The notes beneath the pieces are model-generated. The model did no database searches, was not told the DNA's origin, and saw only the letters and a list, made by a program, of their open reading frames with translations. This document shows, in pieces, positions 1 through 55,186 of a stretch of 55,186 nucleotides of DNA (positions are counted from its first letter, which is position 1; every line of letters starts with the position of its first letter). Position numbers and translations under genes: made by a program. Location of the stretch: positions 1 through 55,186 of the forward strand of contig JAUVIS010000001.1 in the NCBI GenBank assembly GCA_030592635.1, written 5' to 3'. This stretch comes from Candidatus Fermentibacteraceae bacterium. GTDB lineage: Bacteria; Fermentibacterota; Fermentibacteria; Fermentibacterales; JCC-6.

Positions 1-114
1 ATCATACTGGAGCCAATCGGCATCGTTTCCCGCGACTGGATCGAGATCAACCGCGATCTGTCCTGCGAAAGCTGCCAGTGAAAGTACAGCAAGAATTGCT
101 GTCGCTTTTTTCAT
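1..114 (-). CDS. Secreted hypothetical protein, N-terminal fragment only (paralog of 202..816; continues beyond the left window edge)
   Basis: nt 1-114 align without gaps to nt 703-816. The first 100 nt are identical and mismatches occur only in the last 14 nt next to the ATG (rc cat at 112-114). It encodes the same signal peptide and DLDPVAGNDADWLQYDD start. An SD-like AAGGGG lies upstream. Confidence 0.6.
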   Translation of the reverse strand, partial: MKKATAILAVLSLAAFAGQIAVDLDPVAGNDADWLQYD

Positions 115-143
115 GATTCCCCTTTCTTCCACATTCCACCAGA

Positions 144-172
144 TAAAAAGGCCGGTCCCGAAGAACCGGCCT
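144..172 (-). terminator. Rho-independent terminator downstream of 202..816
   Basis: On the minus strand, GGCCGGT-tcttcggg-ACCGGCC forms a 7-bp GC-rich stem (arms at 150-156 and 165-171). It is followed by TTTTTA (145-149), 30 nt after the stop of the upstream gene. Confidence 0.6.
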
Positions 173-201
173 TAACAATTCGCTGTACTTCAGTCAGTCG
201 A

Positions 202-816
202 CTAGAACGCCACCTTGAGTGAACCCCATGTGGTGTTGTCAAGAGCCAGAGTAGTATCAGGTATCACGGCGGAAATCCTTACGAAGTAATCGCCGTAAGC
301 CCATGGTTCCCATACGATGAAGTCATCGCTGTTGAAACTGTGGCCTACTGGTGCGGCATCACCGAGGATTGCAGGCCATCCGCCTGCGCTCATCTCTGTG
401 TTGGCAAGTCCCCAGAAGTTACCTTCGGCCGAGAGACCGGGTGCTGCGTAGACTACGCCGACAGGCGCGTAGTGAGTGGCTGTAACCATTGTCTGATCAA
501 GCTGGACGGTGGGCATCATAGCATCGCCGTTCCAGATCTCGGCGTAGAAATCTGATGTATCCCACGGGTAACTGCTGTGGTGGAAGAACCAGAATTCTGA
601 TTCTTCGATCCCCGCACTGGTTTCTCCGGGGATGAAGTCCTCCGTGTTGAACCAGACACCTCTGTACATACCGCCCCATGTGAGCCACTGGGCTGTTCCA
701 TCATCATACTGGAGCCAATCGGCATCGTTTCCCGCGACTGGATCGAGATCAACCGCGATCTGTCCTGCGAAAGCTGCCAGTGAAAGTACAGCAAGAATTG
801 CTATTGCCTTCTTCAT
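202..816 (-). CDS. Secreted hypothetical protein (cleavable signal peptide, Trp/Asp-rich, ends ...TWGSLKVAF)
   Basis: 204-aa ORF. The N-terminus MKKAIAILAVLSLAAFAGQ is a typical Sec signal. AAAGGAG SD lies upstream and a terminator downstream. I recognise no family. Confidence 0.75.
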   Translation of the reverse strand: MKKAIAILAVLSLAAFAGQIAVDLDPVAGNDADWLQYDDGTAQWLTWGGMYRGVWFNTEDFIPGETSAGIEESEFWFFHHSSYPWDTSDFYAEIWNGDAMMPTVQLDQTMVTATHYAPVGVVYAAPGLSAEGNFWGLANTEMSAGGWPAILGDAAPVGHSFNSDDFIVWEPWAYGDYFVRISAVIPDTTLALDNTTWGSLKVAF

Positions 817-878
817 GACTCTCCTTTCTTCTCTGTTTGAGTAGCACGAACCCCTTAAGTTTTTCGCATCACGGGGAA

Positions 879-907
879 AACATTCTGCTTATTTCCAACC
901 ATGTCAA
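879..907 (-). promoter_or_regulatory. Candidate sigma70-type promoter for 202..816
   Basis: On the minus strand, TTGACA (rc of 902-907), a 17-nt spacer, then AATGTT (rc of 879-884). It sits in the 106-nt gap between the uvrB stop and the next start. The -10 is weak. Confidence 0.3.
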
Positions 908-922
908 GCCCCGGCAAAGGGG

Positions 923-2827
923 TCAGTTTCTCTGCCCGAGAAGCTTCTTCATGATGTCACGGTATCTGGCTGCCTCTTCAAATTCCAGATGATCAGCAGC
1001 CTCTATCATCCTTCTCTCCACCTCTGCGATTCTTTCAACCGTATAGGATTCCGCCTTCTCAGCGGCCATCAGAGATTTCTTCCTGCCCATAATATCCGCG
1101 ATACCAGTGGATCTGATTATCTCGTCACGACTTTTGACAATGGTAGTGGGTATAACCCCGTGCAGCTTGTTGTACTCCGTCTGGATATCTCTGCGGCGGG
1201 CGGTTTCATTCAGCGCGAATTTCATTGAATCCGTTATTCTGTCCGCATAGAAAATAACTTTGCCAATATTGTTTCTCGCCGCCCTTCCGGCGGTCTGAAC
1301 CAGACTGGTTCTTGACCGGAGAAAACCTTCTTTGTCCGCGTCCATCACAGCCACAAGTATTACTTCAGGAAGATCCAGCCCTTCCCGAAGAAGATTCACC
1401 CCAACCAGAACATCAAATTCCGCGAGTCTCAGCTCTCTCAGTATGGATACCCGTTCGAGCGCGTCTATCTCGCTGTGAATGTATTTCGTTCGAAAATCCA
1501 GCCTTCGCAGATAATCCGTGAGTTCTTCCGCCATTTTTTTTGTAAGAGTGGTAATGAGAACTCTCCCTGCTTTCTCCGTGGCTGTTCTCACCTGCTCCAC
1601 CAGATCATCCACCTGGCCTTGAGCGGGTCTAACCTCGATAACCGGATCTATCAGCCCCGTTGGTCTTACTATCTGCTCAACGATCTTCTGAGATATCTCA
1701 AGTTCGTAATTCGCGGGAGTGGCGGACATACAGATCTTTCTGCCGGTTATCCCGGTAAACTCCTCCAGGAACAGAGGTCTGTTATCAAGGGCCGATGGCA
1801 GCCTGAAACCATAGTTTACCAGCGTCTGTTTTCTGGATCTGTCACCCTTGAACATGCCTCGTATCTGCGGAATCGTACGATGACTCTCATCAATAAAGAC
1901 AAGGTAATCATCGGGAAAGTAGTCCAGCAGACACGAGGGTCTCTCCCCCTCTTTTCTGTCTCCTATCAGTCTGCTGTAATTTTCAATGCCCGGGCAGTAG
2001 CCTGTTTCACCCATCATTTCAAGATCAAAATTTGTCCGGGATTCAAGACGGTGCGCTTCAAGCATCTTCCCCGCTGCCCGCAGCTCCAGGAGTCTGCCGT
2101 CAAGTTCATCGCGAATCCTGCCCATGGCAAGATTGAGCTTTCTTTCCCCGATAACAAAGTGCCTTGCGGGGAAAATCGTGGTTCTTTCCATGGTGTTCAT
2201 GACATGGCCGGTGAGATGATCCATCTGCTTTATGCTGTCCACCGTATCTCCGAAAAACTCTACGCGAAGACCTGTACTGGCGTAGGAGGGAACAAGATCG
2301 ACAATATCGCCCCTCACCCGGAAGTAGCCCCTGGTAAGGGCGGCATCGTTCCGCCGGTACTGCATTCCCACAAGCTTCACAAGAAGCAGATCCCTGGAAA
2401 GGGTATCACCTGTGACTATCTGAAAACCGGTATTCATGAAGTCTTCCGGCGAGCCCAGACCGTAAAGACAGCTTACCGACGCGACCACAATAACATCATC
2501 CCTGCTGAGAAGACTGGCTGTTGTTCTGAGACGGAGCCGATCCAGTTCCTCATTCAGACTGGCATCCTTCTCTATGAACATATCTCTTGCGGGTATGTAG
2601 GCTTCCGGCTGATAGTAGTCATAGTAGCTCACGAAATACTCAATCGCGTTCTCCGGGAAGAATCCCGACAGCTCGCCGAAAAGCTGAGCGGCAAGAGTTT
2701 TGTTGTGGCAGATCACCAGCGCGGGCAGGTTCATCTTCTCGATAACATTTGCCATTGTGAAGGTTTTACCGGAACCGGTAACTCCCAGAAGAGTCTGCCA
2801 CTCCATTTTTTTCTTCAGACCGTCCAC
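923..2827 (-). CDS. uvrB: Excinuclease ABC subunit B (UvrB)
   Basis: Walker A GVTGSGKTFT, helicase motifs (DESH, TATP-like SATPANYE) and the C-terminal UVR motif EFEEAARYRD. 2827 is the first canonical (GTG) start, but conserved N-terminal sequence continues upstream to about 2896 (see findings). Confidence 0.95.
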   Translation of the reverse strand: MDGLKKKMEWQTLLGVTGSGKTFTMANVIEKMNLPALVICHNKTLAAQLFGELSGFFPENAIEYFVSYYDYYQPEAYIPARDMFIEKDASLNEELDRLRLRTTASLLSRDDVIVVASVSCLYGLGSPEDFMNTGFQIVTGDTLSRDLLLVKLVGMQYRRNDAALTRGYFRVRGDIVDLVPSYASTGLRVEFFGDTVDSIKQMDHLTGHVMNTMERTTIFPARHFVIGERKLNLAMGRIRDELDGRLLELRAAGKMLEAHRLESRTNFDLEMMGETGYCPGIENYSRLIGDRKEGERPSCLLDYFPDDYLVFIDESHRTIPQIRGMFKGDRSRKQTLVNYGFRLPSALDNRPLFLEEFTGITGRKICMSATPANYELEISQKIVEQIVRPTGLIDPVIEVRPAQGQVDDLVEQVRTATEKAGRVLITTLTKKMAEELTDYLRRLDFRTKYIHSEIDALERVSILRELRLAEFDVLVGVNLLREGLDLPEVILVAVMDADKEGFLRSRTSLVQTAGRAARNNIGKVIFYADRITDSMKFALNETARRRDIQTEYNKLHGVIPTTIVKSRDEIIRSTGIADIMGRKKSLMAAEKAESYTVERIAEVERRMIEAADHLEFEEAARYRDIMKKLLGQRN

Positions 2828-2897
2828 AAGTCCTTCTATGGCCCGGGGCTGATGTCCTGCCGGACCATAGGGAGCTTTCAGAGAAAAACCGGACAGG

Positions 2898-4538
2898 TCA
2901 GCCCCTCAGGCTTTCCAGAGGCAGCTCGAAACCCGCGACAGGTACGGTAATCCCCCATGCCTCAAGCACGCCCGGGTGAAATTCCCCGAGAATACCTGCC
3001 TCTTCACCGTCTATCAGTATAACTGCGCTTCTTCCCGGAATAAATCTGGCGTCATCCAGCGGTTTCAGGGAAAGTTCAAGGCCCCTCAAGTGGCAGATAA
3101 CGCCAAGGATGGAATGCACCGTGCCAAAATCCCCGTCACCTGTGCTTACCGCAAGATTCATCTGTGTATGGCAGAGAGTATCGCCAGTTCTGCGCAGTAC
3201 CTCCCCCACGGTAAACAGCCTGTGAGGAAAAGCGGCGTGACCGCTGGAAGACTCCACCTCAAGAAGAGCAGGAAGAAGGGTATTGGACACCACTCCGTAT
3301 TCCGCGGTCATGGGATTATTTATCCTGATGGGCGGTTCCGGAGTTTTTGTACGGGTTGATATCTTGTCAAAGCTTGTAAGGACGGGTCTCATGATCTCTT
3401 CACAGCCGGCACCTACAAGCAGAGCCTTTACAGAACGGGCGAGAATTTCAACAGGTGCCGCGGAGCCCACTGTATACTCAGAGGGAAGAACCGGCTCCAT
3501 GTTGTTAAGCCCTATCGCAATAACGATGTCTTCCATGAGGTCTCTGGGGTGTATCCCGTCCCGCCTGTAAGGAGGCATAACCGCTGTAACAGAGCCCTCC
3601 CCGATTTCAATTTCGCTGTAATCCATCTTTGACAGCAATGCCTCAATATCCAGCTCTTCCGCGTCAGTTCCAATCATCTCGCTGATTTCTTCAAGCGTGG
3701 CGGTAAGAGTATCCCTGTAGAGAACGGGTGTTACAGTAACATTTCCATCAGGGTATCTGATCTCAACCGGGCCGATAACGGCACCCCTGTCCTCCAGGTT
3801 GCAGGCAAGAATTGTTGCGGTAAGGTTGACTGTATGCCAGTCAGTTCCGGTCACCTCACAGAAGAGTCGGCTGTTTCCCGCGACAACCCGCCCGGTGGAA
3901 TGACTGTTGATTACAGGAGGGAATGATAAAACTGCCCCGGAACTGTCTCTGAGAATCGGGTACTTCTGAAAATCGCTCAAAAGTCCGGCATATTTCAGTC
4001 CTGCCTCAGTTTTCAAAAGGATCTCCGCAAGGGTCATTTCACCTTCCCCGCCAAGAGGCTGGAAACCGGTTTCCGGGGAGGTAACGGCATAGCTCACGGG
4101 AAAGCTGATTTCGTCAAGGGGGTAGAAACCGATCGCGGCGGTTTTTCTCTCTTTTCCAAAACTGGAGGCAATCTTCTCCTGAGCGGTTATCAGTGATTCC
4201 AGCCCGTCATCATCCACTTTCCACCCGGTAGCGGTGAATGCGGCGATGAATGGTCTTATCTCCTTCAGATCACTGTGTACATCAATATGCACCGCAGGAT
4301 CAGACAGGGAATCAAGATGAGATTCCGCTCCGTTCTTCCAGCATCGCAATCCTCTTGCCACCCCTTCTGCTGTCCACAGATCCGGTCTGTTTGTATCATT
4401 CAGTTCAATTTTTACAGTTTTCTCATTCAAACCATCCAGCTCCGCCTTGAGAGATTCAAGAAGCTTCTCCAGATTGTCTGTGTTATCCATCTCCGCCAGG
4501 GAAAGAAAATCTCCCAGAGGTATTTCAATTTTAGGCAT
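2898..4538 (-). CDS. pheT: Phenylalanine--tRNA ligase beta subunit, short archaeal/eukaryotic-type architecture
   Basis: About 546 aa beginning MPKIEIPLGDF. It lies directly downstream of pheS, and its ATG at 4538 overlaps the pheS stop. The ORF extends to a GTG at 4550. Its length and N-terminus resemble the archaeal-type beta subunit, not the ~800-aa bacterial type. Confidence 0.9.
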   Translation of the reverse strand: MPKIEIPLGDFLSLAEMDNTDNLEKLLESLKAELDGLNEKTVKIELNDTNRPDLWTAEGVARGLRCWKNGAESHLDSLSDPAVHIDVHSDLKEIRPFIAAFTATGWKVDDDGLESLITAQEKIASSFGKERKTAAIGFYPLDEISFPVSYAVTSPETGFQPLGGEGEMTLAEILLKTEAGLKYAGLLSDFQKYPILRDSSGAVLSFPPVINSHSTGRVVAGNSRLFCEVTGTDWHTVNLTATILACNLEDRGAVIGPVEIRYPDGNVTVTPVLYRDTLTATLEEISEMIGTDAEELDIEALLSKMDYSEIEIGEGSVTAVMPPYRRDGIHPRDLMEDIVIAIGLNNMEPVLPSEYTVGSAAPVEILARSVKALLVGAGCEEIMRPVLTSFDKISTRTKTPEPPIRINNPMTAEYGVVSNTLLPALLEVESSSGHAAFPHRLFTVGEVLRRTGDTLCHTQMNLAVSTGDGDFGTVHSILGVICHLRGLELSLKPLDDARFIPGRSAVILIDGEEAGILGEFHPGVLEAWGITVPVAGFELPLESLRG

Positions 4539-6096
4539 TGTCTTCACCACCCAGCAACTTTTCCGGTGTTGATTTCATTTCTCGCAGTCTGGCCAGATCC
4601 GGATTCAGCAGATCCCTTATGTCCGAAAGACCAAGAGCCAGCAGAGCCATTCTGTCCAGTCCAAGACCCCAGGCTATCACAGGTACATCAATTCCCATAG
4701 GCTCACAGACCTCACGGCGAAAGAGCCCGGCACCGCCCATCTCAAACCATCCCAGTGTGGGATGCTTTACATGAAGCTCCACAGACGGCTCCGTGAACGG
4801 AAAATAAGCCGGAACAAATTTGTACTCGGTTGCTCCGGCAACTTCTGTCGCGAACAGCTTGAGCAGACCCAGAAGGTGTCTCATGTTGATCTCCTCGCCA
4901 AGCACGATTCCCTCGACCTGAAAGAAATCAGGCAGATGTGTGGCGTCAACCTGATCATACCTGAAGCATTTCGCTATTCCGAAATACTTCCCGGGAATGT
5001 CCGGATTCGAGCCCAGAGTTCGTGCGGAAAGAGCTGTCCCCTGAGATCGCATTATAGCTTTCAACGAGCGATCCCACTCAAAGGTGTATTCCCATCCCCT
5101 GCCGCCGGTTTTTCCACCGTTCTCGTGTGCTGCCTTGACCTTGTCGCCCAGTTCGCGGGAGGGGGGCTCCACTTCAACCCCGTCTTCCAGATAGTAAGCA
5201 TCATGAATATCTCTGGCAGGGTGAAACTGCGGCATGAAAAGTGCGTCGCAGTTCCAGAACTCGCTCTCCGCCAGTGAACCTTTCATCTCCTGAAAGCCCA
5301 TGGCCTGAAGCTTCTCCCTTACGGAGTCAAGGAACATTGCGTAGGGATGAAGTCTTCCAATGTGTATCCTTGAAGGGGGAATATCCACCTGGTATCTTCT
5401 GAAAGATCCGTTCTTCCACTCGCCCGAAGCCAGAATCTCCCGGGTGAGAATGCCGATAGTGCTTCTGCCTCTTGCGTTTTCAAAAGCTTCTCTGCCCGGG
5501 GCGGATATCTCGACAACACTGCTTGTGGTCTCATTGATCACGAATTCCGCTCTGGATTTTCCTCTTCTGGGTGCCCTGCCGGAGACCTCCGCGGCTACCT
5601 TCTCATCCAGTTCAGAAAGATGAATTATCTCTCCGTCACTTATTACAGAATAGACACTGCTCCATATCGCCGGGAAAACTCCCCCGGACGGGTCATTCAA
5701 GACCAGCCCTCCGGGGCCTTTCTTCAGTATTCGCGCTTTGAGAAGAGCACCCATCGCGCTTCCCCACTGCGCCCTCTCAAAGAGTTCATTCTTCTGAATT
5801 TCCGGCAGGGAAGATGTGCCGCTCCCCACTGCTTCAAGCAGCGCCAGTTCCGGTATTGTACCCTTTTCGAGATTATCGGAGCCAATCGGCCCCAGCTCAA
5901 CAGTTACAGTTTTCGCGCTGGACAGAATCAATGCCATATCCCTGGAAAGAAGCCACTGAAGAGCTCTTCTGTATGAACCTTCATCCATTCCAGTGCCGGC
6001 CATGATCTCCGTGTCACTGCCTGGACCGTATTCAGACAGCCAGTTCAGCAGAGTTTTCTCCAGAGGGTGCAGATCTTTTGATACAGTTTCTGACAA
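4531..6096 (-). CDS. pheS: Phenylalanine--tRNA ligase alpha subunit, long archaeal/eukaryotic-type architecture
   Basis: The class II aaRS core is present (FQVEGIV..., FPFTEPS, GGAGLFRREV, AWGLGLDRM). The likely start is TTG at 6096, preceded by AAGAAGG. The ORF-track ATG at 6195 would overlap the upstream gene by 86 nt. Confidence 0.9.
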   Translation of the reverse strand: MSETVSKDLHPLEKTLLNWLSEYGPGSDTEIMAGTGMDEGSYRRALQWLLSRDMALILSSAKTVTVELGPIGSDNLEKGTIPELALLEAVGSGTSSLPEIQKNELFERAQWGSAMGALLKARILKKGPGGLVLNDPSGGVFPAIWSSVYSVISDGEIIHLSELDEKVAAEVSGRAPRRGKSRAEFVINETTSSVVEISAPGREAFENARGRSTIGILTREILASGEWKNGSFRRYQVDIPPSRIHIGRLHPYAMFLDSVREKLQAMGFQEMKGSLAESEFWNCDALFMPQFHPARDIHDAYYLEDGVEVEPPSRELGDKVKAAHENGGKTGGRGWEYTFEWDRSLKAIMRSQGTALSARTLGSNPDIPGKYFGIAKCFRYDQVDATHLPDFFQVEGIVLGEEINMRHLLGLLKLFATEVAGATEYKFVPAYFPFTEPSVELHVKHPTLGWFEMGGAGLFRREVCEPMGIDVPVIAWGLGLDRMALLALGLSDIRDLLNPDLARLREMKSTPEKLLGGEDNA

Positions 6097-6109
6097 TTTA
6101 TACCTTCTT

Positions 6110-8437
6110 TTACTCCCAGACAATTTCGTCCGGGTTGAGGAAAAGTCCCTGTTCAGGCCTGGGAATCCGATACTCTCCCTTGAGTACCGTTCCACACTCG
6201 GGGCACTCGGCCATTCCCTCGTTTACAACCGAGTCGCAGACGGGACAGATCCTCGCCAGCATTCCATCTACATAATCAACAAGTTCTTCTGCTGTGACAG
6301 CTCCATCGCTGTTGCTGTCGGCAGCTCCCCTGGATGCCTCCAGGAGGACAGGCGTAAGAATTCTCTCGCTTACGGATCTGTCTTCCCTCGCGGCGGTAAG
6401 GATAAGTATGTTGTCGCCACTGGAGAAATCGTTTACAAAACCTCCTGAATGACAGGCATCCGCAAAGAGGAACACCGAACCGGAAAAACTTCCCAGCAGC
6501 TCGTGCATTTCATCATCAGAGACATCTTCGTCATAAAAACACAGTACCTCATTCACGCCATCGGCTTCCTCGGCTCCGCCTGAACCCGGAGATTCCTGAG
6601 ATCCGTGACCGCTGTAGAAAATAATCAGGCGATCTTCCGAATCGGCTCTGCGGGTAATGTCATCTACAGCATTTCTGAATGCGTCAGCCGTTGCCTCCGC
6701 GTCCACAAGAAGCACAATGCGGTTCGAGTCCACATTCTGCTCATCCCGGAGAAACCGGTAAAAATCAATGGCATCCATACTGGCCCTTGAGAGTATATCC
6801 TCCCGGGACTCATAGCCGCTGATACCGGAAACAATCGCCCAGGTGTCCGCAGAAGCGGGATCACCGGCGGCAAGTCTTTCAGAAGGGATTCTCTCCGCTT
6901 CGATAGTGAAGGTGCCCTCGCCGCTTCTGGAGTAGGCATACACGGTAACACCGTACACCGCATCCTCCTGGCAGTACATTGTTACTGATTCATCCGCTGC
7001 GTTGTCCGCATTGCTCAGTCCACCCTGAGCTTGAAGAACATACCCCGGCCCGCTGACCAGCATATCCAGATCAAAGTCCCGCTGATCACCGCGAAGTTCA
7101 ATAACCAAGGTGCTTCCCGCTTCTCCGTGAACCGTGTAAAACTTCTGTGCTGAAGTCGTCTCATCAATCCGCCCGTGAACAAGACCAGCCACAGGCCGGG
7201 CATCGGTGGATTCCACGGATACTTCACACAACCCGCCCGTTCCGAAATTCATGAAACCTGGAGCAATCCACAGGGTATCTCCCAGCTGGGTCCAGAAGGA
7301 GAACCTCTCGTCTCCCCGTTCTGTCATCATAAATGCGGAAGGCTCACCGTAACTGTTGAACAGTCTGACATCCCCGTCCCTGAGTTTCTCAAAAATTCCC
7401 GATATGGTGTAAAAACCTGAAGAAGGAGCGATGAATCTCAGAAGAGCTGACTGCCCGAACCCTGTTTCCACATTCACAGGGCTGGACTGACCCATATCCG
7501 CAACAGATTGAACAAGGTTAAGTCTGTAGGGGAATTCCTCCAGATCATCTCCAACATCATAAGGATGAACCTCTGCGACAGCGGGAGAATCACCGGCGGA
7601 AACCAGCAGTCCCTCTGAATACAGGTAAGTCCCTGATGAGTACAGCAATTCGCCCGTTGCGTCTCTAACGATCAGGTCGAGATCTCCTTCGTTTTCGAAG
7701 GTTAACTCCAGAAGTGCCTCGCTTTGCAGTACAGGAAGTCTGTAACGCTGCACATCACCTTTAATGGCATCGGCCGTAATGGATTCGGAAAGCACATCCA
7801 TTTCGCCCGATCTCATGATTTCAAGAGTGTAATCTCCACTGCCGCCCTTGTTGTATCTGGAAACCACAATCTGCAGGCTCTCTCCCTCAAGGAGACCCAT
7901 TGAAAGCTTTTCTGTTGAATTGCCGCTGTAGCTTCCGGCCCACAGGCTGTTCCCGGCTCCATAGAGCTCAAGATCAAGATCAGAAATATCATCAGTTCCT
8001 CTGATGAGAAAATTCCATTTGCCCTCTTCATCCGCTGTGAAAGTCCATATCTCCGCCATTTCAGCGGAAGAAAGCGAAGATGAAACACCACTGTTCTCAA
8101 CAGGCTCCGATTCACGATATCTGACTGAGAATTTCACAGGATCATCACTGACGCCCTTGATCCAGAACCAGTAGTCGCTGTATGCGGACAGTATAAGCGG
8201 TTCACCGCCGGTTGAAAAAGCCAGTGGTTCCCCCGCATTGTCATAAGCAGTCATTGGAACAACGGGTGAGGACACCACCTCAATAACCGCGTAATCACTT
8301 TCCAGAATGCGAATCCACTGATAACCTTCAAATTCCGCGCTCTCTGCAGTCTCACCGGCGTTAACGCCGGGAACGATAACAGCATCCGGAAGGGTCACCG
8401 CGAGAGCGGCGACAAGCAGTACAACAACACCAGTCAA
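6110..8437 (-). CDS. Secreted or anchored multidomain caspase-family (peptidase C14-like) protein with PPC-like modules, an EF-hand-like loop and a C-terminal zinc ribbon
   Basis: There is an N-terminal hydrophobic segment. Three PPC-like modules appear (SDLDLELYG, GDLDLIVRD, RDFDLDMLV, each ending in a GxYTxEx-like strand). The caspase His/Cys dyad context is IIFYSGHGSQ ... FLFADACHSGGF. These are followed by DSNSDGAVTAEELVDY and CPVCDS...CPECGT. Confidence 0.8.
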   Translation of the reverse strand: MTGVVVLLVAALAVTLPDAVIVPGVNAGETAESAEFEGYQWIRILESDYAVIEVVSSPVVPMTAYDNAGEPLAFSTGGEPLILSAYSDYWFWIKGVSDDPVKFSVRYRESEPVENSGVSSSLSSAEMAEIWTFTADEEGKWNFLIRGTDDISDLDLELYGAGNSLWAGSYSGNSTEKLSMGLLEGESLQIVVSRYNKGGSGDYTLEIMRSGEMDVLSESITADAIKGDVQRYRLPVLQSEALLELTFENEGDLDLIVRDATGELLYSSGTYLYSEGLLVSAGDSPAVAEVHPYDVGDDLEEFPYRLNLVQSVADMGQSSPVNVETGFGQSALLRFIAPSSGFYTISGIFEKLRDGDVRLFNSYGEPSAFMMTERGDERFSFWTQLGDTLWIAPGFMNFGTGGLCEVSVESTDARPVAGLVHGRIDETTSAQKFYTVHGEAGSTLVIELRGDQRDFDLDMLVSGPGYVLQAQGGLSNADNAADESVTMYCQEDAVYGVTVYAYSRSGEGTFTIEAERIPSERLAAGDPASADTWAIVSGISGYESREDILSRASMDAIDFYRFLRDEQNVDSNRIVLLVDAEATADAFRNAVDDITRRADSEDRLIIFYSGHGSQESPGSGGAEEADGVNEVLCFYDEDVSDDEMHELLGSFSGSVFLFADACHSGGFVNDFSSGDNILILTAAREDRSVSERILTPVLLEASRGAADSNSDGAVTAEELVDYVDGMLARICPVCDSVVNEGMAECPECGTVLKGEYRIPRPEQGLFLNPDEIVWE

Positions 8438-8518
8438 TGCAACCGCCTTTCAACTCCAGTACAAAAACAGGCACAGGTATTCAAGGCAGTAAGATAACAG
8501 AAAGTGGACAAAACCGGG

Positions 8519-9226
8519 TTAAAATTGTTCAGCGAACAGGGAAAAGGACTGAGAGGTAAGTTCGATATCTCTGTTTCCATCTGAAATACCCTGAGCAAGA
8601 TCCCACAGGCAGAGAAGACCGTACCCGAAAAGTTTTCTGCTGAAGGAAATCACCAGTGGCACCGATGAATCATCAACTGAAAGATGAAGACTTACCATCT
8701 TTTCTCCGGGACGCCATGTATCGGGAAGTCTTCCTCCGGTGGGCCACACAGAAAACACCAGTTTCAGTTCGGGAGCTGACGGTTCCGGTCTGTCAAGCAT
8801 ATCAATAAACCGGGTCATGTCACCGCCCAGATGATGAATGGCTGCTCTGATCTGAGAAGTTGTTCTAACTGGATTGGCAGACGGGTCAGGCAGGGCTGTT
8901 AAAAAATCGATGCCGTCCTCCCGCCTGTAGCCAAGTTCCAGAAGTGAGGAAGCTTCTCTGGCGCAGGCGGCAAGAAGGGCGGACGCGCCCGCCGGGGGCA
9001 GTATAGTACTTGAGACCGATTCATCCGTCCACAGATTGACCTGGCGGAAAATACTCCTGACCCTCTCCCCCGACGGAGTTCTTGAAATGTCTGTAATGGT
9101 CTGATGAAGCCTTGGCAGTTGTGGAACCCGTACTCCGGATCTGCCAAGGGCAGAACGAGCGACAGCGCGTTTAAAGAGGTTTTCCAGATCATCCAGCCTG
9201 TGCAGTTCCGCGGGAAATTTTACCAA
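8519..9226 (-). CDS. Hypothetical protein
   Basis: 235-aa ORF co-directional with xerD and overlapping its stop by 7 nt. No recognisable motifs. Confidence 0.55.
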   Translation of the reverse strand: MVKFPAELHRLDDLENLFKRAVARSALGRSGVRVPQLPRLHQTITDISRTPSGERVRSIFRQVNLWTDESVSSTILPPAGASALLAACAREASSLLELGYRREDGIDFLTALPDPSANPVRTTSQIRAAIHHLGGDMTRFIDMLDRPEPSAPELKLVFSVWPTGGRLPDTWRPGEKMVSLHLSVDDSSVPLVISFSRKLFGYGLLCLWDLAQGISDGNRDIELTSQSFSLFAEQF

Positions 9227-10110
9227 GTTCCTGTCTCCCTGGGATGGTATTTTTTTACAGCGTCAGAAAGTCGTTTCCGGCTCACTGAAGTATATATCTC
9301 CGTGGTTCGAATGTCAGAGTGTCCCAGAAGCTCCTGCACAACTCTGAGATCAGCTCCTCCTTCAAGCAGATGAGTGGCGAACGAATGCCTGAGAGTATGG
9401 GGATGAATCCTGGATGCTGTTCCCGCCTTCAGCGCTGAGCTGCACACGATATTCCAGACAGTCATTCGAGAAAGAGGGTTGCCGTTTTTTGTAAGAAACA
9501 CCGTTTTCCCGCTGTGGCTTCCAGATATAGAAGCCCTCCACCTGTCGAGATAGATGCCCAGCCACTCCACAGAGGGCTGGCTCATGGGAACCATCCTCTC
9601 CTTCGCTCCCTTTCCCTGCGGACGCACCCATCCTTCATCCAGACTGAGCCTGTCAATTGTCAGAGAAACAAGCTCCCCTTCCCGCAAACCGGAACCATAG
9701 GCGAGCTCCATAAGAGCCCGGTTCCGGGCAGAGAGGGCGTCTCCGGCAGTCCAGACTTCGATAAGCAGAATCACCTCTTCCACCGAAATACAATGAGGCA
9801 TCCGATATGTCCTTGCGGGCGGTCGGAGTCCAGCCGCGGGACTCGATGTGATTATCTCCCTGCGGGTCAGATATGAGTAAAACGCTCTCAGAGAGGAAAG
9901 CTTCCTTGCTATGGTTGAGGACGCCAGCCCCTGTTTTGAGAGGTGCTGGAGCCACTGCCCCAGCTCCGCTGAATCGGAAAGAACAATATCCCCGATAAAT
10001 CCGGCAGCTTCAATCAAATCCCGCCTGTATGCGGAAACAGTATTGGGCGAAAGATTTCTTGCGAGTACTGCCCACGCAAGGAAACCATCAAGATGTTCGT
10101 CCGTGTTCAT
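9220..10110 (-). CDS. xerD: Tyrosine site-specific recombinase, XerC/XerD family
   Basis: N-terminal SAM-like core-binding region (LSPNTVSAYRRDL). C-terminal catalytic motifs HTLRHSFATHLLEGGADLRVVQELLGHSDIRTTEIYTSV. Assigning XerD rather than XerC is tentative. Confidence 0.88.
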   Translation of the reverse strand: MNTDEHLDGFLAWAVLARNLSPNTVSAYRRDLIEAAGFIGDIVLSDSAELGQWLQHLSKQGLASSTIARKLSSLRAFYSYLTRREIITSSPAAGLRPPARTYRMPHCISVEEVILLIEVWTAGDALSARNRALMELAYGSGLREGELVSLTIDRLSLDEGWVRPQGKGAKERMVPMSQPSVEWLGIYLDRWRASISGSHSGKTVFLTKNGNPLSRMTVWNIVCSSALKAGTASRIHPHTLRHSFATHLLEGGADLRVVQELLGHSDIRTTEIYTSVSRKRLSDAVKKYHPRETGTW

Positions 10111-11197
10111 TCAACCACCCAAACAGGGATCTTCCCGGAACCGGGTCTGCATTGGAAGAATATCCTGGAACAAGAGATATTGGAACTCCATGATCAGCAA
10201 GTTCTGACATGGCGACAAGGGCATCAATCCGCTCACTGAAGCCTGTTAATGCCACAGGAGCATTCCTGATAAGCTGGTGTGCCCTTTCAGGAGAGAAGTC
10301 AAGGGACTCGCACAACACATTCTGAACTCTCTCTCTCTCTTCAGAAGCCACCGGGAAAAGGTATATCAGGACAGTCTTTACTGATTGCCTGTGTTCAGGG
10401 GGAATGAAATTCAGTTGTTCTGCCGGAACAATTGCTGGAACTGAAGCAGCGGGCACAGTAAACTTGAGAATGTATGGCCGGAGATCGGCGGATCCCTCAG
10501 CTGAATCTTCCTCCACCACTGAAGGAATTGCAGTCTGCTGCAGAGAAGGAGGCAGGAAATCAACTATGCCAGGTTGAATATTACCCTGTGAGCCTGCCTG
10601 AAAGTCGGCATCCGACACCACAGGAGGAATACTGCTGCAGGTAACAGAAGATATTTGTTCCGCGCTCCCTGAAGAAGAATCAGGTGCAGTCTTTCTTTCG
10701 GAAACTGCTTTGCCGGAAGGCGGTGAATGATACTTTCTGCTTGATATGCCGATCAGATCCCCGGGAGACCGGATATCCACTATTCCCCCGGCCCTTTCCA
10801 GTATTTTTTTTATGGATTCTGCCGCAGCCCTGTCCGCATCTGATTTAAGCGCGATGGGAATGCATGCCAGAAACCGGATAACTTCCTCCGCGGGCAGACG
10901 GCTCAGTTTTTGAAGAGCGATCCTCAGCCTGCCGCGACTGCCGGGGCGATACCCCATAAGAACAGGTACGCAAGCCACCTCGTCCCGCTGCGTATAAATC
11001 TGTACTGAACCATCATTGGGCAACTCTGTCGAGAGGGCATGCGCTCTTTCCCTGGAAAGCCCTGTCTGGAGCACAAGGCCGCCGGGAGAGTCCAGCATCT
11101 CTCGAACAGAATCAATCGTTTTACCTGTTCTCGCGTACAAAACGGCAAGAATCCTGCCTGATGGATTGCTTCCCCTTAAAACAATTTTCCAGAACAT
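10088..11197 (-). CDS. Hypothetical protein with three small alpha/beta repeat modules and a Pro/Ser-rich linker
   Basis: 369-aa ORF. Three modules resemble each other (about aa 1-70, 88-145 and 290-350) and loosely resemble the ribosomal L7/L12 C-terminal fold pattern. Confidence 0.6.
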   Translation of the reverse strand: MFWKIVLRGSNPSGRILAVLYARTGKTIDSVREMLDSPGGLVLQTGLSRERAHALSTELPNDGSVQIYTQRDEVACVPVLMGYRPGSRGRLRIALQKLSRLPAEEVIRFLACIPIALKSDADRAAAESIKKILERAGGIVDIRSPGDLIGISSRKYHSPPSGKAVSERKTAPDSSSGSAEQISSVTCSSIPPVVSDADFQAGSQGNIQPGIVDFLPPSLQQTAIPSVVEEDSAEGSADLRPYILKFTVPAASVPAIVPAEQLNFIPPEHRQSVKTVLIYLFPVASEERERVQNVLCESLDFSPERAHQLIRNAPVALTGFSERIDALVAMSELADHGVPISLVPGYSSNADPVPGRSLFGWLNEHGRTS

Positions 11198-11207
11198 TCC
11201 CGCAGCC

Positions 11208-12212
11208 TCAATCCACCTGACTCCTGCTGAGATAAAGTTTGTCTCCCAGCTCTATCAGGTCTGCGGTTCTTGTACTGACTATCAGGGCAGCACAGCTTCT
11301 TGCCTCTGTTGTAAGAATTACAACATCAGCGATTGGAATTTCGGCTGTGGAAACCCACTGGTCGTCAACATCTCTGACCTGCTCACTGGCTGTGTAGGCA
11401 GTAAACACATCCCCGGGGCTGATTCCCTGAGAGCTGCCTGCGCTGAGATAAATAACATCATAAGTGTAAGCGCAGTCTCTGTCAGGATCTCTGAAACCAA
11501 GTACCCACAGCTGTCCTCTGTCAACTCCAGGCTCGTTACGGATATGAATATCTCCCGCGGCCTGGTAGGGTACAATAAAGTCACCTTCAAATATCGGGAG
11601 ATAACCGTGTCGTACTTTTGCTATGGAAGTGGAGGGTGTAGTATTCTCCACCTGACAAACTCCCGCCACCCTGATTACATGGCCTCTGTTGCCGGTATCG
11701 GGATCTTCAACTTCTTCACACTCGCGGAGGATATGGTAAACTCTGCCGACCTCGACACCCTGGTCAGCGCCGAAATCAAGCTCCAGCAAGTCACCGGGAA
11801 GTGCGGTGAGATGTCTGTAAACACCCTCCTCTTCCGCGTTTGTAGCAAGGATGTATCCCTCGGGATTCAGGGGGGAATAGCTGATAAAGCCGGCTGTCTC
11901 TCTCTGAAGGCGGGAAAGAACCGGTTCACTTGATCTGATCAGCACTGCTCCCTCCGGAATTTCAGTTACATATCTTGTTGAAGCGGATTCAGAAGTCGCT
12001 CCGGTGATATCGGGAATATGAAGTACCATTCCCGGTACCAGGTATTCAGCGCCACGCAAATCAGGATTGGCTTCAAGAATATCTACCCATTTTTCCCATG
12101 TACCGTAGTAGTGTACTGAAATATCAGAGAGGGTATCACCGTAACCAACAACATACTCACCCGCGACCGATGCAGTTGCAAGTAAGACAAACAAAAGAGT
12201 AACATACCTCAC
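11208..12212 (-). CDS. LysM domain-containing secreted protein
   Basis: Signal peptide MRYVTLLFVLLATASVAG, followed by the LysM motif YVVGYGDTLSDISVHYYG...ILEANP...LVPGMVLHIP. Confidence 0.8.
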   Translation of the reverse strand: MRYVTLLFVLLATASVAGEYVVGYGDTLSDISVHYYGTWEKWVDILEANPDLRGAEYLVPGMVLHIPDITGATSESASTRYVTEIPEGAVLIRSSEPVLSRLQRETAGFISYSPLNPEGYILATNAEEEGVYRHLTALPGDLLELDFGADQGVEVGRVYHILRECEEVEDPDTGNRGHVIRVAGVCQVENTTPSTSIAKVRHGYLPIFEGDFIVPYQAAGDIHIRNEPGVDRGQLWVLGFRDPDRDCAYTYDVIYLSAGSSQGISPGDVFTAYTASEQVRDVDDQWVSTAEIPIADVVILTTEARSCAALIVSTRTADLIELGDKLYLSRSQVD

Positions 12213-12309
12213 CAGCTCACCTCCAGCTCTATTAGTAATAGCGCATTCTCCAATATCATAACTTCATAAATTCTAAACTAAGAGCCATGGGTAAGTCAAC
12301 CTGTTGATT

Positions 12310-13029
12310 TTACCTGCCTGCCGGATAAAACACAACTGTACCCGGTCGGCTGGCGATTGTACCGGCTTTTACCGCTACTGTGTAAACTCCCCTGGAGCCC
12401 ATACTGCCTTCCAGAGGGACATTAACAGCAAGCATCAGAATACCGGGGCATGGAGATTCGCCAACCCAGCAACTGCCTGCAGCCACAGGCTGACCGTCTT
12501 CCCCCACCCGAAAGACAAGCTGACCGGAAGTTGCACCGGGAACCCTCGCGACAGAGGAGGAGTACTTTTCCTGCCCCTGCGGGGTGGAAGTGCCCGTTTC
12601 AGTCACTATTGTTCCAGTGCCCTGAAGAGAAAGCATTTCACCCTGTTCCAGTTCAATACCGGTGTTCAACCATCCCAGTGCGGCATCAACAGTGAATGTC
12701 TCCTGATCAATATCAGAATCTCCCCATACGATCAGGTAAACAGAATCCACGGGAACAGAGCTGGAGCCTGATCTGACAATTCCATTGGATGCTGTTATCT
12801 CCCCCGCAAAAGTTCTTCCGTCGAGACACCAGATGCGTCCATGGCCAGGTACATCTGTCGATCCCCCGGAGAAAACTGCCACTCCCGAGCCGATTGTCTG
12901 AAGTTCTCCCTCTAGAACTGTCCCATCCGCGGCTACCAGAAAATCGCCCGTTCCTTCCATGCATGCGGCAGAAATGAGAAAAGTCGCGATTACAATCAAA
13001 GTTGAATTAATTTGTCTCAATCTAGTCAC
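12310..13029 (-). CDS. Putative lipoprotein, beta-rich, function unknown
   Basis: Signal sequence with a lipobox-like LISAAC. 239-aa ORF whose start overlaps the lon stop by 8 nt. Confidence 0.65.
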   Translation of the reverse strand: MTRLRQINSTLIVIATFLISAACMEGTGDFLVAADGTVLEGELQTIGSGVAVFSGGSTDVPGHGRIWCLDGRTFAGEITASNGIVRSGSSSVPVDSVYLIVWGDSDIDQETFTVDAALGWLNTGIELEQGEMLSLQGTGTIVTETGTSTPQGQEKYSSSVARVPGATSGQLVFRVGEDGQPVAAGSCWVGESPCPGILMLAVNVPLEGSMGSRGVYTVAVKAGTIASRPGTVVFYPAGR

Positions 13030-15316
13030 TCCAGATAATCAGGTGATCCATTGCCTGACCGATTTCGGAAACGGGCACAAATTCCATAGCGTCTCTCTGA
13101 GCCCCTGGTACATCCTCAAGATCCCTCAGGTTCTCCTCTGGAAGTAAAACCTTCTCTATGCCGGCGGAAAGGGCACCGAGAACCTTTTCCTTGACGCCCC
13201 CAACGGGAAGCACCGCTCCACGGAGAGTAATCTCGCCGGTAACGGCAGTTCTGTTCCTGACCGGTTTCCCACTCAAAGCACTGAGAATTGAAGCTGTTAA
13301 TGCCACCCCCGCCGATGGTCCATCCTTGGGAGTAGCGCCGGCGGGAACATGAACATGTATGTCAAATTCAGCCGGATCATGAAGCAGATCCTTCCTGGAA
13401 GCTCTTATCCAGCTGAGTGCCGCCTGGGCGGATTCCTTCATTACATCGCCGAGCTGACCCGTAAGAATCAGCTTCCCGCTGCCGGGGAGCAGAAGAGTCT
13501 CTATCATAAGGATCTCGCCTCCCACAGCTGTCCATGCAAGGCCGGTGGCCACTCCAACTGCCGGTTCAGCAAGACTGGATTCCCTGGTATACTTCCATGA
13601 GCCGAGATAGTCAGAAACACTTTTTTCGGTTATCGTTGCCATTCTCAAGTCACCGCCTGCCACTTTGACCGCGCGTTTCCTGCAGATGGCACCGATAGAA
13701 CGCTCAAGTTCTCTTACTCCAGCTTCCCGGGTATAGCGTTTTACAATGCAACGCAGACCGCTTTCCCTGAATCGTATCAGGTTGCCCGAAAGACCGGTTC
13801 TCTCAACCTGTCTTTTCACCAGGTATCTCCGGGCGATCTCAAATTTATCATCCTCTGTGTATCCGGGAATGCGGATTATTTCCATTCGATCGCGAAGGGG
13901 ATCTGGAATCGTGTCAAGTGTGTTTGCTGTTGTTATAAACTTCACAAAGCTGAGATCGAACGGGGTATTCAAGTAGTTGTCTCTGAATGAAAAGTTCTGC
14001 TCCGGATCAAGTACTTCCAGCAGAGCAGAGGTGGGATCTCCTCTGTAATCTCTTCCGATCTTGTCTATCTCATCCAGCATGAATACTGGATTGGATGTAC
14101 CTGCTTCCTTAAGGCTCTGTATAATTCTTCCCGGCATTGCTCCTATGTAAGTCTTTCTGTGCCCTCTGATTTCCGCTTCATCGTGAACTCCCCCGAGGCT
14201 CAGTCTGACAAACTTCCTTCCAAGAGCTCTGGCAATGGATTTGCCCATGCTGGTTTTGCCAACACCCGGAGGTCCCACAAAGCAGATAATGGGTGCCTTG
14301 CCGTCAGGATTAAGTTTTCGAACCGCAAGGAACTCAAGGACCCTCTCCTTAACATCTTTGAGGTCGTAATGATCCTCATTGAGAATTCTCCCTGCCTCAC
14401 TAATATCAAGCCGATCCCTGGTTCTATCCATCCAGGGCAGTTGAAGTATCCACTCAATGTAACTTCTGGCCACTCCCGCTTCAGGAGAGCCGGGATGAAG
14501 TTTTGCCAGCCTTTTCAGCTCTTCTTCAGCAGCTGTGGCGGCTGACTCCGGAAGCTCCTTCTTCGACAGTTTTTCCGAAAGTTCCGAAACATCCGGATTA
14601 ATTAATGTTCCACCGAGTTCCTTCTGTATTACCTTCATTTTCTCCTTGAGGTAATACTCTTTCTGATCCTGCTCCATCTCCATCCTGACCTGACCTTCGA
14701 TGTGCTCTCGAAGCTTCAGTCTCTGAATCTCATAGTTCATCATGGATCTGAGCAGTCGGAACCTGAGGATAATGCTGTCCTCCTCAAGGAACATCTGCTT
14801 TCTGAATACAGGAGCTTCGAGACCGCTGGCGGCAACAAAGCCGAGTCTCTCCGGGTCACGGAGAAGTGTAATAAGCTGAAGCTCATCGGGAATTCCGGGA
14901 GTAAGTTCCATTATCTTCCGCAACTGTATTTCAATGGATCTGCGCCAGGCTTCCAGTTCATCCGCGTCATCCGGGTATGTGGTGCTGAGCCTCTGTACCC
15001 TTGCGCTGGCGATGTTGTCTATTTCCAGATTCTCAATGATTTTGAATCTGTACAGACCCTTGAGTGTAAGCCTTACCACATCTCCCGGAAAGCGGTACAG
15101 CTTCATTATTCCCGCGGCCGTACCCACGGAATAGCGCTCACCGGACGGAGACTCCGCCACTACTCCGATAATTTTGTTTCCTCTCACCGCGTGATCTATC
15201 ATGGCAATCATGTCAGGATCGGTTACTGTCAGGGGCAAAACTGTATAGGGCATAAGAATACCCTGATCGAACAGATGAATCGGTATGATTTCGGGTATAT
15301 CTCCGCCCTTTGTCAT
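13022..15316 (-). CDS. lon: ATP-dependent Lon protease (La)
   Basis: LON N-terminal domain, AAA+ Walker A GPPGVGKTS, Walker B FMLDEIDK, and protease active-site context PKDGPSAG. Confidence 0.96.
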   Translation of the reverse strand: MTKGGDIPEIIPIHLFDQGILMPYTVLPLTVTDPDMIAMIDHAVRGNKIIGVVAESPSGERYSVGTAAGIMKLYRFPGDVVRLTLKGLYRFKIIENLEIDNIASARVQRLSTTYPDDADELEAWRRSIEIQLRKIMELTPGIPDELQLITLLRDPERLGFVAASGLEAPVFRKQMFLEEDSIILRFRLLRSMMNYEIQRLKLREHIEGQVRMEMEQDQKEYYLKEKMKVIQKELGGTLINPDVSELSEKLSKKELPESAATAAEEELKRLAKLHPGSPEAGVARSYIEWILQLPWMDRTRDRLDISEAGRILNEDHYDLKDVKERVLEFLAVRKLNPDGKAPIICFVGPPGVGKTSMGKSIARALGRKFVRLSLGGVHDEAEIRGHRKTYIGAMPGRIIQSLKEAGTSNPVFMLDEIDKIGRDYRGDPTSALLEVLDPEQNFSFRDNYLNTPFDLSFVKFITTANTLDTIPDPLRDRMEIIRIPGYTEDDKFEIARRYLVKRQVERTGLSGNLIRFRESGLRCIVKRYTREAGVRELERSIGAICRKRAVKVAGGDLRMATITEKSVSDYLGSWKYTRESSLAEPAVGVATGLAWTAVGGEILMIETLLLPGSGKLILTGQLGDVMKESAQAALSWIRASRKDLLHDPAEFDIHVHVPAGATPKDGPSAGVALTASILSALSGKPVRNRTAVTGEITLRGAVLPVGGVKEKVLGALSAGIEKVLLPEENLRDLEDVPGAQRDAMEFVPVSEIGQAMDHLIIWSD

Positions 15317-15660
15317 AGATTTTCCTCAGACTGCACGGGTATGGAAACACTGACCGGTTTTTGTCTCACAAGCCTGATGTGAAGCACACCGAGCTTCAGT
15401 TCGGCGGAAACTCTGGTTGTATCCACTCTGGATGGAAGATGAATCTCCCTCTGAAACCTGCCTGTCTGAATCTCGATAGCCAGTGCGGTTGCATCCCGGC
15501 AGACCGTCTTTCTCACTCCCCATACTCTAACAGCAAGGGGAGTAACCTCCAGCTCTATATCTTCACGATCAATCCCCGGCATCTCCACAAAAACCTCAAG
15601 CCCGTCCGCGGTTCCATACACATCCGCGTGGAGAATCCAGTTGTCTGTGTTCCTGTACAT
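15313..15660 (-). CDS. Hsp20/alpha-crystallin family small heat-shock protein
   Basis: 115 aa with an alpha-crystallin-domain pattern (LEVFVEMPGIDREDIELEV ... REIHLPSRVD ... AELKLGVLHIRL). It has an ATGA overlap with lon. Confidence 0.85.
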   Translation of the reverse strand: MYRNTDNWILHADVYGTADGLEVFVEMPGIDREDIELEVTPLAVRVWGVRKTVCRDATALAIEIQTGRFQREIHLPSRVDTTRVSAELKLGVLHIRLVRQKPVSVSIPVQSEENL

Positions 15661-15667
15661 AAGTTCT

Positions 15668-17977
15668 CTACTCTATATCAAAGCGGACTTGAACCCGTGT
15701 AGTTATCTCGATGGGAACACCACCCTGTGACGCGGGATTAAACACCCACTGGCTCACCGCCGCCCGGGCTGCTGCTCCGCATCCCAGCCCGAGTTCATCG
15801 TTTACAACGGTAACATTCTTTACTGAACCGTCAGCTCCCACAAGAACATCCAGCGTGACATAACCGTGAACATCTCCCATATCTCTGGCGAGACCGGGTA
15901 CCTGGGGCCCAACCTGCGAAATGGGGAACGGAGGTATCACCGGCTGTTCCTCTGCGATCTCCTCAGGCTGATCGGGCAGAACCTCGTCTGCCGTATACCT
16001 GATACTGGCATCTTCTCCCACGACTATGGTAACAGTGCTGGTCTGATCTTCATAGTCAGGGTTGGTGAGTAACACTGTGTGTTCACCCTCTTCAAGATCA
16101 ACAGGCGCCATGGGTGTCTGACCCATGCTCACGCCGTCTATTGTCACATTAGCCCAGGGTTCCGGCGCGATGAGAAGCCTTCCCGTAGTAGAGATTTCAA
16201 CTGGAGAAACCGTTGCGCTGTATCCATCGGCAGTCAGCGTAATAGTTCTTGCCCAGCTTTCGTAGTTTTCCACTTCCACGCGCAGTGAGTGCGTTCCAAA
16301 CGGAAGAACTTCACTGATCCGGCGAACACCTGCACCAACTCTGTCACCATCAATGAAAAATACCGCGGAACCGGGAATATCTCCGGCAAGGGCGAGAGTG
16401 ACCTGCGACTCCTCCTGGGAAAGCAGCGAGAGAGAAATTTGAAGAGCTTCTTCCGAATAATCCACAAGGATTGATTCAGGAACTGAGTTGTACCCTTCCA
16501 GGACTGCCTGGAATACATACATTCCAGTGCTGAGATTGATTGAACTCTCAACTTCTTCCCCGTCAACAAACCAGGTAACTTCTCCGTCATCAGCTCCCGT
16601 AGCCTGCAGGGTAACCTGCACAGTGCTGGTTCCGATTGAGTCGAGGGTTATGGAAAGAGCTGATTCTTCACCGCTCCCGAAAAGCACTTCTTCTCTGTAG
16701 GTCTCGAAGCCCGATGAGCGTACCTCTATGGTTCTCACACCTTCCAAGTCTCCTTCAACAAGGAAGGAGCCATCCAGAAGAACATCCACTGCTTCACCAT
16801 CAATTGTTACAGAATAAGTTTCAAGGCCCTCAACGGTGTAAGAAACACTGTAGGGCTGGAAAACTTCGACTTCCTCAGGTACGATTTCAGGTTCTCCGCC
16901 ACCGAAGGGCTTAAGAACCACAAACACCACGACAAGAGCTATCACCACGAGAACGGCGGCTATCAGAGCGACAGGTTTCTTCTTCTCCGGTTTCTCTTTT
17001 AGTTCATCGGCTTCTACAGCAGGAGCGGCAGCCGGCTCTTTGCTCTTTTTCCCCGAGAGATTTTCCAGCCTGCTAACCAGTTCTTTGATAGTGCTGTTCT
17101 CCGGATGCTTCCTGCCTGCTTTCTCTGCTTCCGCGAGAGCGCCGGAAAAATCACTCCGTGATATTTTCCCTCTGATAGAGGTTATCGCGGCTTCTGCCGG
17201 AGATGTTTTCTCTTTCTCGGGAGTCGGGGGAGGGGTCTCTTCAGCTTGAACAACCTCTTCAACCTCTTCAGTTTCAAGAAGTTCTTCAGCTTCAACAACC
17301 TCTTCGGCCTCGAGTATCTCTTCCTCTTCAAGGACATCCTCAAGCTCCAGTTCCTCAATTTCCTCAACGAGCTCGTCGCTGTCAGCGGATTTGAATTCCT
17401 CCAGCTTGTCAAGAAGATCTGAGAGAACAGGTGCCCCGGGCCATATTTTGAAAATCGCCCTGGCATTCTTGACAGCTGTGACCGGATCTCCATCGTGAAG
17501 CTTGGCAAGTGCCAGATCATACAGATTGTCTGTTTTAATCTGTCGGCGCACTGTGAGAATCTTGCGACGAACCAGCTTGTTATCGGGATCATGGCGTTTG
17601 GCTCGTTCAAGCTCCTGAAGAGCGCGAACTTCATCACCCTGCCTGAAAGCATCCTCAGATCGCGCAATACACTCGTCTACAAAATCGCCCGAACTGACGG
17701 ACTTCCCCGTCTTGTGAGTTCGCGAGTCTCTGGTTTTCCTGAAGTTCCGCATAGCGGAAACTTCCCGCTCAATTTCCGAAATCCTTTTCTTAACCGATTG
17801 GTTGCCCGGGTCAATGTCAAGAACTTTGTGTAATTCGGTAAGCGCTTTCTGCCTCTCGCCCTTTTGAACGAGTTCTTCGGCAGAGTTGATAAGTCGCTGA
17901 ATCCTAGCATTTTCGCTTGCTGCCATGCCCCCCCCAGTGACCCTCCGGAGCCACAAAGAATAGTCGTTTGATAACAA
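15668..17977 (-). CDS. TPR / acidic linker / single TM / PEGA-like repeats / TonB C-terminal domain protein
   Basis: N-terminal TPR-like helices, an E/V/L-rich acidic stretch, the TM segment VALIAAVLVVIALVVVFVVL, and a PEGA-like module (PWANVTIDGVSMGQTP...GEHTVLLTNPDYED). The C-terminal TonB_C pattern is GYVTLDVLVGADGSVKNVTVV...AAARAAVSQWVFNPA. An alternative start at 17926 (MAASEN) is possible. Confidence 0.8.
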   Translation of the reverse strand: MLSNDYSLWLRRVTGGGMAASENARIQRLINSAEELVQKGERQKALTELHKVLDIDPGNQSVKKRISEIEREVSAMRNFRKTRDSRTHKTGKSVSSGDFVDECIARSEDAFRQGDEVRALQELERAKRHDPDNKLVRRKILTVRRQIKTDNLYDLALAKLHDGDPVTAVKNARAIFKIWPGAPVLSDLLDKLEEFKSADSDELVEEIEELELEDVLEEEEILEAEEVVEAEELLETEEVEEVVQAEETPPPTPEKEKTSPAEAAITSIRGKISRSDFSGALAEAEKAGRKHPENSTIKELVSRLENLSGKKSKEPAAAPAVEADELKEKPEKKKPVALIAAVLVVIALVVVFVVLKPFGGGEPEIVPEEVEVFQPYSVSYTVEGLETYSVTIDGEAVDVLLDGSFLVEGDLEGVRTIEVRSSGFETYREEVLFGSGEESALSITLDSIGTSTVQVTLQATGADDGEVTWFVDGEEVESSINLSTGMYVFQAVLEGYNSVPESILVDYSEEALQISLSLLSQEESQVTLALAGDIPGSAVFFIDGDRVGAGVRRISEVLPFGTHSLRVEVENYESWARTITLTADGYSATVSPVEISTTGRLLIAPEPWANVTIDGVSMGQTPMAPVDLEEGEHTVLLTNPDYEDQTSTVTIVVGEDASIRYTADEVLPDQPEEIAEEQPVIPPFPISQVGPQVPGLARDMGDVHGYVTLDVLVGADGSVKNVTVVNDELGLGCGAAARAAVSQWVFNPASQGGVPIEITTRVQVRFDIE

Positions 17978-18030
17978 TCACCCTGCAACACATAAAAGTA
18001 ATAGTCTGAGGAGCGGTGTCAAGCCCCCGT

Positions 18031-20070
18031 TCATATGCCGGAAAGCTCCATGCCGAAGTACCTCCACAACTGGCATCCAATCAGTTGATGAATTTCTTGT
18101 AATGGAATGGGAGACATCTCACTAACAGCCTGGAACATCTTCCCGTCGGTTGACATATCAGCAACCTTGAATTTCGGGATTCCATGCTGAGCTGTTCCCA
18201 GCACCTGGCCGGGGCCCCTGACGGAAAGATCTTTCTCCGCGATTACGAAGCCGTCTGATGTGGATTCCAGCAGATGAAGCCTTTCCAGAGAGACCCGGGA
18301 TGCCTCTCCCCCCGGAACAAGAAAGCACCAGGCGTTTCTTCCTCCTCTTCCCACCCTGCCGCGAAGCTGATGAAGCTGACTGAGTCCGAATCGTTCTGCG
18401 TTGGCAATAACCATCACTGTAGCGCCGGGAACATCAATCCCCACCTCAATTACAGTAGTACTCACAAGAACTGCAATCTCGCCTCTGCTGAACTTTTGTG
18501 TAACTGCCACTTTTTCCGCCGGAGGCATGCTCCCATGCAGCAGCCCGGTACCGAATTCAGCCATAGGTCCGGATCGGACAATCTCATAGGCGGTTGCAGC
18601 ATCAAGGAGATCACTTTTCTCGGAAGCCTCTTTCAAGGGATAGACAAGAAAGATTCTCTCGCCCGCTCGCAGCCTTTCCATCATAAATCTGAAGACATCA
18701 CTTTTCCCGGATGCATCAATTACTCTCGTTTCAGTGTGTCCTCGGCCGGGAGGGATTTCATCAATCACAGAAAGGTCAAGGTCTCCGTAAAAAGTCATTG
18801 CCAGTGTTCTCGGTATGGGAGTCGCGGACATCACAAGCGCATGGGGTTCGGGGCTCCTGCAAGCAAGAAGCTTCTCCCTCTGAGCCACCCCGAAACGGTG
18901 CTGCTCATCAATTACAAGTAAAGCCAGTGAACTCAGAGGTACCCAGTCTTCCAGAATGGCATGGGTGCCTATGAGAATCGATTGCGGTTTTTCCAGAAGT
19001 CTTTCTGATATCCTTTTCCTCTCAGAACCGGTTGTACCACCGGTAAGCAGATGCACTTCAAGACCGAATCTGCCGCAGAATTCACCTATGCTGGAAAAGT
19101 GCTGAGCAGCAAGCACCTCGGTTGGAGCAAGCACAGCGGCCGTTTTCCCGGCCAGGGCGGCAACAACACACGCGAATGCGGCCACCACAGTCTTTCCGGA
19201 GCCAACATCTCCCTGTATAAGCCTTCTCATTGGAGACTTGCCTGCCATATCCATACGCACCTCCAGACAAACCCGTTTCTGAGCAGCTGTAAGGGACCAC
19301 GGCAGTAAGGATTCAAACTCCTTCAGGGAAACAGATGCCAGGGGAATTCCCGGCTTTGTGGTATTTTTCTCTCTGACGGCAGCCAGCACAGACCTGTAAA
19401 GGTAAAGTTCCTCAAGAGCCAGAAGATCCCTGGCGGATTTGCCTTCCTCCGGGGAATCGGGCCGATGGGCCGCCCTGAGCACATCCCACCGTCCGGAGAA
19501 TCCAGCGGCTGCAATAACATCCCCGGGCAGAATATCCACCAGTGAATTTCTTACCGCATCAAGGGCGAAGACAACCAGCTTTCTCATTGTTCTCTGGGTC
19601 AATCCGGCAGTAAGGCCGTATATCGGGAGCATTCCAGGCGCATTTACAGCCCCGGCGGCCTCTTCAGAAAAATAGAGTTCGGGATGGACAATAGTGTATC
19701 CCCTGAAAGATTCAACAGTGCCGCATGCGACAACTCCTGTTCCCTGCCGAAGCTTTGACCCGGGAAACCCTGATCTGAAAAATGTCAGCGTAATGCTTCC
19801 TGTATCGTCGGACAAAACCGCTGTAAGAGACGGCCCCTTTCGGCTGCGTCTTCTGGCCACACTCACAATTTTCCCGCTTACCACAGCATCAATTCCGGGA
19901 CGCAGTTCAGCAATGGGAGCAATCGATCTTCTGTCCAGAAATCGCACAGGAACATGCACCAGTAAATCTCCAATGGTTCTGATAGAAAGACGCTCCAGAA
20001 GAGCCTTTCTGGCACCTCCAACTCCACTCAGACAGTTTACACTTTCATCGGTTTTCAGGTCATTCTCCAA
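18031..20070 (-). CDS. recG: ATP-dependent DNA helicase RecG
   Basis: OB-fold wedge N-terminus, then helicase motifs GDVGSGKT, DEQHRFGV, SATPIPRT and QLHQLRGRVGRG. Confidence 0.95.
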   Translation of the reverse strand: MENDLKTDESVNCLSGVGGARKALLERLSIRTIGDLLVHVPVRFLDRRSIAPIAELRPGIDAVVSGKIVSVARRRSRKGPSLTAVLSDDTGSITLTFFRSGFPGSKLRQGTGVVACGTVESFRGYTIVHPELYFSEEAAGAVNAPGMLPIYGLTAGLTQRTMRKLVVFALDAVRNSLVDILPGDVIAAAGFSGRWDVLRAAHRPDSPEEGKSARDLLALEELYLYRSVLAAVREKNTTKPGIPLASVSLKEFESLLPWSLTAAQKRVCLEVRMDMAGKSPMRRLIQGDVGSGKTVVAAFACVVAALAGKTAAVLAPTEVLAAQHFSSIGEFCGRFGLEVHLLTGGTTGSERKRISERLLEKPQSILIGTHAILEDWVPLSSLALLVIDEQHRFGVAQREKLLACRSPEPHALVMSATPIPRTLAMTFYGDLDLSVIDEIPPGRGHTETRVIDASGKSDVFRFMMERLRAGERIFLVYPLKEASEKSDLLDAATAYEIVRSGPMAEFGTGLLHGSMPPAEKVAVTQKFSRGEIAVLVSTTVIEVGIDVPGATVMVIANAERFGLSQLHQLRGRVGRGGRNAWCFLVPGGEASRVSLERLHLLESTSDGFVIAEKDLSVRGPGQVLGTAQHGIPKFKVADMSTDGKMFQAVSEMSPIPLQEIHQLIGCQLWRYFGMELSGI

Positions 20071-20077
20071 TCAGGGG

Positions 20078-20104
20078 TTGACGACGGCTTCCCAAATGTA
20101 TAAT
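20078..20104 (+). promoter_or_regulatory. Candidate sigma70-type promoter for the plus-strand TPR gene (divergent from recG)
   Basis: TTGACG (20078-20083), a 15-nt spacer, then TATAAT (20099-20104) preceded by TG. It lies about 40 nt upstream of the ATG at 20147. The spacer is shorter than optimal. Confidence 0.4.
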
Positions 20105-20146
20105 TCACGGCGATACTGTAAAGCCACTCAACGGGGGTAAACTTTG

Positions 20147-20662
20147 ATGAGCGACCTGAAATCCATACGGATTATTCTGGAAAATAAGATAGCGAACGAC
20201 CCGGAAGATGTCGATGCGAGGCTCAGCCTCGCTCAGATGTATATGGCCGACAACAACCCGGATGCCGCTTTCCCGCTTTACTACGAAATTCTCAACTTTG
20301 ATCCGGATAATGCAGAAGCCTATATGGGACTGGGGCTGGCCTGGGGCTTCTCTATTCTGGAGAACATCCCTGCGGCGGAACTTCATGGAGAAGATGTGGA
20401 TGAGGAAGAACTGCTGGTAAAATCCATTGAGTTTCTGGAGCGTTCCATTGAACTTGATCCGGAAACCACAACCTCACTCAACGCCCTTGCCCGACTCTAT
20501 GTGGTCAGAAGTCTCGAAGATGAGGCGATTGACATGTTCAAACAGTCTCTCCTGATCGATCAGGCTCAGCATGATGTTCTCGAAGAGCTTCAAAAGCTCA
20601 CAGGAACACCGGTCTGGAAGCTTCTGGAGAAGGATGTGTACATGGGGGATCCAGAAGAGTAG
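20147..20662 (+). CDS. TPR repeat protein
   Basis: About 171 aa with TPR-like repeats (ARLSLAQMYMADNNPDAAFPLYYEILNFDPDNAEAYMGLG...). ATG at 20147 follows a GGGGGT SD. The ORF track starts one codon earlier at TTG 20144. Confidence 0.75.
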   Translation: MSDLKSIRIILENKIANDPEDVDARLSLAQMYMADNNPDAAFPLYYEILNFDPDNAEAYMGLGLAWGFSILENIPAAELHGEDVDEEELLVKSIEFLERSIELDPETTTSLNALARLYVVRSLEDEAIDMFKQSLLIDQAQHDVLEELQKLTGTPVWKLLEKDVYMGDPEE

Positions 20663-20672
20663 AACATATTTG

Positions 20673-20741
20673 CTCCTTACCTGTAATGCTTTATAGTTAC
20701 AGCATAAGCAGGATAAGTATCCGGCACTTACAGGTAAGGAG
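20673..20741 (+). promoter_or_regulatory. Long-range 14-bp perfect inverted repeat whose right arm contains the SD of 20748..22169
   Basis: CTCCTTACCTGTAA (20673-20686) pairs with TTACAGGTAAGGAG (20728-20741), separated by a 41-nt loop. The AAGGAG of the right arm lies 7-12 nt before the ATG at 20748. Confidence 0.4.
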
Positions 20742-20747
20742 TTTAAA

Positions 20748-22169
20748 ATGAAAACATGTACAGGTTTTTTCATCCTCGCGTTCATTCTTCTCATTCCATC
20801 ACCTGCTCTTTCACAGGAACGGTGGGGTTCCGATTATCTCATCGGTCACTTTATGGAGGGTCTCGTAGTCACCGGAGACGGCTACTCCAACTTCGACTGC
20901 CTCTATGGTACCAGCTCCGATGTTTTCGTTTGCTTTATCGAACACGATACGGGACCTGGCGGCGATAATTGTATACTGCGCAAATCATTCAACAACGGTA
21001 TCAGCTGGACAAGACAGAGTTCTTTCACGGGGGGCAGCTATCCTCTTCTCTCACCTTCCACCTCTCTGCTGCCATGGAACGGCAATATTTTAGTCTCCTG
21101 CGGTGTTCAACATGATCCTGATTCAGTCTGGATTGTCGGCTTTGAATATGTGTACTCCAACCTGATACTGGTTCAACAATCCGGTGAAATTGACTACTCC
21201 TACCCCGGAGCAGACCTCATAGTTCACTGCTTTTCTGTCACCAATGATGTATCGGGAGAGATTTGGATATTCGCAGTAGACTCTAACAACTGGCTTTACC
21301 TCACCAGATCATCTGATATCCTGTCCTGGACTGCCTCCGTCCCGGTTGCGGCAAATGTTTCAAGGCCCAGCGCAGTTGTTTCAGATGACGGGAGTGTCGC
21401 GGTTACCTGGATTAACCCGGTGACACAGAATGTTATGTGCTCAATTAGTGATGCTTCAGCCAACTTCCAGCCGGCAGTGGTTGTAACAGAAAACCCCGCC
21501 CCTCTGGCCGCACCTGTTCCCGCCTGGGAACACATCGGCGACAAGGATATGGGTATCGTCTGGCATGACAATGCCGGAAAATCCTACATTACAATCTCAG
21601 AAGACCAGGGCCTTTCCTGGGGTGCTGACCTGTACATTGGAGACGGCATTTACCCGTATATCAACAGCTTTCCAGGCACCAGAAGAATGGGCGTCTGCTA
21701 CACAACTTCCAGCAATGAGGTCAAAGTGGCCAGTGCTGTGAGCATGGATGCCGTTCCACTTGTTTCCTACGCAGTTCGAAGCAACCACGAAGCCTATCTT
21801 AACGGGCCATCCAGAACTGCTTTCGGAGAAAATTCCAGTCAGCTCGCGCTTTTCTTCATCACACCGACAACAGAAGACTTCTGGTACAATAACTCGGTAT
21901 TCACGGGCATTGAAAATTCAGAAGGTTCTTCAGGTATCTCGATCTCAGCTGACCCCAACCCCACCGGTGGCTCCTTCTCTGTTGCGGCAACAGGATTCAG
22001 CGGCAATGTTCAGTACACTATCTACAACCTCAGTGGCAGAATAGTTGATCAGTCACCGCTGGTGAACGGAGACTTCACAGTTAACGGTGCGATGCTTCCG
22101 GCTGGTGTATACACAGTAACCGCTGCCGGGAACGGCGAAACAGCAACCTGCAGAGTTGTTAAATTCTAG
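20748..22169 (+). CDS. Secreted BNR/Asp-box repeat protein with a T9SS-type C-terminal sorting domain
   Basis: Signal peptide MKTCTGFFILAFILLIPSPALSQE. Asp-box-like motifs SFNNGISW, SEDQGLSW and SSDILSW. The C-terminus DPNPTGGSFSV...YTIYNLSGRIV...LPAGVYTVTA...CRVVKF matches the Por/T9SS CTD pattern. Confidence 0.8.
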   Translation: MKTCTGFFILAFILLIPSPALSQERWGSDYLIGHFMEGLVVTGDGYSNFDCLYGTSSDVFVCFIEHDTGPGGDNCILRKSFNNGISWTRQSSFTGGSYPLLSPSTSLLPWNGNILVSCGVQHDPDSVWIVGFEYVYSNLILVQQSGEIDYSYPGADLIVHCFSVTNDVSGEIWIFAVDSNNWLYLTRSSDILSWTASVPVAANVSRPSAVVSDDGSVAVTWINPVTQNVMCSISDASANFQPAVVVTENPAPLAAPVPAWEHIGDKDMGIVWHDNAGKSYITISEDQGLSWGADLYIGDGIYPYINSFPGTRRMGVCYTTSSNEVKVASAVSMDAVPLVSYAVRSNHEAYLNGPSRTAFGENSSQLALFFITPTTEDFWYNNSVFTGIENSEGSSGISISADPNPTGGSFSVAATGFSGNVQYTIYNLSGRIVDQSPLVNGDFTVNGAMLPAGVYTVTAAGNGETATCRVVKF

Positions 22170-22989
22170 CCTTCACAAGAGATACAAGTATTGAGGCTGC
22201 GGGGCATTTATCCCGCAGCCTTTTTTCACATAAACCGGTCAGAAAATCAATTTCTGTGGGTAATCCTTTCTCAATATCCTGAAGCATGCTGCACTTGTTG
22301 GAAGAATACTCCAGAAGCCATTCCAGCACACTTCTGCCCTGAATCAGAGCCTCTTCCGAGGGCATGATTTCTGAGACTTCCAGCGACAGTTTCTCTATCA
22401 GAGGTCGAAGTCCAGCCTCAATGAGTTTGTCGTTTTCCAGCCCGGAAAGAGCGGCTACGGGGTTGATAATGCTGTTCGCGTACCATTTGGCCCACCGTGT
22501 TTCGTTGATGTTCGTCACCTCCCGCACAGGTATCCCGGATGGCTTGAACACACCGGTTGCCTCACCGCAGGTCTCACAGTAAACAACTCCGTCAGTGGTT
22601 AATACCGTGGTCGGATCAATCTTCCTGAAACCCATGGAAAGTACAGCATACTCCACTTCTCCCGCCAGATCCCCCCATTCTTCGCTCAATCCCATTCCGT
22701 TGGAGAGACAGATGACTCTCCCATCACAAATCTCTCGTATATGAGGAGCGGCATCTCTTATGGTAAAGGCTTTCAGAGCAGCTATCACCTGTCCCCTGCC
22801 GGGAATCCTGTCAATGGCGGTATGGAATATCTCTGCTGATTGACAAAGTTCTCCTTCTGTGGAAAACACCCGCCGATTCCCGGGCGTTCCGGGGGGACCG
22901 GCAAGAATCACTTCTCCTGAGACAGCCGAAAGGGCGACAGCAATCGCTGTTCCCACAGCGCCGTCGCCCACAACAATCGGGAAAGACAT
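22159..22989 (-). CDS. panE: 2-dehydropantoate 2-reductase (ketopantoate reductase, ApbA/PanE family)
   Basis: N-terminal Rossmann GDGAVGTAIA. The C-terminal domain motif CSMLQDIEKGLPTEIDFLTG is typical of PanE. Confidence 0.8.
   Translation of the reverse strand: MSFPIVVGDGAVGTAIAVALSAVSGEVILAGPPGTPGNRRVFSTEGELCQSAEIFHTAIDRIPGRGQVIAALKAFTIRDAAPHIREICDGRVICLSNGMGLSEEWGDLAGEVEYAVLSMGFRKIDPTTVLTTDGVVYCETCGEATGVFKPSGIPVREVTNINETRWAKWYANSIINPVAALSGLENDKLIEAGLRPLIEKLSLEVSEIMPSEEALIQGRSVLEWLLEYSSNKCSMLQDIEKGLPTEIDFLTGLCEKRLRDKCPAASILVSLVKARI
22195..22226 (+). terminator. Rho-independent terminator for 20748..22169
   Basis: GGCTGCGGG-gcatttat-CCCGCAGCC (9-bp stem) followed by TTTTTT (22221-22226), 26 nt after the TAG. 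It lies inside the 3' coding end of the convergent panE ORF. Confidence 0.6.
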
Positions 22990-22997
22990 AAAGTTCG

Positions 22998-23327
22998 CTA
23001 TTTTTTTGCTTTTGCTCCGGTTTCCGGCTTGATTTCTTCCTCAACATCCGCGTTCTCCCGGATAGCATCAATGGTTTTTTCTACCCTGGTGCGGCCTTCA
23101 GAGTATATCTTCTCTGCTTTTTCTCTGCCGTCGTGGTAGATTTTCTCAGCCTCTGTTATGCCCTTATCGTAAAGCTCCTCACCTTTGTGGTAGGTATCCT
23201 CGGCAGTCTCTCTGATCTTCTTTCTTGTTTCTTCGCCCTTTGCGGGCGCATACAGTACCGCAGCTACTCCACCCGCCAGCAGGCCGGCCACAAATGCCCA
23301 GAACTCTCCTCTTCCTCTGTCACTCAT
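22998..23327 (-). CDS. YtxH-like domain protein
   Basis: MSDRGRGEFWAFVAGLLAGGVAAVLYAPAKGEETRKKIRE... has the YtxH pattern (TM helix plus a charged coiled region). The internal ATG at 23327 is chosen because the longer ORF (to 23429) would overlap the secA 3' end. Confidence 0.7.
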   Translation of the reverse strand: MSDRGRGEFWAFVAGLLAGGVAAVLYAPAKGEETRKKIRETAEDTYHKGEELYDKGITEAEKIYHDGREKAEKIYSEGRTRVEKTIDAIRENADVEEEIKPETGAKAKK

Positions 23328-23352
23328 TTCCTGTCTCCTTCCGTATCGCCGC

Positions 23353-26300
23353 TTATGTTCCGCAGCATCTTTTGTATTTCTTTCCACTGCCGCAGGGGCA
23401 GAGATCGTTTCTTCCAACTTTACCCTCATCCCTTTTCACTGTCTGCTGCCTGCCCTCCGCGTTCTTGCCGGCCCCGGATCGCGGGTCACCAGTCGGTGAC
23501 CTCAGTCCGGGATGAACAGCCCTTCCAGCAGGACCCTGCTGCCTCTGAATTTTAGAAGCGGGCCATAAAGATAATATCTGCCTTACTGCCTGTTTGTCAA
23601 CTCCGTCAAGCAGTTCCTCGAACATTCCGAAAGCTTCTTTTTTGTATTCAACCAGAGGATCTCTCTGTGCATAGGCCCTCAGCCCAATACCGGATTTCAA
23701 GTGATCAAGAGCGTAAAGGTGATCCCTCCACTTTGCGTCAATAGAGCTGAGAACTGACCATTTTTCCAGATCAAGAACGAGTTGATCACCAAGTTTCTCC
23801 TTCTTTTTGCCGTAGTAATCCATAACCAGTTCAACAAGCTTAAGACGCAGTTCCTCGGCGTTCGTGTATTTTTTCTCTATCCCGTCAAGTTTGAATACAG
23901 CACCCGAAATATCCCTGAGACTTACGGCCGCGCCTTCCATGTTCCATTCGTGCGGTTGAGAATCATCAGGGATAAATTCCATAAGGCCGTGCTCTGTTAC
24001 AGCCTCAATCATATCCCGTATCTCTTCCTCAAGCCCGTCTCCCGTAAGGGCCTGAAGCCGTCTCTCGTAGATGACCTCGCGCTGACGGTTGACAACATCA
24101 TCATATTCCAGAAGATGCTTTCTTATTCCAAAATGGTACTGCTCAACCCGCTTCTGAGCCTGTTCGATTGACTTGGTAAGAAGAGCGTGTTCAATTGGTT
24201 CGCCCTCTTTCTCCTGGCTCTTCTTGAGGAAATCGATAATCTTCTCGCTGGCGAAAAGTCGAAAAAGATCATCCTCGAGAGAGAGGTAAAACCTGCTTCC
24301 GCCACGATCGCCCTGTCTGCCGCTTCTTCCTCTGAGCTGACGGTCAATACGCCTGGATTCATGTCTCTCGGTACCGATCACAAAGAGACCGCCTTCCAGG
24401 TCATTTCCATCAGGAATGCTGATTTCCCTGACTTCCCCGGCAATCTTGATATCCGTGCCTCGTCCGGCCATATTGGTTGCTATGGTCACAGAACCCTTCT
24501 GACCGGCTCTGGTAATAATCTCAGCTTCCTGCTGATGATGTTTTGCGTTCAACACGCTGTGGATAATTTTTCTTCTCTTGAGGAGCTTTGACAGCAGTTC
24601 GGATACTTCAACTGAAACGGTACCCACCAGCAAAGGCTGTCCCATTGAGTGCCTTCTGGCGATCTCATCAATTATCGCCCCGTATTTTTCTCGCTTTGAA
24701 GCATACACCCGGTCATTGTGATCAACTCTGATAACCGGTCTGTTGGTGGGCACAACGGCCACATCAACATTGTAGATACTTCCGAATTCCTCGGCCTCGG
24801 TTTCCGCTGTTCCTGTCATTCCAGCAAGCTTGCTGTACATTCTGAAATAGTTCTGAATCGTGATCGTGGCCAGAGTCTGTGTTTCATTCCGAATTTCCAC
24901 ATTCTCCTTGGCCTCAAGGGCTTCGTGAAGACCATCACTGAATCTTCTACCCGGCATCGGTCTGCCCGTGAACTGATCAACTATCACCACCCGGCCTTCA
25001 TCCAGCACATACTCCACATCTTTTTCGTAGAGCTGATAGGCCTTCAGCAGTTGATCTATGTTGTGAAGGGCCTCCGCCTTTGCGGAATGACTCTCGTAAA
25101 TCTGTTTTTTCTTCTCAAGTTTTTCCTGCGCGGATAAATCCTGAACCTCAAGCTCAGCCATATCATCGCCTATGTCCGTTATAAGGAAAAAATCCGGATC
25201 TTCAGGAGAAAGCAGTTTTCTCCCCCGGTCGGAAACCGAGACGGATTTCTCCCGTTCGTCAATTGCAAAGAGCAGTCCTTCATCAAGCAGATGAATGTTC
25301 TTCTCGCGAAGTCTTTCTCCTTCAATGCGTTTTACCGCCGCAACCCTGTCAGGGTCACGCATGGCTTTAGCCAGTCGACGGTGCTTCGGAGCACCCCTTC
25401 TCGCTTTCAGGTAAAGAGTGGCGGCACCGTGGTGATCTCCGCTGCTCCACAGGTCATCGGCATCCGCGGCAATGGAGTTTACAAGCTCCACCTGCTTCCT
25501 GACCAGCCTTGCGACTATCGAACGATACTCGTTGTATCTGTTTCTGTTCCTGGCAACGGCACCGCTTATTATCAGCGGTGTTCTGGCCTCATCAATGAGA
25601 ACACTGTCAACCTCATCAACGATGGCATAGTGATAGTTACGCTGAACCCGCTGCTCCAGCCGAACAGCCATGTTGTCTCTGAGGTAGTCAAATCCGAATT
25701 CACTGTTCGTACCGTAGGTAATGTCGCAGTTGTACTGCTCCCTGCGCTGATCAGGAGTCATTCCCCCCTGAATACATCCGATGGAGAAACCCATGTACTC
25801 ATAGACAGGTCCCATCCATCTTGCATCACGCAGAGCAAGGTAATCGTTCACAGTAACCAGATGAGTTCCAGCCCCGACTGGAATGCCGTCAATGGGCTCA
25901 AAAACCCACTTACTGTAATCTTCCCCGTACTCCGGAACCGCTTTTTCCTTCCATTCCGGATTCAGCTCAAGGCCGTTGAGGTACATGGGAAGAACAGCCA
26001 CAAGAGTCTTGCCCTCTCCAGTAGCCATTTCTGTAATCATACCCCTGTGAAGAACGATACCGCCCTTGAGCTGAACATCGTAAGGCACCATGTTCCACTC
26101 TGCCGGATGACCGCTCACATCCCAGCTCACCCCGAGGTTCCTTCTGCATACTTCCTTTACAACAGCGAAGGCTTCGGGAAGAAGATCATCCAGCGTCTCG
26201 CCCTGAAGAAGCCTTATCCTGAACTCCGGTGTCTTGTTCTTGAGTTCTTCATCGGAAATAGATTCCAGTTGCTGACAGTTGCTGTTGATCTGATCCACCA

Positions 26301-26376
26301 GAGGCTCAAGGCTTTTCATCAGCTTGGCCTGGCTGTCACCCAGCAGTTTCTTAAACAGTTTTCCAATCTTTCCCAT
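23353..26376 (-). CDS. secA: Preprotein translocase ATPase SecA
   Basis: DEAD-like motor motifs (MATGEGKTLVA, VDEVDSVLIDEARTPLIISG, TNMAGRGTDI) and the C-terminal zinc motif CPCGSGKKYKRCCG. The start ATG at 26376 follows GGAGGA (MGKIGKLFKKLLG). The ORF track extends 7 codons further. Confidence 0.97.
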   Translation of the reverse strand: MGKIGKLFKKLLGDSQAKLMKSLEPLVDQINSNCQQLESISDEELKNKTPEFRIRLLQGETLDDLLPEAFAVVKEVCRRNLGVSWDVSGHPAEWNMVPYDVQLKGGIVLHRGMITEMATGEGKTLVAVLPMYLNGLELNPEWKEKAVPEYGEDYSKWVFEPIDGIPVGAGTHLVTVNDYLALRDARWMGPVYEYMGFSIGCIQGGMTPDQRREQYNCDITYGTNSEFGFDYLRDNMAVRLEQRVQRNYHYAIVDEVDSVLIDEARTPLIISGAVARNRNRYNEYRSIVARLVRKQVELVNSIAADADDLWSSGDHHGAATLYLKARRGAPKHRRLAKAMRDPDRVAAVKRIEGERLREKNIHLLDEGLLFAIDEREKSVSVSDRGRKLLSPEDPDFFLITDIGDDMAELEVQDLSAQEKLEKKKQIYESHSAKAEALHNIDQLLKAYQLYEKDVEYVLDEGRVVIVDQFTGRPMPGRRFSDGLHEALEAKENVEIRNETQTLATITIQNYFRMYSKLAGMTGTAETEAEEFGSIYNVDVAVVPTNRPVIRVDHNDRVYASKREKYGAIIDEIARRHSMGQPLLVGTVSVEVSELLSKLLKRRKIIHSVLNAKHHQQEAEIITRAGQKGSVTIATNMAGRGTDIKIAGEVREISIPDGNDLEGGLFVIGTERHESRRIDRQLRGRSGRQGDRGGSRFYLSLEDDLFRLFASEKIIDFLKKSQEKEGEPIEHALLTKSIEQAQKRVEQYHFGIRKHLLEYDDVVNRQREVIYERRLQALTGDGLEEEIRDMIEAVTEHGLMEFIPDDSQPHEWNMEGAAVSLRDISGAVFKLDGIEKKYTNAEELRLKLVELVMDYYGKKKEKLGDQLVLDLEKWSVLSSIDAKWRDHLYALDHLKSGIGLRAYAQRDPLVEYKKEAFGMFEELLDGVDKQAVRQILSLWPASKIQRQQGPAGRAVHPGLRSPTGDPRSGAGKNAEGRQQTVKRDEGKVGRNDLCPCGSGKKYKRCCGT

Positions 26377-26681
26377 TAAGGAAATTCCTCCATGCATATT
26401 CCGGCCGTGACAAAACCGCCCGCGGCTGCCCCGGCCACATCCGCCGCAAGATCCCGCACCTGAAATCCGGAACCGTGCAAACCATCATAAATTTCTTTCA
26501 ACAGACCCAGACCCGCAGTAAAAACCACCGATTCTACAGGTTCAGAAGTCGAGGCAGTGGCTACAGATGAAACGGAGGCTGAGAACGCGAAGTGGTTCCA
26601 CTTGTCGGAAGCAATGACGAAACCACACCCGCATGTAAACATAACAAATACCGGGAAGCACAAGCATACAAATACTCTCAC
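26376..26681 (-). CDS. Small hydrophobic or lipoprotein-like hypothetical protein
   Basis: 101-aa ORF with a Cys-rich hydrophobic N-terminus (VFVMFTCGCGFV). It contains a DKWNHF...KEIYD...DLAADVAG pattern that I only loosely associate with YfiM/DUF2279-like proteins. It has a TAATG overlap with secA. Confidence 0.5.
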   Translation of the reverse strand: MRVFVCLCFPVFVMFTCGCGFVIASDKWNHFAFSASVSSVATASTSEPVESVVFTAGLGLLKEIYDGLHGSGFQVRDLAADVAGAAAGGFVTAGICMEEFP

Positions 26682-27514
26682 ATGGGTTCACCGTATCCTT
26701 CAGATGTGCTTGTAAACTCGTTCATCAGATCAAGCAGCGAGTCGGACTTAACCGCCCACAGGCTGTCGTTGCTCCAGAGGGCAGAGGATTCTCTAAGGGT
26801 GGGAACCGCATCCATCATACACCCGTTTCTCATGAGCTCTCGTCCGTAAAAATACAGCTTCCATCCAAGATCCGCAGCGGATGATGGAGTCCTTCTGATT
26901 TCCCATGCCCGCCGCGATGCCTCAATCGCACCACGGGAATCACCCAGAGCGTCATGAACGGATGATGCCGTCTGCCAGAATGACAAACCGCCTGAACCTG
27001 TCTCCTTGAGTATCTCGAACTGAGCTGCTGCGATCTCCAGCTTACCGTCATCAATTAATTTATCAATGAGCAGACTCCTGTAGAATTCCACTTCCGGCAT
27101 AAGCTCGACAGACCTTTCGATATACCGGAGTCCGGCATCCCCGTACAATATTGAAAGCCAGCAACCGGCATCAGCTGCAACTGAGTCAATCCCGCTCTCA
27201 AAAGAATTCTCAAGCCAGTCAAAAGATGGCTTTTCCGGAAGATCAAGTTCGATTTCAGCCCTGGCCAGTCTGTACCTGCAGGTTCCGCCACCGGCGACAA
27301 GGTATGAATATTCAAGAATCGTCTCCGGTTGGCTGGCAAGTGATTTCAGCAGTTCAGTCAGGCATCTTTCGCTTGCGGGCTGAATGCGGAGAGCTTTTCC
27401 TGCATACAATCCAGCTGAATCGGGAAGATCAAGAAGATTGTAACACCATGCAGCACGGTAAAATGACCACCAGTTGGAAGGCTGCGCTTCCGACTGCTGG
27501 CGGTAGCTGCTCAC
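26678..27514 (-). CDS. Hypothetical helical-repeat (TPR-like) protein
   Basis: 278-aa ORF from the GTG at 27514. The frame stays open for a further 27 codons upstream with a signal-peptide-like hydrophobic stretch but no canonical start (see findings). Confidence 0.6.
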   Translation of the reverse strand: MSSYRQQSEAQPSNWWSFYRAAWCYNLLDLPDSAGLYAGKALRIQPASERCLTELLKSLASQPETILEYSYLVAGGGTCRYRLARAEIELDLPEKPSFDWLENSFESGIDSVAADAGCWLSILYGDAGLRYIERSVELMPEVEFYRSLLIDKLIDDGKLEIAAAQFEILKETGSGGLSFWQTASSVHDALGDSRGAIEASRRAWEIRRTPSSAADLGWKLYFYGRELMRNGCMMDAVPTLRESSALWSNDSLWAVKSDSLLDLMNEFTSTSEGYGEPM

Positions 27515-27595
27515 TGCATCAAGGATGTTACCCGACTGAACCAGAGAATCACCCCTGGAAAATGAAAGCAGAAAAAGAAAACAGAGTGTAGCCGT

Positions 27596-27991
27596 CTAGA
27601 ACCCTCCGAAATTCAGATTTCTTTCGGGCAGAACGCCGCGGTAGGTAACAGAGAATAAAGAATTCTCTGAAGGTCTCCAGTTCAACTGAAACCCTCCGAG
27701 TATCCGTCCTGTCTCCTCACCGCCGGAGAACATCATCAGCCGGGAATAACCCATTTCAACAACAGCATCAACATCCGGGTGCAGAGAGAATCTCATACTG
27801 CCCAGATAGGTTCCCTCTCCCGCAGAACCGTACTGCCCCGATGAGAAAGAGAAGCTTGCCATGCTGCTGAACTCCGGGCTGAAGCCCGAAGCGTAGTCCG
27901 GATAGCCCACCAGGCTGAAACCCGAAGGTTCAAGACCGAAAGCAGATGCTCCCAGAACAATTACAAACAAAACCAGAAAGCTGTTTTTCAT
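27596..27991 (-). CDS. Small secreted beta-rich protein (outer-membrane-protein-like, C-terminal Phe)
   Basis: Signal peptide MKNSFLVLFVIVLGASAFG. It has alternating hydrophobic beta-strand patterns and ends in ...NLNFGGF. Confidence 0.6.
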   Translation of the reverse strand: MKNSFLVLFVIVLGASAFGLEPSGFSLVGYPDYASGFSPEFSSMASFSFSSGQYGSAGEGTYLGSMRFSLHPDVDAVVEMGYSRLMMFSGGEETGRILGGFQLNWRPSENSLFSVTYRGVLPERNLNFGGF

Positions 27992-28042
27992 TGAAGGAAC
28001 CTCCCCGTTGTGTATGGTATATTACCTATACAAACCGGGACA

Positions 28043-28059
28043 GTCAATGTTCCATTGAC
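28043..28059 (+). promoter_or_regulatory. Perfect 7-3-7 palindrome immediately upstream of the RiPP operon SD (possible operator)
   Basis: GTCAATG-ttc-CATTGAC at 28043-28059, followed directly by GGGAG (28060-28064) and the ATG at 28070. Confidence 0.3.
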
Positions 28060-28069
28060 GGGAGCAGAC

Positions 28070-28324
28070 ATGGCAAAGCTTGAATATGCCAGAGGTGTGG
28101 TGTTCAGAAGAGAACCCGCAGGCGGCATTCTTTTTAACATCGATACAGGAAATCTCCAGGTAACCGAAGGAGTTGCCTTCGGCATCTGCGATATGATAGA
28201 CAACGGAAAAGACAGAGAAAGCATTCTTCTGGAATTGCGGAATCACTACCCGGCGGAAGAGAATCTGGAAGAAGATCTTGATGATTTTGTCAGAGAACTC
28301 AGGGAAAAAGGTGCTCTGGCTTGA
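28070..28324 (+). CDS. PqqD-family peptide-binding protein (RiPP recognition element)
   Basis: 84 aa. FRREPAGGILFNIDTGNLQVTEGVAFGICDMIDNGKDRESILLELRNHYP..EEDLDDFVRELREKGAL matches the PqqD pattern. The ATG follows a GGGAG SD. The stop overlaps the next start. Confidence 0.8.
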   Translation: MAKLEYARGVVFRREPAGGILFNIDTGNLQVTEGVAFGICDMIDNGKDRESILLELRNHYPAEENLEEDLDDFVRELREKGALA

Positions 28325-29370
28325 GTACTCCCTACTGGGTTTCTCCCCGGGAAGCCAACCTGCTTATTACAGGCGGGTGCAACCTTCGATGCAGACACTG
28401 CTCCGTGACCAGTCACGGTGACCTGGATACCGACCTTCCTCTTTCCATGTGGATAGATATCCTGGATGAACTCAAGAGGAGTAAGCTTATCAAACTCACC
28501 ATTACAGGCGGAGAACCCCTGTACAGACCGGATTTTCATGAGTTTCTAGCAGAGGTTTACAAAAGACCTTTCAGGTACTCTATCAATACCAATGGAACTC
28601 TGATAACACCGTCTATCATTGAAACGGTAAAAAAATATTCATCCAGACTCAATGATGTTATGGTCAGTCTTGATGGCCCCGATGCGAAGACCTTTGACAG
28701 TCAGAGGGGTGAAGGCGTTTTTGAGAAAATGGTTATGGGTGTAAAAATGCTCAAAACGGCAAAACTCCCCTTCGGCTTCTACTGTACGGTAACAAGTCTC
28801 AATGTGGAAAAACTGAACGAAACAGCCGGGTTCGCTCTTTCTCTTGGCGCCCACTGGATAAAATTCAACAATTTTCTCCTTGCGGGTCCAGCCCTCAACA
28901 GCTCTATGATTCCGGAGCCTGCCGAAGTCATTAATGCCACCGAAAAGCTCAGCATTCTCGCGGGAAAGCATCCGGACAAAATTCAGGGCACCATTCTTGA
29001 TATTCGTGAAAGAGCGCTTGAATACAAGAACGGCAAACTCAGCAGAACAAAGGGCAGAGCTTATTCATGCGGTGCCGGTAAAGGCAAAATTGCAATTTTC
29101 CCCGATGGAAGAGTCACTCCCTGCGACCATCTTCCTGATTTAACCCTGGGCAACATCACCATTCAGTCGCTTGAAGATATTGTCACGGGAAAAGAAATGA
29201 AAAAATTCTCAGAATTTATGGATCAGTCCCGAGAAGACTATCCTCAATGTAAAAACTGCCGGTACATCAGTTACTGCAGTGGAGGCTGTCCTGTTGAGCC
29301 ACTGAGCAGAAACGATAAAATCGGTTTTGACAGACACTCCTGCCTGAAAGTCGCACTGGGAGAACAATGA
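28321..29370 (+). CDS. Radical SAM/SPASM domain peptide maturase 1
   Basis: CNLRCRHC (CxxxCxxC) near the N-terminus and GGEPL. The C-terminal SPASM Cys set is SCGAGKGKIAIFPDGRVTPC ... CKNCRYISYCSGGCP ... HSC. TTG start with a 4-nt overlap with the PqqD-like gene. Confidence 0.9.
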   Translation: MSTPYWVSPREANLLITGGCNLRCRHCSVTSHGDLDTDLPLSMWIDILDELKRSKLIKLTITGGEPLYRPDFHEFLAEVYKRPFRYSINTNGTLITPSIIETVKKYSSRLNDVMVSLDGPDAKTFDSQRGEGVFEKMVMGVKMLKTAKLPFGFYCTVTSLNVEKLNETAGFALSLGAHWIKFNNFLLAGPALNSSMIPEPAEVINATEKLSILAGKHPDKIQGTILDIRERALEYKNGKLSRTKGRAYSCGAGKGKIAIFPDGRVTPCDHLPDLTLGNITIQSLEDIVTGKEMKKFSEFMDQSREDYPQCKNCRYISYCSGGCPVEPLSRNDKIGFDRHSCLKVALGEQ

Positions 29371-30404
29371 CATCACAACTTCCAACCCCGCGCGTTCTCT
29401 ATATCAATCCAGCCGACGGCTGTAATCTTCACTGCAAGCACTGCTGGGTGAATGAAGGCTCACGAACTGGAAAACTTCTCTCTCTGGAACAGTGGAAAGA
29501 TCTGCTTACTCAGGCAAAAGCACTGGGTGCCGGGTATGTAAAGCTCACTGGAGGAGAGCCCTTACTCTACAAAGATATCGTTCCTCTGTACCGATTCACC
29601 GCGGATATCTTTCCCCAGGTTGCCATTGAGACAAATGGAACACTTCAACCTGATGGCTTGTGGGAGACTTTCCTCAACAAGAAGCCGTTTCACGTATCAG
29701 TAAGCATTGACAGCGCCAACCCGGATATTCATGATGAATTCAGAGGGGGAACTGATGCCTGGAAAAAAACTGTAGCATTCGCAAAAAAACTGGTTGAACA
29801 CGGGATTAACAATCAGGTGATAATGTCAATAGCGGATTTAAGGAGACAACCTGTTAAAGATATGGCCAGGCTGGTTGAAAAGCTGGGAGTTTCCACGCTG
29901 AAAATTAATTTCATTATTCCGTCGGGCCGTGGAAAAAACAATAATTTTTCCCGGAACAGCCCTATCAAAGAAATTCTGGATTTTATAGCCTGGATCCATG
30001 AAGAGATGCCGGACTGGGTGCTGCCATCAGTTCCGGCCGCCCTTCTTCCTGTAAATCACCTGAAGAAACTTGGCTACTGTCCTGTGAGAAATCTCATGGG
30101 TGTTCTTCCCGATGGCATCTTTTCTCTATGCGGAGTAGCATTCTCAAGGAAAGATATGGCATGGGGAAAATTCCCGGAAACCTCTGTACAGGAAGCATGG
30201 GAAAACTCACCTGTTTACAGAATGATCAGGTCTTCTGTTCCCGGGCATCTTGAAGGGGTGTGCCGCAGGTGCATGCATAAAAACTCATGCGCGGGCAGAT
30301 GCGTGGTGAATAATCTGGAAACGGGTGGATCCATTACCAGCCCTGATATTCTCTGCCAGAGAGCATATGACGCCGGCCTTTTCCCGGAAACAAGGCTGCT
30401 GTGA
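29367..30404 (+). CDS. Radical SAM/SPASM domain peptide maturase 2
   Basis: CNLHCKHC cluster and GGEPL. C-terminal Cys-rich auxiliary-cluster region YCPVRN...LCGVAF...CRRCMHKNSCAGRC...LCQ. ATGA overlap with maturase 1. Confidence 0.9.
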   Translation: MTSQLPTPRVLYINPADGCNLHCKHCWVNEGSRTGKLLSLEQWKDLLTQAKALGAGYVKLTGGEPLLYKDIVPLYRFTADIFPQVAIETNGTLQPDGLWETFLNKKPFHVSVSIDSANPDIHDEFRGGTDAWKKTVAFAKKLVEHGINNQVIMSIADLRRQPVKDMARLVEKLGVSTLKINFIIPSGRGKNNNFSRNSPIKEILDFIAWIHEEMPDWVLPSVPAALLPVNHLKKLGYCPVRNLMGVLPDGIFSLCGVAFSRKDMAWGKFPETSVQEAWENSPVYRMIRSSVPGHLEGVCRRCMHKNSCAGRCVVNNLETGGSITSPDILCQRAYDAGLFPETRLL

Positions 30405-30934
30405 AAGAGGAGCAGAGATTCCTTTTCAGAGCGCAGACCAGAGCGGTTCTGCCACGGGGGGTAGTTCTCCACGGCTCCTCAGTTGAGCAGCATGGAAATG
30501 CTGTTGTTTTCCTGGCACCCTCCGGTGGAGGAAAATCCACTATCGCGATCAATCTGGCGCAAAAGGACTTTTTCCTTCTCGCGGATGACACGATCATTGT
30601 TGCCGACGGCAGTGATGAGATTACAAGATGTCTTCCCTGCGGGACTTTGAAACTCACAACCGGTATTGATAATATTCGCCCGGCAAACTTGAAAGCCTTC
30701 ATATTTCTTGAGAAGGGCGACCGGACTGCTCTTGTAAAACTGACCTGGGAATACGCCACATACAGGGCAATCAGAACAGAATCAATAATCGCTGTTCCTG
30801 ATCTGCATGTAAAGGAAAGGGAACAGGTAAGACTGTACCTTAAGAGGTTGTTCAAAGCATTTCCATCCTTCATCCTGAGATACTCCCTGAGAACTGACCC
30901 GTCAGAATTCATCAGGGAGTTATTGCAGAGTTGA
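30401..30934 (+). CDS. HPr kinase/phosphorylase-like P-loop protein (C-terminal-domain type)
   Basis: LHGSSVEQHGNAVVFLAPSGGGKSTIAINLAQKDFFLLADDTIIV parallels the HprK catalytic-domain pattern (LHG..V...G.GVL..G.SG.GKS..AL.L...GH.L.ADD). It overlaps the stop of maturase 2. Confidence 0.7.
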   Translation: MKEEQRFLFRAQTRAVLPRGVVLHGSSVEQHGNAVVFLAPSGGGKSTIAINLAQKDFFLLADDTIIVADGSDEITRCLPCGTLKLTTGIDNIRPANLKAFIFLEKGDRTALVKLTWEYATYRAIRTESIIAVPDLHVKEREQVRLYLKRLFKAFPSFILRYSLRTDPSEFIRELLQS

Positions 30935-30938
30935 TCTT

Positions 30939-31325
30939 TTGATCAGGGGGTGGGTAAAGGGTTTCTCCATGTTTCCGAATCTGATACCCGGTGACATTCT
31001 TTCCGCAACAGAAATCAAAGCTTTTGATCTTCGACCCGGCATGATAACAGTTTTCCGTGATGAGGATGGGAAAAACCCTGTTGTCCACAGGGTAAGATGT
31101 ATCAGGAACTTAAACAGTGAGCTGCTTATTGCAACAGCAGGAGACAACTCCGGAAATGATGCGCGTGTGAGAAGAATTGCTGTTGATTGTTCTGTTACTG
31201 TTGTGAGCGGGGTATTGAGGAAGGGAAGGTACAGAAAGATTACTCATTTTACTCCGGTAAGTCCGCTCAATCGAAGGCTCGTAATGCGGGTTTACCGTTT
31301 TGTTGTCAAATTTTTCTTCTGGTAG
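30939..31325 (+). CDS. S24/S26-family Ser peptidase, SipW/Sec11-like (S26B) motif set, no N-terminal membrane anchor
   Basis: GFSMFPNLIPGDIL (Ser box), VVHRV (His box) and TAGDNSGND (GDN box). The TTG start lies 4 nt after the previous stop, and the upstream frame has no alternative canonical start. Confidence 0.7.
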   Translation: MIRGWVKGFSMFPNLIPGDILSATEIKAFDLRPGMITVFRDEDGKNPVVHRVRCIRNLNSELLIATAGDNSGNDARVRRIAVDCSVTVVSGVLRKGRYRKITHFTPVSPLNRRLVMRVYRFVVKFFFW

Positions 31326-31350
31326 TATTATTGTGCGCGGAGGTAAAGTA

Positions 31351-31608
31351 ATGATTTTTTTTCCGAACGAATACGCAAAGCCCAGGCTGCTGGGCATTGT
31401 TGAAGCATCAGAATTCGGGTGGGGCGCTGTCTGTTCTATTGGCAATGATGCCGCTGGGGGTGGCAGCGTGTGCTCAACTGGTAATGGAGCCGGAAAAACC
31501 ACTCCAATCTGTGTTGGAGGCGGTTCCGCCGCAAAAGGCGATGTTTACCGCAGGACTTCCGATTCTGAAAGACTGTTTAATGTAGACGACATGAGTCACG
31601 GTCTTTAG
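31351..31608 (+). CDS. Candidate RiPP precursor peptide, copy 1 (85 aa, Cys/Gly-rich)
   Basis: GGAGG SD 7 nt before the ATG at 31351. The product is MIFFPNEYAKPRLLGIVEASEFGWGAVCSIGNDAAGGGSVCSTGNGAGKTTPICVGGGSAAKGDVYRRTSDSERLFNVDDMSHGL. Its substitution pattern against copy 2 is dominated by synonymous third-position changes in this frame. Confidence 0.7.
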   Translation: MIFFPNEYAKPRLLGIVEASEFGWGAVCSIGNDAAGGGSVCSTGNGAGKTTPICVGGGSAAKGDVYRRTSDSERLFNVDDMSHGL

Positions 31609-31778
31609 ATCGGGTTCTTCTCTTTAAAACAGCCAGAGCGCCCAGTCCGGGAAACACACTGAGCCGGGAGAGCTATTCTGCTCTTTACGGGAAGTGCCCG
31701 ATCAAAGCCGGGAGAACCATACCAACGAACATTATAGTGCGGATTTGCCGTTTCGTTGTCAAATTTCTCTTCCGGTAG
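31609..31778. pseudogene. Relics of both flanking genes between the two precursor copies
   Basis: 31609-31672 matches 32065-32128, the 3' end of the membrane gene. 31675-31720 matches 32565-32611, an internal piece of the same gene. About 31722-31778 matches 31268-31325, the 3' end of the peptidase gene including its TAG. Confidence 0.6.
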
Positions 31779-31803
31779 TATTATTGTTTGTGGAGGTACT
31801 GTA

Positions 31804-32064
31804 ATGAGTTTTTTCCCGGATAAATACACGAAACCTGAGTTGCTGAGCATTGTTGAGGCTTCAGAGTTCGGGTGGGGTGCTGTTTGTTCACTTGGCAATG
31901 ATGCCGCTGAGGGTGGCAGCGTGTGCTCAACTGGTAATGGAGCCGGAAAAACCACTCCAATTTGTCTTGGAGGCGGTTCGGCGTCGGGCAAAGGCGATGT
32001 TTACTACAGAACTGCCGATTCTGAAAGGCTGTTTAATGTGGACGACATGAGTCACGGTCTTTAG
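31804..32064 (+). CDS. Candidate RiPP precursor peptide, copy 2 (86 aa)
   Basis: GGAGG SD 7 nt before the ATG at 31804. The product is MSFFPDKYTKPELLSIVEASEFGWGAVCSLGNDAAEGGSVCSTGNGAGKTTPICLGGGSASGKGDVYYRTADSERLFNVDDMSHGL. Confidence 0.7.
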   Translation: MSFFPDKYTKPELLSIVEASEFGWGAVCSLGNDAAEGGSVCSTGNGAGKTTPICLGGGSASGKGDVYYRTADSERLFNVDDMSHGL

Positions 32065-32065
32065 A

Positions 32066-32983
32066 TCATGCTCTTTTCTTTAAAACAGCCAGTGCGCCCA
32101 GACCGAGAAATACACTGAACCAGAGAGTGGCGAACCTCATCAGCAGGGTTGTCACTGTTGCTGTGGCTGCCGGAAGGTAGTCGCATAATATCCCGTCGAT
32201 TGTCACTTCTGTTAATCCAAGTCCACCGGGTATCATTGATACCGCGCCTGCCACGCTGCCCGCGGCGTGTGATAAAAGGGCTGCGCCCGGTGGAAGGCTG
32301 TAACCCATGGAGGCTGCCACCACGCACAGTACAAGCGCCTCTATTCCCCATGATATCATGCCGATGGGTACAGATACCGCGAGACTCTCTGCGTCCAGGA
32401 GGGTCATTGCCGCGTTTCTGAAATCATCAAACAGGTGCTTTCTTTTCTCAAGGAATGGAATTTTGTGAGCTATCTTTGAGAAAAGGTTCCAGGCCCGTCT
32501 GTTCATAAGGACAAACATTGCCAGTGCGACAAATACCGCTCCGGCGGCAGCGGCTGGAAGAGCGATTCTGCTCTTTACGAGAAGTGCCCCGATCAAAGCC
32601 AGGAGTACCATGCTTATCAGGTCTGTAAGCCTCTCGGCGACCACAATGGAACTTGTTTTCTCGATTGGAATTCCCCTTCGGCTTTTAAGAAGACTGCATT
32701 TGATGAGTTCACCCATTTTACCGGGGGAAACAGTCATGGAAAAGCCCGCGATAAACACCAGGAAACTCTCCTTCAGCGGCACCTTCTCTTTTACTCTGTG
32801 AAGAAAGTACTGCCACTTGATAAACCTGATCCCGTAGTTGAGCAGTGGAAGGATAAGAAAAAACGGTATCCACTTCGGATTAATGGAGTCCGCTGCTGAA
32901 ATTACCTTCCGTATATCTGAGTGGAGTACAAGAACCGTGTAAAGGACAATGGCGATAACAATGCCCCATATGGCCTTCTTCAT
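32066..32983 (-). CDS. Polytopic membrane protein, UPF0104 / LPG-synthase-TM (flippase-like) family
   Basis: 305 aa with about 8 hydrophobic segments. The N-terminal pattern (KKAIWGIVIAIVLYTVLV...IRFIKWQYFL) and overall layout are recalled as typical of the flippase-like domain family. It is convergent with precursor copy 2, with 1 nt between the stops. Confidence 0.75.
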   Translation of the reverse strand: MKKAIWGIVIAIVLYTVLVLHSDIRKVISAADSINPKWIPFFLILPLLNYGIRFIKWQYFLHRVKEKVPLKESFLVFIAGFSMTVSPGKMGELIKCSLLKSRRGIPIEKTSSIVVAERLTDLISMVLLALIGALLVKSRIALPAAAAGAVFVALAMFVLMNRRAWNLFSKIAHKIPFLEKRKHLFDDFRNAAMTLLDAESLAVSVPIGMISWGIEALVLCVVAASMGYSLPPGAALLSHAAGSVAGAVSMIPGGLGLTEVTIDGILCDYLPAATATVTTLLMRFATLWFSVFLGLGALAVLKKRA

Positions 32984-32986
32984 AAC

Positions 32987-33787
32987 TCAGATCTTTACCT
33001 TTTCGCCGACTATCGCCAGGAGTTCCTGCTGAAGCTTCTCTGTGCCCGGCTGCTTGTCCAGCGTCTTCAGTGCCTTTGTTGCAAGTCTCTTTGCTTCACC
33101 GTTATCCTTGAGTTTAACTGAGCATCTTGCGGCAAGACCAAAAGCCTGGGCTTTGCCCATTCTGGTTATTGGAGTATCAGGAAGCAACTCTGCCGAAGTC
33201 ATGGCACTGGCTCTGGCTCTGGAATACTCTTTACGCTTCATGTGAAGCATGGCAAGGTTGAGATAGACCCCGCTTTTCCCGGCGCCCTCTCGCTGTTCAA
33301 GAGCTTCCTCCAGAAGTTGTTCCGCCTCATCAAGCCTCTCATTCATATTGATGAGAAGACCGGCGAGATTGACCTTCATTGTTCCTTCAAGCTTCGGATC
33401 TTTTTCCATGGCCTGTCTGTAAAACTTTTCCGCGTTTTCGTTCTGCCCTTTCTGCTGGGCAATGTAAGCCATCTGAGCCAGTGCGGTTCCGCTGCTGTCT
33501 CCGGCATCCATGGCTTCCACAACAATCTTCCCGGCTTTCTCTGTCGCTCCGCTTCGAATAAAGTAGAAAACCAGAGCATTGGTCAACGGGCAGGCAACAC
33601 TCTTCCTGTTCCTGTTCACCTCAAGATAGTCTATCATGTCCTGAACATTTCCCCCGGCAGCCATTTTAGCCGCTTTCTGAAGCTGTCTCTGTTTCCAGAC
33701 GGGAGATTTAAGCAGTCTGTATCCGAGAAAAACTGCTGCTGCCAGGCAGACCCCGACTACCGCAAAAAGAAGATTTTCCATTCCCAT
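32987..33787 (-). CDS. Membrane-anchored TPR repeat protein
   Basis: N-terminal TM segment (LLFAVVGVCLAAAVFLGY) followed by TPR-like repeats (AQMAYIAQQKGQNENAEKFYRQAMEKDP...). Confidence 0.75.
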   Translation of the reverse strand: MGMENLLFAVVGVCLAAAVFLGYRLLKSPVWKQRQLQKAAKMAAGGNVQDMIDYLEVNRNRKSVACPLTNALVFYFIRSGATEKAGKIVVEAMDAGDSSGTALAQMAYIAQQKGQNENAEKFYRQAMEKDPKLEGTMKVNLAGLLINMNERLDEAEQLLEEALEQREGAGKSGVYLNLAMLHMKRKEYSRARASAMTSAELLPDTPITRMGKAQAFGLAARCSVKLKDNGEAKRLATKALKTLDKQPGTEKLQQELLAIVGEKVKI

Positions 33788-33854
33788 ACTAATAGTGTCC
33801 TGTCATGTGTGAAGTGGTACATAATTGGAAAGTCAGTTGATGCCTGACTGGATG

Positions 33855-36065
33855 CTAATTCCCTCCCTGACCAAAGTTTTTATCGAATTCGTTGAATTCA
33901 CCAAGGGTTGTATCTGCAGCTAAACCTGTACTGTCCGTGTGAAGCTCACATACGGTGGCAGGTGCGGTTCCTTTCCAGAACATTTCACTCCTTGAATGCT
34001 CGGCGCATGCGGCGCTGGCAAGCTGCCCTGTGACCCTGCAGATAATAACTTCCTCAATCTCATCCGGTTCGGGCCCGGGAAACTCGGGAGCCATGGAGGC
34101 ATCAGCATCAGCAAAAGCTCTACGCATGAAGCTGTTCCATACCGGCAGGGCAATGCTGCTTCCGGACTGTCCCCGCCCGTTCTTCAATCTCATTCTTACA
34201 ATATGGTTATCGTATCCAACCCACACTGATGTAACCAGATCCGGGGTAAATCCAACGAACCAGGCATCGGCATAATCACTCGTGGTTCCGGTTTTCCCGC
34301 CGGCTTCTCTGCCAGCGAAAGGTCCTCCCCAGTACCAGTGAGCGCCCGTTGCCGTACCGGCCCTCAGTACGGACTGAAGCATACTGTTCATAAGGTAAGC
34401 TCCTGTGACACTGAGAACTCTTCTGCCGGGATCCGGCTGCTCATTGCTCTCCAGAAGATTACCGTACCTGTCCTCAACCTTTAGAATGGCTGTTGAGTTC
34501 CTCGCAATACCTCCAGTGGCAAAAGGTATGTATGCGCGAGCCATCTCAAGAGGATTGGCCATGCAGCTGCCCAGTGGAAGTGAATGAACAATGGGAAGCC
34601 GTGAGCTTATTCCCATCGCAGTGGCTCTTGCGGCTCCTGTTTCAATACCTACCGCATTTCCAAGTCTGACTGCGCTCACATTAAAAGACCTTGCAAGTGC
34701 TTCTCTGAGTGTAACCATCCCGTGGAATTCTCTATCGTAGTTTCTGGGGCGCCATGATCCAGGATTCAGCTCAACAACTACAGGTTGATCCAGAATGACA
34801 CTTCCGGGAGACCAGCCCTGCTCTATCGCCTCAGCATAGAAAAAAGGTTTAAATGAACTTCCCGGCTGCCGTCTTGATTGTGTCGCTCTGTTGAATTCGC
34901 TGTCCTGGAAATCCCTGCCTCCAACCATGGCCTTGATGTAACCAGTGGTGGGATCAATAGCCACCAGAGCGCCCTGAATGTAGTTGGGAGCTCCGGAAGT
35001 GGTATCTTTAACCGCCTGCCAGTGAACCCATGAACTCTCAAATCTGAGTCTTTCTTCATTCTGTAACCAGCTGTCTGTGACTGGATCCCATACCGGTTCT
35101 TTCTCCGTCAGTATACTGTCAATGGCCAGCCTGGCGCTCTCCTGTAAGTGCGGGTCCAGGGTTGTGTATACTTCCAGACCCTGTTCATAAACTGCGGACC
35201 ATCCGTACCTGCCAACCAGGTACTGTCTTACATACTCCGTAAAGTAATCCCAGTCCTGCTCAAGCTCATACCTGTGAACATCCACGCCCAGAGGAAGTTC
35301 AGAGGTTTCCTCTTTCTGCTCAGCAGTTATTACTCCAAAATCCTCCATCATAAACAGAGCGAGATTCCTCTGAAAAAGACATCTCTCCGGATTGCGAAGC
35401 GGATTGAAGCCACTGGGATTCTTTACCATTCTCACCAGCATAGCTGACTGGGAAAGGGTCAATTCCTCTGCCGCGATTCCACCGAAATAAGTCCTGGCGG
35501 CGGCTTCTATACCATGAGCGCCTGAACCGAAGTATATCTGGTTCAGATACATCTCCATTATTTCGTCTTTGCTGAACTGCCTTTCAATCTCCATGGCGAT
35601 GAATGCTTCCTGAAGCTTTCGCTGAAAGGTCTGGTCCTGAACAAGGAAGAGTCCCCTGGCAAGCTGCTGTGTAATGGTACTTCCACCGTGTTTGTCACCG
35701 CTTCGGAGGTTATGAAGCATGGATCGGCCTATACCCTGAAGATCCACTCCCCCGTGGGCATAGAAATTCCTGTCCTCCGTGGCTACAAATCCTCTGATTA
35801 CCCAGGGACTCACCTGATCGAGAGTCACAGGATATCTGTTTTCAACAAAAGCTGTGGCCAGTTGATTTCCGTAACAGTCGTATATCCTTGTGGCGCTTAC
35901 CGGTTCGCTGCCGCGGAGCCCCGCTACCAGAAGGTTTCCTCTGGCCTGACGGAAGGCCACAGCACTGTCATTCCACACCCGGTAAAGAAAACCCGCGCTG
36001 AAGGAAGCCCCCACTATCGCAGTGACAACAAGCCAGTAAACGGCGGCGGTAAAAACTTTTTTCAT
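33855..36065 (-). CDS. mrcA: Bifunctional penicillin-binding protein 1A family (GT51 transglycosylase + transpeptidase)
   Basis: GT51 motifs EDRNFYAHGGVD and GGSTITQQLAR. Transpeptidase motifs SSFKPF (SxxK), SFN and KTGTT. Confidence 0.93.
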   Translation of the reverse strand: MKKVFTAAVYWLVVTAIVGASFSAGFLYRVWNDSAVAFRQARGNLLVAGLRGSEPVSATRIYDCYGNQLATAFVENRYPVTLDQVSPWVIRGFVATEDRNFYAHGGVDLQGIGRSMLHNLRSGDKHGGSTITQQLARGLFLVQDQTFQRKLQEAFIAMEIERQFSKDEIMEMYLNQIYFGSGAHGIEAAARTYFGGIAAEELTLSQSAMLVRMVKNPSGFNPLRNPERCLFQRNLALFMMEDFGVITAEQKEETSELPLGVDVHRYELEQDWDYFTEYVRQYLVGRYGWSAVYEQGLEVYTTLDPHLQESARLAIDSILTEKEPVWDPVTDSWLQNEERLRFESSWVHWQAVKDTTSGAPNYIQGALVAIDPTTGYIKAMVGGRDFQDSEFNRATQSRRQPGSSFKPFFYAEAIEQGWSPGSVILDQPVVVELNPGSWRPRNYDREFHGMVTLREALARSFNVSAVRLGNAVGIETGAARATAMGISSRLPIVHSLPLGSCMANPLEMARAYIPFATGGIARNSTAILKVEDRYGNLLESNEQPDPGRRVLSVTGAYLMNSMLQSVLRAGTATGAHWYWGGPFAGREAGGKTGTTSDYADAWFVGFTPDLVTSVWVGYDNHIVRMRLKNGRGQSGSSIALPVWNSFMRRAFADADASMAPEFPGPEPDEIEEVIICRVTGQLASAACAEHSRSEMFWKGTAPATVCELHTDSTGLAADTTLGEFNEFDKNFGQGGN

Positions 36066-37474
36066 TACTGATTGTCTCCGCGAAGAAGCGGACTTTCTAT
36101 GAGTTCATCGTCAAGAGAGCCTGAAGAATCCGCCGATACGCAGGTTCTCTTGAAAAACGGCTGATCGTCGTGATTAAGGGACAGTTCATATTCGTAGTCC
36201 CCGGTGTTGCCGACAAGCACAACACTGCGGTTGCCCAGCGGCGATGTCTGGGTGCCGAACTGGCCGTGATAGTCGCTGTTGAAATCCTTCCAGCTCCTCC
36301 AGACAAGAGTGTACCCTGTGGGTGTTCCCAGAAACAGGTAGAGATCCCCTGCCCAGTAGAGCACCCGCTCGGGATCAAGATCCCCGTTCATATCAACACC
36401 CAGAGCCCGCCAGATTGGAATTCCAATATCGTTCTCTGTCTTCTGTTCAAGCTGATGAGGATCCAGATGCACCAGAAGGTGTTCCAGAGGCTCACTGTTC
36501 CCGCAGGTAAGAAGTACCGGGTAAATACTGGAGAGTGTGTCATTCCACAGCACAAGCTCGTTTACAGAATGGAACACGCTTTCGAGAAATGCTATTCTCG
36601 CTGCCTCTTCCTCGACATCCGGTCTCATCCATGTTCCGGTCTGGCGAAGGTTCTGCATTGCCTCGTGATTCGCTCTCAGAACTGCTTTTCTCAGGTAGGC
36701 AAGTTCCCGCCAGGCAGCGATCAACTCTCTCAGCTCAACGGGAACATCCATTATCTGAAAAGTGGCCCTGTCCTGAACTATCTGCAGCTTGGCAGCGGTT
36801 CTTACATTGCTCAAGGCAAGAGTTGCGTAACTCTCATTCGAAAGCTCCACAATATAGTCCGCGAAATCAGCGCCGTTCTCCTCGGCTGCATACCATGAAG
36901 CCCAGCTGATCTGATGATCCAGTTCACAATCGTCCAGGAGCATGCTCGCGATGCGCATTTCCCGTCTTATCGCCGGATTCTGCAGCACCATGGATGCCTG
37001 AGTCTGCACGCTGAGTGAATCAAGAACATCTCTGGGAAGTTCGCTTTCAACTTTTTCTATAAGCCATTGTCCATCAATAAGTACAAAATCCAGACGGATT
37101 ACCGGAGGCAGCTCCTCAAGTCTTGCTATGGCGCAGTAGTAGCTGGTTCTGTTAAGACTGTCTTCCCCTGTTACTGTTTCAGTCAGGCGCCCGCCTGAAT
37201 CAAATCCCCGCCATCTTCCAAAAACTTCCCACGGTGAGAGTTGAAGATCCCGGACAGAATCCCTGAATGCCGGTTCGAGATAATCAAAACACTGAGGATC
37301 ATTCATTCCCAGGTTATTTGAAAATCTGAGCCCCACTGAAAGGGGAGTATCGGGAATTGTTCTTATTGCTGTCGTGTCTGCCGGGATATCCTGCCGGGCG
37401 GACTCCGGAGCCCTGCTGCACGATACCAGTACCAGAAGGACAGTGACCGGCAAGATCAGAATAAGCCTTTTCAT
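36065..37474 (-). CDS. Putative lipoprotein, function unknown
   Basis: Signal sequence plus lipobox (LLVLVSC). 469-aa ORF overlapping its neighbours by 1 and 4 nt. Confidence 0.6.
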   Translation of the reverse strand: MKRLILILPVTVLLVLVSCSRAPESARQDIPADTTAIRTIPDTPLSVGLRFSNNLGMNDPQCFDYLEPAFRDSVRDLQLSPWEVFGRWRGFDSGGRLTETVTGEDSLNRTSYYCAIARLEELPPVIRLDFVLIDGQWLIEKVESELPRDVLDSLSVQTQASMVLQNPAIRREMRIASMLLDDCELDHQISWASWYAAEENGADFADYIVELSNESYATLALSNVRTAAKLQIVQDRATFQIMDVPVELRELIAAWRELAYLRKAVLRANHEAMQNLRQTGTWMRPDVEEEAARIAFLESVFHSVNELVLWNDTLSSIYPVLLTCGNSEPLEHLLVHLDPHQLEQKTENDIGIPIWRALGVDMNGDLDPERVLYWAGDLYLFLGTPTGYTLVWRSWKDFNSDYHGQFGTQTSPLGNRSVVLVGNTGDYEYELSLNHDDQPFFKRTCVSADSSGSLDDELIESPLLRGDNQ

Positions 37475-39174
37475 AATCCCCCCGCAGTTACTCGAACAAG
37501 TTCACTCACTGTGGTAATACCACCGAGAACCTTCCTGATGCCTGCCTCTCTGAGGGTTATCATTCCCCCGGACAAAGCAGCGTCCCTGATTTCATCAAGC
37601 GATGCCCGGCGGGCAAGCCTCTGCCGAATACTCTCATCAACAGGCATAACCTCGAATACGGCAATCCTGCCTCTGTAGCCTGTATTTCTGCATTCTTTGC
37701 ACCCCGCTCCCCGCATCAGCTTTGTTCCGGGTTCAATTCCAACGAGTCCTCGTTCTGTCTCATCGGGAGTGTACTCTTCCCGGCAGTGGGGACAGATTGA
37801 GCGAACCAGCCGCTGAGCGACAATCCCGCGAAGCGTACTCACAAGAAGATAGGGTTCAACTCCCATGTCCATCAGTCTAACCATCGTGGATGCAGTGTCA
37901 TTCGTATGGAGCGTGCTTAAAACCAGATGACCTGTCAGCGCGCTTCTCATTGCGCTGATGGCTGTTTCTCTGTCCCTGATCTCGCCCACCATAATGATAT
38001 CCGGATCCTGCCGGAGAACATGCCTGAGAGCGGTAATGAATGTGAGGTCGATTGCCTTTTGTACCGATATCTGGTTGAACTCATCTGTAATAAACTCAAC
38101 AGGATCCTCAATGGTAACAATGTTGTTCTGTTCTGAGGAAATGGTGATAAGGCTGGAGTAAAGCGTAGTGGTCTTACCGCTCCCTGTGGGACCTGTGACA
38201 AGAACCAGCCCGTTGGGTGAATTGATCATGTCCATGTAAACGCCCATGTCCCTCTTGTCAAAACCGAGAACAGAAAGTTCCTGCATCAGTATGGCGGGAT
38301 CCAGAATTCTCAGGACGATCTTCTCTCCAAACGCAACCGGTACGGTAGAACACCGTATCTCTACCGGTTTTCCATCGTAATGTGTTCTAATTCTTCCATC
38401 CTGGGGGCGTCTCTTCTCCGCGATATTTAATCCCGAAATCATTTTAATTCTGCTTGTAATCGCAAAATGCAGTTTTTTGGGAAGTCTGTAAACCAGGTGC
38501 AGAACACCGTCAATCCTGAACCTGACAATGATGTTCTCCCGGTGAGGTTCTATGTGAATATCGCTTGCTCTCTCTTCAAAGGCATGCTGAAACAGATGAT
38601 TGACAGCGTTGATTACCGGCTTGTCTGTAGGCTCAATTGATCTGTCCGCCGTGCTGTCTACATACCTCTCAAGGTTGCCAATATCTACAATGTCATCACC
38701 GGAAAGCTCTTTCGTAGCGGCCAGGATGGAACTGTGCAGACCGTAGAACTGCTTTATTACCTTGTCTATCGCCCTGGGCCGACTGAGGTGGAGAACAATC
38801 TCCTTTCCCAGCATGTTCGCCATATCATCGATCTGAACGGGTGTCGGAAGAGTACTGGCAGCCAGAAAAATCCTGCCCCCGTCTTCCTTGAAAGCTACAA
38901 TTCCCTTCGCCTGAGCGTAGGCTCCGGGAAGACACTCCGTAACAACCTGATAATCAAGATCAAGAGGATCAAGATCCGTGTAAGGTACTCCGGCAAGCTC
39001 TGCCATGTGTTTGTACAGCTTTTCTTCACCGATAATACCGCTGGAAACCAGAAGACTCAGCGTATCCTCACTGGAATTTTCAGACAGTCTCTGAAACCTT
39101 TTATAAACTGACTCGGAGATCAAGCCGTCCCTCAAAAGGGTATCGGGCACTGCTTCAGGACTGATCATCCGCAT
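37471..39174 (-). CDS. GspE/PilB-family secretion ATPase (type II secretion / type IV pilus assembly)
   Basis: N-terminal T2SSE_N-like domain, Walker A GPTGSGKTTT, Asp/His boxes and the tetracysteine motif CPHC...CKEC. Confidence 0.9.
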   Translation of the reverse strand: MRMISPEAVPDTLLRDGLISESVYKRFQRLSENSSEDTLSLLVSSGIIGEEKLYKHMAELAGVPYTDLDPLDLDYQVVTECLPGAYAQAKGIVAFKEDGGRIFLAASTLPTPVQIDDMANMLGKEIVLHLSRPRAIDKVIKQFYGLHSSILAATKELSGDDIVDIGNLERYVDSTADRSIEPTDKPVINAVNHLFQHAFEERASDIHIEPHRENIIVRFRIDGVLHLVYRLPKKLHFAITSRIKMISGLNIAEKRRPQDGRIRTHYDGKPVEIRCSTVPVAFGEKIVLRILDPAILMQELSVLGFDKRDMGVYMDMINSPNGLVLVTGPTGSGKTTTLYSSLITISSEQNNIVTIEDPVEFITDEFNQISVQKAIDLTFITALRHVLRQDPDIIMVGEIRDRETAISAMRSALTGHLVLSTLHTNDTASTMVRLMDMGVEPYLLVSTLRGIVAQRLVRSICPHCREEYTPDETERGLVGIEPGTKLMRGAGCKECRNTGYRGRIAVFEVMPVDESIRQRLARRASLDEIRDAALSGGMITLREAGIRKVLGGITTVSELVRVTAGGL

Positions 39175-40451
39175 CAGCGAATCTCCTCAAGGATCAGAGC
39201 GTCAGATGGCGCATCCCACCTGAAACTGCAGCTGATAGTGTTGATGGCCTCTTTCGCCGCATCTCGATGAGCAGCATGAACCCTGCCGAGAAGCTGCCCG
39301 TTCTCTACGGGAAATCCGCATGGCACTTCCTGCTCCCAGCCCACCAGGGGATCCACTCTGTCCTCGACTCTGTATCTCCCGCCGCCAAGTTTCCGAACGG
39401 CGTTCCCCACTGCAAGAGCATCGGGCCCGCGCCAGTAACCGGTTCGGGAAGCACGCACATCCATAACAACCGGCGCGAGAGGAAGCGCTTCAAAGGCTGC
39501 AATATCGCCTCCCTGAGCCTCAACCATCTCCACGAACACATCCATAGCCCTGCCGGAGAGCAGGCTTTCCCTGCAAAGCTCTTCTCCGTTGTCTATTCCC
39601 GCGTGCGCGGCCATTTCCGCGACGAGCGCGACGGTGAGGTCTGTAGAGTCAGCGGGACCTTTGTTCCTGAGAATATTAAGAGATTCCTGCACCTCAAGAG
39701 CATTACCGGCGGTAAGTCCTGTGGGATGATTCATGGATGTTATCAAGGCGCTGGCTTTTTTCCCTGACATTTTAGAAATTCGTACCAGTGTTCGTGCCAG
39801 TTCACCTGCGTCTTCCCGTGTATTCATAAACGCTCCGGTTCCGCATTTTACATCAAAGACGATAATGTCCGGGTTTTCAGCCAGCTTCTTGGAAAGAATG
39901 CTGGCACAGATCAGTGGAATAGAGGTAACTGTGGAAGTAGCGTCTCTGAGGGAGTACAGTATTCTGTCAGCAGGAGCAAGCCGGTCGGTCTGCCCGATCA
40001 TGCAGACTCCAACATCAGCCGTCTGCTCCTTGAACTGCTCAAGGGTCAGATTGACATTAAAGCCGGGAATCGATTCAAGTTTATCAAGTGTTCCACCGGT
40101 ATGTCCCAACCCTCTGCCGCTGATCATGGGTACTCTGATCCCTATTGATGCCGCAAGAGGCGCCAGAATAAGAGACATCTTGTCTCCCACTCCGCCGGTG
40201 CTGTGTTTATCAGCCAGAGGGCTAAGTGATTTATCCCACTGAACAACTGTGCCGCTGTCACGCATAGCCATGGTAAGAGCAAGAGTTTCATCTGAATCAA
40301 GACCGTTGATGTAGGCTGCCATGAGAAAAGCACTTGCCTGGTAGTCAGTAACAGTTCCATCAGCAATACCGGAGGCAAATCTGTACAAGTCTTCGCGGGA
40401 AAGAGGCTTCGAGTCTCTTTTCGCTCTGAGTATGTCTGTTATCACAGCCAC
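39174..40451 (-). CDS. deoA: Thymidine / pyrimidine-nucleoside phosphorylase
   Basis: SAFLMAAYINGL, DKHSTGGVGDK and SGRGLGHTGGTLDKLESIPGF are signature motifs of this family. Confidence 0.9.
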   Translation of the reverse strand: MAVITDILRAKRDSKPLSREDLYRFASGIADGTVTDYQASAFLMAAYINGLDSDETLALTMAMRDSGTVVQWDKSLSPLADKHSTGGVGDKMSLILAPLAASIGIRVPMISGRGLGHTGGTLDKLESIPGFNVNLTLEQFKEQTADVGVCMIGQTDRLAPADRILYSLRDATSTVTSIPLICASILSKKLAENPDIIVFDVKCGTGAFMNTREDAGELARTLVRISKMSGKKASALITSMNHPTGLTAGNALEVQESLNILRNKGPADSTDLTVALVAEMAAHAGIDNGEELCRESLLSGRAMDVFVEMVEAQGGDIAAFEALPLAPVVMDVRASRTGYWRGPDALAVGNAVRKLGGGRYRVEDRVDPLVGWEQEVPCGFPVENGQLLGRVHAAHRDAAKEAINTISCSFRWDAPSDALILEEIR

Positions 40452-41470
40452 GAAACAAAATCCAGTACCTTGAAATACTCAAGAGCAAAGGCAGCAGCCA
40501 CGGCACCGGTCACCCCCAGAAGTATCCAGAACATCAGGCTCTTTTTCGGTGATTTCAGGCTTTCAACAAATTCTCCCACAGAAGTGGTTCCTTCCGTTAT
40601 TGACGGATGTCTTACCTCATCATAACTGAAGATTATTCTCTTTCTGAGCAGGGATTTGAGTTTTGCCGCAGACTCAATCGTCACCTCGGAATCACCCGAT
40701 ATGACGGTATAGGGAACTTCCTGAGTTTCATCATGTTCTTCCGCGATGTCTATGATTTCGCTGAAGGGCTGCCCGGGCAGAGTGGCCTCTTTCTCCCCTT
40801 CCGGCTGTTCTTCCTGTAGAACCGGTTTATCAGATTCGATAGTGTCACCGGGACTGTGTTCGGGCATCTCGGGAAGAGATTCATCCTCAACCCTGCCGTG
40901 AGCTGCCAGTGGCCAGTCTTCAAGGTCAAAGAGCCCGCAGCGACTCACAGATTCCCAGGCCTTGCCGTCAAGAGATATCTCAGCTTCCACCGGAACCCTT
41001 GACTCCTTTATCCATCCCCTGATGATTTTAACATCAGTCGCGGGGAACTCCCGGCCGTCAATTCGAAGAACAGGGCGGGCGGGTTTTCCATTCATCTGTC
41101 TTCTGAGATTTGAAGCGAGGGCAGGAAGGGCTGATGCTTTGACTCCGCCGGGAGGGGTTCTCGGACCCTCCACCACGGCATCCTCTGTGATCCGTCCCTC
41201 TTCCGCCCACTTGACAATTGTCTCGAACTGATGAGCCTTGAATACTCCTGTCTTCATGGTGATAATCCACTGGCTGTCCGGATTCAGGATTAAGGCGAAT
41301 TCAGGCTCGTCCATTATCGAAAGCCATTCTTCAGACCCCGCGACTCTGAAACTGTCTTCAGCAGTTACTCTGGACTCCAGAACCCAGCTCTTCAGCTCAC
41401 TGAATTCGGAGGCTCTGTGAATCTTACCGCCGTGTTTCAGCTCATAGGCACCGCTTCCACTACCGGACAT
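40442..41470 (-). CDS. Membrane-anchored protein with three GYF_2-like (DUF4339-like) modules
   Basis: Three similar ~45-aa modules (e.g. YELKHGGKIHRASEFSELKSWVLESRVTAEDSFRVAGSEEW), an acidic linker and a C-terminal TM segment. The ATG at 41470 follows an AGGAGG SD. The ORF track begins at GTG 41509. Confidence 0.6.
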   Translation of the reverse strand: MSGSGSGAYELKHGGKIHRASEFSELKSWVLESRVTAEDSFRVAGSEEWLSIMDEPEFALILNPDSQWIITMKTGVFKAHQFETIVKWAEEGRITEDAVVEGPRTPPGGVKASALPALASNLRRQMNGKPARPVLRIDGREFPATDVKIIRGWIKESRVPVEAEISLDGKAWESVSRCGLFDLEDWPLAAHGRVEDESLPEMPEHSPGDTIESDKPVLQEEQPEGEKEATLPGQPFSEIIDIAEEHDETQEVPYTVISGDSEVTIESAAKLKSLLRKRIIFSYDEVRHPSITEGTTSVGEFVESLKSPKKSLMFWILLGVTGAVAAAFALEYFKVLDFVSWL

Positions 41471-41546
41471 TCTCACCCTCCTGTCAGTACTGTTCAACAA
41501 AGGCACCAATCACCTCTAATAGCTCACTGAAACCATTTTGTCAACT

Positions 41547-43472
41547 CTATGGAAGAGAAACAGCTCCATCAAATATAAGGGTATCCGCAACCGCCTCTGA
41601 AACAATAGATTCTTCAAGCCATCCTCTGTTGCCGCATATAGTTATGAGCCTTTCCAAATAGGACATCCAGTGAAACGGCAAAACTCCCCGCGCGGCATAT
41701 CTGTGATACAGCTCAGGTCCCGGCAGAATCGATATCAGAAATGCCGTCTCCCTGACTGAAAGATCAGAGATATTTTCATTAAAATAGTACATCGCGGCAG
41801 AATTAAATCCAAAAACTCCGGGACCCAGCTCGACAATGTTAGCGTAGATCTCCAGAATCCTCTCCTTGGACAGCCACCGTTCCAGTCTCCAGGTAAGAAA
41901 AACCTCCTGCATCTTTCTGGAAAGAGTCTTCTCCCTGCCAAGAAACAGGTTTTTCGCAAGCTGCATGGAAATTGTGGATCCTCCCCTGACAAACCGTCCC
42001 TGCGACATGTTGGCTCTTATTGAATTCCTGATGTGGTATTCGCTGAAGCCGTGATGACTTCTGAAGGACGCGTCTTCAGCGCAACGCAGCAGAGGTTCAA
42101 AGCAGAATGGAAGAGAATCAAAGAAGACAAAGTCAGGATTAGTCAGAGTATCAAGCCCGATACGGGCGCTGTTCCCCCACGAATCCCGCATGAAACATTC
42201 CGCCCCGCTGCGATTTCTGATTCTTCCGAATGTAATCGGGCTGCTGCTCACCGTGAGCCGGGATGCGTCAATATCCAGACTGATATCGCAGCTGTCAGGA
42301 TAATCCCAGTCCAGAGTAAGCTCAGTAAATATGGACAGCTCCCCGCCAAGCACAAGTCCTCTGAGACATCCGAAAAACTCCGGAGGTATGGATGCGGTAA
42401 TAGCTTCTCCGGACAGTGCGGGGTTGGACACTGCCAGATTCAGCTTCCTTCTCTCTTCCCAGGAATATCGCAGATTAAAAGCCAGATCCACTTCATACGA
42501 GTTGATTGTGCCTGAATCAACAACCACAAGCCCCGGTTCTCTGAGAAAAAAGCCTGTGCAGGATAAAGCTGCTTCTGTTGAAAATGTATCCGGAGCCACT
42601 GAAGCACTCCAGATGGAAACGCTGTCAAATCGCAGATCAGTAGAGAAAAAGATGGTGTCACCTCCCGGAAAGGTCACAGAAAGCGAGCCGGAAGGCACAG
42701 CTGTCATTATGGCCCCGGAAGAAAGGCTGTCCAGAAGAGCCATTGCCGGATCTGCAATCTGGGAAAAATCCATACTGAAGCTGGCGGAGGGCTGATTCTC
42801 CCGCAGGCGGTACTCAAATGACACCGATGATGATTTCCCGTCGATTTCGGTAATGAGACCCATGATAGACGGAACCCGTCCGAGAACCCCTGTACAACGA
42901 CCGGAAACAGTGTGTCCCCGAACCAGATCAGGAACTGCTCCCTCCATGCCGGGAATACTTGAGCAGTGGCTGAACAAAACGGAAATGCTGTCGCCCGAGC
43001 GGTTGATGAACAACTCTCCCCAGGCGCCTCCGGCACAGCCCGTATCAATCCCGTTTATCCGAGTCCCGTAAAATTCAGTGCTGTACATCGGAATTGTACC
43101 GTCAACAACAGATATCACCGGCAGATCATTTGATATTGATTGGAAACCGGAAGACTCACCGGGAGTATCCGGGTAAATCACCACCCCCTCAAGAACCACA
43201 TGAAGAGGAACAGGGTGAAGCGCGTCTCCTCCCAGAAGCACAGAAGTCTTTCCGGAAAACAAACCGCTGCCGGGCATCCGGAGATTTCTAACAGCAAGTG
43301 AATTCAGCCCGTACTCCAGACCTTCAAAGGTACACCCCTCATCAAATTCTGCGAGACGGTTCTTCACTGCGATTGATACCATTGTGTGGAATAAAAATAT
43401 CAGCAAAATCGCGGAAAGAAAAAATATACCCAGTCTCAGAAAAGAGATGGACTGTTTTCCTGTTCCCGTCAT
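41547..43472 (-). CDS. Membrane-anchored protein with a C-terminal GT51 peptidoglycan glycosyltransferase domain and no transpeptidase domain
   Basis: N-terminal TM segment, about 430 aa of unassigned sequence, then EDASFRSHHGF, RGGSTISMQLAKNLF and RILEIYANIVELGPG (GT51 motifs). Confidence 0.75.
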   Translation of the reverse strand: MTGTGKQSISFLRLGIFFLSAILLIFLFHTMVSIAVKNRLAEFDEGCTFEGLEYGLNSLAVRNLRMPGSGLFSGKTSVLLGGDALHPVPLHVVLEGVVIYPDTPGESSGFQSISNDLPVISVVDGTIPMYSTEFYGTRINGIDTGCAGGAWGELFINRSGDSISVLFSHCSSIPGMEGAVPDLVRGHTVSGRCTGVLGRVPSIMGLITEIDGKSSSVSFEYRLRENQPSASFSMDFSQIADPAMALLDSLSSGAIMTAVPSGSLSVTFPGGDTIFFSTDLRFDSVSIWSASVAPDTFSTEAALSCTGFFLREPGLVVVDSGTINSYEVDLAFNLRYSWEERRKLNLAVSNPALSGEAITASIPPEFFGCLRGLVLGGELSIFTELTLDWDYPDSCDISLDIDASRLTVSSSPITFGRIRNRSGAECFMRDSWGNSARIGLDTLTNPDFVFFDSLPFCFEPLLRCAEDASFRSHHGFSEYHIRNSIRANMSQGRFVRGGSTISMQLAKNLFLGREKTLSRKMQEVFLTWRLERWLSKERILEIYANIVELGPGVFGFNSAAMYYFNENISDLSVRETAFLISILPGPELYHRYAARGVLPFHWMSYLERLITICGNRGWLEESIVSEAVADTLIFDGAVSLP

Positions 43473-44176
43473 CAGCAGTTCAGAGCTTCTTCTATCTCCC
43501 GCAGAATTGCTTCAGCAGCCAGAGCCGGATCAGCGGCACCGGTAATTGGTCTGCCTACCACAAGGGATGTCGCGCCTGCTCTAATTGCCTCAAAAGGGGT
43601 CATTATTCTCTTCTGATCGCCGGCGGCTGATCCGGCGGGACGAACTCCGGGTGTAATGATCACAAAGTCTTCTCCGGCGGTTTCCCGAACAACAGAAGCT
43701 TCGAGCGGAGAGCAGACCACACCGTGAAGCCCCGATTCTCTGGCTGCTCCCGCGAGGGATGCCACTGCCTCAAGCGGACTGAACTCAGAACCCAGGAGCA
43801 TCAAGTCATTCCTGTCCATACTTGTCAGTACGGTTACGGCAATTATCTTTGTTTTGCCAGTACACGCCCGGGCCGCGGCTTCCATCATGGCTCTTCCTCC
43901 CGATGCATGAACATTGATAACATCGGGTTCAAGAAGACAGGCGGATCTTACGGCACCAGCCACCGTGTAGGGAATGTCGTGAAATTTCAGATCAAGAAAT
44001 ACAGGGAATCCGGCATCTTTTATCTCTTTAACTATGCCGGGTCCTTCTTTAACAAACAATTCAAGTCCAATTTTAACTCCCACGGGAAGTCCCCCGAGAG
44101 GTTGAAGCATCTTCATGGCATCACTGCCGCAATCACTGGTAAGAGCTACATAAATTCGAACATCACTCATTTCCAA
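43472..44176 (-). CDS. pyrF: Orotidine 5'-phosphate decarboxylase
   Basis: Motifs GVKIGLELF, FLDLKFHDIP and LVVGRPIT. Confidence 0.9.
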   Translation of the reverse strand: MEMSDVRIYVALTSDCGSDAMKMLQPLGGLPVGVKIGLELFVKEGPGIVKEIKDAGFPVFLDLKFHDIPYTVAGAVRSACLLEPDVINVHASGGRAMMEAAARACTGKTKIIAVTVLTSMDRNDLMLLGSEFSPLEAVASLAGAARESGLHGVVCSPLEASVVRETAGEDFVIITPGVRPAGSAAGDQKRIMTPFEAIRAGATSLVVGRPITGAADPALAAEAILREIEEALNC

Positions 44177-44576
44177 CCACCTTCAACGATACCTGGGCAG
44201 TGCCTGTATCAAGCATACCCAGAGTTGATGCCGCGCCTCTGGAAAGATCTACTATTCGTCCTGAAATAAAAGGGCCCCTGTCGGTAACTCTAACGGTTAC
44301 AGATCTGCCGTTCCCAAGGTTAGTGACAAGAAGAACGGTTCCGAAGGGCAGTGTTCTGTGGGCGCAGGTAAGCCCGTTCATGTCATAGGTCTCCCCATTG
44401 GCGGTCTTCCTGCCGTGAAACGGAATTCCGTACCACGAAGCCGTACCCCGCAGTTCCAGACCGGAAATCACAACTGTACCCGCCGAAACACCATGAGACA
44501 CATACACCGGCGAAGAGACCAGCCCGCATCCCTGAAACAGTATAAGAAAAACCACAACTCCGGTTTTGCTATTCAC
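44163..44576 (-). CDS. rlpA: RlpA-like lipoprotein (DPBB domain, septal ring lytic transglycosylase family)
   Basis: Lipobox LFQGC. ASWYGIPFHGRKTANGETYDMNGLTCAHRTLPFGTVLLVTNLGNGRSVTVRVTDRGPF. Confidence 0.85.
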   Translation of the reverse strand: MNSKTGVVVFLILFQGCGLVSSPVYVSHGVSAGTVVISGLELRGTASWYGIPFHGRKTANGETYDMNGLTCAHRTLPFGTVLLVTNLGNGRSVTVRVTDRGPFISGRIVDLSRGAASTLGMLDTGTAQVSLKVVGNE

Positions 44577-45444
44577 CTGTCAATTTCTTCATTTCATCCA
44601 TGAGTTCAGAAGCAGCAAACGGTCTTCTCATTAATCGGGTTCCAACCTGAACCATCTGTGCCCCGGCGGCAAGAAGTTGAAGTACATCCTCGCCCCGGGA
44701 AACCCCGCCCGAACTTATTACCGGTACGGAAACTGCATTTGAAACCTGCCACACCTTCGCAACAACCAGGGGCAGCAAAGCGGGTGATGTATATCCTGCC
44801 ACTTTTCGCCTGATAACAGATTTCCCGGTTTTCCAGTCAATGTGCATTCCAAGGAAGGTGTTGCACACGGTTACAGCCGAGGCTCCTCCTTCAACTGCCG
44901 CCTCTGCCGACTGTACGATATCTCCACCATTGGGAGTCAGTTTTACGGAAAAAGGTCTGTCTGTAACCCGGGAAACACCCTGAGCAACTCGAAGCACCAC
45001 CTCCGGATCAACGCCGAACGCTGTTCCGCCCTCGGCAACATTCGGGCAGGAAACATTGATTTCATAGCCAATATGTACACTGGAATCCTCAAGAATATTC
45101 ACAACATCGGCAAATTCATCAACGGATTCACCTGCCACATTTATGAGAAAAGGGCATGGCAGAGCGGCAGCGGCAGGAAGAATGCAGTTGAGCACATGGT
45201 GAACGCCGGGGTTGGCAAGACCGATGGAATTCAGCAGTCCGAAGGGAGTCTCCAGAAGCCTCGGGGGTAGGTTGCCTTCTCTCGGCTTTAAAGTTACCGC
45301 CTTTGAGACCACTGCTCCCACCCCGGAAAGACACTTGAGATCAAGAAGCTCCTCCCCGAAACCCGCTGTACCTGAGGCAAGCATAACCGGTGAGCTGAAA
45401 TCGTGTCCCCAGAATTTCCGGCGGATGGCAGGCGGGAAACTCAT
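44569..45444 (-). CDS. pyrD: Dihydroorotate dehydrogenase, class 1B catalytic subunit
   Basis: Motifs SPVMLASGTAGFG, NVSCPN and GGVSRGEDVLQLLAAGA. The ATG at 45444 forms an ATGA overlap with the pyrK stop. The ORF track starts 6 codons upstream. Confidence 0.9.
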   Translation of the reverse strand: MSFPPAIRRKFWGHDFSSPVMLASGTAGFGEELLDLKCLSGVGAVVSKAVTLKPREGNLPPRLLETPFGLLNSIGLANPGVHHVLNCILPAAAALPCPFLINVAGESVDEFADVVNILEDSSVHIGYEINVSCPNVAEGGTAFGVDPEVVLRVAQGVSRVTDRPFSVKLTPNGGDIVQSAEAAVEGGASAVTVCNTFLGMHIDWKTGKSVIRRKVAGYTSPALLPLVVAKVWQVSNAVSVPVISSGGVSRGEDVLQLLAAGAQMVQVGTRLMRRPFAASELMDEMKKLTGE

Positions 45445-46205
45445 AAGCCGGCTTCTTTCCATCTCTTCCAGTCAATTTCTACGCCGGGAAAAACTGGACC
45501 TTCCCTGCAGCACTTTTTGTACCCGCCTCCCGACACGGGAATTGAGCAGCCGTCACAGACCCCCCAGCCGCAGCCCATTCGACTCTCTGTAGAAACCTGC
45601 ACCTTGCGCCTGTGCTTTTCGGGTATAGTGTTCCATACAGCTTCCATCATTGCAACAGGACCGCAAACCGCGATTGAATCCGCTCCATCAAGAAGTTCTT
45701 CAGAAATCAGAGCTGTGACAAGCCCCTTTTCCCCTGCGGAACCGTCTTCCGTGATCACCCGGCAGGAGTCCAGGGGAACCACCCTGTCTGAACCGGATGC
45801 CCCGATAAGTACTGTCACAGAGTCAACTGAATTCATGAGAAACTGGAAACCGGCAGCGCCAAGACCTCCGCCTATGAGGAGCCAGCTGGATCCGGGGTCA
45901 ATCGCCCAGCCGCGACCAAGCGGTCCCAGAACTCTGACTGTATCTCCCGGTCTCATCTGAGCCATGAGTTCAGTACCTGAACCAACCACATCAAACAGCA
46001 GTTCAAATCCGTTTCCCGTGAGACGATTAATTGTTATGGGTCTTCTGGTCACAGGAAAAACATCAGGGGAAGGTTCAATCTGAACAAACTGCCCGGGAAG
46101 AGCGTGGGACGCTATTTCCGCGCAGTCAAAAACTGTTTTAACGACACCGCAAAGCACCTGTTCCCTGTGTTTCACCACACAATCAAAATCCCGGGGTACG
46201 GTCAA
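45441..46205 (-). CDS. pyrK: Dihydroorotate dehydrogenase electron-transfer subunit (FAD / 2Fe-2S)
   Basis: Ferredoxin-reductase-like fold with RRPITI (RxxS/T FAD motif context). C-terminal cluster CGWGVCDGC...KKCC. Confidence 0.85.
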   Translation of the reverse strand: MTVPRDFDCVVKHREQVLCGVVKTVFDCAEIASHALPGQFVQIEPSPDVFPVTRRPITINRLTGNGFELLFDVVGSGTELMAQMRPGDTVRVLGPLGRGWAIDPGSSWLLIGGGLGAAGFQFLMNSVDSVTVLIGASGSDRVVPLDSCRVITEDGSAGEKGLVTALISEELLDGADSIAVCGPVAMMEAVWNTIPEKHRRKVQVSTESRMGCGWGVCDGCSIPVSGGGYKKCCREGPVFPGVEIDWKRWKEAGL

Positions 46206-46208
46206 AAG

Positions 46209-47861
46209 CTACTCCTCTCCGCCTTCAGGATCTTCTTCAAGCCCGACGGCCCGTCTCAGAGCAGCTTCTCTGCCCTGGGGAGTCTCCGGATAGTTCTCTG
46301 TGAGTTCTTTCAGGCAGGCACTGACAGTTCCACCGTCCATCCTCGCTCCCTCAGCGGCCAGATAGGCAGCCCATAGAGCTTCAGCTCGTACTTCGTAACC
46401 AAAAGGCGTTTCAAGAAGATCATCCAGAATCGACCAGGCGGATTCCCAGTGCTGAATCTCAATCTGTGTCCAGGCTCTCTCAAGTACGGCGGAAGGTCTG
46501 GCAGCCGCTGCGTTCCCTGCCGGAAGACCCAGTCTCTCTTCTATCATTCCCGCGAGATCGCTCTCCGGTATTCTGTTTAAAACGGACAGTAGAACCATCT
46601 CAACCGAATCGGCAGGTACTCCACCATTGTCCGCCAGAAAAACCAGAGCCATTGAGGAAAAGAGAATGTGGTCTGAATCAGCTACTTCGCGAAAACCTTC
46701 CAGGGCTTCGGTATCCATTCCGTAAAGATCAAGTCGCTTTTCCGCAGCAAGCAGACTGTAGTGTACTTTGTCAATTCCGCCAGCCGTGTTCGAGCTGTCG
46801 GAATAGTTTATGTAGAGGTTCAGATTCCTCCCTCTGTTCGCGGCAAGCCTCAGCCACATGAAATCACCGGGGCGCGAAGCACACTCATTCAGAGCCAGCA
46901 GGGCGTCATCATACTTCTCCCTCTGCTCAAGAAGAACAGCTCTTCGGTACAAAGCTTCCGCGCCCGTTTCCCTGTAGCTGTCCAGCTCGGCAGCATCCAG
47001 ATAGGCAGCAAGAGCACCGTCCCAGTCGCCGGCCAGTTCATCGGCTCTGCCCTTCAGTAGAGAAATGTCGGCCATCTCCCTGTCAGAACGGTAACCAAGC
47101 AGAAGTCTGTTGAGTTCCTGAGACGCTTTTCCCGGCATCCCCGCCTCTACATATGACTCTGCCGCGGTGGCAAGAGCCCGATAGTAAACATCTCCGCGCT
47201 CCTCTATGGCAGTCGCGCGAAGACACATAACGGCACCGCTGTCCGGCATTCCCAGAGCGGTGAGAATTTCTCCGCCTGTGATGTAGTACTCTGCCCTGAG
47301 GCTGTCTCCTCCGGAAGGTGCAAGTGTGTCAAACACAGAAGAGGCCAGTTCCGGCTGGCCGGATTCCAGATATGCTTTACACAGAAGCAGCCTGCTCAGC
47401 GCGTGACTTCGACTGTCCTCGTTTGAGACCTCCACCAGAGCTGCGGCAGCATCGTTAAACCTTCCAAGCTCAATGGCTGCCTTTCCCTGACCTAGCCTTG
47501 CCTCGTCAAGAAGAGACCGGTCATCAGTCATGACGATTACAGAAGCAAATGACATCATGGCTTCCTGAAAATCACTGGTGCCGCTTCCCGTAAGAGATCT
47601 CTGACCCCGCAGAAGCATGGCATTCCCAAGAAGCAACTGGGCGTCGTCTACCCACCTGCTGTTCGGATATCTTGCTAAAACCCGCCCGGCCCCCGCGACG
47701 GCCCTGTCCAGTAAAGCCTCTTCGTGTTGAGCGGGCTCATCCGGATGTTCCCTGGCATACTCCAGAGCTTCCTCGTAACTGGATCTGGCGTTGTAGTATG
47801 TGTTGTAGTAGGCGCATCCACCCGTAAGGAGTATCAGAATAACAACAACAACTTTATACAA
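46209..47861 (-). CDS. TPR repeat lipoprotein
   Basis: With the TTG start at 47861 (GGGAGG SD 6 nt upstream), the product begins MYKVVVVILILLTGGC, a lipoprotein signal. Multiple TPR-like repeats follow. The ORF track start (47891) would overlap pyrC by 38 nt. Confidence 0.7.
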   Translation of the reverse strand: MYKVVVVILILLTGGCAYYNTYYNARSSYEEALEYAREHPDEPAQHEEALLDRAVAGAGRVLARYPNSRWVDDAQLLLGNAMLLRGQRSLTGSGTSDFQEAMMSFASVIVMTDDRSLLDEARLGQGKAAIELGRFNDAAAALVEVSNEDSRSHALSRLLLCKAYLESGQPELASSVFDTLAPSGGDSLRAEYYITGGEILTALGMPDSGAVMCLRATAIEERGDVYYRALATAAESYVEAGMPGKASQELNRLLLGYRSDREMADISLLKGRADELAGDWDGALAAYLDAAELDSYRETGAEALYRRAVLLEQREKYDDALLALNECASRPGDFMWLRLAANRGRNLNLYINYSDSSNTAGGIDKVHYSLLAAEKRLDLYGMDTEALEGFREVADSDHILFSSMALVFLADNGGVPADSVEMVLLSVLNRIPESDLAGMIEERLGLPAGNAAAARPSAVLERAWTQIEIQHWESAWSILDDLLETPFGYEVRAEALWAAYLAAEGARMDGGTVSACLKELTENYPETPQGREAALRRAVGLEEDPEGGEE

Positions 47862-49125
47862 ATTCACCCTCCCTGTATAACTCTCTTCCAAACCAGACCC
47901 TTACAACCCTGCCCTTAAGCCTTTCTCCAAAGAAAGGGGAGTTTGATGAACTGGAAAAGGTTCTGGTGTATGTCCACTGAAGCTCCGGGTCGAAAAGAAT
48001 CATGTTCAGTGGTTTTCCCGCGGCAATATCAGGCGGCGCAGTGTTAAGAACAGATGCCGGCGCAGTAGTAAGCAGGCGAATGATATCCAGTGGATGCATT
48101 CCGGCCTCTCCGCCCAGAATGCCCAGAGTTACTGGAAGAAGAGTCTCAAGGCCGATAATTCCAAAGGCAGCCGTAGAAAGTGGCAGTTCCTTTCTTGTGG
48201 AGGTATGGGGAGCATGATCACTGGCAACAGCAGTAACCATGCCCTCTCTAACCATGTGAACAATTTCTTTCCTGCTTTCTTCTGATCGAAGGGGAGGATT
48301 CATCTTCGCGACAGGCCCCAGGGCAATCACCGCCTCCTCGTTCAAAGCCAGATGATGGGGAGTAACATCGCATGTAACTTTAAGTCCTGCCAGAACAGCC
48401 TCGTGAACCTGCCGGATGCTTTCGGGAGATGAAAGATGCGTAAGATGAAGCCTTGCGCCACTCCTGGAATCACGAAGAATATCAATACATCTTTTCACAT
48501 CAAGATGCTCCGCGCTTTCAGGTATTCCCTGAACTCCTGTTTCGGTAGAAGCCCGACCCAGGTTAACAGCTCCCCCGGCTGCCATGGCAGTCACTTCGGG
48601 ATGCTCAATTACAACGCCATTGAAAGAAGCGACACGATTAAAGGCGTCCAGCAATGCCTTGTCACTCTCCACCGGACTGCCGTCGTCGCTGAAACAGGTA
48701 ATACCGCTGCCCGCGAAGTCTTCAAGATCGGTACATATTTCCCCGGCGCGACCGCGGGTAACACATGGAATTGGCTCAATCCGCGCAAGTCCGAAAAGTT
48801 CTCCCTTTTCCTTCACCGACAGCGCAAGATCCAGTGTATCCAGTGCCGGTGTGGTATTGGGCATCATACCCACACGGGTTACACCGCCGGCTACTGCCGC
48901 GCGAAGTCCCGTTTCAAGTGTCTCAGCATCCTCGCAACCGGGAGTTCTGAGGTGAACATGCATATCCACCAGACCCGGCAGCAGCCACAGTCCGGAGGGT
49001 TTACCTGACGCCTTCCGAATCCACAGTACAGAATCCCGTCCCGCGGCAACATCAACCACACCATCGAAGCCGTCTGCGGGATTAAAAAGTCTCACTCCCC
49101 GCAGAATCTCATTTGCACTTTCCAT
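47854..49125 (-). CDS. pyrC: Dihydroorotase (amidohydrolase superfamily)
   Basis: Metal-binding motifs DMHVHLRTPG and DHAPH. The internal ATG at 49125 (MESANEIL...) is chosen because the longer ORF would overlap the aldolase gene by 80 nt. Confidence 0.88.
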   Translation of the reverse strand: MESANEILRGVRLFNPADGFDGVVDVAAGRDSVLWIRKASGKPSGLWLLPGLVDMHVHLRTPGCEDAETLETGLRAAVAGGVTRVGMMPNTTPALDTLDLALSVKEKGELFGLARIEPIPCVTRGRAGEICTDLEDFAGSGITCFSDDGSPVESDKALLDAFNRVASFNGVVIEHPEVTAMAAGGAVNLGRASTETGVQGIPESAEHLDVKRCIDILRDSRSGARLHLTHLSSPESIRQVHEAVLAGLKVTCDVTPHHLALNEEAVIALGPVAKMNPPLRSEESRKEIVHMVREGMVTAVASDHAPHTSTRKELPLSTAAFGIIGLETLLPVTLGILGGEAGMHPLDIIRLLTTAPASVLNTAPPDIAAGKPLNMILFDPELQWTYTRTFSSSSNSPFFGERLKGRVVRVWFGRELYREGEFV

Positions 49126-49129
49126 TGAC

Positions 49130-50389
49130 TCAGTCCGAGTAGTCCTTTCCGTCACATGCAGATCCTCCATCAGGTGCATTTGCCGCTGTGGAATCACCTC
49201 TGTCGGCAACTATCCCTCTCACCGGTGTTGAGTTCCAGTCTTCTCTCTCAACGATGGTCTTTATTACCTCAGAGCCCAGGCCCACAGAACCGAATGCTTC
49301 AAAGAATCTGAGAGCCCATTTCTCTGTTTCATCGAGTATTCTCTTGTGATACTCGCGGGGCAGAGCCATTATTTCCGAATGGAAGGGAAGATTCAGTTTC
49401 TTGTAGTTGCCGGAATTTCTGGGCCATCCCTCAGCATCAGCGGCTTTTACCATCCTCTTCCAGAGTTCGGCGGGAATACCTTTGTCAGGTCTCTTCACAT
49501 AGCTTCCACCGTCCATAACCGCGTTGCCGCTTTCCGGATCCATTTCAAGGCCGAAGAGAATGTTCTGCCACAGAGTTCCGACATTACCCTTGTTGATGCC
49601 GTACTCCCTGAAATGTCCCACCTTGTCCAGGGGGGTTCCGCTGATACCGTGCTGGGCGATTGTTACACCGTACTTCGCTATGGCATCGGCTATGGCTCTG
49701 GTTCGCTGCAGGTCAATGCCCTCGTCCTCACCGGCGGAAGTGTCGTAAGTACCGTGTTTAGATCCGTTGCTGATGGCCAGAAAGTCCGGAAAAATGCCCC
49801 AGGCGTTCAACCCGCCTATGTAGTACTCCGCTTCCTCAACTGTAGTAAGAACCCCGGCTCCCTTGATTTCTCCTACTTCTGTTTCCAGGCCTATATAGGG
49901 TGGAATGTGCATGGCAAGATCCCTGGTGTACATCAGGTTTTCCCAGTCATGATTGTGAGAGGCGTCAATGGCCACAGAGGTCCAGCCCCTGGAAATAGCA
50001 TCGGGAACAACTGTAAGAGCATCCATAAGATCCTCGGGAGATTTGATGGCGAAGTGATCCATGTGAAGTGAGTAAACCACATGGTCACCAAGCAGGCTGG
50101 AATAATGCATGGCAAGAGAAGGCAGGTTTACAAAATTAACACCTGTGTATGTTGCCTCTGATTTTGCCAGCTCGAGAAGAACAAAACTGTCTGCTTTCTC
50201 AGCCGCTGTGAGTATTCCAAGAGCGCTGAGTGGATTTCTGATGTTGCAGGCCATAACAATAGCGTGATTTTCTTCGGCAACCCTGGCTATATCCCGACCG
50301 CTTACAAGAGCACATCTGCTTCCGGGAAGAGCATTGATTACATTCAGTGGTCTGAGTTCGAGAAAACGCTGGTAAAGAGAGGCGTCCAT
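49130..50389 (-). CDS. fba: Class II fructose/ketose-bisphosphate aldolase family protein
   Basis: Motifs LHMDH, AIDASHN..EN, ETEVGEIKG and ISNGSKHGTY (class II aldolase metal and substrate motifs). Precise substrate not assigned. Confidence 0.85.
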   Translation of the reverse strand: MDASLYQRFLELRPLNVINALPGSRCALVSGRDIARVAEENHAIVMACNIRNPLSALGILTAAEKADSFVLLELAKSEATYTGVNFVNLPSLAMHYSSLLGDHVVYSLHMDHFAIKSPEDLMDALTVVPDAISRGWTSVAIDASHNHDWENLMYTRDLAMHIPPYIGLETEVGEIKGAGVLTTVEEAEYYIGGLNAWGIFPDFLAISNGSKHGTYDTSAGEDEGIDLQRTRAIADAIAKYGVTIAQHGISGTPLDKVGHFREYGINKGNVGTLWQNILFGLEMDPESGNAVMDGGSYVKRPDKGIPAELWKRMVKAADAEGWPRNSGNYKKLNLPFHSEIMALPREYHKRILDETEKWALRFFEAFGSVGLGSEVIKTIVEREDWNSTPVRGIVADRGDSTAANAPDGGSACDGKDYSD

Positions 50390-50479
50390 TCTTTGTCTCC
50401 TTTTTCGTTATTATTTCACTTACCGTTCAAAATTTGTATAGTTTGAATATGCTTGAAACAGCAACCGGGAGGAAACACA

Positions 50480-52213
50480 TTGAAGCAGCCGCCTGAACTG
50501 AGAAAAGTGCTGCTTGAATGGCCACTCGGTACCTACAATATTGTCGCTGTCATTGTACTTGTTCTCTTCAGGTATCTGTTCAGCTTCAGTAATGTCCTTC
50601 TGGTCGATTTCATTCAGGCAGTTCTTTTCCTGCAAGCCGCTGCCCTTTTTGTCGCGATTCTGAGTTCCACCAGAGGCTGGAATGATATCAGAAGCAGACC
50701 CTGGCAGATGATTCTCAGCGTATTTTTCCTTGCAGGAGTGCTGACCGCGCTTATCAACGGCAAGAGTACCGGAAACATCCATGACTGGACAATCACTCCG
50801 GTTACGAACGGGTATCTGGTCGCAATAGCATCCATCATAACATTCAGCGGATTGATAAAACTTGCCGGCAGCATTTCACCCGCCCTGATCCTCGGATCAA
50901 GCTTCATTATGGTTATTCTCTCGGGAACTGTCCTTCTTATGACTCCCAGGGCCACGACAACCGGCATATCGCCGATTAACGCCCTTTTTACATCCACCAG
51001 CGCAACCTGTGTTACCGGCCTGATAGTCATAGACACTGGCACGGATTTCACATTCACAGGTCAATTAATCATTCTTCTCATGATTCAGGTTGGAGGACTG
51101 GGACTAATGACCTTCGCTGCCTTCTTTGCCATGTCTTTCGGCCAGCAGATGGGACTGGCGGGCGCGGCAAATCTGTCTCGGCTCATGGACAGTGAGTTTA
51201 CAAATGATTTGAAACACATTCTGATTTCCATTCTTGTGTGGACCTTAACCATTGAGACAGTTGGAGCACTGCTGCTGTACAACACATGGACAGGAATAGA
51301 AGGTCTGGACTGGTCAACAGGACACACCGTGTGGCAGTCCATCTTTCACAGCATAAGCGCATTCTGCAATGCCGGCTTCAGTTTGAACACCAGCAATCTG
51401 GAGATGTTCGTCGACTCTCCGTCAACTTCATTGATCATTGGTTCAATGATTGTTCTCGGTGGTCTGGGCTTTATGCTCCTTACCACACTTGGAAGACACT
51501 GGCTGATGAGGATGAAATCCGGAAGAAAAAGGATTCTTCCCGTGCAGACAAGATTCGTGCTGATGATTACAGCAATACTTGTAGTTCTGGGCTCAGGTTT
51601 GTTTCTGGCTCTTGAATGGAACAACACCCTCGCGGGAATGAGCATCTGGCAGAAGCTGGCCAACAGTTACCTTCAGGGAGTAACACCCCGCACCGCCGGG
51701 TTCAACACTGTACCGACTTCAAGTCTCGTCTCCCCTGTAAAATGGTTCTTTATGATCCTCATGTTTATCGGTGCCTCTCCAGGCGGTACAGGCGGAGGAG
51801 TAAAAACCACCACCATCGGCCTTCTTGTTCTCTCACTCAGATCTCTGATTCACCGCAGAAAGTCACCGGAAATATGGAAAAGGCAAATCCCGAATTTCGA
51901 TCTGCAACGGGCCGGTGCCATTCTTCTTGTGGGAATGGTTACCTTCGGCATCAGCAGTTTTCTTCTTCTTATCACTGAAACAGGCAGCGGAAGTATCTAC
52001 TCCGCCATGGATTATGTTTTCGAGTCAATGAGCGCGTTCGGAACTGTAGGGCTTTCCACTGGAGTAACCTCATCTCTGACAACAGCAGGCAAATGGATCA
52101 TTATTGTTACCATGTTCATTGGAAGGACCGCGCCGGCAACTCTGGCTGCAGCCACTTCAAGAATCCGATCCTCACTGTACAGTTACCCGGAAGCCAGAAT
52201 AACCATAGGGTAG
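50480..52213 (+). CDS. trkH: TrkH/KtrB-family potassium transporter membrane subunit
   Basis: Multiple TM helices with four selectivity-filter-like MPM motifs (SATCVTGL, AFCNAGFS, TPRTAGFN, AFGTVGLS). TTG at 50480 follows a GGGAGG SD. The ORF is open from 50453. Confidence 0.85.
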   Translation: MKQPPELRKVLLEWPLGTYNIVAVIVLVLFRYLFSFSNVLLVDFIQAVLFLQAAALFVAILSSTRGWNDIRSRPWQMILSVFFLAGVLTALINGKSTGNIHDWTITPVTNGYLVAIASIITFSGLIKLAGSISPALILGSSFIMVILSGTVLLMTPRATTTGISPINALFTSTSATCVTGLIVIDTGTDFTFTGQLIILLMIQVGGLGLMTFAAFFAMSFGQQMGLAGAANLSRLMDSEFTNDLKHILISILVWTLTIETVGALLLYNTWTGIEGLDWSTGHTVWQSIFHSISAFCNAGFSLNTSNLEMFVDSPSTSLIIGSMIVLGGLGFMLLTTLGRHWLMRMKSGRKRILPVQTRFVLMITAILVVLGSGLFLALEWNNTLAGMSIWQKLANSYLQGVTPRTAGFNTVPTSSLVSPVKWFFMILMFIGASPGGTGGGVKTTTIGLLVLSLRSLIHRRKSPEIWKRQIPNFDLQRAGAILLVGMVTFGISSFLLLITETGSGSIYSAMDYVFESMSAFGTVGLSTGVTSSLTTAGKWIIIVTMFIGRTAPATLAAATSRIRSSLYSYPEARITIG

Positions 52214-52220
52214 GAAAAAA

Positions 52221-52886
52221 ATGCAGAAAAAACCCAAGAAAATCGCAGTTATCGGGCTGGGCACCTTCGGAAGCAGCCTGGCAAATGAACTGATCATACA
52301 AAACGCTGAAGTTATTGCAATTGACATCAAACAGGAGCTTGTGAACAACATTTCAAGCCTTGTTAACAATGCAATCTGCTTTGACTGCACAAATGAAAAA
52401 CAGCTGAAGGGATACATTGGAAACATTGATCTGGCCATCGTGGCTATAGGAGAAGATTTCGGGAATACTGTAATAATAACCAAGATTCTCAAGGATCTCG
52501 GAGTTACCGTATACAGCCGGGCAAGCAACGACAGAGAAGAAAAAATCCTCAACGCGGTGGGCGCGGACAAGGTCTATCGCCCGGAACATGAACAGGGAAT
52601 TACCGAGGCCAGAGCCATCACTTATTCAGGTGTAAAGGAATATGTGCGGCTGAGATCCGGCATGGATCTCATCGTCACCGAACCGGAAAAAACTATGATA
52701 GGGAAAATGATCAGGCAACTGGACATTCGCAGAACCTACGGAATAAATATTGCCTTCTTCGGAAAAATGAAGGAGAACGGTAATTACGATTACAGAATTC
52801 CAAACCCGGAAGATGTACTCAACGAGGGTGACCTCCTGTGGCTGATCGGTTCAAATCAGGACATCAGACGATACAGGGAGAGATAA
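52221..52886 (+). CDS. trkA: TrkA/KtrA-family potassium uptake regulatory subunit (RCK N + C domains)
   Basis: Rossmann motif IAVIGLGTFGSSLA and a C-terminal RCK_C-like region (GKMIRQLDIRRTYGINI...GDLLWLIG). Confidence 0.85.
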   Translation: MQKKPKKIAVIGLGTFGSSLANELIIQNAEVIAIDIKQELVNNISSLVNNAICFDCTNEKQLKGYIGNIDLAIVAIGEDFGNTVIITKILKDLGVTVYSRASNDREEKILNAVGADKVYRPEHEQGITEARAITYSGVKEYVRLRSGMDLIVTEPEKTMIGKMIRQLDIRRTYGINIAFFGKMKENGNYDYRIPNPEDVLNEGDLLWLIGSNQDIRRYRER

Positions 52887-53810
52887 TCAGAGATTATCAA
52901 ACAGACCTGTTGACTTCAAAGCCGTGGTTCTGCTTTTATTAATCCGTTTGAAAAGCTTCAAAGCAGTTTCCGGAGACGGATGTTTCTTGCATAGAGATTT
53001 TATCAGCAGAGCCATGGCTTTTGGGAAATCCGACGAGTCTGTAATAAAGCTTCCAAGGGTCAGGTAGTCTTCCGTTGAATAGTTGATTGGTTCAAGTGAC
53101 GGATACCTGGATCGAATCTTTTTTACATAAACAGGTACAATTGCTCTGCTCTGGGGCCATACAGGTCCCAGTGACTCCAGCCAGGCGTTCACCGCGGAGA
53201 GAACCAGTGATATCTCCCCAATCCCGAGAGCCGATGGCTCCGCGACTTCGCCATCGACGAATTCTGCCATTCCCGATCCTTCAGGAGACTTCAGGAAATC
53301 GACAAGAGCCTTTCCTTTGATTGTTCCGCCTGGAAGAAAGCCTTTCGATATCTTGCCGTTTCTAATGGGTATCAGGGCAATCCCTGAATCAGTATGGAGA
53401 CTTATCATTCCTGATTCACCGGATTTTCTCAGAGACTTCAGAAGCTGAATCAGCTCGCCGCTTGAATTGTCCAGTTCTGTAAGCACAGGTTCTTCCGTGA
53501 GGTACTTGATCACCGGTCCAAGGGATCCCTTTTCGAGAAAGTGAAGGGACAGAAAGAGTTCTCTCTTGTCTCTCTTTATCGTGTTTATGAAAGAAGTCGA
53601 GTCCAGACAGTCCAGACCGTGAATGAAGTAGGGGCTTCCCTGCCTGAAAATCAATCTGGCAAATACGCCTTCGTCGTCTGAAATCGCCCAGTAGCAGTCT
53701 TTCTTGAAATCACGGAGAACCGCGCCACCTGTGACAAGTTTGTCAAGGTTCAGGAACATTACCGGAACAGTCTTCAGGAAACAACTGCTGTAAGGTAGTG
53801 CCATCGTCAT
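52887..53810 (-). CDS. Hypothetical protein
   Basis: About 307 aa from the ATG at 53810, just downstream of the lepB stop (53812-53814). No recognisable motifs. The ORF-track start at 53939 lies inside lepB. Confidence 0.55.
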   Translation of the reverse strand: MTMALPYSSCFLKTVPVMFLNLDKLVTGGAVLRDFKKDCYWAISDDEGVFARLIFRQGSPYFIHGLDCLDSTSFINTIKRDKRELFLSLHFLEKGSLGPVIKYLTEEPVLTELDNSSGELIQLLKSLRKSGESGMISLHTDSGIALIPIRNGKISKGFLPGGTIKGKALVDFLKSPEGSGMAEFVDGEVAEPSALGIGEISLVLSAVNAWLESLGPVWPQSRAIVPVYVKKIRSRYPSLEPINYSTEDYLTLGSFITDSSDFPKAMALLIKSLCKKHPSPETALKLFKRINKSRTTALKSTGLFDNL

Positions 53811-53811
53811 G

Positions 53812-54552
53812 TCAGCGAACCAGCCTCGCAATCCTGTCAATTTTCGGCAACCCGGCACCGGGCCGCCAGGACCAGTATGTGACAACCGCCTGCCCTTTGA
53901 CCAGCTCAAGATCCAGTGGACCCCATATCCTGCTGTCACTGGAGTGATCGCGGTTGTCGCCCATCATAAAAACATTTCCCGCAGGAACAATGTATACAGG
54001 ATCACCTCTGTTGTCCAGAACCACATCCAGGGCAATCTTGTTATAAGCCAGATCAGCCACCTCCGCATATGAATACAGCCCCGGCAGAGATTCGGGCCAC
54101 TGTTCATCAATAATACTGGAATTAAACCTGTCCTGGTGTGCCACTGCATAGGGAGAGGGTTCCCCGTTCACATACAGGGTATCATTACGCACACGCACCG
54201 AATCGCCCTCCATTGCGACAACCCGCTTGATAAAAGTAACTTCCTGGTTTGCCGGATAGCGAAAAACAATGCTCTCGCCCAGCTCAACAGAGCCGGTGGC
54301 CGGCATAAGAAGCCATTTCCGCCCTCTGAAATTATGCAGTAACGGGTTCATCCGGTCAGAAAAAGGTATCTGCTGACCATTCTCCGATTTCAGTACAAGC
54401 AGATGATCTCCCACCGGAAGTGTGGGCGACATGCTGGGAGTTGGAATTCTGTAAGCCTCTATGACATAAGGTCTGAGAAAACCGAAGAACACAAGAAGGG
54501 CTAATGCCAGTTGCAGAAACCAGTTACCGTACTTTTCAATCTTAGGGTTCAA
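53812..54552 (-). CDS. lepB: Signal peptidase I (bacterial S26A type)
   Basis: N-terminal TM segment, Ser box PTPSMSPTLPVGDHLLV, Lys box IKRVVAMEGD and GDNRDHSSDSRIWG. Confidence 0.9.
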   Translation of the reverse strand: MNPKIEKYGNWFLQLALALLVFFGFLRPYVIEAYRIPTPSMSPTLPVGDHLLVLKSENGQQIPFSDRMNPLLHNFRGRKWLLMPATGSVELGESIVFRYPANQEVTFIKRVVAMEGDSVRVRNDTLYVNGEPSPYAVAHQDRFNSSIIDEQWPESLPGLYSYAEVADLAYNKIALDVVLDNRGDPVYIVPAGNVFMMGDNRDHSSDSRIWGPLDLELVKGQAVVTYWSWRPGAGLPKIDRIARLVR

Positions 54553-54681
54553 AACGCCTCCCGTACTCAGTTGTGAAAGCGATAATGCCCAAAGCAGACA
54601 CTTTCGTCAACCAGCCATTGACAGCACACAGGAAACAGAGCAAAGTTGCTGTCTAAAGCACAAACCAGCGAAAGGAAATCA

Positions 54682-55186
54682 ATGGACTTCTTTCAGAACA
54701 TAGTAGACTACGCTCCGGGCACAATACCCGTCGGCAGGATCGGCATTTTTGCAGCAGGCATACTTCTCTCGCTGGCACTCAGGAAAATTGTGAGTTCTTC
54801 GTTGAAGAAACCCAGGAAGAAAGTGGAAAACTTCTTCACCATACTGCTTGACGGTCTGGCCGGATCAATGGCATTTCTTGTCGTTTTCACCGGTTTTTAC
54901 TTTTCCCTGCTGTTTCTCAATGTTCACGGCACTGTAAACCTTGTCGCGCTGAACATCATTCAGGTTCTTCTCACATTCACTGTCATCAGAATTCTGTTTG
55001 TAGTCATAGACGATGTCGCGCTGCAGATGGGTTCTCTGGCTGATGAAACAGAATCACAGCTTGACGATCAGCTTATTCCGGTTCTCAGAAAACTTGCCAA
55101 GGTGGCAGTCGCAGCAATTGGTATCGTATTTTTCATGCAGCTCAAGAGTTATCCGGTTTCCGGTATCATCGCCGGTCTGGGTATCG
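54682..55186 (+). CDS. Mechanosensitive ion channel (MscS family), N-terminal part, runs off the right window edge
   Basis: Not in the ORF track because no stop occurs before the window end. I read the frame from the ATG at 54682 (AAAGGAAA upstream) and found it open to 55186. It contains TM helices and the MscS TM3 pattern ...AIGIVFFMQLKSYPVSGIIAGLGI. Confidence 0.75.
   Translation, partial: MDFFQNIVDYAPGTIPVGRIGIFAAGILLSLALRKIVSSSLKKPRKKVENFFTILLDGLAGSMAFLVVFTGFYFSLLFLNVHGTVNLVALNIIQVLLTFTVIRILFVVIDDVALQMGSLADETESQLDDQLIPVLRKLAKVAVAAIGIVFFMQLKSYPVSGIIAGLGI

Follow-up and report, generated by a model that had tools for sequence, protein, structure and literature searches.

The seven genes described here lie in a 55-kb stretch of DNA that was analysed as a whole (the window) and probably form an operon for an enzyme-modified peptide of the RiPP class (ribosomally synthesised and post-translationally modified peptides); within the SynChlorMet (SCM) cassettes, it would belong to a divergent branch specific to Fermentibacteria. 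The gene content, the catalytic motifs, the type of the RRE (RiPP recognition element), a kinase-like fold and conserved, real precursor genes are established, and the architecture of these precursors is common to SCM cassettes across phyla. SCM is a widespread, never-characterised cassette type, and we found neither a characterised product nor a precursor for it in the literature searched or in NCBIfam, in agreement with an earlier note on this DNA. With a substrate family encoded beside most of these cassettes, their chemistry is now testable.

All seven ORFs were verified on the + strand and are co-directional, encoding a PqqD-type RRE, two radical SAM (rSAM)/SPASM enzymes, a short HprK-like P-loop protein, a small protease and two Cys/Gly-rich ORFs of 85 and 86 aa (Table 1). 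The operon of seven co-directional genes drawn at 28043-32064 in the earlier note thus stands except for a slightly early start: it spans 28070-32064, beginning with the ATG of the PqqD-like ORF at 28070 (GGGAG 7 nt upstream). The tight chaining of its genes claimed there was seen on the sequence as 4-nt overlaps (TTGA, ATGA, and GTGA) and one 4-nt gap.

Table 1. Features of the locus and their positions in the window.
Feature	Position	Strand	Marker
PqqD-like RRE, discrete, 84 aa	28070-28324	+	PF05402
rSAM-1, radical SAM/SPASM maturase, ScmE-like, 349 aa	28321-29370	+	CNLRCRHC, TIGR04250
rSAM-2, radical SAM/SPASM maturase, ScmF-like, 345 aa	29367-30404	+	CNLHCKHC, TIGR04251
Short ScmC / HprK-like P-loop phosphotransferase, 177 aa	30401-30934	+	PSGGGKST...ADD
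Small SpI-like serine protease (archaeal/ER-type signal peptidase I), candidate leader peptidase, 128 aa	30939-31325	+	TIGR02228
Precursor peptide A, 85 aa	31351-31608	+	GGAGGT, YAKPRL leader
Fragments of convergent flippase-like gene between the two precursor copies	31609-31734	-	direct repeats D2-D4
Precursor peptide B, 86 aa, paralogue of A	31804-32064	+	GGAGGT
Tandem duplication, ~455 nt	31282-32121		31282-31665 vs 31735-32121

Both maturases match PF04055 and PF13186 and are paralogous rSAM/SPASM enzymes as proposed previously: rSAM-1 combines CNLRCRHC with seven C-terminal Cys (among them CKNCRYISYCSGGC), and the CNLHCKHC cluster and seven SPASM Cys of rSAM-2 are invariant (alignment A1). 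Their top NCBIfam matches are TIGR04250 ScmE for rSAM-1 (168.6 bits) and TIGR04251 ScmF for rSAM-2 (231.3 bits), each against a cut-off of 400, while canonical ScmF proteins score 461-607 bits on TIGR04251. There are about 50 orthologues of rSAM-2 with 40-77% identity, all of those with a named source being Fermentibacteria, and close orthologues are annotated as ScmF by JGI. StsB, PapB, AlbA, and SkfB appear as secondary family matches, and the nearest solved structures of rSAM-1 are the anaerobic sulfatase-maturating enzyme anSME (the best match), SkfB, PqqE, and CteB, at only 1e-9 to 1e-13. The characterised rSAM enzymes nearest to both maturases are distant, and no modification chemistry can be read from sequence alone.

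In the locus as in SCM cassettes, a PqqD-family protein is followed by a pair of paralogous rSAM/SPASM enzymes and an HprK-like ScmC, in identical order. The curated SCM models are ScmD (TIGR04248), ScmE, ScmF, and ScmC (TIGR04249 / PF27840), and the resemblance suspected earlier is right, with ScmE/ScmF as best matches and a PF27840 match, but the equivalog cut-offs are all missed (169, 231, and 23 bits versus 400, 400, and 125 for ScmE, ScmF, and ScmC); ScmD had no match in the locus. Because the two maturases reach 169 and 231 bits where 400 would be required, we regard the locus as a divergent SCM branch and not as an equivalog member. Compared to canonical cassettes, its ScmC is short (about 175 aa instead of about 290), and its peptidase of about 128 aa has no C-terminal extension. 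Among the profiles that had been suggested for the five enzymes, PF05402, PF04055, and PF13186 gave matches, while the Scm TIGR models and Hpr_kinase_C stayed below cut-off, as did the signal peptidase model TIGR02228.

The 84-aa RRE matches PF05402 with 35.7 bits, above the gathering score, as expected for the PqqD-like protein that had been claimed. The SCM-type RRE profile matches lasso TbiB1 (2.3e-10; its top PDB match), LppB 9x8z_B (1.4e-5), TfuB1, and PbaB1, but has no significant match to PqqD proper (E=0.12). Leaders with [Y/W]xxP are the ligands of lasso B1 proteins and of LppB, whose residues D70 and F74, which touch the Tyr and Pro of YxxP, correspond in the alignment to D69 and F73 of the RRE. 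Judged by these matches, the RRE is of the lasso/LPP type and not of the PqqD or MftB type.

Linear polyphosphorylated peptide (LPP) clusters of Bacillota were characterised in 2026 and feature an RRE-dependent peptidase and a kinase that polyphosphorylates a core Ser (Popov et al., PMC13381572); this characterised RRE/kinase/SpI analogue was missing from the picture drawn by the earlier note. Like LPP clusters, the locus has a discrete lasso-like RRE with an Asp-x3-Phe Tyr-binding signature and a YxxP leader, an SpI-like Ser/His/Asp peptidase and an HprK-like kinase; an MsbA-like exporter and an NTP transferase are also present in its relatives. However, LPP clusters lack radical SAM enzymes (the term is absent from PMC13381572), their cores are not made of Cys modules, their leader consensus YxxPxVLxHQxIxFETxxS is only partly matched by the precursors of the locus, and they are patchily distributed in Bacillota only, whereas the cassette studied here is vertically conserved. 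Paeninodin-type (phosphorylated) lasso clusters similarly combine a B1-type RRE binding [Y/W]xxPxL with tailoring by an HprK-like kinase and an NTP transferase, but the locus lacks their macrolactam synthetase (C) and B2 cysteine protease and instead encodes a serine SpI-type leader peptidase and rSAM enzymes.

The P-loop protein has precomputed matches to PF27840 (ScmC) and PF07475, and the top PDB folds for its AlphaFold model (pLDDT 91) are HprK/P catalytic domains (E=1e-6, TM about 0.5). Its earlier description as HprK-like is borne out by these matches but not by the Hpr_kinase_C score (26.1 bits, below the gathering score of 33.3); HprK_rel_A (33.6 bits) and ScmC (23.1 bits) are also below cut-off. 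The protein lacks the ~120-aa N-terminal domain of canonical ScmC, and its Walker A residues G44, K45, and T47 as well as D62 of the ADD motif are invariant. For the peptidase, which starts with TTG, the SipW/Sec11-like boxes noticed before do align with SEC11A/C (E=1.5e-4, over SMxP, HR, and GDN), but the match to TIGR02228 (archaeal-type signal peptidase I) misses the cut-off (46.2 versus 51.85 bits). It is a Ser/His/Asp SpI-like enzyme, and 11 orthologues all keep residues S10, M11, P13, H50, R51, G68, D69, and D74.

Each of the two small ORFs has GGAGGT 6-7 nt before its ATG, matching the strong Shine-Dalgarno sites reported earlier. Precursor A combines a YAKPRL leader with G23-W24 and three C-x-x-G modules, and its C-terminal tail, ending ...RLFNVDDMSHGL, is conserved but has no counterpart in LPP or canonical SCM peptides. 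An exhaustive search of 1.84 billion representative proteins yielded 14 small full-length relatives, and orthologues sit after the peptidase gene in L012-L017, L072, L006, and L010. In the clade alignment, F4, Y8, P11, L13, G23, W24, A26, C28, G31, C41, and G84 are invariant, as is the C-terminus ...G-(L/F), and the cores contain 2-3 Cys. Precursor B keeps every clade-invariant residue and shares about 85% aa identity with A (84% when the 102-aa ORFs are compared, 85% when the called peptides are); 19 of the nucleotide differences between the copies are synonymous and 14 non-synonymous (dN/dS 0.19). The two genes arose by the tandem duplication of a unit that runs from the 3' end of the peptidase gene through the precursor into the 3' end of the flippase-like gene; the copies are 84-89% identical, and the fragments between the precursors, once translated, correspond to the C-terminus and to residues about 135-146 of the 32066-32983 product. 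That the small ORFs are genuine genes is shown by their dN/dS, their Shine-Dalgarno sites and the orthologues at the matching position in 7/7 species-representative clade loci. Their earlier assignment as precursors gains support from their conservation, from the purifying selection on them and from the fit of the leader motif to the RRE type.

Related peptides are encoded beside 64 of 80 SCM-type loci in many bacterial and archaeal phyla, so that the neighbourhood comparison proposed earlier did recover similar small Cys/Gly ORFs, and we found no description of this family in curated families or the literature searched. Its members have a leader of the form YxxPx(L/V/I), place the first Cys at a fixed distance of 20 residues and repeat C-x-x-G-x-x-(A/P) modules. 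Across 74 peptides from 60 loci, the Tyr is present in 93%, its median distance to the first Cys is 20 (IQR 19-21; also 20 in precursor A), 87% have Gly at Cys+3, and Cys residues are spaced by 10-11; cores hold 2-14 Cys, and 9/60 loci carry multiple diverging precursors. A strict regex for leader plus Cys core found only A and B in the window, and in 999 kb of related loci it gave 70 matches (median 18.5 nt from a cassette gene) versus 2 in reversed-sequence controls. The precursors of the locus share the YxxPxL leader, C-x-x-G modules and 20-residue ruler with canonical SCM peptides but differ in having 2-3 modules that are 13 apart, an invariant GW and the conserved tail. A rival reading, in which the small ORFs encode no substrate but arose by chance in duplicated intergenic DNA or specify unrelated small proteins, and the true precursor gene is located elsewhere, seems extremely improbable and is strongly disfavoured. 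The small ORFs do lack Pfam and NCBIfam matches, a word-indexed search recovered nothing beyond the two copies in the window, the tandem duplication is recent, and no precursor was found within 6 kb of the orthologous cassette L003/L004, but their purifying selection, positional orthologues with invariant residues, full-length relatives, RRE-compatible leader and recurring architecture beside SCM cassettes all speak against this idea.

For the SCM-branch operon, we propose that the discrete RRE would bind the N-terminal Y-x-x-P-x-L of both tandem precursors and hand the peptide to the two RRE-less rSAM/SPASM enzymes, which would modify the repeated C-x-x-G-x-x-A modules in a register set by the fixed leader Tyr-to-first-Cys spacing. 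The most likely reaction, and the weakest step of this proposal, would be the formation of Cys-derived thioether bridges, known from sactipeptides and ranthipeptides, in which Cys is the thioether donor. With these systems (AlbA, SkfB, CteB, and PapB/freyrasin), the locus shares rSAM/SPASM enzymes with full 7-Cys auxiliary-cluster motifs, an RRE and Cys-containing, sometimes repetitive cores (CX3D in PapB/freyrasin); unlike them, it has a discrete, unfused RRE, two obligatorily paired and only remotely similar rSAM enzymes, no identifiable acceptor residue, and an added kinase and SpI peptidase. The HprK-like protein may phosphorylate the peptide, by analogy with LppK and paeninodin kinases; the clade alignment has no invariant Ser or Thr as phospho-acceptor. 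The peptidase would remove the leader in an RRE-dependent manner like LppS, probably at or next to the invariant G23-W24, in the LPP/lasso cleavage register. Alternatively, an essentially LPP-type pathway could make a linear phosphopeptide without thioether bridges, with the rSAM enzymes performing non-cross-linking tailoring such as epimerisation, anSME-like Cys oxidation to formylglycine, or C-C or C-O bond formation. Despite the LPP-like RRE, kinase and SpI module, the structural match of rSAM-1 to anSME and the lack of any sequence feature marking a thioether acceptor, we consider this quite improbable: Cys, the known donor, is the defining periodic residue of every module, the cores do not contain the sulfatase motif C-x-(P/A)-x-R, and the canonical LPP leader extension VLxHQxIxFETxxS is absent.

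Every part of the cassette is present in 7/7 species-representative clade loci in the conserved order PqqD, rSAM, rSAM, ScmC, peptidase, small ORF, and its position between SecA and flippase-like/TPR/PBP1A genes is kept in relatives with SecA only 55% identical. Such a fixed position sets the Fermentibacteria cassette apart from SCM. Because the same housekeeping genes flank it across the lineage, the locus is not a recent island but vertically conserved, contrary to its description as the only clearly accessory locus of the window. Nor is it uniquely complete, although it had been suggested that it may define the complete system: most canonical SCM cassettes also have similar precursors next to them, some have SpI-like peptidases, and the MsbA-like exporter and NTP_transf_5 enzyme of its relatives (L001/L012, L003/L004, and L016), which would extend the pathway there, were not found in the window. 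Vertical inheritance, the lack of an exporter in the window, the Cys-rich core with invariant C28, G31, C41 and C-terminus, and the discrete PqqD-family chaperone, PqqE-like rSAM/SPASM enzymes and peptidase shared with PQQ and mycofactocin systems (PqqD/PqqE; MftB/MftC/MftE) would also suit an intracellular peptide-derived cofactor or metal-binding peptide (compare PQQ, mycofactocin, methanobactin, and bufferins) with the C-terminal tail or Cys modules as functional end, instead of an exported cross-linked natural product. We consider this unlikely: the modified residues of cofactor precursors stay fixed, whereas module number and core sequence vary widely here, diverging precursor copies are common, and MsbA-like exporters accompany many related cassettes (23/73, even with contigs that are cut short). 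The RRE type, the paired rSAM enzymes and the kinase further differ from PQQ and mycofactocin systems. For the RiPP operon that we favour, a chromosomal position fixed across the lineage is unusual compared to antimicrobial RiPPs and may hint at a physiological role.

As the earlier note had proposed, seven co-directional ORFs lie on the plus strand at 28070-32064 (see the table of genes below), and their chaining by TTGA, ATGA and GTGA overlaps plus one 4-nt gap was verified in the sequence. The start of the operon had been placed ~27 nt too early at 28043, since the PqqD-like gene only begins at 28070. Profile searches recovered PqqD (35.7 bits) in the first gene product as well as Radical_SAM and SPASM in both radical SAM (rSAM) enzymes, but the HprK assignment of the P-loop protein fell short in Pfam (Hpr_kinase_C at 26.1 bits, gathering score 33.3). 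An Rfam scan of 26000-34000 gave no match.

Genes of the SynChlorMet-type operon
Feature	Position	Strand	Notes
PqqD-like protein	28070-28324	+	84 aa; GGGAG 7 nt upstream of ATG
rSAM-1	28321-29370	+	349 aa; CNLRCRHC
rSAM-2	29367-30404	+	345 aa; CNLHCKHC
P-loop protein	30401-30934	+	177 aa; APSGGGKST ... LADD
Peptidase-like protein	30939-31325	+	128 aa; TTG start
Small ORF A	31351-31608	+	85 aa; GGAGGT 6-7 nt upstream of ATG
Small ORF B	31804-32064	+	86 aa; GGAGGT 6-7 nt upstream of ATG

A PqqD homologue, two PqqE-like rSAM/SPASM proteins and ScmC stand next to each other in the window, which is the composition of the SynChlorMet (SCM) cassette. The resemblance suggested by the earlier note thus stands for gene content and for the best matches of the two rSAM enzymes, but all bit-score cut-offs of the TIGR models for ScmE, ScmF, ScmC and ScmD are missed. 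The best NCBIfam match of rSAM-1 is ScmE (TIGR04250, 168.6 bits) and that of rSAM-2, by a wide margin, ScmF (TIGR04251, 231.3 bits), both below the equivalog cut-off of 400, with the next-best families at ~115 bits. For calibration, ScmE of the canonical locus L007 reaches 558 bits on TIGR04250, and TIGR04251 gives 461-607 bits for canonical ScmF, 307 for an Omnitrophota protein and 168-247 for the Fermentibacteria clade that includes the window. The P-loop protein, a short form without the N-terminal domain, scores 23.1 bits on TIGR04249 (cut-off 125) and has precomputed matches to PF27840 (ScmC) and PF07475. ScmD (TIGR04248, cut-off 100 bits) was absent from the matches of the PqqD-like protein at E <=0.01, which comprised only generic and lasso PqqD models; ScmD of L007, at 95.4 bits, is itself under this cut-off. 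Around 50 orthologues of the ScmF-like rSAM-2 share 40-77% identity, and all those with a named source are from Candidatus Fermentibacteria (Aegiribacteria, Sabulitectum or Fermentibacteraceae), while canonical ScmF proteins are 31-38% identical to rSAM-2. Together with the scores far under the equivalog cut-offs, these identities place the window in a divergent sister branch of SCM.

The seven-Cys SPASM pattern including CX2CX5CX3C is complete in both rSAM enzymes (CKNCRYISYCSGGC and CRRCMHKNSCAGRC), PF13186 matches both, and the SPASM cysteines are invariant in an alignment of 12 ScmF-like proteins. A seven-Cys SPASM domain is also what these enzymes have in common with the rSAM enzymes of sactipeptides and ranthipeptides. 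One 454-aa ScmF-like relative (P0060) carries a fused PqqD domain and is thus a natural fusion of maturase and RiPP recognition element (RRE).

To our knowledge, the SynChlorMet cassette has been a named yet uncharacterised family for over a decade, and its curated description states that the precursor had not been identified. Our searches on SynChlorMet, TIGR04248-04251 and PF27840 gave no literature, though subscription journals might hold some. Literature searches with the names ScmC, ScmE and ScmF returned unrelated acronyms only, those combining HPr kinase and radical SAM gave no relevant paper, and none was found that characterises SPASM enzymes of Methanospirillum or a signal peptidase together with radical SAM.

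The small ORFs A and B, candidate precursor peptides, are real genes. Their products are ~85% identical (84% when the 102-aa ORFs are compared, 85% for the peptides as called). The two genes stem from a ~455-nt tandem duplication whose unit also took in the 3' ends of the peptidase gene and the convergent flippase-like gene. The two copies differ by 19 synonymous and 14 non-synonymous changes (dN/dS 0.19). Between them, the minus strand (31609-31734) holds two fragments of the flippase-like gene, one matching its C-terminus and the other residues ~135-146; an internal deletion therefore followed or accompanied the duplication. Orthologous small ORFs lie 3' of the peptidase gene in the related loci L012-L017, L072, L006 and L010. 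A word-indexed protein search with precursor A returned the two window copies only, but phmmer, run exhaustively against 1.84 billion representative proteins, later gave 14 relatives of 73-88 aa, nearly all end-to-end and of the same architecture. Across the 11 sequences of the clade alignment, F4, Y8, P11, L13, G23, W24, A26, C28, G31, C41 and the C-terminal Gly are invariant, and the clade precursors share a conserved tail, RL(F/I/L)(N/D)PxD(V/M)xxG(L/F). Sigma-70-like TTGTCA-17-TATTAT sites are present ~20 nt upstream of the precursor starts (31303-31331 and 31756-31784); they overlap the conserved C-terminal codons of the peptidase (VRKLFW and stop) and are thus indistinguishable from coding constraint, so we did not count them as promoter evidence.

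Similar peptides are encoded next to SCM-type cassettes far beyond Fermentibacteria. Scanning species-representative genomes with a ScmF alignment yielded 80 loci in Desulfobacterota, Omnitrophota, Planctomycetota, Chloroflexota, Aminicenantes, Nitrospirota, Acidobacteriota, Bacteroidota and several methanogen genera, in which precursors were sought with jackhmmer seeded with seven peptides and with an independent regular expression. The latter alone gave 70 matches in 52/81 loci, with a median distance to a cassette gene of 18.5 nt, compared to 2 matches in reversed sequence, and both methods combined found at least one precursor-like ORF at 64/80 loci despite many incomplete contigs. The expectation that similar small ORFs accompany homologous cassettes is thereby borne out, and the alternative that the small ORFs are not substrates is strongly disfavoured. 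In 74 peptides, a basic N-terminus is followed by Y (93%)-E/x-K/P-P-x-(L/V/I)-x-D-L, the distance from this Tyr to the first Cys is 20 (IQR 19-21; exactly 20 in the window), and the core consists of 2-14 modules C-x-x-G (87%)-x-x-A/P (57%) that lie 10-11 residues apart. The core modules of the window are CSIGNDA, CSTGNGA and CVGGGSA, 13 apart. Nine loci carry two to five paralogous precursor copies. At the canonical Methanospirillum locus L007, the small ORF had not been called as a gene (~9250-9034, minus strand). NCBIfam and Pfam contain no model for the peptides of the window or of canonical SCM loci. With a substrate family of quantitative rules beside most SCM-type loci examined, the chemistry of ScmE and ScmF therefore becomes directly testable. 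Very long multi-module ORFs of 126-233 aa from stop to stop were seen at L082 (4285-3854), L046 (9921-9223) and L047 (7324-7701), suggesting either precursors of giant size or a search that had drifted into low-complexity sequence.

The remaining three proteins resemble those of the linear polyphosphorylated peptide (LPP) systems of Bacillota (Popov et al. 2026, PMC13381572). LPP clusters encode LppS, a leader peptidase of SpI-like type, together with the discrete RRE LppB and the HprK-like kinase LppK; an MsbA-like exporter and an NTP transferase complete the set, and the leader contains YxxP. In these systems, cleavage by LppS requires LppB, and LppK polyphosphorylates Ser3 of the core (PMC13381572). 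The best PDB matches of our RRE profile are TbiB1 (2.3e-10), LppB (9x8z_B, 1.4e-5), TfuB1 (3.7e-4) and PbaB1 (0.015), while the match to PqqD is not significant. In LppB, D70 forms a hydrogen bond with the leader Tyr and the Pro is packed against F74; these two residues align with D69 and the invariant F73 of the window's RRE, whereas the Trp-binding PbaB1 has Gln at the position of D69. The window thus encodes a discrete lasso/LppB-type RRE with the Tyr-binding Asp.

The peptidase aligns with SEC11A/C across the Ser, His and Asp boxes (E=1.5e-4), its SMxP, HR and GD boxes do not vary within the clade, and by these motifs and the SEC11 alignment it corresponds to the SpI-like Ser/His/Asp leader peptidase of LPP systems. 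It scores slightly under the TIGR02228 cut-off (46.2 bits against 51.85), and its single-sequence AlphaFold model has a pLDDT of 42. A 200-230-aa protein bearing the same boxes is encoded at 15/73 canonical loci, 1 of which passes the TIGR02228 cut-off. These canonical proteins (L075 3703-4365, L058, L083, L033 and others) are extended at the C-terminus by a segment bearing a conserved RRPFRLFVDE(A/S)SLP motif; the short Fermentibacteria peptidase lacks this extension. The model of the P-loop protein (pLDDT 91) finds HprK/P catalytic domains as top structural matches (E=1e-6, TM ~0.5), and both its P-loop and the ADD Asp are invariant; from this fold and these residues, it is predicted to be an HprK-like kinase like that of LPP systems.

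Of the LPP leader consensus YxxPxVLxHQxIxFETxxS, the window precursors share only YxxPxL. The LPP product is linear and modified primarily by phosphorylation, whereas the window locus adds two rSAM enzymes; radical SAM enzymes are nowhere mentioned in the LPP paper (PMC13381572), so the combination is undescribed there. No counterpart of the NTP transferase (LppN) or the MsbA-like exporter (LppD) is found in the 55-kb window, and neither a lasso macrolactam synthetase (C) nor a B2 cysteine protease is encoded in the operon or its flanks. Four paralogous precursor-like ORFs lie at the canonical-type locus L009 (8243-13671), whose additional HprK-like protein, sulfotransferase and third rSAM enzyme recall the tailoring enzymes known from lasso clusters of the paeninodin type.

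Gene content, catalytic motifs, RRE type, the precursors as real genes and the family-wide architecture are directly established, and we propose the following mechanism. The RRE would bind YxxPxL and hand the peptide to the two rSAM enzymes, which have no RRE of their own, with the constant 20-residue spacing serving as a ruler. The Cys modules would then be modified, most plausibly into thioethers. The solved structure closest to rSAM-1 is that of anSME, consistent with the rival possibility of rSAM chemistry without cross-links. Beyond thioether formation, the kinase-like protein would phosphorylate the peptide, although no invariant Ser/Thr that could act as phospho-acceptor was found among the 11 sequences of the clade alignment. 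The SpI-like peptidase, aided by the RRE, would finally remove the leader. Cleavage at the invariant G23-W24 is plausible by analogy, as these residues sit at Y+15/Y+16, a position that matches the register of LPP (Tyr at -16) or, if the cut falls one residue further on, that of lasso peptides (Tyr at -17). A search for a classical A-x-A signal-peptidase site found cleavage after A19 (V17-E18-A19, before S20) and between G23 and W24 equally allowed by sequence. Short-type cassettes have lost both the N-terminal domain of ScmC and the C-terminal extension of the peptidase, and the C-terminal precursor tail is specific to their clade.

On balance, we lean towards reading the SCM cassettes of dozens of bacterial phyla and methanogenic archaea as an undescribed RiPP class, in which substrates with a lasso-type YxxPx(L/V/I) leader, a 20-residue ruler and 2-14 C-x-x-G-x-x-(A/P) modules would be processed by two rSAM/SPASM maturases, HprK-type phosphorylation and RRE-guided signal-peptidase-like cleavage, with the window operon as its most compact self-contained version. 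The SCM cassette by name and the RRE/kinase/SpI logic of LPP were already known. New relative to the curated databases and literature searched (subscription journals might hold more) are the definition of the SCM precursor family, the coupling of LPP-type processing to paired rSAM/SPASM enzymes in many phyla, and the compact Fermentibacteria variant. The locus joins rSAM/SPASM peptide maturation to the LPP/paeninodin logic of RRE, HprK-like kinase and SpI-like leader peptidase, and, if this reading is true, SpI-type leader peptidases and peptide phosphorylation would extend from Bacillota to many phyla and archaea. The window operon fits five enzymes and two precursors into 4 kb, which suits heterologous production, and as the most compact version of the class it would be the best entry point for reconstitution.

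Within the clade, the order PqqD, rSAM, rSAM, short ScmC (170-177 aa) and short peptidase (116-134 aa) is kept at every locus examined, followed by a small ORF at all but L003/L004, and all parts are present at 7/7 species-representative clade loci. Most clade loci are flanked by SecA and three small conserved genes on one side and, on the other, by the genes of a flippase-like protein (TIGR00374), a TPR protein and PBP1A, even where SecA identity is only 55%. Recent horizontal acquisition, considered in view of the operon's GC content (0.46-0.47 compared to ~0.51), was rejected on the basis of this deep synteny. Contrary to the earlier description as an accessory locus, the fixed SecA...PBP1A position thus marks the operon as a long-resident, vertically inherited part of the genome and not a recent island. 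That an uncultured phylum keeps it at a fixed place beside cell-envelope genes suggests that it may serve physiology and not warfare. Vertical inheritance and the absence of an exporter from the window are also consistent with a cofactor or metal-binding peptide as the product, but such a product poorly fits cores that vary and occur in several copies, and related cassettes that often have exporters.

A pair of MsbA-like exporter and NTP_transf_5 adjoins the orthologous cassettes of L001/L012, L003/L004 and L016, in other genomic contexts for the former two. At L016 (9350-12185), the MsbA-like ABC exporter and NTP_transf_5 occupy the slot of the flippase-like gene (32066-32983 in the window), an exchange that raises the idea of a putative functional link between the flippase-like (TIGR00374/MprF-type) protein and the cassette. 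L003/L004 (1-2743 and 7559-7975) have no SCM-type precursor within 6 kb of the cassette; what looks like a second RiPP gene set is found upstream of it, comprising a B12-binding rSAM enzyme, a Peptidase_C39 protein, a protein of 497 aa and an ORF of 94 aa. Three small genes (26376-27991, minus strand) are divergent from the window operon and keep their synteny with the cassette in all relatives linked to SecA. Their products have 131 aa, including a signal peptide, 278 aa and 101 aa; an NCBIfam scan of the 131-aa and 278-aa products gave no matches. Two Fermentibacteria loci, L032 and L069, represent a second, canonical-type SCM cassette with long ScmC, and the ABC exporter and NTP_transf_5 of L032 are close homologues of the pair beside the short-type cassettes of L001 and L016.

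Follow-up and report, generated by a model that had tools for sequence, protein, structure and literature searches.

The locus studied here holds two tandem copies of a short precursor gene in a peptide-modification cluster, which raises the question of how the second copy arose and whether both copies are kept. It lies in a window of 55,186 nt (the whole stretch of DNA that was analysed), which is a complete 55-kb contig of a MAG from Ca. Sabulitectum (Fermentibacteraceae). The genes concerned are the following:

30939–31325, plus strand: S26/SipW-like peptidase gene (128 aa, without membrane anchor)
31351–31608, plus strand: precursor copy 1 (pre1; 85 aa, intact, SD GGAGGT)
31804–32064, plus strand: precursor copy 2 (pre2; 86 aa, intact, SD GGAGGT)
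32066–32983, minus strand: convergent flippase-like membrane gene (LPG_synthase_TM / TIGR00374), functional (Pfam PF03706, E 1e-49)

Genetic context of the two precursors

The cluster encodes a PqqD-like protein, two radical SAM/SPASM enzymes, an HprK-related P-loop protein and the S26-like peptidase, with the Pfam domains PF04055 and PF13186 found in two proteins and PF05402 (PqqD-type) in one. A short Cys-containing precursor therefore lies beside radical SAM/SPASM maturases and a PqqD-type recognition protein, as expected of genes for a radical SAM/SPASM-modified RiPP, and the putative product would be a sactipeptide or ranthipeptide-like RiPP. This gene content is shared with the SynChlorMet cassette (TIGR04249 ScmC, TIGR04250 ScmE, TIGR04251 ScmF), relative to which the S26-like peptidase is an addition. 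The best matches of the two radical SAM/SPASM enzymes are ScmE and ScmF, with 168.6 bits against a curated cut-off of 400 for ScmE, 231.3 against 400 for ScmF and, for ScmC, 23.1 against 125. Judged by these matches, the locus is a SynChlorMet-related radical SAM/SPASM peptide-modification cluster that stays well under the SynChlorMet cut-offs.

The peptidase gene matched NCBIfam TIGR02228 signal peptidase I with 46.2 bits (E 4e-12; cut-off 51.85), and its orthologue in G037, the closest relative, is equally long and similarly placed. Orthologues of the flippase-like gene in Ca. Sabulitectum MAGs are 84–91% identical. For the precursor family, no model was found in NCBIfam or Pfam.

The spacer is a mosaic of pieces of both neighbouring genes

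An earlier note on this DNA had read the spacer between the precursors as a mosaic of neighbouring gene pieces and had proposed a self-comparison by BLASTN as a check. By running blastn on positions 31000–33100 against themselves, we recovered its three homology blocks at the positions given there or within a few bases of them. First, 31282–31665 aligned with 31735–32121 over 387 columns at 85.5% identity with one 3-nt gap (E 5e-128), and this main block spans the peptidase tail, the SD, the precursor and the tail of the membrane gene. Second, 31663–31720 aligned with 32553–32611 over 59 columns at 88% identity (E 1e-15), the two HSPs overlapping at 31663–31665. A separate repeat search recovered identical blocks, whose starts are 453/456 and 890/891 nt apart. 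The blocks are colinear and in direct orientation, and the copies are adjacent and head-to-tail. The spacer is composed as follows:

31609–31665, minus strand: relic of the 3' end (~18 codons) of the flippase-like gene, 85% identical to 32065–32121, stop TGA changed to CGA
31663–31720, minus strand: relic from the interior of the flippase-like gene (codons for MVLLALIGALLVKSRIALPA), in which a 1-nt deletion has led to a stop
31663–31672, no strand: deletion or template-switch junction, a 10-nt zone (GCCGGGAGAG) alignable to both parental sites
31721–31734, no strand: tandem-duplication junction, 14 nt of uncertain origin with weak similarity to 31268–31281
31735–31778, plus strand: peptidase-tail copy (last 14 codons and TAG), 86% identical to 31282–31325, non-coding and without a start

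The sources of the two relic pieces in the flippase-like gene are 32065–32121 and 32553–32611, and the part between them (32122–32552, about 435 nt) is missing from the relic. The block offsets likewise put the loss between the membrane-tail and internal blocks at 434–435 nt, in agreement with the internal deletion of ~435 bp that had been proposed. The deletion junction had been placed in a short G/A-rich similarity, where we also found it: the parental sequences ACCAGAGAG (32119–32127) and GCTGGAAGAG (32553–32562) have an exact AGAG in common and match at roughly 7/10 overall. The chance of a microhomology of at least 4 nt is ~0.016, as calculated from (k+1)(1/4)^k(3/4)^2.

At the other new join, the internal membrane-gene piece runs up to 31720, and the copy of the peptidase tail begins no later than 31735. 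This copy had been given as 31722–31778; it is clear from 31735 (corresponding to 31282) onwards, whereas 31722–31734 matches 31268–31281 weakly and only with two indels. No clear microhomology is seen at the duplication junction (31721–31734), whose left boundary can be placed only to within about 14 nt; on its left side, the duplicated unit begins with the final 44–58 nt of the peptidase gene. An SD-ATG context, GGAGGTA-N4-GTAATG, is common to both copies.

Same-genus relatives carry a single precursor

The earlier note had predicted a single-copy state in relatives. In line with this, we found exactly one precursor match in each of 15 same-genus genomes, and none in three; in the 2.35-Mb assembly itself, there is no third precursor copy anywhere. 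The locus of G037, which was fully read, has the order radical SAM, HprK-like, peptidase, one precursor, convergent membrane gene and TPR. In the loci examined, the precursor is flanked by the S26-like peptidase gene and by the convergent flippase-like gene, and in most of them the stop of the precursor is −4 to +3 nt away from that of the membrane gene. Since same-genus relatives have a single precursor, the duplication is lineage-specific. A horizontal origin of the second precursor was rejected, as it is flanked by copies of the neighbouring local genes.

An undeleted intermediate was found neither in 60 family genomes, nor in a 5.8-billion-protein collection, nor in JGI metagenomes, and the collections searched yielded no single-copy genome of the same species. 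The only homologues in the 5.8-billion-protein collection were the window's own two precursors. A scan of JGI metagenomes with an alignment of pre1, pre2 and G037 gave no match, nor did a related-locus search of genome contigs with pre1. Tandem precursor pairs are also present in two further Fermentibacteraceae genomes, G015 (L021/L049) and G055 (L074). No recognisable neighbour-gene fragments were found in these pairs, because their duplications are older.

A tandem duplication and a microhomology deletion probably produced the two copies

Since colinear pieces of both neighbours lie in the spacer in the right order and orientation, a local tandem duplication is the sole reading that fits, and we are highly confident that it is real. 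As a whole, the best explanation is a tandem duplication that was followed by a microhomology deletion, which we regard as probable. We infer the order of events and the mechanism as follows. In the ancestor, the S26-like peptidase gene and the convergent flippase-like gene would have tightly enclosed one precursor, the 3' end of the peptidase gene bearing the promoter-like element of the precursor (described below) and the flippase-like stop abutting the precursor stop. A local tandem duplication of roughly 0.89 kb, from ~31268–31282 to the equivalent of 32611, would have come first. The left copy would then have held a useless 547-nt fragment of the membrane gene, from which an illegitimate deletion would have removed about 435 nt, with its junction at the short G/A-rich microhomology in which AGAG is exact. 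This would have left two precursor genes and a separate promoter-like element for each of them. With such tight packing, a copy that retains promoter, RBS and full ORF must include pieces of both neighbours; since the promoter-like element is inside the upstream gene and the stop touches the downstream gene, a clean duplication of a working cassette is impossible.

The same final structure is predicted by a one-step origin, in which serial template switches occur during one replicative event (MMBIR/FoSTeS-like). A tandem duplication of ~0.45 kb would here have received 58 nt of templated filler from 32553–32611 at its junction, with no 0.89-kb intermediate and no later deletion. The microhomology at 31663–31672 is as found in template switches, and the absence of an undeleted intermediate from the collections searched also fits. 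However, the filler continues the membrane tail colinearly and with unchanged orientation, which is exactly the arrangement that a simple internal deletion would leave, while template switches are not restricted in this way. At the second junction (31720/31721), moreover, microhomology is not evident. In bacteria, simple duplication followed by deletion within the unstable duplicates is the commoner route. We consider the one-step origin unlikely and, given a real tandem duplication, we lean towards the two-step route. The earlier proposal of a unit spanning ~550 bp of the membrane gene that was later deleted thus stands as the most parsimonious one, but it is not the only possible one, as two template switches within one replicative event would lead to the same end product.

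The duplicated unit includes a conserved promoter-like element

Upstream of each precursor we found a promoter-like element:

31303–31331, plus strand: promoter-like element P1 (TTGTCA-N17-TATTAT), upstream of pre1
31756–31784, plus strand: promoter-like element P2, hexamers identical to those of P1, with 2 spacer changes

The −35 hexamer of P1 is inside the coding tail of the peptidase gene, and its −10 hexamer directly follows the peptidase TAG, in non-coding DNA 19 nt ahead of the pre1 ATG. The −35 hexamer of P2 is within the peptidase-tail copy (31735–31778). TTGTCA-N17-TATTAT has only these two matches in the 55-kb window. We compared 16 sequences, consisting of both window copies and of genus and family loci: upstream of the precursor, at least 10 of the 12 hexamer positions match in 14 of the 16 (2% of shuffles), and the match is 12/12 in both window copies and two other loci. 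The −35 and −10 hexamers, whose N17 spacer is within the 16–18 nt of the sigma-70 type, are kept at orthologous positions, and on this sequence conservation P1 and P2 may act as promoters. Taken at the level of sequence, a full expression cassette was copied, with promoter-like element, SD and ORF. The neighbour relics had been described as decayed, which is true for the flippase relic but not for the peptidase tail, since the latter carries an intact conserved promoter-like element.

Both precursors are intact and have diverged unevenly

Both precursor copies had been called intact, and indeed their ORFs are without lesions. The pre1 and pre2 proteins are 86% identical, and pre1 is 60% identical to its nearest orthologue. 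Between the two copies, we counted 14 nonsynonymous and 19 synonymous differences (dN/dS 0.19, binomial p = 3e-5). The proposed selection for two precursors therefore holds on average, but pre1 seems more relaxed. With G037 as outgroup, 6 nonsynonymous and 3 synonymous changes were assigned to the pre1 lineage, near the neutral 76:24 expectation, compared to 3 and 9 in the pre2 lineage; this asymmetry is weak (Fisher p about 0.09), and polarisation of synonymous sites is unreliable with an outgroup that is only 60% identical. In addition, the pre1 lineage lost one in-frame codon, and the genus consensus is nearer to pre2 than to pre1. These data suggest that pre1 is more relaxed and pre2 more conservative.

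The near-neutral ratio of changes and the codon loss would also fit copy 1 being a young pseudogene in waiting, with pre1 intact by chance and only copy 2 maintained. Besides the weakness of the asymmetry, several features of pre1 speak against this. First, pre1 has no stop or frameshift, while the adjoining 112-nt relic already has one frameshift. Second, it retains 14/14 invariant and 2 near-invariant residues of the family alignment (A1), in which C28 and C41 are invariant, as is Ala19 in the precursor. Third, its SD and promoter hexamers are intact. Under neutrality, the rough joint probability of the intact features of pre1 is about 0.01–0.02, and we regard a dying copy 1 as improbable.

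Divergence is uneven along the unit, with 78% identity in codons 1–27 and 95% in codons 28–58. The Cys-bearing middle is 95% identical (DNA) and most differences fall within the N-terminal ~15 residues. Synonymous divergence is 0.08 in the near-identical middle vs 0.62 in the first 27 codons, and synonymous differences affect 2/25 sites in the middle vs 17/36 elsewhere (Fisher p = 0.0016, with segment limits that were not fully pre-specified). A 70-nt stretch (31439–31508) has a single mismatch (p = 0.012), and a perfect run of 51 nt has p = 0.022 (permutation). Given this unevenness, one clean event with a uniform clock is too simple. A near-identical tract such as 31439–31508, within a unit otherwise about 15% diverged, gives moderate support for gene conversion between tandem paralogues, a form of concerted evolution of which tuf genes and rRNA operons are examples; the conserved middle may instead reflect constraint on the nucleotide sequence of the core. 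Since the copies differ mainly N-terminally rather than in the Cys-bearing middle, dosage is favoured over product diversification, and the benefit of the duplication would probably be a higher dose of a nearly identical core peptide.

The flippase relic is dead and is predicted to fold into a stem-loop

The flippase relic is dead: its own stop is lost, and its internal piece carries a 1-nt frameshift that leads into a stop. Polarised with G037 as outgroup, 9/10 changes fell on the relic lineage (6/7 in the tail piece and 3/3 in the internal piece). An antisense ORF at 31605–31991 (128 aa) was rejected as a gene, as it is the reverse strand of pre2 continuing into the frameshifted relic.

The two relic pieces together form one further predicted feature:

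31608–31703, plus strand: predicted RNA stem-loop with a 14-bp stem (31608–31622 with 31689–31703), formed from both relic pieces

The predicted fold of 160 nt around the stem has −51.6 kcal/mol (z = −2.5). For the relic, the predicted fold has −40.8 kcal/mol vs −23.4 to −27.9 for a parental proxy, and −40.8 kcal/mol was attained by 0.8% of random placements of the relic substitutions (p about 0.008, post hoc). An Rfam search gave no match within 30900–32400. We also considered an intrinsic terminator in the spacer, for which the scan matches were weak. The strong stem at 31608–31703 is without a following U-run on either strand and is therefore not a classical terminator.

These folds would suit a reading in which the relics are a new intercistronic module, where a deletion-joined, selection-shaped stem-loop and gene-converted Cys cores make up a two-promoter, structured, one-peptide dosage device. 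The stem-loop, right after the pre1 stop, could in such a module be a transcript-stabilising or insulating element. We find this reading unlikely.

Finally, although the MAG is fragmented (235 contigs, 89% completeness), it is highly improbable that a metagenome assembler misjoined strain variants of one locus in tandem, since such a chimera is unable to join the membrane-gene interior to the peptidase tail or to yield a membrane fragment with a ~435-nt internal gap, a frameshift and a lost stop, and since the copies differ at 14.5% of positions, the contig runs >20 kb further on either side, and the longest exact repeat between the copies (51 nt) is below the final k-mer common in metagenome assemblers, so that the assembly graph should not tangle.

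Relation to known duplications

For graspetide loci, tandem duplication of RiPP precursor genes has been described as one of the commonest events (PMC8939145). As in the graspetide/chryseoviridin loci (PMC8939145), a short precursor ORF is doubled head-to-tail beside its maturases with both paralogues intact, and the duplication recurs in related lineages (the two other Fermentibacteraceae genomes). In contrast to those cases, the event in the window is young, with neighbour pieces and both junctions still readable, and the differences between its copies are concentrated in the N-terminal ~15 residues and not in the Cys-bearing middle.

RecA-independent illegitimate duplication and deletion at short microhomologies are known in bacterial genomes. 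The window shares with such events a novel distal-proximal join, a deletion endpoint in a 4-nt exact shared sequence and a decaying fragment. It differs from them in that the peptidase-tail relic falls on a conserved promoter-like element and has been preserved, and in that the substitutions in the flippase relic raise the predicted stability of the RNA stem instead of degrading it randomly.

Multi-precursor lanthipeptide and sactipeptide clusters are also known. The duplication event is ordinary genome evolution and opens no new question, and the locus is a clear but ordinary instance of precursor gain by a cluster. It is an unusually legible case of a RiPP-type cluster acquiring a second precursor, since both junctions, the fragments of the neighbours and the ancestral single-copy state are all still readable. 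The precursor genes of this Fermentibacteraceae cluster were evidently overlooked by gene callers, and TTGTCA-N17-TATTAT provides a marker for them in an uncharacterised peptide-modification cluster found repeatedly among the Fermentibacteraceae loci examined.

Organization of the locus and of the precursor family

The window spans an entire 55-kb contig of a 2.35-Mb MAG (235 contigs, 89% complete), in which the radical SAM/SPASM peptide-modification cluster and its neighbours are arranged as follows.

Genes at the locus
28010-28324 (+), PqqD-like protein
28321-29370 (+), radical SAM/SPASM enzyme, best hit ScmE
29367-30404 (+), radical SAM/SPASM enzyme, best hit ScmF
30401-30934 (+), HprK-related P-loop protein
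30939-31325 (+), S26/SipW-like peptidase, 128 aa
31351-31608 (+), precursor copy 1 (pre1)
31804-32064 (+), precursor copy 2 (pre2)
32066-32983 (-), LPG_synthase_TM / flippase-like gene (the membrane gene)
32987-33787 (-), TPR protein

With 168.6 and 231.3 bits, the ScmE and ScmF matches stay below the cut-offs of 400, and the cluster is thus related to the SynChlorMet cassette without belonging to it; neither pre1 nor pre2 matched any Pfam or NCBIfam model. This uncharacterised cluster recurs in the Fermentibacteraceae loci examined, which is a separate matter from the duplication.

By aligning 17 precursor homologues from across the family, we found 14 invariant residues (F4, P5, Y8, K10, P11, L13, A19, G23, W24, A26, C28, G31, C41 and G44) and a conserved C-terminal RLxNPDDVxxGL; as judged by sequence, the precursors are a real, conserved peptide family. 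A six-frame search detected the precursor in 32 of 60 family genomes, whereas the relatives' ORFs were not found in a collection of 5.8 billion proteins, so that gene callers seem to miss this family. In the same alignment, position 17 holds V, I, S or C in 17/17 homologues and Ala19 (31405-31407 in pre1) never varies, a V-x-A pattern consistent with the specificity of type I signal peptidases; cleavage by the S26-like peptidase may thus follow residue 19 of the precursor. Between species the precursor is hypervariable (34-60% identity to pre1 across aligned homologues, loci L003-L019), the flippase-like protein encoded next to it mostly shows 71-91% identity among Sabulitectum loci, and the most similar membrane protein and the most similar precursor do not occur in the same genomes. 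The sole homologue in Ca. Sabulitectum silens (G033, contig MJAN01000004, 1501-1725; L013) carries an in-frame TAG and is either a pseudogene or affected by a sequencing error.

The spacer between the precursors is a mosaic of both neighbours

Self-comparison of 31000-33100 (blastn, word size 7) returned two direct repeats: 31282-31665 matches 31735-32121 (85.5% identity over 387 columns with one 3-nt gap, E 5e-128) and 31663-31720 matches 32553-32611 (88% identity over 59 columns, E 1e-15), all remaining matches having E >1. A separate repeat search gave identical blocks at offsets of 453/456 and 890/891, which leaves a membrane-gene stretch of 434-435 nt (about 32122-32552) without a counterpart in the spacer. 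The self-blastn recovered, and the repeat search bore out, the homology blocks of the mosaic spacer described in an earlier note, whose coordinates were right to within a few bases.

Composition of the spacer
31609-31665, copy of the membrane-gene tail (base-by-base comparison)
31663-31672, junction zone of 10 nt aligning to both parental sites, AGAG exact
up to 31720, copy of the internal membrane-gene piece (base-by-base comparison)
31721-31734, 14 nt of uncertain origin between the internal membrane-gene copy and the peptidase-tail copy
31735-31778, copy of the peptidase-gene tail, last 14 codons and TAG

At the junction the relic reads GCCGGGAGAG and the parental sites read ACCAGAGAG (32119-32127) and GCTGGAAGAG (32553-32562), with an exact AGAG in common. 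The peptidase-tail copy, previously placed from 31722, holds from 31735, the leftmost 13 nt (31722-31734) being doubtful; 3' of it, the intergenic stretch, SD and ATG repeat those that precede pre1.

The duplication arose in this lineage

Searching the 60 family genomes, we found exactly one precursor match in 15 of the 18 other genomes of the genus and none in 3, and thus the predicted single-copy state is present in relatives. The closest relative (G037, precursor 60% identical to pre1), used as outgroup, has the order rSAM, HprK-like, peptidase, single precursor, convergent membrane gene and TPR, with 3 nt between the precursor and membrane-gene stops. In most of 18 family loci these convergent stops share 4 nt or are separated by 1-4 nt, so that transcripts of the two units must run into each other. 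Since relatives have a single copy and pre1 and pre2 are 86% identical, the duplication took place after the split from all sampled relatives.

Tandem precursor pairs occupy the corresponding position in two other family genomes, G015 (an Aegiribacteria MAG; L021/L049, 1495-1995) and G055 (L074, 2855-3370). No neighbour relics were recognisable at either pair, and both are older than the duplication in the window. That most congeners have one copy or none suggests that these duplications were independent.

Origin of the mosaic

The simplest history, which we consider probable, has two steps. First, a tandem duplication would have copied a unit that starts in the peptidase tail (about 31268-31282), ends at the position equivalent to 32611 and, counted on the single-copy arrangement, measures ~0.89 kb. 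Second, about 435 nt would have been lost within the extra membrane-gene fragment. The deletion endpoint lies within a short G/A-rich similarity, its 4 exact bases of microhomology having a chance probability of about 0.016 (usual formula; our calculation), and the two membrane relic pieces are colinear and in parental orientation, which is what a plain deletion predicts. The two-step history of the earlier note is therefore supported as the simplest, but not as the sole route, because one replicative event in which the template switched twice would yield the identical product. We regard this one-step origin as rather improbable; in its favour, no undeleted intermediate was found in the 60 family genomes, the 5.8-billion-protein collection or JGI metagenomes. 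An assembly artefact is very unlikely, since collapsing or chaining strain variants cannot yield novel junctions, a frameshifted fragment and 14.5% divergence, and the longest exact repeat is just 51 nt.

The membrane relic decays while the promoter-like element is kept

In the membrane relic the stop TGA has become CGA, a 1-nt deletion in the internal piece brings a stop after 11 codons, and 9 of 10 substitutions polarised with G037 fall on the relic lineage; by its sequence, this relic is dead. The decay previously claimed for the co-duplicated fragments is thus found in the membrane relic, but not in the peptidase tail, which holds a promoter-like element with unchanged hexamers.

The spacer RNA is predicted to fold into a stem-loop closed by 14 bp between 31608-31622 (start of the tail relic) and 31689-31703 (internal relic), with z = -2.5. 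Six of 14 relic-lineage changes fall within the stem arms; none breaks a pair, and pairing is gained or strengthened by four of them (A>G and T>G give GGG facing CCC, a bulge disappears with the loss of one C, and a U-G pair becomes C-G through T>C). Predicted folding is -40.8 kcal/mol for the relic vs -23.4 to -27.9 for a parental-sequence proxy; when the same spectrum of substitutions was placed at random, only 0.8% of the simulated sequences reached the relic's value (p about 0.008, post hoc). Relic-lineage substitutions may keep or improve pairing beyond random placement, which is only suggestive because the test was run after the stem was seen. Rfam gave no match at the stem, and a classical terminator was rejected since no U-run follows 3'.

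The promoter-like element, TTGTCA-N17-TATTAT, lies at 31303-31331 and, coinciding with the peptidase-tail copy, at 31756-31784; these are the only matches in the window at up to one mismatch. Its -35 hexamer lies within the last peptidase codons and its -10 hexamer directly after the TAG, with the ATG 19 nt further. Of 16 upstream sequences (both copies in the window and loci from the genus and family), 14 match at least 10 of 12 positions at the corresponding place, with a spacing almost always of 17 nt, compared with 2% for shuffles, and the element is conserved upstream of the precursor in Ca. Sabulitectum and a sister genus (L003-L020). Part of the -35 conservation could come from the conserved C-terminus of the peptidase; the -10 lies in non-coding DNA. 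Spanning the peptidase stop codon as it does, the element suggests that the cluster's last gene is served by a promoter of its own within the gene before it. With both hexamers carried along, the duplicated unit would be a complete expression cassette, for which pieces of both neighbours had to be copied too.

Selection on the two precursors

Between pre1 and pre2 we counted 14 nonsynonymous and 19 synonymous differences (dN 0.076, dS 0.41, ratio 0.19; binomial p = 3e-5 for the synonymous excess). Neither copy has lost any invariant family residue, its SD or its promoter hexamers. When changes were polarised with G037, 6 nonsynonymous and 3 synonymous ones fell on the pre1 lineage, which also lost a codon in frame, and 3 and 9 on the pre2 lineage; with this distant outgroup, that is only a hint that pre1 is the freer copy. 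Together, these data support the selection for two precursors put forward earlier on average and by the intact pre1, but do not prove it for each copy.

Divergence is uneven: identity is 78% in codons 1-27 (synonymous proportion 0.62) and 95% in codons 28-58 (0.08), where the three Cys lie. The latter contain a 51-nt perfect run (permutation p 0.022) and a 70-nt run with one mismatch (p 0.012) over the Cys-bearing core (31439-31508 vs 31892-31961), which may reflect a gene-conversion tract or nucleotide-level constraint. As the cores are nearly identical (I30L, G36E, V55L) and the main differences lie in the first 15 residues, a dosage benefit would fit better than product diversification.

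Thus, the observation is confirmed, and its interpretation is supported with amendments: the duplicated unit took the promoter with it, a one-step route is a less probable alternative and selection looks asymmetric. The further tandem pairs in G015 and G055 indicate that precursor duplication is recurrent. For a different RiPP class, tandem duplication of precursors has been described as one of the commonest events (PMC8939145). The locus is thus a well-preserved case in which two textbook processes, tandem duplication and microhomology-associated deletion, have acted on a target of known kind, a RiPP precursor gene.

Follow-up and report, generated by a model that had tools for sequence, protein, structure and literature searches.

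We conclude with considerable confidence that pepA and pepB, two adjacent small ORFs of Candidatus Fermentibacteraceae bacterium, are tandem-duplicated RiPP precursors belonging to a divergent, Fermentibacterota-specific radical-SAM branch of the SynChlorMet (SCM) cassette. The window analyzed here is a stretch of 55,186 nt on the forward strand of contig JAUVIS010000001.1 (assembly GCA_030592635.1). SCM is defined in NCBIfam/TIGRFAMs as a cassette of ScmA (TIGR04252), ScmC (TIGR04249/PF27840), ScmE (TIGR04250), ScmF (TIGR04251) and a PqqD-family protein; this cassette of Haft's is widespread in anaerobes. The system is not unclassified: a precursor model, TIGR04252 ScmA, already exists in NCBIfam and, judged by sequence comparison, the pepA/pepB cassette is a divergent, tail-bearing branch of SCM whose peptides are divergent ScmA-like RiPP precursors. 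The literature searched yielded no experimental account of an SCM product or its chemistry, and nothing relevant on Fermentibacteria radical SAM or on the combination of SPASM, PqqD and HPr kinase.

The genes form a plus-strand operon in the order PqqD-like RRE, two radical SAM/SPASM maturases, P-loop ScmC/HprK-like protein, soluble S26-type peptidase, pepA and pepB. The PqqD-like RRE (28010..28324, +) measures 104 aa from the first GTG and scores 35.7 bits against Pfam PqqD (cutoff 23.4), placing it in the PqqD family named by the SCM definition; its stop codon overlaps the start of the ScmE-like gene. Its orthologues, 44-81% identical, occupy the same position in related loci. Gene callers give most of them 83-84 aa, with a maximum of 106, so translation may in fact begin downstream of that GTG. 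The first maturase, ScmE-like (28321..29370, +; 349 aa), has Radical_SAM and SPASM domains with a CNLRCRHC motif and a complete seven-Cys SPASM motif; the second, ScmF-like (29367..30404, +; 345 aa), has a CNLHCKHC motif and seven invariant SPASM Cys. In the alignment neither the CxxxCxxC motif nor any SPASM Cys varies in either enzyme, and neither enzyme has a fused RRE. Next come the P-loop protein (30401..30934, +; 177 aa) and a peptidase of the ER/archaeal/SipW Ser-His type (30939..31325, +; 128 aa). A promoter-like site, TTGTCA-17 nt-TATTAT (31303..31331, +; 10/12 consensus match), precedes pepA, its -35 hexamer lying inside the last S26 codons and its -10 hexamer after the S26 stop; a second copy with both hexamers unchanged precedes pepB at 31756-31784. 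The element is kept upstream of the peptide gene in loci L001, L002, L003, L006, L007 and L013; the rearranged locus L011 has a weaker version. As consensus matches, these sites suggest that the peptide genes could be transcribed from their own promoters.

The ORFs pepA (31351..31608, +; 85 aa) and pepB (31804..32064, +; 86 aa) each follow a GGAGGT Shine-Dalgarno sequence and, as the initial annotation had reported, share Cys at residues 28, 41 and 54. Neither peptide matched Pfam or NCBIfam even at E <= 10, and a word-indexed search with a single peptide returned only that peptide and its paralogue. An exhaustive HMMER search over 1.84 billion representatives returned 16 small proteins of 70-88 aa, and a profile search returned 23 clusters, none bearing a functional name. 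Invariant in the 22-sequence family alignment (A3) are F4, Y8, P11, L13, G23, W24, C28, G31, C41 and G44. The N-terminal part is a leader, as proposed at the outset: Y8, P11 and L13 form the YxxPxL motif of lasso-peptide leaders. In pepA the leader covers approximately residues 1-19 (F4, Y8-x-x-P11-x-L13, V17-x-A19) and is followed by G23-W24, by three C-x-x-G-x-x-A units at C28, C41 and C54, and by a tail at approximately 64-85; pepB has the same layout. With a PqqD-like RRE gene nearby (28010-28324), the conserved leader motif qualifies the peptides, as far as sequence can tell, as RRE-dependent RiPP precursors.

Sampling of the family modifies several earlier statements about the Cys region. 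The motifs V-C-S-x-G-N-x-A (twice) and I-C-x-G-G-G-S-A do occur in both peptides, but the repeat conserved in the family is the shorter C-x-x-G-x-x-(P/A). The exact 13-residue Cys period holds in both copies but is only modal elsewhere: the first and second Cys are 13 residues apart in 20 of 28 members, 12 apart in seven and 14 in one. No more than two C-x-x-G units are invariant across the family. A third Cys, mostly 12 residues beyond the second, is found in only 16 of the 28 members and missing from the other 12 (in one L024 paralogue Asp takes its place), and the view that three evenly spaced Cys stand for three crosslinks reads too much into this one genome. The first Cys always lies exactly 20 residues after the leader Tyr. 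Mean pairwise identity is 0.38 in the Cys region and 0.54 in the leader. The conserved C-terminal follower, described earlier as unusual, is indeed so: 19-40 residues separate the last Cys from the end in Fermentibacterota peptides, against 6-9 in canonical SCM peptides. ScmE and ScmF as such do not require the tail, because canonical cassettes have both enzymes and no tail; it may serve in partner binding or localisation, or as a site of further modification.

The family assignments of the two maturases point to SCM, at scores below the equivalog cutoffs. TIGR04250 ScmE is the best NCBIfam match to the ScmE-like maturase (168.6 bits; cutoff 400) and leads the next family (115) by more than 50 bits, while TIGR04251 ScmF is the best match to the ScmF-like maturase (231.3 bits; cutoff 400), leading the next family (117) by more than 110. 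Relatives of the latter that are 67-75% identical have been named ScmF by JGI, and its AF2 model resembles peptide-modifying SPASM enzymes (SuiB, SkfB, anSME and PqqE). The P-loop protein has sub-cutoff matches to Hpr_kinase_C (26 bits), TIGR04352 (33.6) and TIGR04249 ScmC (23.1; cutoff 125), and its orthologues have precomputed Pfam matches to PF27840 ScmC, some of them weak. In the 13 sequences compared, its P-loop (SGGGKST) and a DD motif are both conserved, and HprK structures match it over the P-loop at E about 0.007. It is a catalytic-domain-only form, canonical ScmC proteins being 265-366 aa long. Against the precursor model TIGR04252 ScmA (cutoff 35 bits), pepA, pepB and six further family members gave no match at E <= 10, and of 30 canonical C-x-x-G peptides 12 did match; the curated model misses the Fermentibacterota branch and most canonical peptides alike.

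In organization the cassette resembles SCM. The genes whose best matches are ScmE and then ScmF stand in that order after a PqqD-like gene and are accompanied by a P-loop ScmC-type protein, and in the peptides a leader of YxxPxL type (K-Y-E-K/P-P-x-L in the canonical consensus) precedes the repeated C-x-x-G-x-x-A/P units. The repeat-unit logos are alike in the Fermentibacterota and canonical groups, with Gly at +3 in 88% and 84% of units and Pro/Ala at +6 in 73% and 62%. Profile-profile alignment (hhalign) of the Fermentibacterota family with the canonical peptides gave a probability of 94.3% (E 1.1e-7), and 89.8% with a five-sequence profile, scores that may be inflated because the Cys region is compositionally simple (G/S/A/T/P). 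A metagenome scan found at least 548 stretches encoding ScmF relatives, and the SCM cassette was recovered from Omnitrophica, Saganbacteria, Methanospirillum and Thermodesulfobacteriota. Small ORFs with C-x-x-G repeats were present in 52 of 80 SCM-type metagenome loci, 41 of them with the leader motif too; reversed-sequence controls for the same loci gave 10 and 0. An HMM built from the S26 orthologues matched 33 of the 80 loci, and S26-like genes also occur in the canonical cassettes L018 and L022.

The Fermentibacterota branch nevertheless differs from canonical SCM in several respects. Its peptides have two or three units 12-13 residues apart, whereas canonical peptides have 3-15 units 10-11 apart; an invariant G-W precedes their first Cys, which lies at the fixed distance of 20 residues from the Tyr, and they end in the conserved 19-40-residue tail that canonical peptides lack. 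Its ScmC is shortened to the P-loop domain, about 175 aa, and its locus is chromosomally fixed in a single phylum with no ABC exporter nearby; ABC exporters are present in the canonical loci L015, L018 and L022. The branch offers a convenient entry point for reconstitution: its substrate is minimal, with two obligatory units in a fixed leader-to-Cys register, and its compact set of five enzyme genes retains intact catalytic motifs. Defined here are the repeat unit C-x-x-G-x-x-A/P, the sharing of the YxxPxL leader with lasso peptides, a probable soluble S26 leader-peptidase type and the subfamily-specific conserved follower. In most assemblies the peptide genes are unnamed or uncalled.

The following pathway would accommodate these features. 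Each peptide gene would be transcribed from its own promoter-like site and translated from a strong Shine-Dalgarno sequence. The discrete PqqD-like RRE would bind the YxxPxL leader, by analogy with lasso B1 proteins, and present the peptide to the ScmE-like and ScmF-like enzymes; a fixed register of modification fits with the first Cys always lying exactly 20 residues after the leader Tyr. The two enzymes would modify the C-x-x-G-x-x-(P/A) units, two of them obligatory and one optional (three in this genome), most likely by forming one small intramolecular thioether ring per unit. In each ring the Cys sulfur would bond to a carbon atom in a residue close by; if streptosactin is a guide, the invariant Gly(+3) is a candidate acceptor. 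The second radical SAM enzyme might install a second type of link or serve a subset of the units. The ScmC/HprK-like protein would contribute an ATP-dependent step, possibly Ser/Thr phosphorylation of the kind seen in lasso precursors. Finally, the S26-type peptidase would remove the leader, probably after V17-x-A19; the V-x-A pattern, a permissive one, is present in 20 of 22 family members and in 18 of 30 canonical peptides. In this candidate leader peptidase the boxes SM(W/F)P (Ser), VHR (His) and GDxSG are conserved in 12 orthologues, and its score against TIGR02228 sigpep_I_arch, 46.2 bits, falls slightly short of the cutoff (51.85). Its sequence shows no N-terminal membrane anchor. A soluble S26 leader peptidase is not known to have been reported in a RiPP pathway.

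Parallels in known systems bear on individual steps. Lasso peptides share the YxxPxL leader, which in actinobacteria interacts with a B1/RRE protein, as well as a discrete PqqD-like protein (PMC6784204), and the paeninodin and pseudomycoidin clusters encode an HPr-kinase-like P-loop protein, homologues of HPr kinase having been found to phosphorylate lasso precursors (PMC8498205). Lasso-leader models weakly match 2 of 30 canonical SCM peptides, and the canonical loci L018 and L022 encode an NTP_transf_5 nucleotidyltransferase, as do phosphoglycosylated lasso clusters. The Fermentibacterota cassette, however, lacks a lasso cyclase and a B2 protease, and its peptide core is Cys/Gly-rich rather than of lasso fold. 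Type 2 sactipeptides (streptosactin, GggA/GggB) have small unnested rings made by a radical SAM/SPASM enzyme from Cys and a residue three positions away, and streptosactin itself contains two sactionine rings of 4 residues each (PMC9389541). Rings of this kind would fit the invariant Cys(i)...Gly(i+3) pairs of the Fermentibacterota peptides; the units of these peptides are, however, 12-13 residues apart and followed by a long tail. The streptococcal sactipeptide systems are not known to have an ScmC or an S26 partner. Each of those described has been attributed to a single radical SAM enzyme (PMC9389541), in contrast to the two of the Fermentibacterota cassette. Ranthipeptide/SCIFF (PapB, CteB) and QhpD-type systems likewise employ radical SAM/SPASM enzymes on repeated Cys-containing motifs. 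With the two maturases the models of PapB and StsB reach 83-103 bits, far below cutoff (PapB 96.6 vs 340), CteB (5wgg) matches a maturase at E 1e-9, and SCIFF-type precursor models found no match among pepA and pepB. Ranthipeptide units are of the Cys...Asp/Asn/Thr type with beta or gamma linkages, whereas the conserved partner positions in the Fermentibacterota units are Gly(+3) and Pro/Ala(+6).

It is plausible that the C-x-x-G units become crosslinked through thioethers of the sacti- or ranthipeptide type. The nearest sequences and structures in the PDB do not inform on the chemistry, SuiB, SkfB, anSME and PqqE being about equally distant. Those closest in sequence to the ScmE-like maturase are anSME, SkfB, PqqE and CteB, at about 50 bits; characterized relatives at that distance differ in their reactions, with thioether formation by SkfB and CteB, Cys oxidation by anSME and C-C crosslinking by SuiB and PqqE. 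A competing account, which we regard as rather unlikely, is that the peptides are indeed precursors of the cassette but their Cys are not thioether donors and may instead be metal ligands, disulfides or recognition elements, the radical SAM enzymes oxidizing Cys, making C-C or C-O crosslinks at Trp24 or elsewhere, epimerizing residues or acting on the tail. It draws on anSME being tied with SkfB at the top of the PDB relatives of the ScmE-like maturase, on the structural neighbours of the ScmF-like AF2 model (pLDDT 87.6), which include the C-C crosslinkers SuiB (TM 0.73) and PqqE (0.63) next to SkfB (0.65) and anSME (0.73), on the invariance of G23-W24 in the family, and on the presence of two different radical SAM enzymes, which suggests at least two chemistries. 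Against it, canonical SCM peptides lack the tail and any conserved Trp before the first Cys, yet their cassettes keep both ScmE and ScmF. Only the leader and the C-x-x-G-x-x-A/P units are common to all substrates, which argues that the units are the common target, and repeated Cys-containing units are typical of thioether-forming radical SAM substrates.

The initial annotation had tied the precursors to the two maturases, and the genomic context bears this out: homologous small ORFs do lie beside related maturases. Wherever a Fermentibacterota locus was sampled adequately, the same five genes are followed by homologous peptides. The order PqqD, radical SAM, radical SAM, ScmC-like, S26, peptide is conserved in L001-L003, L005-L010, L013, L014 and L021, and L024 has the same cassette genes with the S26-peptide unit inverted. 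Throughout the phylum the cassette lies between a SecA side and a flippase-like/TPR/PBP1/T2SSE side, and this constancy of chromosomal position indicates vertical inheritance. Housekeeping genes surround the cassette and no exporter or immunity gene was found within about 7 kb of it, which makes a classical secreted-bacteriocin role doubtful.

This setting also lends itself to a reading in which the product is, rather than a secreted antimicrobial, a housekeeping, cell-associated molecule, for example a cofactor like PQQ or mycofactocin or an envelope-associated peptide, with the tail as a functional or partner-binding module. We hold this to be improbable. The fixed position, the conserved tail and the lack of a nearby ABC exporter or immunity gene, where canonical L015, L018 and L022 have exporters, are all consistent with it, as is the retention of the peptide gene with the flippase-like and TPR genes after an inversion that removed the cassette; PQQ and mycofactocin pathways, too, have PqqD-like RRE, radical SAM/SPASM and peptidase components. 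However, a Cys region more variable than the leader and diverging, lineage-specific duplications are what one would sooner expect of bioactive peptides undergoing diversification than of cofactors. Those peptide-derived cofactors that are known originate in very short motifs under strict conservation, and synteny by itself does not establish any functional connection with the flippase-like or TPR genes. A more elaborate proposal, to which we would give little weight, has ScmE and ScmF, with ATP-dependent ScmC, carrying out an undescribed radical SAM modification of the SCM units, and the Fermentibacterota product being vertically inherited and cell-associated, its tail docking it to a partner, for instance the TPR or flippase-like envelope proteins encoded next to it.

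It is highly improbable that the ORFs are simply conserved small proteins beside the cassette, with the true substrate encoded elsewhere or not a peptide. What might suggest this is that L011 and L012 have an intact peptide gene without adjacent maturases, that in L004 a cassette is present with no peptide detected within 5 kb downstream and in L019 a cassette lacks an adjacent peptide, and that a promoter-like site of its own precedes the peptide gene. The orphan peptide of L012 and the peptide-less cassette of L020, however, come from the same JGI sample and are explained as two halves separated by a single inversion with its breakpoint between the S26 and peptide genes, and the missing peptide of L004 likely reflects a rearrangement like that in L019. 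Moreover, peptides with the leader and C-x-x-G units accompany ScmE and ScmF in distant phyla and in differing contexts, at a frequency (41 of 80) that the reversed controls (0 of 80) do not approach, a co-occurrence hard to explain unless enzymes and peptide are functionally linked. The leader also contains an RRE-type recognition motif and the cassette a discrete RRE.

The two genes are products of one 453-bp tandem duplication. Downstream of pepA, positions 31609..31665 are a remnant of the 3' end of the flippase-like gene, identical at 48 of 57 nt to the real 3' end at 32065-32121; that gene (32066-32983, minus strand) converges on pepB, whose stop codon lies 1 nt from its own. Upstream of pepB, a block at 31734..31803 (+), comprising an S26 3' remnant, the copied promoter-like site and the Shine-Dalgarno sequence, is identical to 31281-31350 at 58 of 70 nt. 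Since pepA and pepB descend from one duplication, their 13-residue period counts as one observation, not two. No further copies of the peptide were found elsewhere in the 55,186-nt window, and tRNA and Rfam scans of it gave no matches.

The codon alignment of the pair was recounted. It has 57 identical codons, 16 differing only synonymously and one single-codon indel, the last two as counted previously, and 12 replacements where 11 had been given. Differences at the three codon positions number 11/4/18. Other details of the earlier alignment hold as described: six replacements fall within residues 1-15 and three (I30L, G36E, V55L) in the Cys region, codons 37-52 (GGSVCSTGNGAGKTTP) match nucleotide for nucleotide, within an identical run of 51 nt (shuffle P = 0.013), and the C-terminal tails of the two peptides have one and the same protein sequence, DSERLFNVDDMSHGL. 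The formal dN/dS calculation that had been suggested (Nei-Gojobori) gave 0.19 in frame, the lowest of the six frames, and 0.29-2.3 in the other five, which do not fit. When the 33 substitutions were placed randomly, 21.5 +/- 2.4 amino-acid-changing codons were expected against the 12 observed, a value reached in none of 20,000 trials (P < 5e-5). A real gene on the antisense strand, or non-coding repeat DNA, can be dismissed. Two antisense ORFs of 128-130 aa do exist (31110-31502 and 31605-31991, minus strand), and with a dN/dS of 0.29 the antisense frame whose third positions coincide with those of the sense frame ranks next after it, an echo to be expected because those positions are shared. 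Yet every antisense frame is interrupted by at least one stop in both peptide genes, as in the great majority of orthologues, sense-frame homologues occur phylum-wide, and among the 14 orthologous and paralogous genes examined the sense frame alone never contains an internal stop. The claim that pepA and pepB are real, translated genes under purifying selection is thus upheld on this comparative evidence. An independently duplicated peptide pair in L024 behaves in the same way, with a dN/dS of 0.31 in frame against 1.42 and 0.89.

The two candidate precursor peptide genes, pepA (31351-31608, 85 aa) and pepB (31804-32064, 86 aa), are the last genes of a + strand operon. Both lie exactly where the initial annotation had placed them. 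Each is preceded, 6 nt upstream, by a GGAGGT Shine-Dalgarno sequence, and each encodes Cys at residues 28, 41 and 54. A codon alignment of the pair contains 57 identical codons, 16 that differ only synonymously, 12 replacements and a single-codon indel; the synonymous and indel counts reported earlier stand, but the replacements had been put at 11. The 33 base differences are split 11/4/18 by codon position, and Nei-Gojobori dN/dS is 0.19 in frame, the lowest of the six, versus 0.29-2.3 in the other five frames. Random placement of the 33 substitutions, keeping the transition/transversion mix, altered 21.5 +/- 2.4 codons in the protein, compared with the 12 observed (0/20,000 trials). The antisense frame with the second-lowest dN/dS has its third codon positions in common with the sense frame; stop codons interrupt it in pepA, in pepB and in most orthologues, which rules it out as a real gene. 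The sense frame alone stays free of stops across all 14 genes examined. The pepA and pepB ORFs are selected as coding sequence, and the purifying selection originally proposed for this frame, as opposed to the others, is borne out.

The peptide gene was duplicated in tandem with a period of 453 bp. The duplication took along ~70 nt of upstream sequence, comprising the end of an S26-type peptidase gene, a promoter-like TTGTCA-17-TATTAT element and the Shine-Dalgarno sequence, together with ~57 nt downstream from the 3' end of a convergent flippase-like gene. Non-functional remnants of the flippase-like gene (57 nt, 31609-31665) and of the S26 gene (31734-31803), each representing the 3' end, are still present between pepA and pepB. 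The 16-codon block noted as identical at the nucleotide level was found within a 51-nt identical run (31459-31509 and 31912-31962), which covers codons 37-52 plus flanking bases. This run is modestly unusual (P = 0.013; the paralogues diverge by 13% outside it) and suggests either partial gene conversion or a nucleotide-level constraint. A deep-branching relative, locus L024, has its own tandem duplication of the peptide gene, independent of that in the window (dN/dS 0.31), with Asp replacing the third Cys in one copy. There the tandem peptide pair lies with the S26 gene in a separate inverted unit (7618-8599, minus strand).

Five genes precede the peptides on the + strand. They encode a PqqD-like protein (28010-28324), two radical SAM (rSAM)/SPASM enzymes, a P-loop protein and a peptidase. 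For the first rSAM/SPASM enzyme (28321-29370) the top family is ScmE of the SynChlorMet (SCM) cassette, at 169 bits against 115 for the runner-up; for the second (29367-30404) it is ScmF, at 231 bits against 117. The P-loop protein (30401-30934, 177 aa) is related to HPr kinase and ScmC, and the peptidase (30939-31325, 128 aa) is of the S26 type, Ser/His (archaeal/SipW) subtype, and lacks a membrane anchor. None of their scores reaches the curated equivalog cutoffs. In both maturases the CxxxCxxC motif is intact and none of the seven SPASM Cys has been lost, and the P-loop of the ScmC-like protein and the Ser/His/GDxSG boxes of the peptidase are conserved. In an AF2 model (pLDDT 87.6), the ScmF-like protein is similar to SuiB, anSME, SkfB and PqqE, SPASM enzymes that modify peptides; the absence of an N-terminal RiPP recognition element (RRE) domain from it is consistent with a separate PqqD partner. 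Housekeeping genes lie on either side of the operon, with SecA and RecG upstream and a flippase-like LPG_synthase_TM protein, a TPR protein, PBP1 and a T2SSE ATPase downstream. The 3' ends of the peptide and LPG_synthase_TM genes face each other, with 1 nt between the stops in the window (32062-32068) and a 4-nt overlap in L008 (7246-7249), and the two genes are adjacent wherever sequence 3' of the peptide gene is available, except in L001. Elsewhere in the window, and unrelated to the peptide cassette, are a protein with a T9SS Por_Secre_tail sorting domain (20748-22169, +) and a large protein with TPR, PEGA and TonB_C domains (15668-17977, -).

A genome scan with the ScmF-like protein found seven loci, all in Candidatus Fermentibacterota MAGs (Aegiribacteria, Sabulitectum and Fermentibacteraceae). 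Six of the seven have a homologous small ORF immediately 3' of the same five genes, as expected if the small ORFs belong with the maturases. Cassette and chromosomal neighbourhood are the same even where maturase identity is only 38-43% (L008, L021, L024). The initial annotation was correct in its core claim that these are precursor peptides under selection, serving the rSAM maturases next to them. When 1.84 billion representatives were searched exhaustively with HMMER, 16 small proteins of 70-88 aa were recovered, and a profile search of a 5.8-billion-cluster collection yielded 23 clusters, none with a functional name. The HMMER search also returned P0013, a repetitive S/P/T/G-rich protein of 519 aa in which five stretches match the peptide profile (E 1.6e-7), most likely a low-complexity artefact.

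In L012 the peptide and flippase-like genes occur without the cassette, and in L020 the cassette occurs without the peptide; both derive from JGI sample 3300039254. In L019, the genes normally found upstream come after the cassette, inverted. These observations indicate a rearrangement, with a breakpoint between the S26 and peptide genes, that split the two. Comparison of L011/L012 with L019/L020 places the inversion in one lineage, where it left the peptide beside the flippase-like and TPR genes. Most loci keep a TTGTCA-17-TAT(T/C)AT promoter-like element whose -10 hexamer lies in non-coding DNA just past the S26 stop, and the separation of peptide from cassette fits a peptide gene with its own candidate promoter. 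Downstream of the L004 cassette (7960-13044 on a 305-kb MAG contig) neither a peptide gene nor a flippase-like gene was detected, probably reflecting another rearrangement.

Ten residues are invariant in a 22-sequence alignment of the family: F4, Y8, P11, L13, G23, W24, C28, G31, C41 and G44. The Tyr precedes the first Cys by exactly 20 residues in 28/28 members. The second Cys most often follows the first by 13 residues (20 members), less often by 12 (7) or 14 (1), and only 16 of the 28 have a third Cys, usually 12 residues past the second. The pattern first reported, three Cys with an exact 13-residue period, therefore characterises this genome's copies. Each Cys begins a unit with G at +3 (88%) and P/A at +6 (73%). 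What the family as a whole requires is a pair of C-x-x-G-x-x-(P/A) units, set at a constant distance from the leader, to which a third may be added; the three crosslinks first proposed were thus over-specific. Most members end in a tail, RL(I/L/F)NP(G/D)D(V/M)xxGL. Mean pairwise identity is 0.54 in the leader, 0.38 in the Cys region and 0.39 in the tail.

Canonical SCM loci were examined in Methanospirillum, Omnitrophica and Saganbacteria MAGs, in L017 and in 80 metagenome loci (ScmF 30-38% identity). They hold PqqD, ScmE, ScmF and a full-length ScmC, often with an ABC exporter; an S26-like peptidase is present in 33/80. A small ORF with at least two regularly spaced C-x-x-G motifs in a G/S/A/T/P-rich stretch occurs in 52 of the 80 (10 in a reversed-sequence control), and 41 of the 80 also have a [YF]xxPx[LVIAM] leader motif (control 0). 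The leader consensus, (K/R)-Y-E-(K/P)-P-x-L-x-x-L, is the motif seen in pepA (EYAKPRLLGI) and pepB (KYTKPELLSI), and the unit logo is likewise the same (G at +3, 84%; A/P at +6, 62%). The canonical peptides have 3-15 Cys, 10-11 residues apart, and end 6-9 residues past the last Cys, compared with 19-40 in Fermentibacterota, so the conserved C-terminal follower is indeed unusual. NCBIfam TIGR04252 (SCM_precur_ScmA) matched 12 of 30 canonical peptides (best E 4.3e-6), and this curated precursor model thus does describe the peptide type; it matched neither the Methanospirillum peptide nor any Fermentibacterota member. Alignment of the two families by hhalign gave 94.3% probability (E 1.1e-7) over the leader and first two units, or 89.8% with a 5-sequence profile, and the Fermentibacterota HMM matches some canonical peptides directly (L030, E 2.7e-6), scores that call for caution in view of the low-complexity composition of the peptides. 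The peptides occur together with the cassette in one phylum, and across phyla ScmE/F are accompanied by peptides of this type. Common descent explains most simply why the leader motif, the unit and the enzyme set are shared. The system is already classifiable, as a divergent, phylum-specific branch of the in-silico-defined SCM/ScmA family with its curated models. A literature search found no experimental work on that family. The system is of moderate interest as a compact entry point into a widespread, uncharacterised rSAM RiPP class, distinguished by its follower and by a soluble S26-type leader-peptidase candidate.

By analogy with lasso peptides (PMC6784204), the YxxPxL leader would be bound by the PqqD-like RRE. 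The C-x-x-G-x-x-(P/A) units would be the target of the two rSAM enzymes, most likely giving a product with a small thioether ring in every unit; a Cys(i)-X(i+3) link has a precedent in streptosactin, whose sactionine rings span 4 residues (PMC9389541). The chemistry is not assignable by homology, since the closest enzymes of known function lie at roughly the same distance and carry out different reactions. The ScmC-like protein may catalyse a reaction that needs ATP, for which phosphorylation, known from paeninodin (PMC8498205), is one possibility. Leader removal would fall to the S26-like enzyme, probably by a cut following V17-x-A19; conservation of A19 is 90% or higher, but the V-x-A pattern is permissive. 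The Fermentibacterota-specific tail is not required by ScmE and ScmF as such, because canonical cassettes carry both with tail-less peptides. It co-occurs with a truncated ScmC, no nearby exporter and a fixed chromosomal site by the flippase-like and TPR genes.

For two of the 30 canonical peptides (alignment A6), lasso-leader or paeninodin-family models give weak matches (E about 0.02), owing to the shared YxxPxL motif, and canonical loci L018 and L022 carry an NTP_transf_5 gene, like phosphoglycosylated lasso clusters. Canonical locus L017 (9092-11709) has four paralogous precursors, of which three are complete and one is partial, along with a sulfotransferase, an additional radical SAM gene and two ScmC/HprK-like genes, which looks like a more elaborate tailoring set. 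Canonical precursors of 125-155 aa in L075 (657-1118), L095 (3316-3795), L038 (9240-9638) and L070 (9256-9729) have 7-12 consecutive C-x-x-G-x-x-A units with a 10-11-residue period, arrays far longer than those of the window. A further subtype of SCM-associated peptides, found in L051 (5817-6215), L061 (1405-1803), L091 (5021-5389), L098 (2182-2589), L043 (6696-7139) and L040 (1686-2183), may be a distinct product class: its C-x-x-G units are followed by a second Cys-dense module with CC and CxC motifs and aromatic residues, ending at or near a Cys.
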